A stretch of 32,000 nucleotides of DNA from Vibrio vulnificus CMCP6 (GCF_000039765.1 NC_004460.2:1500001-1532000), one strand, 5' to 3'; positions 1 through 32,000 are shown, counted from the stretch's first letter. Made by a program: numbers and translations. Notes: a model not told the origin generated them from the sequence alone.

Positions 1-69
1 AAAATAGTGCGATAGTCAGTGACCACAACAAAGCTATCACACTCGTGAGTAAAAAGGAGGACGAACAAA

Positions 70-729
70 CTAACCCCAATGCAATACCGTCCAGTTGGGG
101 CGATGGGCATGTTGCTTAAGTAGCGGACAGGGATTCACCAAATAGGCGAAATCGGCGTACTCGCACAAGGGTAAATCGTTGATGGAGTCGGTATAGAAGT
201 GAATCTCGCTGTAGTGCTTTGGCTGAGTTTCTTGCCACTGTTGTAACCGAGTGACTTTACCTTGGCGGTAGCTTGGTACGCCCTCAATTTCTGTGCTATA
301 GCGGCCATGAACTTCCCGCATATTGATGCCTAAAGTTTGTCGGATCCCGATACATCGGCCGACTTCTGCTACTAAAAAACTGACACTGGCAGAGATGATC
401 AACATATCTATTCCCTCATTAGCCAAGTGGTTAATGAGCGTGTTCGCTTGCGGGAAAAGCTTGTCCAAAATGCGCGTTTCAACGCACTCTTTGACCAACA
501 GCTCAACCTCACAGGTAGTGAGGTTTGCAAGGGGAGCGATGGAGAAGCGCAGGTAATCTTCCATGTCCATTTTTCCCTGTGCATACAACGCCATAAGGCG
601 TCGGTCTTCGGCGATAAAATCTGGAGAAGTGGCAATGCCTTTATCCACCAGAAACGCATTCCAGATCATCGCACAATCGCCTTGAATTAAGGTTTCATCA
701 AGGTCAAATACATATAGGGGTGAAGGCAT
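70..729 (-). CDS. HAD-superfamily hydrolase, subfamily IB (phosphoserine-phosphatase-like)
   Basis: ORF 70..789 trimmed to the ATG at 729 (MPSPLYVFDLDETL). HAD motif I DxDxT (FDLDETL) normally lies close to the N-terminus. Other HAD motifs are visible: IISASV (motif II), GKVTRL (motif III Lys) and YTDSINDLPL (motif IV acidic residues). Confidence 0.85.
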   Translation of the reverse strand: MPSPLYVFDLDETLIQGDCAMIWNAFLVDKGIATSPDFIAEDRRLMALYAQGKMDMEDYLRFSIAPLANLTTCEVELLVKECVETRILDKLFPQANTLINHLANEGIDMLIISASVSFLVAEVGRCIGIRQTLGINMREVHGRYSTEIEGVPSYRQGKVTRLQQWQETQPKHYSEIHFYTDSINDLPLCEYADFAYLVNPCPLLKQHAHRPNWTVLHWG

Positions 730-991
730 CGCACATCTCTTGGGTTGGTGTTGGCTGGGCTCGACTATCGCAGAGAGAGGAGCAAGCATGGTGTGATGAG
801 ATTACGTCATTTCTATTGCAGGTTTATGTCAGGTGTTTTTGGTGGCTATTGTTTTTGGCAGCAATTGTTTGTCGGGAGAAACTGCTTTCGCCTCTGAGTA
901 TTTGGTTGAGATTATTGAAAATAAAAAACGACGTGCAAAATTAAATTGAACTGCTATCATTCCTTGCATCAATAAGTTGAGGGTGTTGAAT

Positions 992-1288
992 ATGAAGTCT
1001 CTATTTGCGGTGTTATGCGCTGTTTCTTTGCCACTATGGGCGCAAGAGTCAGAGATTTTTCTACATCAATTAACCGAGTCCAAATTACTTGAAGAGGCGC
1101 CCATTCCGCCGGAATGTTTTAGCGACGCTTGTTTGGAAAAAGGGATGCGCAGCACTGTCCCTACTGCCGATGCGCCACCACGCGAGCCAAATGAAACGCT
1201 CGCCGTGATTGGGAGTGTTGTTTATGTGCTTGGTGAGTTTGGTTTGGCCGATCAGCGCTTCAAGGAAAGTGAACAACCGCTCAACTAA
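992..1288 (+). CDS. Small secreted hypothetical protein (98 aa)
   Basis: The ATG at 992 gives MKSLFAVLCAVSLPLWA/QESE, a canonical Sec signal peptide. The TTG at 977 used by the track is less likely. No family recognised. Confidence 0.5.
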   Translation: MKSLFAVLCAVSLPLWAQESEIFLHQLTESKLLEEAPIPPECFSDACLEKGMRSTVPTADAPPREPNETLAVIGSVVYVLGEFGLADQRFKESEQPLN

Positions 1289-1581
1289 TGTTCAATTCTT
1301 CTACTATTTCCCTCGTTTATCATTTGAACAAATTAGAGTAAAGACTCTGCTGTGCAGCGCCTTTTTGCTTATATCCGCTTCACATTCTGCATGATATTTC
1401 CCTAGGAAAGTTATGGATATTGAGTATGATGTCACACGGAGATTCCCCTAAATTTACTAGGGTTAAAAATGATAACAATTGAAGTAGCTCAGCGAGGCTG
1501 GAAAGTGGCCTCGTTTAAAGTAACTACGTTGCTTTTTTGCTGCCAAAGTCCGGTGAAACATCCCGGCCTAAGGGGTAACGT

Positions 1582-4500
1582 ATGATCCAAATTGTCATAG
1601 ACGGTAAATACCGTATCGTTGAGGCGGGGCAAACCGTTCTGCAAGCCGCCAAAGTGTGTGGGGTTGAGATTCCGTCTCTGTGTGGCATGAATCGTTCTGG
1701 TGAGAAGATTCCATGCGATTTGTGTGTTGTTGAGGTCGAAAGTGGCGGCACCCGCCGTGCTTGTGAGCTTGAAGTCTACAACGGCCTAACGGTAAACACG
1801 CAATCCGAAGCGCTGTCTGCGCATCGTAAACAGGCGCTCAACCGCATCATGAGTGACCACTACGCCGACTGCGAAGCGCCGTGCAAAACGGCGTGCCCTG
1901 CGGGCGTGGACATTCAATCCTATCTTTACCATATTGCGCAAAACGACCATCAAAAAGCGATTGAAGTGATCAAACGTACGCTGCCGATGCCTTTGTCAAT
2001 TGGCCGCGTTTGTCCTGCGTTTTGCGAATCCGAATGTCGCCGCTCGCTGGTGGATGATGCGATTGCTATCCGCCAACTGAAACGCCACGCTGCGGACGCT
2101 GATCTTGCTGCGCAAGAAGCCTACACACCCGAGAAAAAAGCCGACAAAAACAAACGTATTGCGATTGTCGGCAGTGGCCCTGGTGGTTTAACTGCGGGCT
2201 ATTACCTCACCAATGAAGGTTATCAGGTGGATGTGTTTGAAGCGATGCCACAAGCGGGTGGTTGGCTGCGTTATGGCATTCCCGAGTATCGTCTACCGAA
2301 GAGCATTCTCGATAAAGAGATCGCGTTGATGTGTCGCAACGGTATGGCGATTCATACTGATAAAAAACTGGGTCGAGACATCAGTTTGTCGCAGTTAAGC
2401 CAAGACTATGATGCGGTGTGTTTGGCAGTGGGTGCCTCAAAAGCGGTGGCGATGGATTACCCGGGTAGCGATCTTGATGGTTGTTATTTAGGGGTGGATT
2501 ATCTGAAAGATTTCGTCACCGAGCAGCGTTTCACCACAGGCAAAAAAGTGGCGGTGATCGGTGGGGGTAACACGGCGATCGACTGCGCGCGGACGGCAGT
2601 GAGAACGGGGGCGGACACCACGTTGATCTATCGTCGTACTCGCGATGAAATGCCCGCGGAAGATTACGAAATCGAAGAAGCAGAACATGAAGGCGTCAAG
2701 TTTCACTTCCTGACCAATCCTGCGCAGAACATCGCCGACGGAGATGGGCGAGTGTGCTCAGTGAAGCTGGAAAAAATGGCGTTGGGTGCGCCCGATGCCT
2801 CTGGTCGCCGCCGACCTGAAGCGACGGGTGAGTATTTCACCGAAGCCTTTGATACCGTGATTGCCGCAGTTTCTCAACAAGCCGATTTGAGCTTTATGCA
2901 AGGGGAAGCGTTAACGCTGCCTCTGACTCGTTGGAACACCGCTGATGCAAATCCAGAAACCATGCACAGTGGCACCGGCAATATCTTCAGTATCGGTGAT
3001 TTTCGCCGTGGCCCAGCCACTGCAGTTGAAGCGGTCGCGGATGGGCGCATCGCTGCGCAGGCCATTGACCGTTTCTTCGATGGTGACATGGAAAATATTC
3101 CCCTTAAGCCCTTCAATTCTCGTAAAGAGCAGAAGTTGAAACAGGTCGACCCGCTTCATTTTTCTCACCTGCAAAAAGTGGCGCGCACCATCATGCCTGA
3201 GCTGACCTCTCAGCAGCGCGAGCAAAGCTTTGAAGAAGTCGAGTTAGGCTTTGATAACGCCGAAGCGATGGCGGAAGCGGCGCGCTGTTTAGAATGTGGT
3301 TGCCAAGTCAACACGTCGTGTGACCTGCGCGATTACGCCACTGAGTATGGCGCGGAACAGCACTTCCACTATTCGGTGAACATCAAAAGCCATGATGAGT
3401 GGCAAGCATTGCGTCAAAACGATCCACGTCATAAATACCCGATCGACCACAGTTCTGAGTTTATTGTCTTTGATGCGAACCGCTGTATTAGCTGTGGTCA
3501 GTGCATTCAAGCTTGCCGTGAACAGTCAGTGCAAGGTGTATTGAGTTTCATGAACCTTGAAAAAGGTCGCCCGGTGGTGCGTCCGGATTGCCGTCCGAAC
3601 TTTGGTGGTCAGGGAGTGAGGATGGGTGACTCACGCTGCGTGCAATGTGGTGCCTGTGTGCAAGCGTGCCCTGTGGGGGCGATGACCGATGCGCGCGATC
3701 GCTCGCAAGGCCGCGAAACGCCTTTGAAGAAAGTGGACACCATTTGTACCTACTGCGGGGTCGGTTGTAAGTTGACCATGCATGTTGACGAAGCGGCCAA
3801 CCGAATTCGCTATGTCGAAGGGGCACACTCGCCGGTCAACGAAGGCATGCTGTGTGTCAAAGGGCGCTATGGTTTCGATTTTGTCGCCAGTGAAGAGCGG
3901 CTCACTACGCCGTTGATCCGTAAAGATGGTTGGTTGCAGCCAGCCAGTTGGCAAGAAGCCATCAGCTTAATTGCGGATAAGTTCAGCACCATCAAGCAAG
4001 ATTTCGGTGGCCGCGCATTGGCAGGATTCTCATCGGCGAAAACCACCAATGAAGATAACTACGCCTTCCAGAAATTCATGCGTCGTGAACTGGGTACCAA
4101 CAACGTCGATCACTGTGCAAGGCTTTGCCACGCATCGACCGTCACGGGATTAGAGGCGTCGCTGGGCAGTGGTGCGATGACCAACGACATTCCAAGCATC
4201 AAGCACTCGGATGTCATCTTCATCATTGGTTCGGATACCTCGGCGGCGCATCCGGTGATTGCGTCTCACATCAAACAAGCGGTTCGACATCATGGCGCGC
4301 GTTTGATTGTAGCGGACCCCAAACGCATCGGCATGGCGGATCACGCTGAGCTCTATTTGGCGCATCGCCCCGGCACGGATGTGATGTTGATTAATGGCGT
4401 GATGCAGCAAATCATCAAGAATGGCTGGTATGACATGGAGTACATCGAAGAACGTGTCGATGGCTTTGATACCATGCTGCAAGAGGTGATGTCGCCGGCC

Positions 4501-5781
4501 TATTCTCTCGACAAAGTCGAATTGGTGACGGGCGTAAAAGCCAACGACATTTTTGCCATGGCCCGGATGATCGGTACCGCGAAGCGCACCGCCGTCTACT
4601 ACTCAATGGGCATCACCCAGCACACCACGGGGCATGACAACGTTCGCTCTATCGCCAATCTTCAATTACTGTGTGGCAACATTGGTATCGAGGGTGGGGG
4701 TATCAACCCATTGCGCGGGCAGTCGAACGTGCAGGGCGCGTGCGATATGGGCGCGTTGCCTAATAACTACCCGGGCTATCAAAAAGTGTATAACCCATTG
4801 GTGCGCGAGAAATTTGTCATTGAATGGGATGCACCCAATCTCTCTGCGGAGCCGGGATTGACCCTAACCGAAATCATCGATGGGGCGTGCCGCCGTGATG
4901 TACGAGCGCTTTATGTGATGGGCGAAAACCCCGTATTGAGCGATCCCAATCAGGCGCATGTGATTGAGGGATTGGAGGCGCTGGATTTCTTGGTGGTGCA
5001 AGACATCTTCCTCACGGAAACCGCGCAATACGCCGATGTGGTCTTGCCTTCTTGCTCGTTTGCTGAAAAATCGGGTCACTTTACCAATACGGAGCGCCGT
5101 GTTCAGCGTATTTATCCTGCGGTGAACCCTCCCGGTGAAGCAAAAGAAGATTGGCGAATCATCCAAGAGATCGCCAATGCGATGGGTAGCGATTGGCACT
5201 ATCGTTCGGTGGCGGACATCACCAACGAAATCACCCGCGTGACGCCACAATACGCAGGGCTGAAATGGGACAACATCACCCGCGAAGGCGTGCAGTGGCC
5301 GAGCAACAAAAACAACCCTGCAGGCACGCGAATCATGCACCAAACGCAGTTTACTCGTGGCAAAGGCCAGATGGAGGCGATCCCGTTTCGCTATGCCGCA
5401 GAACTGCCTGATGAAGAGTACCCACTGGTGCTTACCACAGGGCGTGTTCTTGAGCAGTTCCACACCGGTACCATGACGCGCAAAACGCAGGGCTTGAACA
5501 ATCTTGCGGGGCCACGAGCGATGATCAGCGTGCAAGATGCCGAGGCGCTCGGCATTGGCAATGGCGACATGCTGAAAGTCTCAACCCGTCGTGGTGAAAT
5601 TGAAATCGCGGCGTTTGTCACTAAGCGTATGCAAGCGGGCGTGGTGTTCATCCCGTTCCACTTTGTTGAGTCGCCAGTGAATCGACTCACCACCACGGCG
5701 ACCGATCCTCATGCGAAGATCCCTGAGTTCAAAGTGGCGGCGGTACGCGTGGAGAAACTGCACACTGCGCTGGTGGAGTAA
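1582..5781 (+). CDS. Fused formate dehydrogenase: N-terminal 2Fe-2S domain + GltD-like (glutamate synthase small-subunit type) Fe-S/FAD/NAD(P)H module + 4Fe-4S ferredoxin domains + molybdopterin (FdhF/FdhA-type) catalytic domain
   Basis: Single 1399-aa ORF with AAGGGG RBS about 7 nt upstream of the ATG. Domains read from the translation, in order: 2Fe-2S (CGMNRSGEKIPCDLC); GltD-like Cys clusters (CEAPCKTACPAG, CPAFCESECRR); two Rossmann GxGxxG motifs (IVGSGPGGLTAG, VIGGGNTAIDCA); 4Fe-4S motifs (CISCGQCIQAC, CVQCGACVQACP); the MopB N-terminal cluster (CTYCGVGCKL); the active-site segment HCARLCHAST, with Cys where E. coli FdhH has Sec; and a C-terminal molybdopterin-binding barrel (LVLTTGRVLEQFHTG...FIPFHF). 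Confidence 0.9.
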   Translation: MIQIVIDGKYRIVEAGQTVLQAAKVCGVEIPSLCGMNRSGEKIPCDLCVVEVESGGTRRACELEVYNGLTVNTQSEALSAHRKQALNRIMSDHYADCEAPCKTACPAGVDIQSYLYHIAQNDHQKAIEVIKRTLPMPLSIGRVCPAFCESECRRSLVDDAIAIRQLKRHAADADLAAQEAYTPEKKADKNKRIAIVGSGPGGLTAGYYLTNEGYQVDVFEAMPQAGGWLRYGIPEYRLPKSILDKEIALMCRNGMAIHTDKKLGRDISLSQLSQDYDAVCLAVGASKAVAMDYPGSDLDGCYLGVDYLKDFVTEQRFTTGKKVAVIGGGNTAIDCARTAVRTGADTTLIYRRTRDEMPAEDYEIEEAEHEGVKFHFLTNPAQNIADGDGRVCSVKLEKMALGAPDASGRRRPEATGEYFTEAFDTVIAAVSQQADLSFMQGEALTLPLTRWNTADANPETMHSGTGNIFSIGDFRRGPATAVEAVADGRIAAQAIDRFFDGDMENIPLKPFNSRKEQKLKQVDPLHFSHLQKVARTIMPELTSQQREQSFEEVELGFDNAEAMAEAARCLECGCQVNTSCDLRDYATEYGAEQHFHYSVNIKSHDEWQALRQNDPRHKYPIDHSSEFIVFDANRCISCGQCIQACREQSVQGVLSFMNLEKGRPVVRPDCRPNFGGQGVRMGDSRCVQCGACVQACPVGAMTDARDRSQGRETPLKKVDTICTYCGVGCKLTMHVDEAANRIRYVEGAHSPVNEGMLCVKGRYGFDFVASEERLTTPLIRKDGWLQPASWQEAISLIADKFSTIKQDFGGRALAGFSSAKTTNEDNYAFQKFMRRELGTNNVDHCARLCHASTVTGLEASLGSGAMTNDIPSIKHSDVIFIIGSDTSAAHPVIASHIKQAVRHHGARLIVADPKRIGMADHAELYLAHRPGTDVMLINGVMQQIIKNGWYDMEYIEERVDGFDTMLQEVMSPAYSLDKVELVTGVKANDIFAMARMIGTAKRTAVYYSMGITQHTTGHDNVRSIANLQLLCGNIGIEGGGINPLRGQSNVQGACDMGALPNNYPGYQKVYNPLVREKFVIEWDAPNLSAEPGLTLTEIIDGACRRDVRALYVMGENPVLSDPNQAHVIEGLEALDFLVVQDIFLTETAQYADVVLPSCSFAEKSGHFTNTERRVQRIYPAVNPPGEAKEDWRIIQEIANAMGSDWHYRSVADITNEITRVTPQYAGLKWDNITREGVQWPSNKNNPAGTRIMHQTQFTRGKGQMEAIPFRYAAELPDEEYPLVLTTGRVLEQFHTGTMTRKTQGLNNLAGPRAMISVQDAEALGIGNGDMLKVSTRRGEIEIAAFVTKRMQAGVVFIPFHFVESPVNRLTTTATDPHAKIPEFKVAAVRVEKLHTALVE

Positions 5782-5814
5782 GCCACGACTAACTCGCAAC
5801 TCCCTATACTTAAT

Positions 5815-5841
5815 GGCTCACCCAGTGTGAGCCTTTTTATT
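5815..5841 (+). terminator. Rho-independent terminator after the formate dehydrogenase gene
   Basis: GGCTCAC (5815-5821) pairs with GTGAGCC (5827-5833), loop CCAGT, followed by TTTTTATTT. Confidence 0.7.
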
Positions 5842-5947
5842 TCTTGAAGTGCGCCGCAATTTATCAGTCGTTAACAATACCTTGAAAAAAACAGGGATAT
5901 TGGCCACTACACTGAGCAAAGCCAATAACAACACAATAGGTTTTACT

Positions 5948-8428
5948 ATGCGTTCGCATGCGACTTTTGCTTCCCAATCCTTACATTCTGCTGAGCTTAA
6001 TTTAAATGGTGAGTGGCGACTCACTTCTCCTCAACGCCCTGACATTTCTGTGCCGATGATCATTCCCGGTGACAACGTCTCCGCGCTTTTGCACGCGGGC
6101 ATTATTGATGACCCTTATTGGGGCGAAAACGAAAAACAAGCGCAATGGATCGCGCAAGTCGATTGGCACATCGAACGCTCGCTTTGGCTTGATGAATCTC
6201 TCCTTCAGGCCCAAGCCATATGGATGACCCTCACTCGCGTTGATACCTTGATGACGCTGTTTATCAACGAACACAAAGTGCTTGAATGCAGCAACATGTT
6301 TGCGCGTCACCAAGTCGATATTCGCCCCTTTTTGCTGCAAGGGGAAAACCAAGTGCGCGCAGAATTTCGCCGAGTAGACCAAGAAGCGAATCAGCGTGCC
6401 AAAGCACTGCCCTTTGTGATCCCTTCTGCGATGGGCAACAATCAACTGCCGCACATGAACTTAATCCGCAAAACCCAATGTCACTCTGGTTGGGATTGGG
6501 GCATCTGCCTGATGGTGTCTGGTATTTACGATGAGATTGAGCTGCAAGCGGTCAATCACACTTGGCTGAAATCACTCACCACTGAGCAGCAATGGCGCGA
6601 CGATGGCAGTGTAAAGGTGTTGCTGAGTGCCGACATCGAAACCACGTTGCCGACGTCACTTCAGTTCCGTTTGGCAGAGCAAGAGCAGCGGGTGGAAGTG
6701 AGTAAAACGGGCGTTGTTGTGTGCGAGTTTGAGATCGAAAAACCGCAATTGTGGTGGCCAAATGGCTATGGCGAACAGCCACTTTATACCGCTTCTGTGC
6801 GTTGTGAGGAGCAGCATCTCTGCCGACGGATTGGCCTGCGTCAGCTGTCGCTGAATACACAACAAGACGACCTTGGTTCCGCGATGGAGTTTGTCGTCAA
6901 TGGCGTGCCGATTTTTGCCAAAGGGGCGAACTGGATCCCGATTGATGCGATGCCATCTCGAGAAACACCAGAACGCTATCGCCAGCGTTTACAAAGTGCG
7001 GTGGATGCCAACATGAACATGATTCGCGTGTGGGGCGGTGGTCAGTACGAAAGCGATGTTTTCTACCGTTTGTGTGACGAGCTTGGTTTGCTGGCGTGGC
7101 AAGACATGATGTTTGCGTGTTCACTTTACCCCAGCCACGATGCCTTCTTGGCAGAGGTCGCCCAAGAGCTGGCGTATCAAATCCCAAGGTTACGTGAACA
7201 CCCGAGCGTTGCGCTTTGGTGCGGTGATAACGAAGTCATTGGAGCGATTGGTTGGTACGACGAATCGCGACAAAACAAAGTGAAATACACGGTCAATTAC
7301 GATCGCCTCAATCGCCATATTGAAAAAACCATAGCCGGCATCGATAGCAGCCGAGCTTTCTGGCCAAGCTCCCCCTGCAACGGTGAACTCGATTTTGGTG
7401 ACGCCTGGCACGATGACAATAAAGGCGACATGCACTTTTGGGATGTGTGGCATTCCGGTAAACCGTTTACGGCTTATCAAAGCGTTAACCCCCGTTTTTG
7501 CTCGGAATTTGGTTTTCAGTCTTGGCCTTCTTTGGCGGAGGTCAAACGCTTTGTGCCAGAGGAGGATTGGAACATCACTTCGCCCACCTTTGAAGTGCAC
7601 CAAAAGAACCCAAGAGGCAACAGCATCATCACCGAGATGTTCACTCGCTACTTCCGTTTCCCAACCAGTTTTGAGCAGATGCTCTATCTCAGCCAAGTGC
7701 AACAGTCGATGGCAATAAAAACCGCCAGCGAACATTGGCGCGCCATCTCCCCAGTGTGCCGAGGCATTCTTTACTGGCAGCTCAACGACAACTGGCCAGT
7801 GAGCTCGTGGTCGAGTTTGGAATACAGTGGCCGCTGGAAACAGCTGCACTACCAAGCCAAACGCTTTTTCGCACCGGTGCAACTGATCTTCTCTCAGCCC
7901 AAAACGTCGCAAAATGAAGCGCGCGGCGCAGCGTTGAATTTGCATTTGCTCAACGACACCCGCCAAGCCTGTGAAGTGAGCGGACGGGTCAGTTGGATCA
8001 ATTGGCAAGGTGAGGTAGAGCAAAGTTGGTGTTTTACGCAGAGTGCGGGCGCGGACAGCAATCAAGTGGTGTGGCAAAATGAGCTGGATACAGCTCGCCT
8101 CAAACACGGCTTCTTTTACGTTGAAGCCAGTGTGAATGGCGATACCATCGCTACCCTATCGCCACTTAATAACACATGGTTCTCCACTCACGAGCTCAAG
8201 AGCTTGCCCATGGCTAAAGCCGACATTGAGGTAAGCATCGAAGGTAATCACATCACTTTGGTCGCAGATAAGCCGGCCTTTTATGTCCATTTAGAATGTG
8301 ATACCGAGGGGCGATTCAGCGATTCCAGCATCACTTTACTTGCAAACCAAGCCGTGACCATTGAGTTTCTCGGAGAAGACACCGAAGCCATGGCCAACAC
8401 CCTCAAGGTGTATCATTTGATGCAGTAA
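5948..8428 (+). CDS. Glycoside hydrolase family 2, beta-mannosidase-like (cytoplasmic, no signal peptide)
   Basis: ORF 5849..8428 trimmed to the ATG at 5948 (MRSHATF...); the upstream part starts at GTG and encodes low-complexity sequence. The N-terminal pattern is GH2 beta-mannosidase-like (LNGEWRL...IPGDNVSALLHAGIIDDPYWGENE). The acid/base segment is WCGDNEV and the nucleophile segment is FCSEFGFQSWP. Confidence 0.85.
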   Translation: MRSHATFASQSLHSAELNLNGEWRLTSPQRPDISVPMIIPGDNVSALLHAGIIDDPYWGENEKQAQWIAQVDWHIERSLWLDESLLQAQAIWMTLTRVDTLMTLFINEHKVLECSNMFARHQVDIRPFLLQGENQVRAEFRRVDQEANQRAKALPFVIPSAMGNNQLPHMNLIRKTQCHSGWDWGICLMVSGIYDEIELQAVNHTWLKSLTTEQQWRDDGSVKVLLSADIETTLPTSLQFRLAEQEQRVEVSKTGVVVCEFEIEKPQLWWPNGYGEQPLYTASVRCEEQHLCRRIGLRQLSLNTQQDDLGSAMEFVVNGVPIFAKGANWIPIDAMPSRETPERYRQRLQSAVDANMNMIRVWGGGQYESDVFYRLCDELGLLAWQDMMFACSLYPSHDAFLAEVAQELAYQIPRLREHPSVALWCGDNEVIGAIGWYDESRQNKVKYTVNYDRLNRHIEKTIAGIDSSRAFWPSSPCNGELDFGDAWHDDNKGDMHFWDVWHSGKPFTAYQSVNPRFCSEFGFQSWPSLAEVKRFVPEEDWNITSPTFEVHQKNPRGNSIITEMFTRYFRFPTSFEQMLYLSQVQQSMAIKTASEHWRAISPVCRGILYWQLNDNWPVSSWSSLEYSGRWKQLHYQAKRFFAPVQLIFSQPKTSQNEARGAALNLHLLNDTRQACEVSGRVSWINWQGEVEQSWCFTQSAGADSNQVVWQNELDTARLKHGFFYVEASVNGDTIATLSPLNNTWFSTHELKSLPMAKADIEVSIEGNHITLVADKPAFYVHLECDTEGRFSDSSITLLANQAVTIEFLGEDTEAMANTLKVYHLMQ

Positions 8429-8457
8429 CCTTAAAGTTGAGTGATATCTTTTAAGGT

Positions 8458-8490
8458 ACGAAAACGGCCCTGTCTTAGGGGCGTTTTCGT
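8458..8490 (+). terminator. Hairpin terminator after the GH2 gene
   Basis: ACGAAAACG(G)CCC pairs with GGGCGTTTTCGT (one bulged G), 8-nt loop, followed by a T-rich tract (TGACTTTTCC). Confidence 0.6.
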
Positions 8491-8788
8491 TGACTTTTCC
8501 CGCTTTATTCTAATGGTTGTTCTATTTTTGTAGAGTATTAGTTCTAGTTTGTAAAATCCAGAATAACGATTATTGTTTATTCCTTGTCATTGATCACTAT
8601 TTTGACAAAACTTCTATTCTCATTTTTTTACAAATGGACATAAGTTGTATTTTGTTTTCCGTATTTTTGGATTGTTACCAAATTTAGATGTTTGTGATTG
8701 CCCTAATGCATTGTAATTAAAGGTTTTTGACGTTGTTCTTCTAATTGTGGCTTATTGATATATAAAAATAACTAATAATCACGATATC

Positions 8789-8805
8789 TATAATAAGTTA
8801 TTATA
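8789..8805. promoter_or_regulatory. 17-bp dyad TATAATAA-G-TTATTATA containing a T-N11-A (LysR-box-like) core, about 70 bp upstream of the AT-rich LysR-like gene
   Basis: The arms are exact reverse complements, checked base by base. TAATAAGTTATTA (8791-8803) fits T-N11-A. Caveat: such palindromes arise easily in very AT-rich DNA. Confidence 0.3.
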
Positions 8806-8867
8806 AGGTATGGCGAACTTTATATTATAAAATATCAATCGAACTATAATAATAAAGAGAGTTCATA

Positions 8868-9689
8868 ATGATAAATATAAATTCTATCGACGTTAAATCG
8901 CTAAATGTTTTATGCGCTGTTTATGATGAAAACAGCTTTTCAATGGCTGCGGAAAGATTATGTCTTACACAACCTGGAGTTTCACAGCATGTTAAAAAAT
9001 TGGAGTATTTATTAGGCAGTAAAGTTATAAAAAGAGGTAAGAAAATTGAACTAACGGAACACGGTCAACTACTTTATGACTTTGCAAATGATTTAAGAAA
9101 AATGCATGAGGAACTTAATAGTAAGCTAAACCAAGGTTATCTATCTGTTCCTATCAGTTTCATATCGTCAGATTGCTTGTCCCCCACAATTGAAGAAAAA
9201 TTGCTAGAAGAGTTAAAGATTGGCTATGAAGGTTCCGTCATCGTCCATGGTAACAACAACGTTCAAACAACCGCCGATGTTCAACTTACCCCTGTATTCG
9301 GCGATAAAAAAACACTTTCTTTATCGGAATTCCATCATAATTTTCAGATACTTGGTCGAGATGATTCAGATGTTCCCATTGATACTGTTATGTACAGTGA
9401 GCCGCTTCCAAAGGAAGTAGTTCGAGAGGAAATACATAACAGAGGTTACAAAATTGCGGAGACTTGTCGATGGATACCCATGGGAAGCAGGCTGATGCAA
9501 TATACACATATGAATGGAAGGTCATCGTTAATGGTATGTCCTGACTGGGTGCAAAATAGCCAATTTGCAGTTTCCACTCCTTTGGACATACAAGTACGTT
9601 TTTTGATGAAAGTAACACACGATCATATTGGGCTGGATACCGCAAAAACACTTCAAAATGTATTAATAGAGAGCTTATTTACAGGCTAG
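8868..9689 (+). CDS. LysR-type transcriptional regulator, atypical and AT-rich (273 aa)
   Basis: The N-terminal winged HTH is typical of LTTRs (SFSMAAERLCLTQPGVSQHVKKLEYLLGSKVIKRGKKIELTEHGQLLYDF). The C-terminal ~180 aa are only loosely LysR-substrate-domain-like. A-rich RBS region (AAAGAGAG) precedes the ATG. The gene and its 5' flank are markedly more AT-rich than the neighbours. Confidence 0.75.
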   Translation: MININSIDVKSLNVLCAVYDENSFSMAAERLCLTQPGVSQHVKKLEYLLGSKVIKRGKKIELTEHGQLLYDFANDLRKMHEELNSKLNQGYLSVPISFISSDCLSPTIEEKLLEELKIGYEGSVIVHGNNNVQTTADVQLTPVFGDKKTLSLSEFHHNFQILGRDDSDVPIDTVMYSEPLPKEVVREEIHNRGYKIAETCRWIPMGSRLMQYTHMNGRSSLMVCPDWVQNSQFAVSTPLDIQVRFLMKVTHDHIGLDTAKTLQNVLIESLFTG

Positions 9690-9701
9690 CTTCGTTACCT
9701 A

Positions 9702-9733
9702 TAAAAATGCCCAAGTCACCTGGGCATTTTTAT
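9702..9733. terminator. Bidirectional intrinsic terminator between the convergent LysR-like and PNP genes
   Basis: AAAAATGCCCA (9703-9713) pairs with TGGGCATTTTT (9721-9731) across a 7-nt loop. A-run on one side and T-run on the other allow it to work on both strands. Confidence 0.7.
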
Positions 9734-9755
9734 AGGTGAATTTGCAACGAGATTG

Positions 9756-10589
9756 TTAAGAAGTGGCAAAATGGCTCTTAATAAACGCTTTAATCAGTTT
9801 AATGAAATCCGCTTCGGCCAGTTTTGCACAGGCGAGGGTTTGAGCGTGTGAGAGAGTAACGTCGCTGAGCCCTTCAGCCATGTTGGTGATGGCGCACAAG
9901 GCCAACACAGGGAGGCCGCAGTGAGCGGCTGAAATGACCTCAGGAACAACCGACATGCCCACCACATCACCACCGATGATTTGCATCATGCGAATTTCCG
10001 CGGCGGTTTCAAAATTTGGTCCAGTGTATGAGACAAAGACCCCTTGATTGAGATGAATGCCCTCGGCCTCGGCGACAGTCAGTGCTTCGCTGCGCAGTGA
10101 TTTATCGTAGGCATTGGCAAGGCTGAAAAATCTTGGCCCGTAGGCGTCGTCGTTGGGGCCAGTCATCGGGGATTCTGGCATGGTGTTGATGTGATCGTTA
10201 AAGACCACCAAGGAACCCACATCGATGCGTTCAGGGCGGAGTGAGCCCGCGGCATTGGTGACCAGAAGAAATTCACAGCCTAAGCGCTTAAAGGTGCGCA
10301 CAGGGTTGGTCATCACTTTCATGGTTTGATGTTCGTAGTAATGGCCTCGGCCTTTCATGCAGATGACATCGATACCGAACAGTTTGCCCAGAACCAACTC
10401 GCCGCTGTGCCCCTCAACCGTGCTAACCGGAAAACCCTCCAGTTCTTGATACGGTATAACAATTTTGTCATCGAGTTCATCAGCAATCACGCCAAGGCCA
10501 GAGCCGAGAATAAACGCGACTTTAGGTTGGTAATTGGGTTTGTAGCTGTAAATGGTTTCAAGCGCTTGGTTGACTGGATCAAATGTCAT
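9756..10589 (-). CDS. Purine nucleoside phosphorylase, trimeric PNP/MTAP family (XapA/PunA-type, 277 aa)
   Basis: Motifs of the trimeric PNP family are present: FILGSGLG (phosphate loop), LLVTNAAGSL and GGDVVGMSVVPEV. Length and the divergent LysR neighbour resemble the E. coli xapA/xapR arrangement. That resemblance is a similarity judgement, not a verified orthology. Confidence 0.9.
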   Translation of the reverse strand: MTFDPVNQALETIYSYKPNYQPKVAFILGSGLGVIADELDDKIVIPYQELEGFPVSTVEGHSGELVLGKLFGIDVICMKGRGHYYEHQTMKVMTNPVRTFKRLGCEFLLVTNAAGSLRPERIDVGSLVVFNDHINTMPESPMTGPNDDAYGPRFFSLANAYDKSLRSEALTVAEAEGIHLNQGVFVSYTGPNFETAAEIRMMQIIGGDVVGMSVVPEVISAAHCGLPVLALCAITNMAEGLSDVTLSHAQTLACAKLAEADFIKLIKAFIKSHFATS

Positions 10590-10639
10590 GGTGTTTCCTC
10601 TTTCTTGTTATCTGATGAACACTTTAGCGCAAATGTTGT

Positions 10640-10685
10640 ATGGCAAAAATCGCTTAAAATGGCATGATTGTGCTGAATAATGGCA
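10640..10685. promoter_or_regulatory. Three phased direct repeats of ATGGCA in the PNP/LysR divergent promoter region
   Basis: ATGGCA occurs at 10640, 10659 and 10680 (spacing 19 and 21 bp, about two helical turns) between the PNP start (10589) and the LysR start (10703). Function not established. Confidence 0.25.
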
Positions 10686-10702
10686 CAAAATGAGGTGGGT
10701 AA

Positions 10703-11599
10703 GTGGAAGAAAGGATCACGCTTAAAATGTTGCGTTATTTTGATAAAGTGGCGCAGTTGGGGCAGTTCAGTCGGGCGGCGGAGCAGCTCAATATCACCAA
10801 GTCTCCTTTAAGTGCACAAATCAAAGAGTTGGAAGAGGTGTTGGGCACGGCGCTGTTTGAGAGAAACACGCGGAATGTACAACTGACTAAAGCTGGCGAA
10901 CAGTTGCAGGTAGAATGCGTCACTTTGTTTGCTCAGTTTGAACGCTCGATTCATCGGGTAAAGCAGTGCGCGCGCGAAGAGAGGCAGCAACTCGATATCG
11001 GCTTGATGAGTTCGATTTTCTGGGCCGGTTTTGGCCCCGCTTTTCATGCACTGCAACAACTGATGCCGCATGCCACGCTGAACTTACTTGAGCTCTCTCC
11101 TGAGAAGCAGGTCCGCCAGTTGTTGATGCACCAAATTGATCTAGGACTGGTGCGTTTTGCCGATACCCGTGATGTGGCGCCACTCTTGAGTGAGTGTCTC
11201 TACCAAGAATGCATGGTGGTGGCATTGCCCAGTGAACACCCATTAGCGCAACGAGGACAGTTAACGCTTAGTGACTTAAAATCGGCCGATTTTGTAATGC
11301 TCAAACAAGAGAACTCTTCGTCCACGCGTTTAATTGCTGAGTACTGCGCTAAGGCGGGTTATCGGCCCAACATCGTGCAAGAAGTGGTGGAGCCAAATAC
11401 GCTTCTGGCGGTGATTTCGGCGCGTCAGGCCGTGTCGATTGTGCCGCAGAGTTATGCCAATTTATCTTGGCCTCAAGTTCGTTTTATTCCATTAAAACAA
11501 CGCATTCCGGCGGGTGTTTATGCGCTTTATCATCCTGAGGCTCAGAGCAACATCAAGCGGATGATTGATGAACTCAAGCAAGCGATAGAAAAGAGATAG
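10703..11599 (+). CDS. LysR-family transcriptional regulator (divergent from the PNP gene)
   Basis: GTG start with GAGGTG RBS about 6 nt upstream; the alternative ATG is at 10727. HTH: LRYFDKVAQLGQFSRAAEQLNITKSPLSAQIKELEEVLGTALFERNTRNVQLTKAG. Full-length LysR substrate domain follows. Confidence 0.85.
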   Translation: MEERITLKMLRYFDKVAQLGQFSRAAEQLNITKSPLSAQIKELEEVLGTALFERNTRNVQLTKAGEQLQVECVTLFAQFERSIHRVKQCAREERQQLDIGLMSSIFWAGFGPAFHALQQLMPHATLNLLELSPEKQVRQLLMHQIDLGLVRFADTRDVAPLLSECLYQECMVVALPSEHPLAQRGQLTLSDLKSADFVMLKQENSSSTRLIAEYCAKAGYRPNIVQEVVEPNTLLAVISARQAVSIVPQSYANLSWPQVRFIPLKQRIPAGVYALYHPEAQSNIKRMIDELKQAIEKR

Positions 11600-11628
11600 A
11601 AAAAGTGGCAGAGAGAGCCGGGGAGAAT

Positions 11629-11661
11629 GAACCGCCAGCCTCAGTGAGGCGTTGGCGGTTC
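11629..11661. terminator. Long hairpin between the convergent LysR and collagenase genes (putative bidirectional terminator)
   Basis: GAACCGCCAGC...GTTGGCGGTTC form a stem of at least 10 bp with one G-U pair. There is no clear U-tract on either strand, hence the reduced confidence. Confidence 0.45.
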
Positions 11662-11668
11662 GGATCAC

Positions 11669-13816
11669 TTACTGCGCTTGCGCGGTGACGCGCACATCGA
11701 ACGCTTCACGCCCGCTGATGCTCAGATAGTAACGTCCGGCTTTCACATAGCCGTCGGATTCTTTTTCAATCTGGATACTTTCGTTGCTGCCGTGGGTAAA
11801 GTTTGTCCATTGATAGTCATGGTAGTGGCACACTTTATCAAAGCAGGCATAAAGATCGGCATCGCCGCTACCTTGGATCGTTAACGTGAGCTCGCGTGTA
11901 TTGGCGGCGACATCGACAAAGAAAAGCTTCTCGGCAAATTGCGCTCCACTGACGGAGAAGGGGGTATTGAGCGCCAGTTCTTGTGGTTTTTCTTCTTTGC
12001 TTGGCGGCGTCACGGTGTCATCAATATCTTTAGTGACGTCATCTAACCACAGCGAAAACTCGTCGGCGTAAATTGGGCCAATTTGTTCAAGGTAGGTAAC
12101 CCACTGTTTGTATTCACCAAGACGAGAATGATGGAGCAATTGTTCCACCGCTTCAGGGTGTTTTTCGAATAAGAAGCGCACGCCCAAATAACCCCAACGA
12201 TAAATGCGGTTCACTCCGTCGTTGTAACTGGTAGCAAACACTTCTGGTAGGGTGTGGGTTTTCTCTTTACCCAACACCAATGCAGCGTGGTAGCCTTCTT
12301 TGTAATACATGTACTCGGCAAAACCTTCGAGCCACCAAACAATGTGGCCTTCACGCATCGTCGTATGGAAATCCCCATACTGGTTGAATCGGCCATCTAA
12401 GTAATGCACGTACTCATGTTCGAGATTCAGAATCGAAAAATCGTCATCCCAGCCGTTTTGATAGGCAACGAATCGGGGAACGTTGTTGGCTTGGGACGGA
12501 TCGCGTTCGAGAAACTGGCCACCGTTGTTGGTGGTATTACCGAATAAAAACGAAGAATAGGTGCTGTAGTCGTCTTTGGTTTTGAAAACGATGACATCTA
12601 CGTTATCGCTATTGTCGTCGGGAACGGGTTGTTGATTGGTTTTTGCGACGGTGTGGAAATCGACCTCTTTGTCATTCAGCGTACGACACACTTGCTCCGC
12701 TTGGGCGAGAGTCATGGTTTGTGCCAGAATTTGTGCTGGACCTTGGCAATCGTGGCTAAAGGTCATGATACGTTGGCGAAGGCGCTCTTTGGCATCTTGC
12801 AGACCAAGTTCTGCAGCGTGCTCTGGGGCATAAGCGTTGACCATCTCCGCAATGCCAACCCAGACGCGATCCGATTGCCCGCCAAGTGGAAATTGTTGGA
12901 GTAGCGTCGCCAAGGTTTGCGTCATTTTCTCTTTTAGCTTGTCATCATCGGTTTTGATTAAGCGCGCCAGTTCTCTCGCGGCGTTGCCAATGAGAAACTC
13001 GCTGTCGGTGCCAAGCGCCCACTGGTTGTGGCTAACAAAAGTCGACAAGGTGTCGATATAACGGTGATCATTGGCTAAGAGTTGATAAAAATCATCACTT
13101 TGTGAGTGGCCTGCCATGGCAACGAAAATGTTATTGATGGCTTTGCGGTAGTAGTAGTTTTCCGTCAAGCGCTGCTCAAATTGGTTAAGTAGAGCAAAAA
13201 CATCGCTTGCTGCAATGTGTAACTGACGCACACTGTCGACGATGATCAACATCGATCCCAACGCTTTCATCTGTTCGTCACCCATTTCTAGTGCATGGGT
13301 ATTACGTAGGAAGGTTGCTGATGTTGTCGCGATATTCTGGCTTAACTCGGTGCTAAAAGGCGCTATTTTTCTCGCATACGTATCGTGACGGTTTTTATAG
13401 GCGGCTTTGATGAACTCTGCCAAATAGTAAATATGCTTGGCGGTTTTTTCTTCGCCTTGATATTGATTAACGGTCTCTAATAACGCGTCATTAACCAGTG
13501 CTAGGTTTTGTTCAGAGAATAAGGCATCCGCTTCGATTTGACTGGTGCTAAACCATGAACTCATGCAGTCGTAATCGGCATTCGCGATTTGAGATGCAAA
13601 ACTTGATGTGTCAGCGATAAGCTGAGTCGCTGTGCATTGGCCGGATTTGGTAAAACGATCATCCGGATTGGTTGTCGGCGTATCGGGCTTATCAGGTTGC
13701 ACGGTTGGAGAAGAGGAGCTACCACCAGAGTCTCCACCACAACCACTCAAGCCAAAAATAATGGCTAGAGCGAGGATGGAGCGCTTATTTTGTTGTAATG
13801 TCATTATAATATCCAT
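11669..13816 (-). CDS. Microbial collagenase, peptidase family M9 (Vibrio type), with lipoprotein signal and C-terminal PPC domain
   Basis: Zinc site LEHEYVHYLDG (HExxH) with the third-ligand segment WWLEGFAEYM, typical of M9. The C-terminal pre-peptidase (PPC) signature is TIQGSGDADLY. The N-terminus ILALAIIFGLSGC carries an LSGC lipobox, followed by a Ser/Pro/Thr linker. Alternative start at 13804. Confidence 0.9.
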   Translation of the reverse strand: MDIIMTLQQNKRSILALAIIFGLSGCGGDSGGSSSSPTVQPDKPDTPTTNPDDRFTKSGQCTATQLIADTSSFASQIANADYDCMSSWFSTSQIEADALFSEQNLALVNDALLETVNQYQGEEKTAKHIYYLAEFIKAAYKNRHDTYARKIAPFSTELSQNIATTSATFLRNTHALEMGDEQMKALGSMLIIVDSVRQLHIAASDVFALLNQFEQRLTENYYYRKAINNIFVAMAGHSQSDDFYQLLANDHRYIDTLSTFVSHNQWALGTDSEFLIGNAARELARLIKTDDDKLKEKMTQTLATLLQQFPLGGQSDRVWVGIAEMVNAYAPEHAAELGLQDAKERLRQRIMTFSHDCQGPAQILAQTMTLAQAEQVCRTLNDKEVDFHTVAKTNQQPVPDDNSDNVDVIVFKTKDDYSTYSSFLFGNTTNNGGQFLERDPSQANNVPRFVAYQNGWDDDFSILNLEHEYVHYLDGRFNQYGDFHTTMREGHIVWWLEGFAEYMYYKEGYHAALVLGKEKTHTLPEVFATSYNDGVNRIYRWGYLGVRFLFEKHPEAVEQLLHHSRLGEYKQWVTYLEQIGPIYADEFSLWLDDVTKDIDDTVTPPSKEEKPQELALNTPFSVSGAQFAEKLFFVDVAANTRELTLTIQGSGDADLYACFDKVCHYHDYQWTNFTHGSNESIQIEKESDGYVKAGRYYLSISGREAFDVRVTAQAQ

Positions 13817-14213
13817 AAATAAAGTCCGCGCGAACTATATCTATAGAGCCCTTACAAATTAAATTATTTATATTGATGATCCAATAAGCAGTTTTTATTT
13901 ATCTTCATTTGTTTATTTTTGATGAAAAATATCTGATTTGATTTTTAACTTATATTTAAACTTCTACACTCAGTATTCTATTCTTTATTTTATCTTAGAA
14001 CCCTGATGGCAGCGCTCTCGTAGAGTTAGGAAGCGGGTTCATGGTGAAACCGAGAAAGTGACGATAGCGGCCTGTAGTATTGCTTAAAATGTGACCTGCA
14101 AATCCCTTTTGGTTTACAAATTAAACATTTTGGTATCATTTGATTTACATCAAGGCGTAGTCTGGAAAGAGTAATTACTTTAAACGTCCGTTTGAAAATG
14201 AAATCAATTAGGG

Positions 14214-14597
14214 ATGATGATGTATTTACTTCTGCTTAAAGCGCATATTGGATTGATCGTATTAAGTTTTCTCAGCTTTGCTCTGAGAGCCTATTGGGGA
14301 TTCAAAGCGTCGACTTGGCTTATGAAAGAATGGCCCTTGAAGGTGCATAAAGTCATTACTTTGGTGATGTTGATCTCCGCTATCGCCCTGTGCCTAACGA
14401 TCAGCCAGTATCCCTTTGCCGATACCTGGCTAACAGAAAAATTGCTATTGCTGGTGGCTTATGTGGGGTTTGCGATGTTGGCGTTTAAACCTCAGCTCAA
14501 TCGCCAACTGCGCACGGCGTTTACCTCAGTGACGTGTATTTTATTTGCGATGATTTTCTACATCGCAAAAACGCATGTACCAATTATTCTCAGCTAA
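14214..14597 (+). CDS. Small 4-TM inner-membrane protein, SirB2-like
   Basis: 127 aa with four hydrophobic segments. The N-terminal LLKAHIGLIVLSFLSFALRAYWG resembles the SirB family as I remember it; the family call is unverified. Confidence 0.55.
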   Translation: MMMYLLLLKAHIGLIVLSFLSFALRAYWGFKASTWLMKEWPLKVHKVITLVMLISAIALCLTISQYPFADTWLTEKLLLLVAYVGFAMLAFKPQLNRQLRTAFTSVTCILFAMIFYIAKTHVPIILS

Positions 14598-14606
14598 TAC
14601 GACGCT

Positions 14607-16496
14607 TCAGCCCTTTTGAGGATGCTTTTCGTGTATGGCGTAATCAAAGATCTTACGAACCAAGGGCGCACCCACTCGTGCGCCTCCATTGCCGTGCTCT
14701 AATACGACAGTAGCGACAAACTCTGGGTGTTGATACGGGGCAAAAGCGGTGAACAAACCATGATCGAGCAAGGTTCTGGTGAGCTTTTGCGAGTTATAGG
14801 TTTCCCCTTTCGCCAGGCCGAAAACTTGCGCGGTTCCCGATTTTCCGCCACTGATGTAATCCGCCCCTTTAAACGCTTTGCGTCCAGATCCTTTGGAGCC
14901 ATGGTTGACCAGCCTCATGCCGTTGAGCGAAATGTTCCAAATGGCGTCTGGCACCTCGGCCATGCGCGTTTCTGTATCATAGTGAACGGGTTGAAGCGCG
15001 CTCATCTCTTCACCATGATTTTTTATCGCGTACAGCAGATGAGGTTGGGTTCGCTGCCCATGGTTGACCAAAATCGAGGTCGACTGCGCGATTTGCAAAG
15101 GCGTGGCGGTCCAGTATCCCTGTCCAATACCAATCGGTACGGTGTCACCCTGATACCAAGGCTCACGTTTGGTTTGCTGTTTCCATGCTCGAGTTGGCAT
15201 GTTCGCGGACGTTTCTTCATCGATATCTATCCCCGTACGGCGGCCAAAACCAAACGCATTCATCCAAGATGAAATTCGGTCAATGCCTAAATCAAATGCC
15301 ACTTGGTAGAAAAAGGAATCGACCGACTCTTCGATCGCTTTGGTCACATTTACGTCGCCATGGCCCCAACGTTTCCAATCTCGCCAACTGTGAGAAGTGC
15401 GTTTTGAACCGGGGATGCGCCATACCCCATGATTGTTACGAGTGGTGTTCGGTGTAATCACTTGCTCTTGCAGTGCGGCGATCGCCATAAACGGTTTGAC
15501 TGTAGAAGCGGGTGGATAAACGCCCAACGTAGCCCGGTTTAGCAATGGGTGCGCGGGGTTGTTTAAAAGAGCTCGATAGTCACGAACGGAGATACCAGAG
15601 ACAAACAGGTTCGGATCGTAACTCGGGCTAGAAACCATCGCCAGCACGCTGTTATCTTGTGGTGATAACACAATAGCGCTACCAGCTTGGTTGGCCATTT
15701 GTGTAAAAACATAGTTTTGCAGATCAGCATCGATATTGAGTATCAAATCCTTTCCCGCCACTGGTGGCACGTATTTTAAGGTGCGGATAATGCGGCCGTG
15801 GCTGTTAATTTCGACTTCCTGATACCCTTCTTGACCATGCAGCAACTCTTCGTAATGTTTCTCGATGCCAAGCTTGCCAATAAAGCGTGATGCCTTGTAA
15901 TTGTTCTGTTTCTCTTGCTCTTTCAACGTGGTGAGATCATGGTCATTGATGTGGGCAACATAACCAATGGTGTGAGTGAGAGAGGCTTTATAGGGATAGT
16001 AGCGGCGAAAATCGGTTGAAATTTGCACACCCGGAAGCTGATATTGGTGAACGGAAAACCGTGCCACTTCTTGCTCGGAGAGATCTTCTGCAATGGTGAT
16101 GGCTCGAAAATGACGAGTCTGTTTCAAACGCTGATAAAACTGCGCCTCTTGCTCATCGGAAAGAGAAATATAGCGTTTCAACATTTTGATGGTGTCAGGA
16201 ATGTTCTCGGCTTCTTCAGGAATCAATTCTAGGTCGTACACCAGAATGTTGTCGGCCAGTACCTGACCATGTCGGTCGTAGATGAGGCCTCTTACCGGCG
16301 CGATGGGTAGGATTTTGATTCGGTTATCATTGGAGCGAGTTTGGTAGTCGGCGAAATGATTCACTTCCAGATAATAGAGATTGGCAATGAGGACACCACA
16401 AAGCGCAAGGATAAATAGAAACGCGATGATGGCACGGCGAGCAAACATTTTGGACTCGTCCTTGTGACTTCTAAATTTGTGGTCGAAATGGTTCAT
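14607..16496 (-). CDS. Penicillin-binding protein 2-type peptidoglycan D,D-transpeptidase (class B PBP), stand-alone paralog
   Basis: N-terminal membrane anchor (IIAFLFILALCGVLIANLYYL), pedestal/dimerisation domain, and all three transpeptidase motifs: SxxK (ASTVKPF), SxD/N (EESVDSFFYQVA) and KSGT (GGKSGTAQV). No rodA/mrdB, rlmH or rsfS lies adjacent. Confidence 0.9.
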   Translation of the reverse strand: MNHFDHKFRSHKDESKMFARRAIIAFLFILALCGVLIANLYYLEVNHFADYQTRSNDNRIKILPIAPVRGLIYDRHGQVLADNILVYDLELIPEEAENIPDTIKMLKRYISLSDEQEAQFYQRLKQTRHFRAITIAEDLSEQEVARFSVHQYQLPGVQISTDFRRYYPYKASLTHTIGYVAHINDHDLTTLKEQEKQNNYKASRFIGKLGIEKHYEELLHGQEGYQEVEINSHGRIIRTLKYVPPVAGKDLILNIDADLQNYVFTQMANQAGSAIVLSPQDNSVLAMVSSPSYDPNLFVSGISVRDYRALLNNPAHPLLNRATLGVYPPASTVKPFMAIAALQEQVITPNTTRNNHGVWRIPGSKRTSHSWRDWKRWGHGDVNVTKAIEESVDSFFYQVAFDLGIDRISSWMNAFGFGRRTGIDIDEETSANMPTRAWKQQTKREPWYQGDTVPIGIGQGYWTATPLQIAQSTSILVNHGQRTQPHLLYAIKNHGEEMSALQPVHYDTETRMAEVPDAIWNISLNGMRLVNHGSKGSGRKAFKGADYISGGKSGTAQVFGLAKGETYNSQKLTRTLLDHGLFTAFAPYQHPEFVATVVLEHGNGGARVGAPLVRKIFDYAIHEKHPQKG

Positions 16497-16963
16497 TGCC
16501 TTGGTTACATTCTGTTACATCCTTCGGCAATATATCGAAACTCGCCATCAAGCTTTGTAAAGAACAGGTCAAGATTGTCCGAGAATTGACCCAGTGGATA
16601 ATTGCACGGCTAAATGCAAAAGAGCGGTTATTCACACGTGCGCAAATCGCCGCCTTCTACAGAAAACCTTCTAAAGAAAAAGAGCCAGCGGCTATCAGCC
16701 AACGTACCGAACTCAGCGAATGTGCCGAACTCGGCTGCGCCACAATGCGAACGCAGTGAAAAACTAAGTTGTGCATTCCAAACCAATTTGGAGCAAACAC
16801 ATCAAGCAAACAGTGGAATGCAAACTGGGCCGCAGTTTGTTTCGGCTTGTCACTTACCCAGACAAATCTCCTTTAGATTAGTAGGGCGTGCTACGCTTAA
16901 TAGCATTAATAATAAATTTATAATTAAGTGGCTGGTTTTTCTCAATTGAAAGAGTAGAGCAAA

Positions 16964-17806
16964 ATGATGCGGTTGTTGCTGATTTTATTATTGTTTTCTA
17001 GCCAGAGTTTTGCACTTGTTCTGCCCGTCGTGGTTGAAGAGAAGGTGCTGAAAGATTACCAAGCTTTCGTCAATGATCGAGACCCGCTTACGATAGACGA
17101 TTTTACTGGCCCCAAAGCGCGGCGCAGCACGGTAGAAATTGTGTTGCTTCAACAAGCGTTTATGTTGGGTGGGGTGCCCGTCACATTAGAGTTTCATACC
17201 GCCCCGGTGGCTGAACGTATTCGTCGTATGTCGATGCTGCCCGATTATGCCATGGCAGCGAACACCATTTGGGATTCCGCAGTGGGTGGGGATGGCGATC
17301 GTTTATGGGTCAGTGATGCGGTGATTCGCCAAGGGGAGTTTGAAGCGGGCCTGTATACCGTTAGCACCCGCGAGGATCTGCTTAATGAGCAGCAGCCAAT
17401 TCATATTGATCAGCTCTCTGCCGTCAGTAGTTCACAATGGGTGAGCGATTGGAACACTTTACAAGCCTTGCCGCTGAGTAACTTACTCAATGTGGCCGAT
17501 TGGGGCAATATGGTTGATATGGTGGGCCGCCACCGAGTCGATTTCCTGCTGGCGCCATTTCAGGTGTCTGATGATCTCTCGTTTACCACCCGAGGTTTTC
17601 AGTTTTTCCCTATTCCGAAAGTGAAAATTGGCTTAACCGGTTCGCGCCATTTCATTCTCTCCCGACAATTCCCTGAAAGCGAAAAACTGGCTCAAGCGCT
17701 CAATCAAGGCATCGCGATCCTTAGACAAAAAGGGACCATTGAGCGGGCGTTGATCGAATGCGGCTTTATCAACACCAAAGTCTCGAGCTGGAGCAAAATT
17801 AACTGA
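16964..17806 (+). CDS. Periplasmic protein, possibly an orphan type-2 solute-binding-fold protein
   Basis: Signal peptide MMRLLLILLLFSSQSFA/LV. Size and alternating pattern are reminiscent of the orphan family-3 substrate-binding-like proteins common in Vibrio. The functional assignment is weak. Confidence 0.55.
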   Translation: MMRLLLILLLFSSQSFALVLPVVVEEKVLKDYQAFVNDRDPLTIDDFTGPKARRSTVEIVLLQQAFMLGGVPVTLEFHTAPVAERIRRMSMLPDYAMAANTIWDSAVGGDGDRLWVSDAVIRQGEFEAGLYTVSTREDLLNEQQPIHIDQLSAVSSSQWVSDWNTLQALPLSNLLNVADWGNMVDMVGRHRVDFLLAPFQVSDDLSFTTRGFQFFPIPKVKIGLTGSRHFILSRQFPESEKLAQALNQGIAILRQKGTIERALIECGFINTKVSSWSKIN

Positions 17807-17894
17807 ACACAGTCCTTTATTGCATGACCTATTAGAGAGAACCGAATTAATCATAGAAAGAACGATTGATTCAAATTATGATCGCACACCAGTT

Positions 17895-17921
17895 AGGGGG
17901 GACAAATGTCCTCCCTTTTTG
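17895..17921 (+). terminator. Intrinsic terminator (or attenuator) between the periplasmic-protein gene and pnuC
   Basis: GGGGGGAC (17896-17903) pairs with GTCCTCCC (17908-17915) with one G-U pair, loop AAAT, followed by TTTTTG. Confidence 0.65.
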
Positions 17922-17978
17922 CTTGCTGCGGGATATACCATCTTTCTATCCAATAACACTCGATAAAAAGGACCTAAT

Positions 17979-18731
17979 ATGGAGCTGTTCTCCCTATTTG
18001 ATATCAATAATACGCTTGTGAATATTCCGATTGGTGATGGCTATGCGATGAGCTGGATTGAAGCCATTGGGACCATTTTTGGTTTGCTTTGCATTTGGTT
18101 TGCCAGCCAAGAAAAAACCATCAACTATCTATTTGGTTTGATTAACGTGACGCTATTTGCGGTGATCTTCTTCCAAATTCAATTATACGGATTGCTTTTG
18201 CTACAGCTGTTTTTCTTTTGTGCTAACGTTTATGGCTGGTATGCATGGACAAGACCGAATGCCGAAGGGGATTTGCTGGAAGTGCGCTGGCTGAGCCAAA
18301 AGAAAATGGTGATCACTGCGGGCCTCTGCGTGTGTGCGATTGCGTTATTGACCGTGTACATCGACCCATTTTTCTTCGCATTGGCAAATATCGCAGTGGA
18401 CACCATGAATGTGTTCGGCGCTGGGCTTGCTGAGCCAGTATTGGAGCCCGACGCTTTCCCATTCTGGGATTCGACCATGACGGTATTGTCCATCGTGGCG
18501 CAAATCCTCATGACCAGAAAATATGTTGAAAACTGGGTGCTTTGGGTGGTGATCAACATCATTAGTGTGGGCATCTATGCCATGCAAGGTGTGTATGCGA
18601 TGTCACTGCAGTACGCGATCCTGATGTTCATTGCTGCGAATGGCACGCGTGAATGGGCTCGTACGGCGAAGCGCAACCAAGCATCGACGCAGCAGAAGTC
18701 AGAAAAATCGGCCGATGAGGCAGTCGCATGA
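17979..18731 (+). CDS. pnuC: PnuC-family nicotinamide riboside (nucleoside-type vitamin) transporter
   Basis: 250 aa, 7-8 TM. PnuC-like N-terminus SWIEAIGTIFGLLCIWFASQEKTINYLFGLINVTLFAVIFF and the YGWYAW motif. AAAGGA RBS. Confidence 0.85.
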   Translation: MELFSLFDINNTLVNIPIGDGYAMSWIEAIGTIFGLLCIWFASQEKTINYLFGLINVTLFAVIFFQIQLYGLLLLQLFFFCANVYGWYAWTRPNAEGDLLEVRWLSQKKMVITAGLCVCAIALLTVYIDPFFFALANIAVDTMNVFGAGLAEPVLEPDAFPFWDSTMTVLSIVAQILMTRKYVENWVLWVVINIISVGIYAMQGVYAMSLQYAILMFIAANGTREWARTAKRNQASTQQKSEKSADEAVA

Positions 18732-19456
18732 GTAAACAACCTCATCTGTGTGTTGATGAAACGCAAGTTGCAGAGCGAGTGATCGTGTGTGGCGAGCCGG
18801 ATCGCGCTAACCGAATTGCGGCGTTACTGGAAAACGCCGAACTGGTTGCAGAGAACCGCGAATACCGCCTTTTTAACGGTGAGTTTCAAGGTAAAGCCAT
18901 CACCGTTTGCAGTACGGGTATTGGTGCTCCATCAATGATTATTGCCGTTGAGGAGCTCAAGCAATGCGGCGCGAAATACATCATTCGTGTTGGTTCGGCA
19001 GGGGCGATGCAACCGAACATCGCACTGGGTGAGTTGATCGTAGCGGAAGGGGCGGTGCGCGATGAAGGGGGCTCAAAAGCCTACATTGATGCGGCTTATC
19101 CTGCTTATGCCAGTTTTAGCTTGCTCAAAGGGTTGGATGGCTATTTGCAAACGCAAGCGGTGCCCTACCATATGGGCGTCGTGCGTTCTCACGACAGCTT
19201 CTATACCGATGATGAAGAAACTTTGTGCCAATACTGGAACAAAAAAGGCATCTTGGGAGCCGATATGGAAACTTCGGCGTTGTTTACGGTGGGTCGTTTA
19301 CGTGGATTGCACGTGGCTTCTGTGCTGAATAATGTCGTGCGCTATCAGCAAGATGTTAAAGAAGGGGTAAGCCAATACGTGAATGATGATGATGCCATGA
19401 TGGCGGGCGAAAAACGTGCGTCATTGGCGGCTTTAACCGCGCTTTCCTGCCAATAG
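18728..19456 (+). CDS. Nucleoside phosphorylase, NP-I hexameric family (Udp/DeoD-like, 242 aa)
   Basis: Family motifs: CGEPDRANRIA, CSTGIGAPSMIIAVEEL, IIRVGSAGA and GADMETSALF. The start ATG overlaps the pnuC stop (ATGA at 18728-18731), indicating translational coupling. Confidence 0.85.
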   Translation: MSKQPHLCVDETQVAERVIVCGEPDRANRIAALLENAELVAENREYRLFNGEFQGKAITVCSTGIGAPSMIIAVEELKQCGAKYIIRVGSAGAMQPNIALGELIVAEGAVRDEGGSKAYIDAAYPAYASFSLLKGLDGYLQTQAVPYHMGVVRSHDSFYTDDEETLCQYWNKKGILGADMETSALFTVGRLRGLHVASVLNNVVRYQQDVKEGVSQYVNDDDAMMAGEKRASLAALTALSCQ

Positions 19457-19478
19457 ACAACCATCTTGCTCATAATAG

Positions 19479-19507
19479 AAAACGGCATCTTCGGATGCCG
19501 TTTTTCG
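19479..19507. terminator. Strong intrinsic terminator after the pnuC/phosphorylase operon
   Basis: CGGCATC (19483-19489) pairs with GATGCCG (19494-19500), loop TTCG, followed by TTTTT. An A-run upstream would allow bidirectional function. Confidence 0.8.
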
Positions 19508-19571
19508 TTTGGAAAAACTTGTGAGTGCAGAGCCAAATGTCAGTGATGCTTATTGCTATCCAATCACGACC

Positions 19572-19617
19572 ATTGTTTGAAATCGATTGTTTGAAATCGA
19601 TTGTTTGAAATCGATTG
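19572..19617. repeat. Perfect 14-bp tandem repeat ATTGTTTGAAATCG x3 plus a partial 4th copy
   Basis: Read directly from the sequence: copies at 19572-19585, 19586-19599 and 19600-19613, then ATTG. It lies in the convergent intergenic region, 27 nt beyond the stop of the CSD-membrane gene. Confidence 0.9.
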
Positions 19618-19643
19618 GCTCACGGCGTTAGAGTGAAAATCCC

Positions 19644-20240
19644 CTAAAGTGAAAAAGCACCAAAAACTACCTGAACAAGGTGTCGACCTGACTCGGTAAA
19701 TAACCAAAGAAAACCAGCGATATTCAGAGTGATAGTCAGCCATAGAATGAATTTGAAAGGCTGTTTTTTCGATTTGTGTCGCAACAGAAATTGAGCTAAT
19801 AGCGCTCCAGGCCAACCACCGAGTAATGAGAGGAGATGCAGGGTGCTTTCAGGTGTTCTCCAGCGACCATCCTGCGCTGCCTGTTTATCCTTAGCAAACA
19901 TCAGATAGGTGAACATACTCAACACTACATACAATGGGATGAGAATTTTTGGCCCATCGAATAGGACGACGGAGGCGGTTGCTGCAACGAAAAAGCTAAA
20001 ACCAAACAAAACGGTAAAAGGGAAGCCATGCACACCAAGAACGACAACATTTTCAGCGTTGAAGCGCCCTTTTTTGTCTTCAGCCACGTTGAAAGTGACA
20101 TTGTCTTTTATTTTGGGGCGATAGCCACGATTTGTGACGGAAGAAATATGAAAGAATACTTTCAGTTCTCCACCAATGGCAGAAATGAACCCGTAACCTT
20201 TTTCGTCATTCCATTCTATTATTTGGCCTTTTATTGCCAT
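19644..20240 (-). CDS. Cold-shock-domain protein fused to a DUF1294-type membrane domain
   Basis: The N-terminus MAIKGQIIEWNDEKGYGFISA...VFFHISSV has the CSD RNP1-like KGYGFI motif. It is followed by three or more hydrophobic helices (FPFTVLFGFSFFVAATASVVLF..., LLSLLGGWPGALLAQFLLRHKSKK typical of DUF1294). Confidence 0.8.
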   Translation of the reverse strand: MAIKGQIIEWNDEKGYGFISAIGGELKVFFHISSVTNRGYRPKIKDNVTFNVAEDKKGRFNAENVVVLGVHGFPFTVLFGFSFFVAATASVVLFDGPKILIPLYVVLSMFTYLMFAKDKQAAQDGRWRTPESTLHLLSLLGGWPGALLAQFLLRHKSKKQPFKFILWLTITLNIAGFLWLFTESGRHLVQVVFGAFSL

Positions 20241-20497
20241 CCTTCGCTATTTCATGGTGATGTCTGTGGATTTGTCTTATAACATTTTAAGCAATTGTTG
20301 GCATATGAATTTCACCACTAAATATACCTTAGATAGGGCATGCCCCGTTCTCAAGCTCTTCGCAAGGTACGATTCAAGCCAACACGATCAAAACTCGTTG
20401 CATCAGTGATAACGCAAGAGCGCCAAACTCTCTGTAAAAAGATGACATCTTGGCCAAGGAAACGTACTCTTCCCATAACGCATCACAGAGGTGAAAC

Positions 20498-21178
20498 ATG
20501 AGAATCACGCCTTCCGCAACAGGCCGTTTTTCTGCCTATTTAGCAGAGCAGAGCAAAGCTTTTCGAGAGCTGATCTACCGTTGCCAAGTCAGCAGTTACT
20601 ATGTTGATGCAGGGACTGAGATCCTCCGTCAGGGGGAAAAGCTAGAACAACTGTTTGTTGTGCCAGTGGGGCGCGTTTCTATGAACATCATAGCGGCCAA
20701 TGGTCGACGTTTTCAGCTCGGAGAAGCGAACTGCGATGACCATATTTTCGGTGAAATGGAGTTCTTTACGCAAACGCCTTGTCAATGGACGGTTACGGCT
20801 GACGAACATCTGCAAGTTGACCTTATTTGCATTCATCGTTTGGCTCAAGCATTAGAGCAGCAGCCGGAAATGATGGTGTTTTTTGCCTCTGCACTGGCGG
20901 AAGATTATCAAGATTCGATGGAGATCTACACCAGCCGCTTGCTTCACCCCATTGCGTACAACATCGCTTTTGATTTATTGCAGCAAAAGCAGCGCCCAGT
21001 CATGCTCGGTGGATTTGATAAGGTCAACCAAGAAGCAGAACGTTTTGGCACCTCAAGCCGCGTTTACCGTCGTGCCGTCAAAGAGCTGATGGACAAAGGC
21101 CTTGTTAGCAAAGGAGAAAACGGTTTAGAGATTGTCGATGAAGAGCAGCTCACACGTTTTCTTGAGAGCAGTGAGTAG
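20498..21178 (+). CDS. Crp/Fnr-family transcriptional regulator
   Basis: GAGGTG RBS. cNMP-binding-like beta-roll (LFVVPVGRVSM...FGEMEFF) followed by a C-terminal HTH (NQEAERFGTSSRVYRRAVKELMDKGLV). No Fnr-type N-terminal Cys cluster. Confidence 0.8.
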   Translation: MRITPSATGRFSAYLAEQSKAFRELIYRCQVSSYYVDAGTEILRQGEKLEQLFVVPVGRVSMNIIAANGRRFQLGEANCDDHIFGEMEFFTQTPCQWTVTADEHLQVDLICIHRLAQALEQQPEMMVFFASALAEDYQDSMEIYTSRLLHPIAYNIAFDLLQQKQRPVMLGGFDKVNQEAERFGTSSRVYRRAVKELMDKGLVSKGENGLEIVDEEQLTRFLESSE

Positions 21179-21549
21179 CTTTTACTTGCTCCTGCTGAGA
21201 AGGGCATTGGATACAAAACCGCTTCTCTTTAATTGGATGAATGTTTCATCTTCATTAGTAAATTAGTTCACATTATAAAAACCTAGAGTGGTGTGATTTG
21301 TCTTTCTCATCACACTCTAGCCCGATGTCTTTCTTGAGATGGTCACTCATGGTGGTCGTACACTTTTCTTTTTTGCTTAAACTTGAAATTATTATTTTAA
21401 ATTTCAATATATTAAGTATTTTCTTGATGTTGATGTATCTCGCTAGTTTCATGGCGATTTCCTTGATTACTTATCAGATAGCGCTATTATCAAGGCAAAC
21501 AAAATGGGTTACGAACAACGATTTATTAAAGGAACTATAACCTCAGCTT

Positions 21550-22443
21550 ATGGACAATCGACTGCGTTATCTCTCAGCACTGCGTTTTTTCGAATCGGCC
21601 TCGCGGCTAAAAAGTTACAGCAAAGCGGCCGAAGAGCTGCATGTTACTCAAGCCGCCATTAGCCAAAAATTACGCCAGCTTGAAGATCGTTTAGGGTGCA
21701 AATTGTTTGTTCGTCGTGGGCGAGAAATGCATCTCACCGATAAGGGTCAGATCCTGCAAAAACATGTGAATGATGGCTTCAAAAACATTGTTACAGGGCT
21801 CAATCGAATTCAAAACGAACCGCTTGAAGGCGTGTTGAATGTTAGTGCCCCTCGCTCGTTTTCGACTCGCTGGTTAATGCCTAGATTGTGGAAATTCACC
21901 ATGGAATTCCCTCATGTACCTATTCGTGTGCAAAACGCTAAGGGCATTGATATCCGCCACACAGAAACGGATGTGCTTATTTGGCAAGGTGATGACACCG
22001 TTGAGCATCTTGAGCTTGAGCAAGAGACGTTATTTGAAGAGGCCATTTTTCCCTACTGCTCACCACAGTTAGCAGAATCCATGAAGTTTACTGAGCCAGA
22101 ACAACTGCTACGCTGTTGGCTGATTGACTTTAACTCTACCTCCTTCAACTGGGATCAATGGTTTCACTGTGCCAATGTTCAGGCCAAGCGTGAAGGGATC
22201 CAATGGATGGAAGTCAGTACGTTCGATATGGCGATTAATGCCGTTGTTGAGGGTCATGGTGCCTGCTTGGCGACAGAGAGCATTACCGCCGATTTCGTCG
22301 AGCGCGGCTTGTTGGTCAAGCCATTTAACATCGGGCTCAAACCTGGCGTTCGCATTTCCGTGATCAGTGATCCTTCGTCATCACGTGTGTTAAGGATTAA
22401 CGCTTTCAAGGAATGGTTACAAAGAGAACTTCATTTTCAGTAA
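21550..22443 (+). CDS. LysR-family transcriptional regulator (GcvA/AmpR-like subgroup)
   Basis: HTH LSALRFFESASRLKSYSKAAEELHVTQAAISQKLRQLEDRLGCKLFVRRGREMHLTDKG. Full-length effector domain. A 10-bp palindrome ATAGCGCTAT (21478-21487) lies about 65 bp upstream. Confidence 0.85.
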   Translation: MDNRLRYLSALRFFESASRLKSYSKAAEELHVTQAAISQKLRQLEDRLGCKLFVRRGREMHLTDKGQILQKHVNDGFKNIVTGLNRIQNEPLEGVLNVSAPRSFSTRWLMPRLWKFTMEFPHVPIRVQNAKGIDIRHTETDVLIWQGDDTVEHLELEQETLFEEAIFPYCSPQLAESMKFTEPEQLLRCWLIDFNSTSFNWDQWFHCANVQAKREGIQWMEVSTFDMAINAVVEGHGACLATESITADFVERGLLVKPFNIGLKPGVRISVISDPSSSRVLRINAFKEWLQRELHFQ

Positions 22444-22518
22444 CCGATGCTTGTTGCTTTCACCTAGCTCCCTGGTTATGCGCAAGTTGATAATGTCTAG
22501 GCTCATAGTGAGCCAAAT

Positions 22519-22552
22519 AAACCAAAGCGAGCCGAGGCTCGCTTTGGTTTGT
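22519..22552. terminator. Bidirectional intrinsic terminator between the LysR gene (+) and the EamA gene (-)
   Basis: ACCAAAGCGAGC (22521-22532) pairs with GCTCGCTTTGGT (22537-22548), a 12-bp perfect stem with loop CGAG. A-rich 5' flank and T-rich 3' flank. Confidence 0.8.
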
Positions 22553-22586
22553 CTTAAAGTGATGGATTCAAAGAGGGGGAACCCGA

Positions 22587-23492
22587 TCAGTTATCCCGAG
22601 TCGAGGTGACAATCACACTAAACAGGATGAGTGCGCCACCGAGCAATTGCAGCGCGGTGAGGGATTCTTGTAACCACACCATCGCGAAAATGGCGCCGAA
22701 GAGCGGTTCACTGCCCATGAGGAGTGAAACGCGAGTCGGTGAGGTTCTGCGCACGGCATAGTTTTGCACGTAGAACGCAAACAGCGTACAAAACAGCACG
22801 AGGTATGCCACGGTGAGCCAAAATTCGAGTGAGACGGGCAGTACAATCTCTGCGGCTGGTACATACACCAATACACCGACGATTGCACAACTGGCCACCA
22901 CGAAAGATTGCAGAGAGGTGAGCGTTGAGGTGGTGATGGCTTTGCCTTCGGTGAAACGTTTGGTCATAGTGACCATTAAGGCACGCAGCAGTGCTGCAGT
23001 TAAAATAAAGTAGTCACCAGTGTTGAGCGAAAGCTCGATGCCTTGCTCGCTGGTGAGCAAGAGTACGCCGATGACACTGCACACAGTGAGAGCCAATAAA
23101 GTATTGCTGATGCGCTTTTTATTGATCACCAGCTCGGCAAACGCCGTTAGGATAACGGTGAGGCTGATCAAAAATGCGGCATTGGATGCAGAGGTTTGTG
23201 AAACCCCAAACACTTCGCAGAAAAAAATCGCCGAGAGGATAAAGCCGGTAGGTATGGCAATCTTCCAGTCCTTATTGAGTCCTTGGCGAAAGTCTCGAAT
23301 CACGACAGGTAGCATACACAGGAAAGTGATCGAGAAACGAATCGAGATAAAGAGCAAAACGCTGGTATACACTAGAGCGCTTTTGGTGAGCCCGTAACTG
23401 GTTCCCCAAAATACGGCCACTAACAGCAGCAGTGTTTCAGTGAGGGGAAACTTAAAACTCCCTTTTTTTAACGAACTCGTCGCTGTAGTCAT
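22587..23492 (-). CDS. EamA/DMT-superfamily transporter (RhtA-like exporter), third gene of the operon
   Basis: ORF 22587..23693 trimmed to the ATG at 23492 (MTTATSSLKKGSFKFPLTETLLLLVAVFWGTSYG). The upstream part of the ORF overlaps the dioxygenase gene out of frame and is Ser/Pro/Arg-rich junk. GGAG RBS. About 10 TM with two EamA repeats. The start is 1 nt after the upstream stop (23494). Confidence 0.85.
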   Translation of the reverse strand: MTTATSSLKKGSFKFPLTETLLLLVAVFWGTSYGLTKSALVYTSVLLFISIRFSITFLCMLPVVIRDFRQGLNKDWKIAIPTGFILSAIFFCEVFGVSQTSASNAAFLISLTVILTAFAELVINKKRISNTLLALTVCSVIGVLLLTSEQGIELSLNTGDYFILTAALLRALMVTMTKRFTEGKAITTSTLTSLQSFVVASCAIVGVLVYVPAAEIVLPVSLEFWLTVAYLVLFCTLFAFYVQNYAVRRTSPTRVSLLMGSEPLFGAIFAMVWLQESLTALQLLGGALILFSVIVTSTRDN

Positions 23493-23493
23493 G

Positions 23494-24246
23494 TTATTTC
23501 TCCATTTTTGTAAAAGCGATGACGAGTACATCCCTAGAGGCTGAGGTCTCACGGCTCGCGGGGGTAATGGTCGAGACTTCGTGCATCGTAGCGGCATCAT
23601 CCGCCATGACGATGTCGAAGGTTTTATCGAGCGTGATGCGCTCGAGCTCATTTTTATTAGCATCGGTGAGGCGGGTTTCGCCACCGGATACATTGATCTT
23701 GTTGATCATCATCGAGGCGATATAAGTCACGCCATCACGATGCAACCCTTCAGGCGTTGGTTCGCCCGCTTCGGCTTCCGTTGCGGTAATGCGATAAGGG
23801 TGCAAGCGGATATTCCAGTTTTGCGGTTCGCCTTCGACGTCGTCATAGATTTCGCTCATCATATTGAGCAACTTTTCTAAAACAGGCGAGGTGACGAAGC
23901 GATCCGTCAGCGGTTCAAAGTGTCTTTCCACGCCTCCGTTGAGCGTGTTGATGTAAGAGGGCTGAACATACGGTTCATGCGGCATCATCACGATCTCTTT
24001 GCTGCGTGCGAGCTTGGTAAATTGACCATAGCGGCGGTAGCGATACGTCCCTCCATCCGCCATATAGCGATCGCGTTCTAGTTGGTTCCAGCAGTTTTTG
24101 AATCGAATCACTTCGCCAACATGAGTGCTGAGCAATAACGTCATTTGTCGTCCATTGATAAAGACGTATTTGTACTTTTTCAGCTGTTGCGAAATGGGAA
24201 GAACGCTCTGCTTGGTTTTATGAGTCGTGCTTTCTGTCATTGTCAT
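23494..24246 (-). CDS. Fe(II)/2-oxoglutarate dioxygenase of the PF10014 (2OG-Fe_Oxy_2, IDO/HilA-like free amino-acid hydroxylase) type
   Basis: 250 aa with GGAGG RBS 5 nt upstream of the ATG. Family-typical GGTYRYRRYGQF motif. HxD...H facial triad candidates are GLHRDGV and ATMHEVS. Family recognition is from memory of IDO-type sequences and was not searched. Confidence 0.8.
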   Translation of the reverse strand: MTMTESTTHKTKQSVLPISQQLKKYKYVFINGRQMTLLLSTHVGEVIRFKNCWNQLERDRYMADGGTYRYRRYGQFTKLARSKEIVMMPHEPYVQPSYINTLNGGVERHFEPLTDRFVTSPVLEKLLNMMSEIYDDVEGEPQNWNIRLHPYRITATEAEAGEPTPEGLHRDGVTYIASMMINKINVSGGETRLTDANKNELERITLDKTFDIVMADDAATMHEVSTITPASRETSASRDVLVIAFTKMEK

Positions 24247-24257
24247 CTGCGCCTCCG

Positions 24258-25472
24258 TTACGCGACTTGATGCTGTTTATCAGATGTCGGTTCAAGTTGA
24301 ACCGAGCGCATACTGCGGGCATGCGCCACGTTTATCTCCCAATTGTCGCGATCACGTAGGTATCGTGCATTATCTGCAACAATACTGGTGGCGATTGCAT
24401 TACCTCGGGAAAGTTTAAAGAGGACACTGCCAGAGACATGCTCGGCAGTGTGAGCGATGAACGCATAGCTGGCATTTTGCAACAGGCTACCGAAGCGACC
24501 TTCGACCGCTTCTTGAGTCCACGTTTCGTTGTGCCATGCTTTGGCTTTGAGAACATCGGTAGGTAAAGTGGCCGTTTCCAGCAACTTATAAGCCTTCATC
24601 AAGAGCATAGCAGCGGGTGCTTCGCGCACCTCTAACACTTTTTCGTCTTGATCGAGATGGTCGAACCCTACATAACGACCTATCTCATACGCGCCAACGT
24701 GGTTGTTAATAAACGCTATTAACTCGAGTAGGGTTATCGGTTTGTCATTTAAGGTAACCGGATAACCTTGTTTGAAACCGATCTTGATGCTGTCGCCTTC
24801 AAGATGGTGCTCTGGTTGCCAACGCGACCAGGTAAAAAGCGAATCGGCGAGGGTGAAGTTTTCCGGATCGTCCAAGATGCCGGATTCAAACTCGCGACAC
24901 CATAAATTGGAATCGCCACTGACATTACGAGATTTAAAGCCAACCAAACCGGAGTGAAATAGCGTCTGAGCTTTTTCTTCGCGGCTGATGGCGGAATATT
25001 CATACGGTGAACCGTAGAACCCTTGGTAGCCTGAACGTTCAATCGCGCCATTGAGACGGCGTAAGCTGTTTTGCGACTGATTCGCGGTGTGGATGATGGC
25101 GTCACAACTGAGGATCTGTGCCAGCTCGACCGCTTTTTTAACAATGATTGGTCGAGAGAGTGAGGAACTGACCGGATAGTCACCTAGGTAAAGCGCTTGT
25201 GCTTGTATGGCAGAAAAGAGGCTGTGTTCAACAAATTCCTGTTTTGCATCGAGGATGTTTAAATCGAAGCCGTAATGATCGGTGATGAGCTTGAGTTTGG
25301 ATTCTTCGATGTCATCGCCAAGATCGATGGCCACCGCCGTGACTTTTGCGCGGCTGTTTTTAAGAATCTCGAGCAAGTAAGAGCTATCTAAGCCGCCGCT
25401 AAAGAGCGTCAACACATGTTTGGCTTGGCTCGCGACGTTTTGTACATCCTCAATACTTCTGATTTTCTTCAT
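24258..25472 (-). CDS. Argininosuccinate-synthase-like PP-loop ATP pyrophosphatase (divergent ArgG paralog)
   Basis: PP-loop LFSGGLDSS at the N-terminus. ArgG-like blocks: ALYLGDYPVSSSLSRPIIVKKAVELA (cf. ALYEGxYLLGTxLARPLIAKxxVEIA) and GDSNLWCREFESGILDDPEN (cf. DENLWHISYEGGxLEDP). The ArgG block HGxTGKGNDQVRF is replaced by HTANQSQNSLRRL. Confidence 0.8.
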   Translation of the reverse strand: MKKIRSIEDVQNVASQAKHVLTLFSGGLDSSYLLEILKNSRAKVTAVAIDLGDDIEESKLKLITDHYGFDLNILDAKQEFVEHSLFSAIQAQALYLGDYPVSSSLSRPIIVKKAVELAQILSCDAIIHTANQSQNSLRRLNGAIERSGYQGFYGSPYEYSAISREEKAQTLFHSGLVGFKSRNVSGDSNLWCREFESGILDDPENFTLADSLFTWSRWQPEHHLEGDSIKIGFKQGYPVTLNDKPITLLELIAFINNHVGAYEIGRYVGFDHLDQDEKVLEVREAPAAMLLMKAYKLLETATLPTDVLKAKAWHNETWTQEAVEGRFGSLLQNASYAFIAHTAEHVSGSVLFKLSRGNAIATSIVADNARYLRDRDNWEINVAHARSMRSVQLEPTSDKQHQVA

Positions 25473-25501
25473 CTCTCTGTCCTTGATGTTGTCTGACTAA
25501 T

Positions 25502-25511
25502 GTCAATTGAC
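25502..25511. promoter_or_regulatory. Perfect 10-bp palindrome GTCAATTGAC in the divergent promoter region (candidate LysR operator)
   Basis: Lies in the 104-bp gap between the ArgG-like start (25472) and the LysR start (25577). Flanked by imperfect ACTAAT/ATTAGT arms. Confidence 0.3.
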
Positions 25512-25576
25512 TTAATTAGTATCTATAAGTAACTTCAACGGAACAATACAGTGAAAATGCAAAGGATAATTGCGCC

Positions 25577-26491
25577 ATGGACACGAATAGATTAATTCCA
25601 CTGCTTTCTGAGATGGCCATTTTCGTGAATGTCGTCGAATCTGGCAGTTTTTCGAAAACCGCGCAAAAGCTCGGTGTGTCGCCGTCTTCGGTCAGTCGCT
25701 CGATAACGCGCTTGGAAAATGTGCTGGAAAAGAAACTGCTTGAGCGCACGACGCGACAAATGCGGTTAAGTGCGACGGGGCAAGAAGTCTATAGCCTGTG
25801 CAGTGATATGCTCAATGCGGCCAAAATGGCGGTTTCCGCAGCGCAAACGGACAAAAGTGAAGCGTCTGGCTCACTTCGCATTGCAGCGCCGAAAGCGTTA
25901 TCTCGCCAAGTATTGATGCCGCTGGTGCTCGATTTCATTGCTGAACACCCCAAAGTGGCGCTGCAACTGAAAGTCGCGGATCACTATATCGACCCGATAG
26001 GCGATGAGGTGGACGTAATCATCCAAATCACTGACAAACCAACCGAAGGTTTGGTGGCTCGTAGCTTAGGTCGTTGCCGTTTGGTGCTGTGTGCAAGCCC
26101 AGACTATTTGCAGCAGCAAGGCACGCCGAATCATCCAGATGATTTAGTGGGGCACAACTGTTTGTGCTTGGGAGAAAATCCGCGTGATAGGGTGTGGGAT
26201 TTTACCATTGGCAGCCGAAAAATCTCGGTGAACGTGAAGGGCTCATTTGCGGTCAATCACAGTGAAATTCGTCGTGAAGCGGTGCTGAGAGGATTGGGTA
26301 TTTCGGTGTTTCCTGAGTTTGCGATTCGTTCTTATATTGAGTCGGGAGCGTTGACCGAGTTACTCAGTGACTGGCACCTCGGCGGTAATTATCAAGGGCA
26401 GATTTTGGCGCAATATGCGCAGTCAAAATATGTGCCGCAGCAGATCAAAACCTTTATTGAATACCTCCAACAACGCATGGTGCATGCATAG
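25577..26491 (+). CDS. LysR-family transcriptional regulator, divergent from the ligase/dioxygenase/exporter operon
   Basis: HTH EMAIFVNVVESGSFSKTAQKLGVSPSSVSRSITRLENVLEKKLLERTTRQMRLSATG. Full LysR substrate-binding domain. Confidence 0.9.
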   Translation: MDTNRLIPLLSEMAIFVNVVESGSFSKTAQKLGVSPSSVSRSITRLENVLEKKLLERTTRQMRLSATGQEVYSLCSDMLNAAKMAVSAAQTDKSEASGSLRIAAPKALSRQVLMPLVLDFIAEHPKVALQLKVADHYIDPIGDEVDVIIQITDKPTEGLVARSLGRCRLVLCASPDYLQQQGTPNHPDDLVGHNCLCLGENPRDRVWDFTIGSRKISVNVKGSFAVNHSEIRREAVLRGLGISVFPEFAIRSYIESGALTELLSDWHLGGNYQGQILAQYAQSKYVPQQIKTFIEYLQQRMVHA

Positions 26492-26527
26492 CCCGTTGAT
26501 GGCCTCAAGGTAAGGGTGACCCCAAAC

Positions 26528-26567
26528 AAAAACCCCGTAGAGCGTTCGCTCCACGGGGTTTATTTTC
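26528..26567. terminator. Bidirectional intrinsic terminator between the LysR gene (+) and the DAACS transporter gene (-)
   Basis: CCCCGTAGAGCG (26533-26544) pairs with CGCTCCACGGGG (26547-26558) with one mismatch. CAAAAA lies upstream and TTTATTTT downstream. Confidence 0.8.
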
Positions 26568-26604
26568 GCTGTTTATTCGTGCCTATTAACGATGTAATCG
26601 CTGA

Positions 26605-27909
26605 TTAAGCGTCGGCACGTTTTAGGTGTACTTCTTCTTCTTTTTCACCTGCTTTTGGATCGGCGAAGCGTTCAAGATCTAAGGCACCTTCTGATTTCGC
26701 CACAATCACTGACACACACGCGTCACCGGTGATGTTTACGGCAGTGCGGATCATATCCAGTAGACGGTCGACACCCATGATCAGCGCGATACCTTCCAGT
26801 GGCAGACCCACTTGGTTGAGTACCATCGCCAGCATGACCAGACCAACGCCCGGAACACCAGCAGTACCGATAGACGCCAATGTTGCGGTGAGGATCACCA
26901 TCACATAGTCACCCATGCTGAGGTCGATGTTGAATGCTTGAGCGATAAACGCGGTCGCCACACCTTGCATGATGGCCGTACCATCCATGTTGACTGTTGC
27001 GCCCAACGGAACCGTGAACGAGGCGATTTTGTTGTCTACGCCTAGGCGGTTTTTAACCGTTTCCATGGTGGCTGGAATGGTGGCATTCGAGGAGGCCGTT
27101 GAGAAGGCAAACATAATGGCATCTTCCATTTTCTTCAAGAAAGTCAATGGACTTAGGCCAGTGAAGCCTTTTAGCATCAAGCTGTAAGTGACCAAACCAT
27201 GGATGAGCAGCGTTGCCGTCAACACTAGGAAGTATTCACCTAGATTGATGATTGCGCCCAAACCTAGGCCAGTAAACAGTTTCGCCATCAAGAAGAACAC
27301 GCCGTAAGGGGCGAGGTTCATCAGTAGCGCAACCAGCTTCATGATCACTTCGTTAAGATCAGAGAAGATCGCCGCAATGCGTTCGCCCGGTTTACCAGCT
27401 GCACTGATGGCAATACCAAACAGCAGTGCGAAGACGATCACTTGAAGCGTTTTGCCTTCGGCCATCGCACTGATTGGGTTGGTCGGGAACATATCGATGA
27501 TCACTTGACCCAATGACGGTGCTTCTGCCGATTTGAACGAGCTTGCTGCGGTGAGATCTGCACCTGCTCCAGGTTGGAATACCGTGCCCATGGTCAGAGC
27601 GAGCGTGATAGCAACGGCGGTGGTGGTGATATAAAACGCCAGGGTTTTACCACCCATGCGACCTAGGGTCGAGATATCTTTAAGTGAGCTGGTACCACAA
27701 ACAAGCGAAACAAAAATCAGTGGTACAACAAGCATTTTTAAGCTGGCAATAAAGATTTTACCGCCGACTTCAAAAAGTCCATTTACGATGTATGCGTCAA
27801 CAAATCCATTGTCAGCAAATAGCGCGCGAATCGCGAATCCTGTCAAGATACCCGCAACCATGCCAAGAATTACACGGCCGGTTAGCGACATCGGTTTCTT
27901 GGTATTCAT
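26605..27909 (-). CDS. Dicarboxylate/amino acid:cation symporter (DAACS family, GltP-like)
   Basis: 434 aa, polytopic. Family signatures: SSNATIPATM (HP1 region), GATVNMDGTA (NMDGT motif) and DRLLDMIRTAVNITGD (the DxxRT segment). Confidence 0.9.
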   Translation of the reverse strand: MNTKKPMSLTGRVILGMVAGILTGFAIRALFADNGFVDAYIVNGLFEVGGKIFIASLKMLVVPLIFVSLVCGTSSLKDISTLGRMGGKTLAFYITTTAVAITLALTMGTVFQPGAGADLTAASSFKSAEAPSLGQVIIDMFPTNPISAMAEGKTLQVIVFALLFGIAISAAGKPGERIAAIFSDLNEVIMKLVALLMNLAPYGVFFLMAKLFTGLGLGAIINLGEYFLVLTATLLIHGLVTYSLMLKGFTGLSPLTFLKKMEDAIMFAFSTASSNATIPATMETVKNRLGVDNKIASFTVPLGATVNMDGTAIMQGVATAFIAQAFNIDLSMGDYVMVILTATLASIGTAGVPGVGLVMLAMVLNQVGLPLEGIALIMGVDRLLDMIRTAVNITGDACVSVIVAKSEGALDLERFADPKAGEKEEEVHLKRADA

Positions 27910-28016
27910 ATGAACACTCCTTATAGTTATGCACCTTGAGTTCAGTTCAAGGGGAGCAGCAGGGTAGCAGTGTCCACTAAAAATAAAAAAGTAAATTGAT
28001 GAATTGGATTAATAGA

Positions 28017-28032
28017 TGTGATCTATATCACC
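28017..28032. promoter_or_regulatory. Candidate CRP-binding site TGTGA-TCTATA-TCACC upstream of the DAACS symporter gene
   Basis: Matches the TGTGA-N6-TCACA consensus at 9 of 10 arm positions. The centre is about 115 bp upstream of the transporter ATG (27909). Confidence 0.45.
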
Positions 28033-28209
28033 TGAAAATTTAGTATATTCACAAGGTGATAACAAACTAAGCTAGAATATTTATCTGTTGAATTAGGTTG
28101 TTTATCTTTTTTATCGATAGATAAACAAACCCATCAATTCTTACCAGATGATAATCGCTATGCATATGCCTCTTGATTTTGCATAAACAAGCGCAAGTTA
28201 TGCACTTGC

Positions 28210-29310
28210 TTACTCTTCACCCACCTGAGGAGAGAATGACTTAGGGTGATGACGAGCATCTTGCTGATAAGCAAAATCGGCCAAACTCGCAAAGTTCTGA
28301 TGCGTCCAGACTTGCACTTTTTTTAAGGTATCAGGCAAGGCTGAAAAGTGTTTCTCCTCGTCGCTGGCAATCAGTTTCAGATTGACCCAATCGGAAATCG
28401 GACTACCATCAGAAAAGTACTCATTGAGTGACAGAGTATGCTCGCTTCCCGGGTAATTAGGCTGAAGGGTGTAACCTAGATGGTAGTCACGCTTGAGCAG
28501 CAGCCATTTGTCAGGCAAACGACGTGCGCTGTCCCACCACAGCCCATCGAGCGCTTCAATCTTCTGTTGAGTGATCTTTTTCGATTGTGCTTTGAATTCG
28601 CTCAGGCGTTCTTGCAGGGCGCGATCGACGTTTTTAGAGAAGGTTTTCTTATCCAAGGTTGGGTTGGTAAGAATCACCTGTTTCGCCAGTTGAGCGCCAA
28701 GCATGTTGGAGTAGAGATCTTCTGGGGAGAAGGCCGACGCTAACTCGTCGAAGCCGCCGACGGACATCAAACCAAACCACTGGGCAATTTCATGCCATTG
28801 CGCTAATTGGAAGGCGATGAACGCAGCCGCTTCAGCACTGCGTTGTACTTTTTCGGCTTGACTGAGAGACTCAGCCTGAAACTGAGGCTGCCAATGGATC
28901 TGCCGCACACGCAGCTCTTGTTTGAGCTCAACCTGATATTCCTGACCAAGATGGGCGAGATTTTCTTGATAGAGATAGAAGGTGTAATCCGCGGTGTCTC
29001 GAACGTGGGCGGTATCAATAAAGCCAGCGTGTTGGGTAAAAATTAATCCGTTGCTTTCATCGCCCAGACCGAGCAAATTGCCCGACACGGATTGTGAGCC
29101 ATCGTTGTAGCGGTGCTGGCCAATTTTGTCGGCGTCCACCACGTTACCCACCGAAAAGAACGGGACGGGAATGCCCCCCAACTGAGCTTTTAAGTCGTAA
29201 CCAAAGGCGCAACACGGGCGCACGCCCACGGGGGCATCAACTTCGGCAAACACCGAGGAAGAGAAGCTGGCGAGTAACAGAAGAAGAGTTGTTTTGTTCA
29301 TTTTCATCAT
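28210..29310 (-). CDS. Secreted/periplasmic protein of unknown function (366 aa), third gene of the envelope operon
   Basis: Signal peptide MMKMNKTTLLLLLASFSSSVFA/EVDAP. Conserved-looking N-terminal RPCCAFGYDLK segment. I could not place any catalytic motif. The start is 6 nt after the upstream stop. Confidence 0.7.
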   Translation of the reverse strand: MMKMNKTTLLLLLASFSSSVFAEVDAPVGVRPCCAFGYDLKAQLGGIPVPFFSVGNVVDADKIGQHRYNDGSQSVSGNLLGLGDESNGLIFTQHAGFIDTAHVRDTADYTFYLYQENLAHLGQEYQVELKQELRVRQIHWQPQFQAESLSQAEKVQRSAEAAAFIAFQLAQWHEIAQWFGLMSVGGFDELASAFSPEDLYSNMLGAQLAKQVILTNPTLDKKTFSKNVDRALQERLSEFKAQSKKITQQKIEALDGLWWDSARRLPDKWLLLKRDYHLGYTLQPNYPGSEHTLSLNEYFSDGSPISDWVNLKLIASDEEKHFSALPDTLKKVQVWTHQNFASLADFAYQQDARHHPKSFSPQVGEE

Positions 29311-29316
29311 GATTTT

Positions 29317-30432
29317 CTAAAACGCCTCATTGACATGAAAATAGAAACCGCTGCTCTCTTTGCCAAATCCCATATCGACGCGGACATTGATACGCGCTTT
29401 GAAGGCAAAACGATAACCGATACCAACGGTGGGGAGCCAAGATTGTTCGAGCAACTCGTTGTAGTGAGGGGCAATGGTGCCTGCGCCGACCCAAGCCACC
29501 ATCCCATGACGTTGATTAATGCTATGGCGCACCTCCACTTGGGTGGAGAGCTGATTGCGATCGCGATATTGGCCTTGATAGTAGCCGCGCATCCGTTGGT
29601 CATCGCCCAGCATGGCTTGATCGTACCAAGGCACGTCACCGGTAAACGCTTGGCTATAGAGTTCCATCGCCACAATGGTTTGCGAAGAAACTCGCAGATA
29701 ATGGCGTACATTCATCAACCATTGTTGGTAGTTGGTGTCGCTGCCATACTGACGGCGAAAGTCACTCCATTCAAGATTCCAATAGCTGCCCATTTCCGGA
29801 TTGGGTTCAAAATCGCGGCTGTCGTATTCCATACCCAGCAACATGCCGCTGCTTCTGCCATTACTCAGCGCTTTGGCTACGGGTGTCTCATCGTCAACGG
29901 TCACCCCTTGGTAGGTTTGCCAGTGCCATCCCGCTTTGAGATAGACGCTTGGCGCAATCTCATAAGCGATTTTTGGGTTGAATTGGTAACGTTGCGCATT
30001 GTACTGAGTTTTGTTGCTGTCGGTCTGCGCCGCGCTTTCGCCTTGGCCCCAGTAATAACCGGGTGTATGACTCACCCAACCATCGATCAGTAAGCGAATG
30101 CGATCGCCACAAAGATAGGTGCGATTTTCAACCCCTAACCCGTAAGAGCCTGAAGTCGAGGCATAGGAAGTCAGCGTTAAGGTGGAATAAGGGTCTACAG
30201 ATCGCCAGCCCGTTGGCGTATACAATCCCACGGCCGCGATGCCGATACCGAGCCCTTGCTCTGGGTTGACAAAGGGGCCCGGTAACACGCCCCAATCGAT
30301 CAGTTTGCTGGTATCGACGGTGTCGCTGGAACCCAGTTTCTCCAGTAGGTTATCTACCCAACTGCTTTGTGGTTTTGCAAAGGCACTGACACTGGTGAGA
30401 GCCAGCAGAGCGCAATACCCAACTTTGCTCAT
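29317..30432 (-). CDS. POTRA-less Omp85/BamA-superfamily outer-membrane beta-barrel (371 aa)
   Basis: Signal peptide MSKVGYCALLALTSVSAFA/KP. Alternating beta-strand pattern throughout. Omp85 loop-6-like motif RMRGYYQGQY (the (V/L)RG(Y/F) motif) and an xDxG segment (RVDMGFG). C-terminal aromatic residue (HVNEAF). The protein is too short to carry POTRA domains. Confidence 0.7.
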   Translation of the reverse strand: MSKVGYCALLALTSVSAFAKPQSSWVDNLLEKLGSSDTVDTSKLIDWGVLPGPFVNPEQGLGIGIAAVGLYTPTGWRSVDPYSTLTLTSYASTSGSYGLGVENRTYLCGDRIRLLIDGWVSHTPGYYWGQGESAAQTDSNKTQYNAQRYQFNPKIAYEIAPSVYLKAGWHWQTYQGVTVDDETPVAKALSNGRSSGMLLGMEYDSRDFEPNPEMGSYWNLEWSDFRRQYGSDTNYQQWLMNVRHYLRVSSQTIVAMELYSQAFTGDVPWYDQAMLGDDQRMRGYYQGQYRDRNQLSTQVEVRHSINQRHGMVAWVGAGTIAPHYNELLEQSWLPTVGIGYRFAFKARINVRVDMGFGKESSGFYFHVNEAF

Positions 30433-30435
30433 GGG

Positions 30436-31284
30436 TTAGAATCTCCGATCGACTGAGAAGAACATGCTCTGGCGGTCACCAAAACCAAACTCACCGAGCA
30501 GATACCAACTCTCATTGATTTGATACTGCATGCCCACAATGGGGTTCCATGGGGTTTGCAAGTGTTGCTGAACTTCGAAACGAGCATCACTGGGCAGCAG
30601 TGAGGTTAAGGATGAGGGCAAGCCCAGATCGGAAAGCGAACCTTTGAGTGTTTGCTCAACATCTTGGTACATGGCGCCAGCCCAAATACGCAGCGGTGTC
30701 CCGTGGCGATTGAAATCATAACCGACACGAGGAGAGACAACGATAGCGTCAATGGTACCGTCGATGACGGTCAAACGGCTTTGCGTGAAACTGGCGTCCA
30801 CCAACGCAAACCAGTTTTCATATCCCCCGACTAACACAGCGCCAAAGCCAGTGGTGTAGCCATCCAGATCCAAGCGAAAGTCTTGGATTTTATGGGTGAT
30901 AAACGGTCTGTTGGGGTTAAAGCCTGCGGTTAAGGTGACGTCTGTGGTCGAATAGCCATCTAGCTTACCCACCAAACCATACAAGTTAAGAAAGGGAAAC
31001 AGCCAAACGTCAGCCCGTAATGTCAGCACTTCGGTATATTGGCGTCCGGGTTCTGCATCCAAACCGATATCGAGATAGTTGAAGTCCAACCCTTGCAGAT
31101 CGATGGAATCGACATTAATACCTTGCTCCATCGTCATGTAACTCAAGTTAAAACCGATCGGTTTTGGCAAGGTGTAACCAAGCGCTTCTGCGTCTTCTTT
31201 CCAGATAGGCAGTGAAAAGGAGTCTGCTACGGTTGGGGTGGAGCAAGCAGCAAACAGTAAGGAGAGCAGAACGGCTTTTTTCAT
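30436..31284 (-). CDS. Outer-membrane beta-barrel protein (282 aa), possible lipoprotein, first gene of the envelope operon
   Basis: Signal peptide MKKAVLLSLLFAAC/S (weak lipobox, or SPase I cleavage at TVA/DS). Amphipathic beta-strand periodicity. C-terminal OMP signature FFSVDRRF. The stop is 3 nt before the next gene's start. Confidence 0.65.
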   Translation of the reverse strand: MKKAVLLSLLFAACSTPTVADSFSLPIWKEDAEALGYTLPKPIGFNLSYMTMEQGINVDSIDLQGLDFNYLDIGLDAEPGRQYTEVLTLRADVWLFPFLNLYGLVGKLDGYSTTDVTLTAGFNPNRPFITHKIQDFRLDLDGYTTGFGAVLVGGYENWFALVDASFTQSRLTVIDGTIDAIVVSPRVGYDFNRHGTPLRIWAGAMYQDVEQTLKGSLSDLGLPSSLTSLLPSDARFEVQQHLQTPWNPIVGMQYQINESWYLLGEFGFGDRQSMFFSVDRRF

Positions 31285-31422
31285 TCGTTAAACATCAATA
31301 AATAGAGCAAAACCGACATAAGTGGTTCAGCCATTGTTGTACATCGCCTTGGTTTAGGCACCTGTCAATGGTCTCTCATCCGTTGAACGCCATTTTGTGA
31401 CGATCATACACCTAATTTTTTA

Positions 31423-31446
31423 CAAGTAAACTTGAAAGTATACTTT
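31423..31446. promoter_or_regulatory. Two abutting dyads, CAAGT-AA-ACTTG and the perfect 12-bp palindrome AAAGTATACTTT, in the TetR/envelope-operon divergent region (candidate TetR operator)
   Basis: Both were checked by reverse-complementing. They sit in the 207-bp gap between the starts at 31284 (-) and 31492 (+). Confidence 0.35.
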
Positions 31447-31491
31447 TGTTATTTTTGCTCTATACTAAGCGGCAATGGAAAGAGGATGGCT

Positions 31492-32000
31492 ATGAAAGTT
31501 ACCGAGCAAAAACGGCTTGCCCTTATTGAGGCCGCCAAAGATGAATTTATAGAATTTGGTTTTAATGCCGCCAACATGGATCGTGTATGTGAAAAAGCAT
31601 CCACTTCAAAACGCACTCTTTATCGACACTTTGAAAGCAAAGAGTTGCTGTTCACTGCGGCCATTAATGCCATGGTGGAAAAGCAAAATGAGCACACCAC
31701 TTTTGTATATCAAGCTCATGTGGCGCTGGACTCGCAGCTCAAAGCGTACTTGCAGCGCAAAGTGACCTGTCTCTACAGTGAAGTGGGTTTGCCAGTGGTG
31801 CGTATGATCGTGGGTGAATTCATTCGAGAGCCCGAGCTGGCACAGCGATACCTAGCCTTGATGGGAGGCAAAGATGTAGAACTCAAACAATGGATAGAAA
31901 ATGCCATCAGTGACGGAAGACTCATCTCTGGCGATAGCCAACAAATCATGGCCACCTTGTTAAATTTGTTTCACGGTCAATTTTTATGGCCGCAATTGGT
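31492..32000 (+). CDS. TetR/AcrR-family transcriptional regulator (3'-truncated by the window end)
   Basis: Not in the ORF track because it has no stop in the window. Hand translation from the ATG at 31492 (an in-frame ATG is also at 31486) gives MKVTEQKRLALIEAAKDEFIEFGFNAANMDRVCEKASTSKRTLYRHFESKELLFTAAINAMVEK..., a textbook TetR N-terminal HTH. The frame stays open to position 32000. Confidence 0.85.
   Translation, partial: MKVTEQKRLALIEAAKDEFIEFGFNAANMDRVCEKASTSKRTLYRHFESKELLFTAAINAMVEKQNEHTTFVYQAHVALDSQLKAYLQRKVTCLYSEVGLPVVRMIVGEFIREPELAQRYLALMGGKDVELKQWIENAISDGRLISGDSQQIMATLLNLFHGQFLWPQL

Follow-up and report, generated by a model that had tools for sequence, protein, structure and literature searches.

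The four genes between positions 22587 and 26491 of the window (the whole 32,000-nt stretch of Vibrio vulnificus CMCP6 DNA that was analysed, with positions counted from its first letter) form a unit that is, on balance, probably a compact cassette, horizontally mobile, for the biosynthesis and secretion of a non-proteinogenic amino acid that bears a nitrile. Its most likely role is to convert an amide amino acid, for example glutamine, to one that carries a nitrile and is further oxidised, and to export this product, and the best reading of the product is a secreted nitrile amino-acid antimetabolite from a mobile pathway. Three of the genes are packed on the minus strand. Gene 1 (24258-25472, 404 aa) encodes an ArgG-related PP-loop enzyme (NCBIfam argG_rel), a predicted ATP-dependent amide-to-nitrile synthetase; gene 2 (23494-24246, 250 aa) encodes a PF10014 Fe(II)/2-oxoglutarate dioxygenase according to Pfam; and gene 3 (22587-23492, 301 aa) encodes an EamA/DMT-family transporter, the predicted product exporter. 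Reading of the sequence agreed with the preliminary description of this layout: the junction of genes 1 and 2 is TAA-CGGAGGCGCAG-ATG, with an 11-nt spacer (24247-24257, minus strand) containing a GGAGG ribosome-binding site for gene 2, and that of genes 2 and 3 is TAA-C-ATG, a gap of 1 nt. Gene 3 was assigned the internal ATG at 23492 as its start; a longer ORF of 368 aa would overlap gene 2, and tblastn matches of its homologues in other genomes start at the 301-aa start. A LysR-type transcriptional regulator (25577-26491, plus strand, 304 aa; Pfam HTH_1, 69.3 bits, and LysR_substrate, 132.6 bits) is divergent from this operon.

Of 80 related loci, 75 keep the order ArgG-related enzyme, PF10014 enzyme and EamA transporter, the EamA gene following the PF10014 gene in each of them, and 63 of these also have a divergent LysR orthologue. 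Since the whole arrangement was found again in 75 of the 80 loci, chance alone is far too little to explain it. No additional neighbour was shared by more than 11 loci, and the operon is thus self-contained and LysR-associated, as had been proposed. The four-gene unit was seen in about 300 bacterial species, and the trio loci came from at least four bacterial phyla, including Gamma-, Beta- and Alphaproteobacteria, Cyanobacteria, Bacillota, and Campylobacterota. Rhizobial and Agrobacterium plasmids carried a gene set of EamA, ArgG-related and PF10014 genes, in which the ArgG-related protein had 66% identity to the fungal enzyme ArtA. Single-chain fusions of the ArgG-related and PF10014 proteins also occurred (P0060, P0191, P0195, and P0235). 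Judged from these sequences, the three genes are functionally coupled. The DAACS symporter that had been suggested as a substrate supplier does not belong to the unit, because among the related loci it neighbours the cassette only in the nearest relative (L001). A literature search found no paper on the trio or the bacterial cassette, and no measured activity, substrate or product for any bacterial cassette member, in agreement with the earlier remark that no characterised pathway pairs ArgG-type and PF10014 enzymes.

Gene 1 is not argG. The notion of a functional, divergent argininosuccinate synthase that is clustered with the other genes only incidentally would agree with the Pfam matches to Arginosuc_synth (83.7 bits) and Arginosuc_syn_C (98 bits), both above cut-off, and with the name "argininosuccinate synthase" that several source databases give to homologues, but it is most improbable. 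Gene 1 reached 185 bits against the argG equivalog models and failed all six cut-offs (268-334), and it matched the curated NCBIfam "exception" model NF038212 (argG_rel) at 610.7 bits (cut-off 425). Furthermore, its aspartate-binding residues are lost, it is strictly linked to PF10014 and sometimes fused to it, no arg genes adjoin it in the window, and its structure is nearer to ArtA than to any ArgG. The preliminary description, which took the protein as a diverged ArgG paralogue rather than housekeeping argG, was correct on this point, and the PF00764-type, PF10014 and EamA domains that it had named were all matched in the HMM searches.

The closest characterised relative of gene 1 is the nitrile synthetase ArtA (also NitB) of fungal auranthine biosynthesis (PDB 9LEH and 9LEI, released 2026-01-14). 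ArtA (9LEH) also exceeds the NF038212 cut-off, with 526.8 bits, and gene 1 matched 9LEH with E=9e-97 and 44% identity. It was also the top structural match (TM 0.88/0.94, rmsd 2.0-2.4 Å), whereas true ArgG structures gave a TM of about 0.80 and an rmsd of 4-5 Å. On the basis of this homology, gene 1 belongs to the nitrile-synthetase (ArtA) family and is a predicted nitrile former. ArtA/NitB are reported to catalyse only the ATP-dependent dehydration of amide to nitrile on amino-acid side chains (PMC13060819). ArtA differs from the cassette in being fungal and having no PF10014, EamA or LysR partner, and its neighbour is an NRPS, as seen for its homologue in Aspergillus lentulus (91% identity). 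Gene 1 also showed a weak Pfam match to QueC (E=7e-5). QueC/ToyM (7-cyano-7-deazaguanine synthase) is likewise a PP-loop ATPase and forms its nitrile via an adenylated intermediate; however, it belongs to another family with another C-terminal domain, and takes a carboxylate through an amide to a nitrile with ammonia on a deazapurine (PMC13060819).

The residues of gene 1 were mapped onto T. thermophilus ArgG, with which it shares the fold and the PP-loop ATP site, and the first step in both is presumably O-adenylation of a C(=O)NH2 group. Translation confirmed the PP-loop SGGLDSS, an ATP pyrophosphatase motif (25380-25400, minus strand, residues 25-31), which was invariant across all clades compared. 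Five citrulline-side residues (Y99, S104, N135, R139, and S185) are kept, which suggests an alpha-amino-acid substrate, and S182 of ArgG is replaced by E. In the block HTANQSQNSLRRL (25053-25091, minus strand), the counterpart of ArgG HGATGKGNDQVRF, T116, K118, and D121 are replaced by N131, S133, and S136, whereas N120 and R124 are kept as N135 and R139, in line with the hand alignment that had reported the N and R as kept and the K and D as lost. All of these residues match ArtA except Q132, which is L in ArtA. The second block, VENRFVGMKSRGVYE in ArgG, had been described as not recognisable in gene 1, but HMMER aligned it with FDHLDQDEKVLEVRE (24621-24665, minus strand), in which K265 is kept as K278 and E258, N259, and Y270 are replaced by D271, H272, and R283.

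Residues at 39 positions in or next to the ATP and substrate sites were compared among the window protein, 20 bacterial proteins of the trio type, 11 from rhizobia, and 11 from fungi, ArtA among the latter. The residue was identical at all but four or five positions (132, 138, 271, 272, and the variable 274), so that ArtA and gene 1 agree in nearly the whole active site, including the lost aspartate site of ArgG; the three aspartate-site substitutions were common to the trio-type bacterial, rhizobial and fungal groups. Position 138 is R in both ArtA and the window protein and P in the majority of the remaining fungal and rhizobial members. Position 272 is an invariant H in bacteria and P in fungi (the ArtA group), and position 271, which adjoins the residue holding the substrate alpha-amino group in ArgG, is D or E in the bacterial clades. 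The substrates of bacterial gene 1 and fungal ArtA may differ because of these substitutions at 271 and 272 and the cross-kingdom identity of 44%.

These residues also bear on whether gene 1 is still a ligase, as the preliminary description had proposed, which would adenylate a ureido or amide oxygen and couple an amine or ammonia to form a guanidino, amidine or ureido amino acid for hydroxylation by the PF10014 enzyme and export by EamA. The ArgG fold, the PP-loop and the kept citrulline-side residues are compatible with such chemistry, and ammonia could in principle capture an adenylated amide to give an amidine. On the other hand, all the residues for the amine co-substrate aspartate are replaced, as in the dehydrating ArtA, which falls in the same NCBIfam model, and the cassette has no amine-donor enzyme or glutaminase domain. 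Elimination to a nitrile therefore fits better than amine coupling; gene 1 is probably not a ligase, and the ligase pathway as a whole is unlikely.

The assignment of gene 2 to PF10014 was sustained by a score of 208 bits against 2OG-Fe_Oxy_2 (cut-off 23.1), and its predicted structure had a pLDDT of 91.8. The YRYRRY motif (24028-24045, minus strand, residues 68-73) was verified by translation, with R69 and R71 invariant and R72 nearly so in alignment A2, in which H169, D171, and H222 of the intact HxD...H triad, together with R238, were also invariant. Sequence matches in the PDB were 3PL0 (135 bits), HrmJ (9DQP, 114.5 bits; 9DQ0, 68.6 bits), BelL (8JMS, 68.2 bits), and IDO (43.9 bits), and the HilB model matched weakly (37 bits, cut-off 350). 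Of the characterised relatives, HrmJ and BelL stand closest to gene 2, at about 25-35% identity, and the isoleucine hydroxylase is more distant. HrmJ/BelL abstract the C4-H of L-6-nitronorleucine and then form a ring with the carbon that carries the nitro group (PMC12006828). The HrmI/HrmJ and BelK/BelL pairs of hormaomycin and belactosin biosynthesis, in which nitro installation is followed by PF10014-type Fe/2OG cyclopropanation, resemble the cassette in the two-enzyme logic of placing a terminal electron-withdrawing group on a free L-amino acid and then activating a nearby C-H; they differ in that HrmI/BelK are heme-oxygenase-like diiron enzymes that make the nitro group from lysine, and in their location in large Streptomyces NRPS clusters.

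Gene 3 matched PF00892 EamA in two stretches (114.7 bits) and scored 77 bits, under the cut-off, against TIGR00950, the "carboxylate/amino acid/amine transporter" model. The earlier statement that PF10014 enzymes often occur with RhtA/EamA exporters has precedents in the IDO operon of Bacillus thuringiensis and the Hil operon of Pantoea ananatis, in which a PF10014 enzyme acts on a free amino acid and an antimetabolite is exported, and the Hil operon has a LysR regulator, as the cassette does (PMC3684760). For amino-acid antimetabolites, the combination of a PF10014 enzyme, a tailoring enzyme and an RhtA-type exporter, whether LysR is present or not, is an established arrangement (PMC3684760). 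The IDO and Hil operons have no ArgG-related enzyme; the PF10014 enzyme is accompanied there by a short-chain dehydrogenase, a second dioxygenase (PF13640) or an ATP-grasp ligase.

Homology to ArtA suggests that gene 1 would bind a free L-amino acid with a terminal carboxamide, with L-glutamine as the simplest candidate, and would use ATP to adenylate the amide oxygen, as ArgG does to the ureido oxygen of citrulline. Because gene 1 has no amine co-substrate site, AMP would be eliminated and a nitrile formed, e.g., L-2-amino-4-cyanobutanoate. The PF10014 enzyme would activate a C-H near this electron-withdrawing group, possibly by hydroxylation, desaturation or ring closure, in parallel to HrmJ/BelL beside the nitro group of 6-nitronorleucine; the two steps may also run in reverse order. 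If a nitrile derived from glutamine were hydroxylated at C4, an unstable cyanohydrin would result, so a plain scheme of hydroxylation and export is not obviously coherent. The EamA transporter would export the product and also protect the producer, and the LysR regulator would govern the operon through the 104 bp that they share.

Small operons under LysR control are likewise characteristic of catabolic or detoxification modules, and some EamA/DMT proteins act as importers. The unit might accordingly serve to import or expel an exogenous amide or nitrile amino-acid analogue, which LysR would sense and the two enzymes would modify so as to assimilate or inactivate it; the divergent LysR with a small operon is a classic substrate-induced layout, and the patchy distribution, including plasmids, resembles that of many accessory catabolic traits. 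Such a module is nevertheless quite unlikely: a degradative pathway would not be expected to spend ATP on dehydrating an amide to a nitrile, which is more reactive; the loci have no co-occurring nitrilase, amidase, aminotransferase or dehydrogenase and, apart from lineage-level synteny, share no other conserved neighbour; and both enzymes have biosynthetic enzymes as their characterised relatives.

The control region from which the operon and lysR diverge (25473-25576, 104 bp) contains blocks that are conserved across Vibrionaceae loci. The perfect palindrome GTCAATTGAC reported earlier (25502-25511) is present there and occurs once in the window, but among the related loci its full form is limited to the window and seven close Vibrio loci; among the 64 related loci that have a divergent LysR, 27 preserve the GTCAAT half. 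Read toward lysR, this site gives TTGACT-N17-TAACTT, a plausible lysR promoter. A dyad, GCAAAGGATAATTGC (GCAA-N7-TTGC, 25559-25573), lies 4 nt upstream of the lysR ATG, is found at the same position in 24 of the 64 loci, and is a candidate operator of the LysR type. Strong bidirectional terminators had been described on both sides of the unit, and two strong hairpins were found, only one of which satisfied the T-run rule of the terminator scan. The hairpin at 22517-22552 (16-bp stem, 4-nt loop), between the end of the EamA gene (22587) and that of a convergent upstream LysR gene (22443), has folding energies of -26.1 kcal/mol on the plus strand and -25.1 kcal/mol on the minus strand and is the likely operon terminator, although the scan missed it because its T-run is short. 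The bidirectional terminator hairpin at 26530-26561, between lysR and a convergent SDF transporter gene, was detected by both the scan and folding, with 14 pairs followed by a T-run and energies of -28.4 kcal/mol (minus strand) and -21.6 kcal/mol (plus strand).

The minus strand carried three closely packed genes: gene 1 (24258-25472), encoding a 404-aa ArgG-related PP-loop protein with the Pfam domains Arginosuc_synth and Arginosuc_syn_C; gene 2 (23494-24246), encoding a 250-aa dioxygenase of family PF10014; and gene 3 (22587-23492), encoding a 301-aa EamA transporter with two PF00892 stretches (114.7 bits). Genes 1 and 2 were separated by an 11-nt spacer that contained GGAGG, and genes 2 and 3 by a single base. 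A lysR gene, whose product contained an N-terminal HTH_1 domain and a LysR_substrate domain, diverged from this trio across a 104-bp region (25577-26491, plus strand). This layout, as well as the three Pfam families, agreed with the preliminary description. Two strong hairpins (-22 to -28 kcal/mol) were located at 22517-22552 and 26530-26561; the earlier claim of bracketing bidirectional terminators therefore held for hairpin strength, but only the hairpin at 26530-26561 passed the T-run rule of the terminator scan. A second LysR-family gene (21550-22443, plus strand) converged with the EamA gene, with the 22517-22552 hairpin between the two, and was also found downstream of the cassette in Vibrio floridensis (the closest related locus), but was absent from more distant loci. 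The DAACS/GltP-like symporter gene (26605-27909), which had been suggested as a substrate supplier, adjoined the cassette solely in V. floridensis and was rejected as part of the unit. No signal of recent transfer was detected in base composition, in which the module was not distinct from its flanks.

The lysR/operon intergenic region was conserved in blocks across Vibrionaceae. It contained the palindrome GTCAATTGAC (25502-25511), which occurred once in the window, and the dyad GCAAAGGATAATTGC (GCAA-N7-TTGC; 25559-25573), located 4 nt upstream of the lysR start codon. The full palindrome was present only in seven close Vibrio loci, and its GTCAAT half in 27 of 64 related loci, whereas the dyad was better kept, occurring at the same distance from the lysR start in 24 of the 64. 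The palindrome was therefore rejected as a conserved LysR operator, given its partial conservation and the wider retention of the dyad on the lysR ATG side. Read toward lysR, it forms part of TTGACT-N17-TAACTT, plausibly a lysR promoter.

Gene 1 is almost certainly not ArgG. Its product shared 98% identity with a V. vulnificus protein, in line with a V. vulnificus-like window, and scored 610.7 bits (cut-off 425; model positions 1-380 of 381) against NF038212 (argG_rel), a curated NCBIfam "exception" model named "argininosuccinate synthase-related protein" for which no function was given in June 2026. On the other hand, it fell below the cut-offs of all argG equivalogs, among them TIGR00032 (185.0 vs. 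268.2 bits) and NF001770 (185.3 vs. 334 bits), in keeping with the earlier view of a diverged paralogue rather than a housekeeping argG, and domain annotation of the window ORFs revealed no arg genes in the 32 kb. The best PDB sequence match was 9LEH/9LEI (E=9e-97), with true ArgG structures following from 1e-35. These two entries, released in January 2026, are titled "nitrile synthetase ArtA" and represent the fungal enzyme of auranthine biosynthesis that is reported to convert an amide into a nitrile with ATP. A fold search with the predicted structure of gene 1 (pLDDT 90) gave TM scores of 0.88/0.94 with ArtA (rmsd ~2 Å), compared with ~0.80 for ArgG structures (rmsd 4-5 Å). Furthermore, ArtA (9LEH residues 43-423) itself scored 526.8 bits on NF038212, so both proteins are members of one curated family. 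PMC13060819 cites Kishimoto et al. (2025) for auranthine and Zeng et al. (2025) for an "argininosuccinate synthetase-like enzyme". Both enzyme families of the cassette are already known, the ArgG-like nitrile synthetase having been published in 2025-26. A full-text literature search, the coverage of which ended short of the primary ArtA reports, retrieved no published account of a bacterial cassette joining an ArgG-related protein and a PF10014 protein.

Gene 1 was mapped on Thermus thermophilus ArgG through a HMMER alignment; the roles of the ArgG residues are those that we take to follow from UniProt and crystal-structure annotation. The PP-loop SGGLDSS was intact (residues 25-31), and the citrulline-side residues Y84, S89, N120, R124, and S173 were kept as Y99, S104, N135, R139, and S185. 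The aspartate site and nearby positions were changed (T116 to N131, K118 to S133, and D121 to S136), such that N120 alone was retained of the aspartate-binding T116, N120, and D121; further changes included S182 to E194, E258 to D271, and Y270 to R283. The retained N and R and the lost K and D of this block had been recognized before, but the ArgG ENR...KSR..YE block, earlier regarded as unrecognizable, aligned to FDHLDQDEKVLEVRE. With the citrulline side and PP-loop kept and the aspartate site replaced, gene 1 would retain binding of an alpha-amino acid and adenylation of a terminal C(=O)NH2 group, without a site for the amine used by ArgG. Because its scores missed the thresholds of the curated models and the aspartate site was lost, canonical ArgG was rejected as its identity, and a true ArgG has only a minimal probability.

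Forty-five sequences were aligned, namely 20 proteins of the bacterial trio type, 11 from rhizobia, and 11 from fungi, together with the window protein, 9LEH, and T. thermophilus ArgG. At nearly all compared positions, the residue was common to ArtA and all clades. Gene 1 and 9LEH were identical at 34 of 39 compared positions, the exceptions being 132, 270, 271, 272, and 274. At position 132, most trio-type proteins had Q, and fungi and most rhizobia had L; at position 138, R was shared by the trio-type proteins and ArtA, and most of the remaining fungal and rhizobial proteins had P; position 271 was D or E; and position 272 was H in every bacterial protein and P in the fungal ones. Elimination of AMP to yield a nitrile fits such an active site, as read from these residues. 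The preliminary description had proposed that gene 1 ligates its substrate by ureido-, guanidino-, or amidine-forming chemistry; the lost aspartate site and the ArtA-type residues argue against such a ligation, which we consider unlikely, and gene 1 is probably not a ligase.

Gene 2 matched PF10014 with 208 bits (gathering score 23.1; profile positions 2-191 of 192). The iron triad (H169, D171, and H222; HxD...H) and R238, the C-terminal arginine for 2OG, were invariant in a 22-sequence alignment, which bears out the metal triad reported earlier, and these positions aligned with those of 3PL0. The predicted structure (pLDDT 91.8) had the cupin/DSBH fold of the family, and its top PDB folds were 3PL0 (TM 0.83), HrmJ, 8W8H, IDO, BelL, and TqaL. 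The PDB sequence scores were 135 bits for the uncharacterized 3PL0, 114.5 for 9DQP, 68 for 9DQ0 and 8JMS, 44 for IDO, and 20 for TqaL, where 9DQP and 9DQ0 are HrmJ and 8JMS is BelL according to the entry names of the fold search. The best match, 3PL0 from Methylibium, was roughly equidistant (37-42%) from its best-matching trio dioxygenases and is therefore probably a sister lineage; it was rejected as a trio-derived orthologue. AVI, the Thr/Leu 4-hydroxylase of Agrobacterium vitis, which would have supplied a measured activity, was likewise rejected as a trio dioxygenase, since its primer-encoded termini (MQGNIS...LTFRRK) differ from those of the plasmid trio protein (MLKKIAS...AFEKI).

The closest characterized relatives of gene 2 are HrmJ and BelL, the substrate of which is a free amino acid with a terminal electron-withdrawing group. 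On L-6-nitronorleucine, these enzymes remove the hydrogen at C4 and form a cyclopropane with the carbon that bears the nitro group, this group having been installed beforehand by an upstream enzyme (PMC12006828). By analogy, this nitro substrate may parallel the nitrile predicted from gene 1. The contig of 9DQP stopped at the gene, and its neighbors were PKS/NRPS parts, a consistent yet uninformative setting.

The IDO and Hil systems are established examples of operons that combine PF10014 with an exporter (PMC3684760). The window resembles them in having a PF10014 gene next to an RhtA/EamA-family exporter gene, and EamA followed PF10014 in 75 of the best 80 of 308 loci. In contrast, neither the short-chain dehydrogenase of those systems (AR/HilC) nor their second dioxygenase (HilA) had a counterpart in the window or among the conserved neighbors, and gene 2 scored 37.1 bits against the HilB equivalog NF042428, below its cut-off of 350. 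The reading that we favor, with somewhat better than even confidence, combines nitrile formation by gene 1, oxidation by gene 2, export by EamA, and control by LysR. Gene 1 would act on a free L-amino acid with an amide side chain, in the simplest case glutamine (the precedent being auranthine), and turn this amide into a nitrile, with ATP spent and AMP and PPi released. Gene 2 would oxidize the same amino acid near the nitrile, although the two enzymes may act in reverse order; the product would then be exported by EamA, and the operon would be regulated by LysR. Gene 2 could hydroxylate C4 of the glutamine-derived nitrile to yield a cyanohydrin that releases HCN, desaturate it to cyano-vinylglycine, or form a cyanocyclopropane by HrmJ-like chemistry. 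A catabolic or detoxification module is an improbable alternative to this exported nitrile.

When one genome per species was scanned, 308 stretches that encode a relative of gene 1 were retrieved. Among the best 80, the ArgG-related, PF10014, and EamA genes occurred in this order on one strand in 75, which passes the co-conservation check suggested earlier, and an orthologous divergent LysR gene was located beside 63 of these 75 trios. The loci were distributed among Gamma-, Beta-, and Alphaproteobacteria, one cyanobacterium, two Bacillota, one Sulfurospirillum, and one mussel symbiont. When every ORF up to 4.5 kb from the trio was clustered across the 75 trio-bearing loci, LysR alone recurred (63 loci); the other clusters, with at most 11 loci each, reflected lineage synteny. 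The five remaining loci included two decayed ones (L026, without PF10014, and L051, with a truncated PF10014), a 1.5-kb contig, and two variants from Burkholderia paludis (L055, 5401-15170) and Trinickia sp. (L067, 4043-14021). In these variants, which lacked PF10014 and were surrounded by IS elements, an MFS transporter and the ArgG-related gene were followed by genes for FAA-hydrolase-like, aldehyde dehydrogenase, TPP-dependent decarboxylase, PhyH dioxygenase, and EPSP-synthase-like proteins; the arrangement resembles a separate pathway to a small molecule in which the same nitrile-synthetase family is employed.

The trio was also present on plasmids of A. vitis, Rhizobium, Mesorhizobium, and Vibrio halioticoli, and the rhizobial ArgG-related proteins among these were the closest bacterial relatives of ArtA (63-67% identity). 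Single polypeptides with an N-terminal ArgG-related part and a C-terminal PF10014 part were found in Mesorhizobium, Bradyrhizobium, and metagenomes. Some plasmid cassettes were permuted to EamA, ArgG-related, and PF10014, namely those of A. vitis (L083, AP023275.1, 6109-9986), where an AraC-type regulator replaced LysR and IS66 and conjugation genes adjoined, and Rhizobium sp. NXC24 (L085, 4830-7744), where the two enzyme genes overlapped by 4 nt. A third context of the family, without NRPS, was observed in Fusarium culmorum (L084, 2497-11326), where the fungal ArgG-related gene adjoined genes for an HpcH/HpaI aldolase, an RraA-like protein, a class IV aminotransferase, and a 2-hydroxyacid dehydrogenase. 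ArtA-family proteins of ~662 aa in Aspergillus tubingensis, A. neoniger, and A. vadensis (P0209-P0213) carried alanyl/threonyl-tRNA-synthetase editing-type domains (PF01411 and PF07973), which may hint that tRNA mischarging or self-protection is connected with the nitrile amino acid.

Nitriles are rare in natural products and prized in drugs as covalent warheads, and to our knowledge very few enzymes that form nitriles with ATP have been described (QueC/ToyM, ArtA/NitB, CalN, and PesC). If the proposal is true, the ArgG-like nitrile synthetase is not restricted to fungi, but would form the center of a compact and mobile cassette in several bacterial phyla, the carriers of which include the V. 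vulnificus pathogen lineage, rhizobial/Agrobacterium plasmids, and marine symbionts. The secreted amino-acid analogue would be a new compound class to seek in Vibrio and rhizosphere ecology, a cheap amino acid could be turned into functionalized nitriles by two-enzyme biocatalysis, and hundreds of "argininosuccinate synthase" genome annotations would need correction. A bolder extension, tentative and drawn by analogy, would be a previously unrecognized, widespread route, carried by over 300 bacterial species and by plasmids, to a free amino acid with a nitrile "warhead". Here, an ATP-dependent dehydratase would act on a proteinogenic amide amino acid, and the PF10014 partner would make use of the electron-withdrawing nitrile much as HrmJ/BelL use a nitro group; the first step would be followed by non-hydroxylating PF10014 chemistry (a cyanocyclopropyl or cyano-vinylglycine-type product) or by a C4 cyanohydrin that gives HCN and aspartate semialdehyde. 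The latter variant would represent a new cyanogenic pathway, and any of these products a new class of secreted bacterial antimetabolite. Because the unit comprises four genes, the hypothesis is directly testable by heterologous expression.

Elsewhere in the window, two ORFs, at 16964-17806 (plus strand, 280 aa) and 30436-31284 (minus strand, 282 aa), did not match any Pfam family at E<=1e-4. A PnuC-type NMN transporter gene and a PNP_UDP_1 phosphorylase-family gene overlapped by 4 nt (17979-19456, plus strand), and a second PNP_UDP_1 gene (9756-10589, minus strand) adjoined LysR-type regulators. A single ORF of 1399 aa (1582-5781, plus strand) encoded an unusually long redox fusion of 2Fe-2S, GltD-like Fer4_20/Pyr_redox_2, 4Fe-4S cluster, and molybdopterin oxidoreductase parts.
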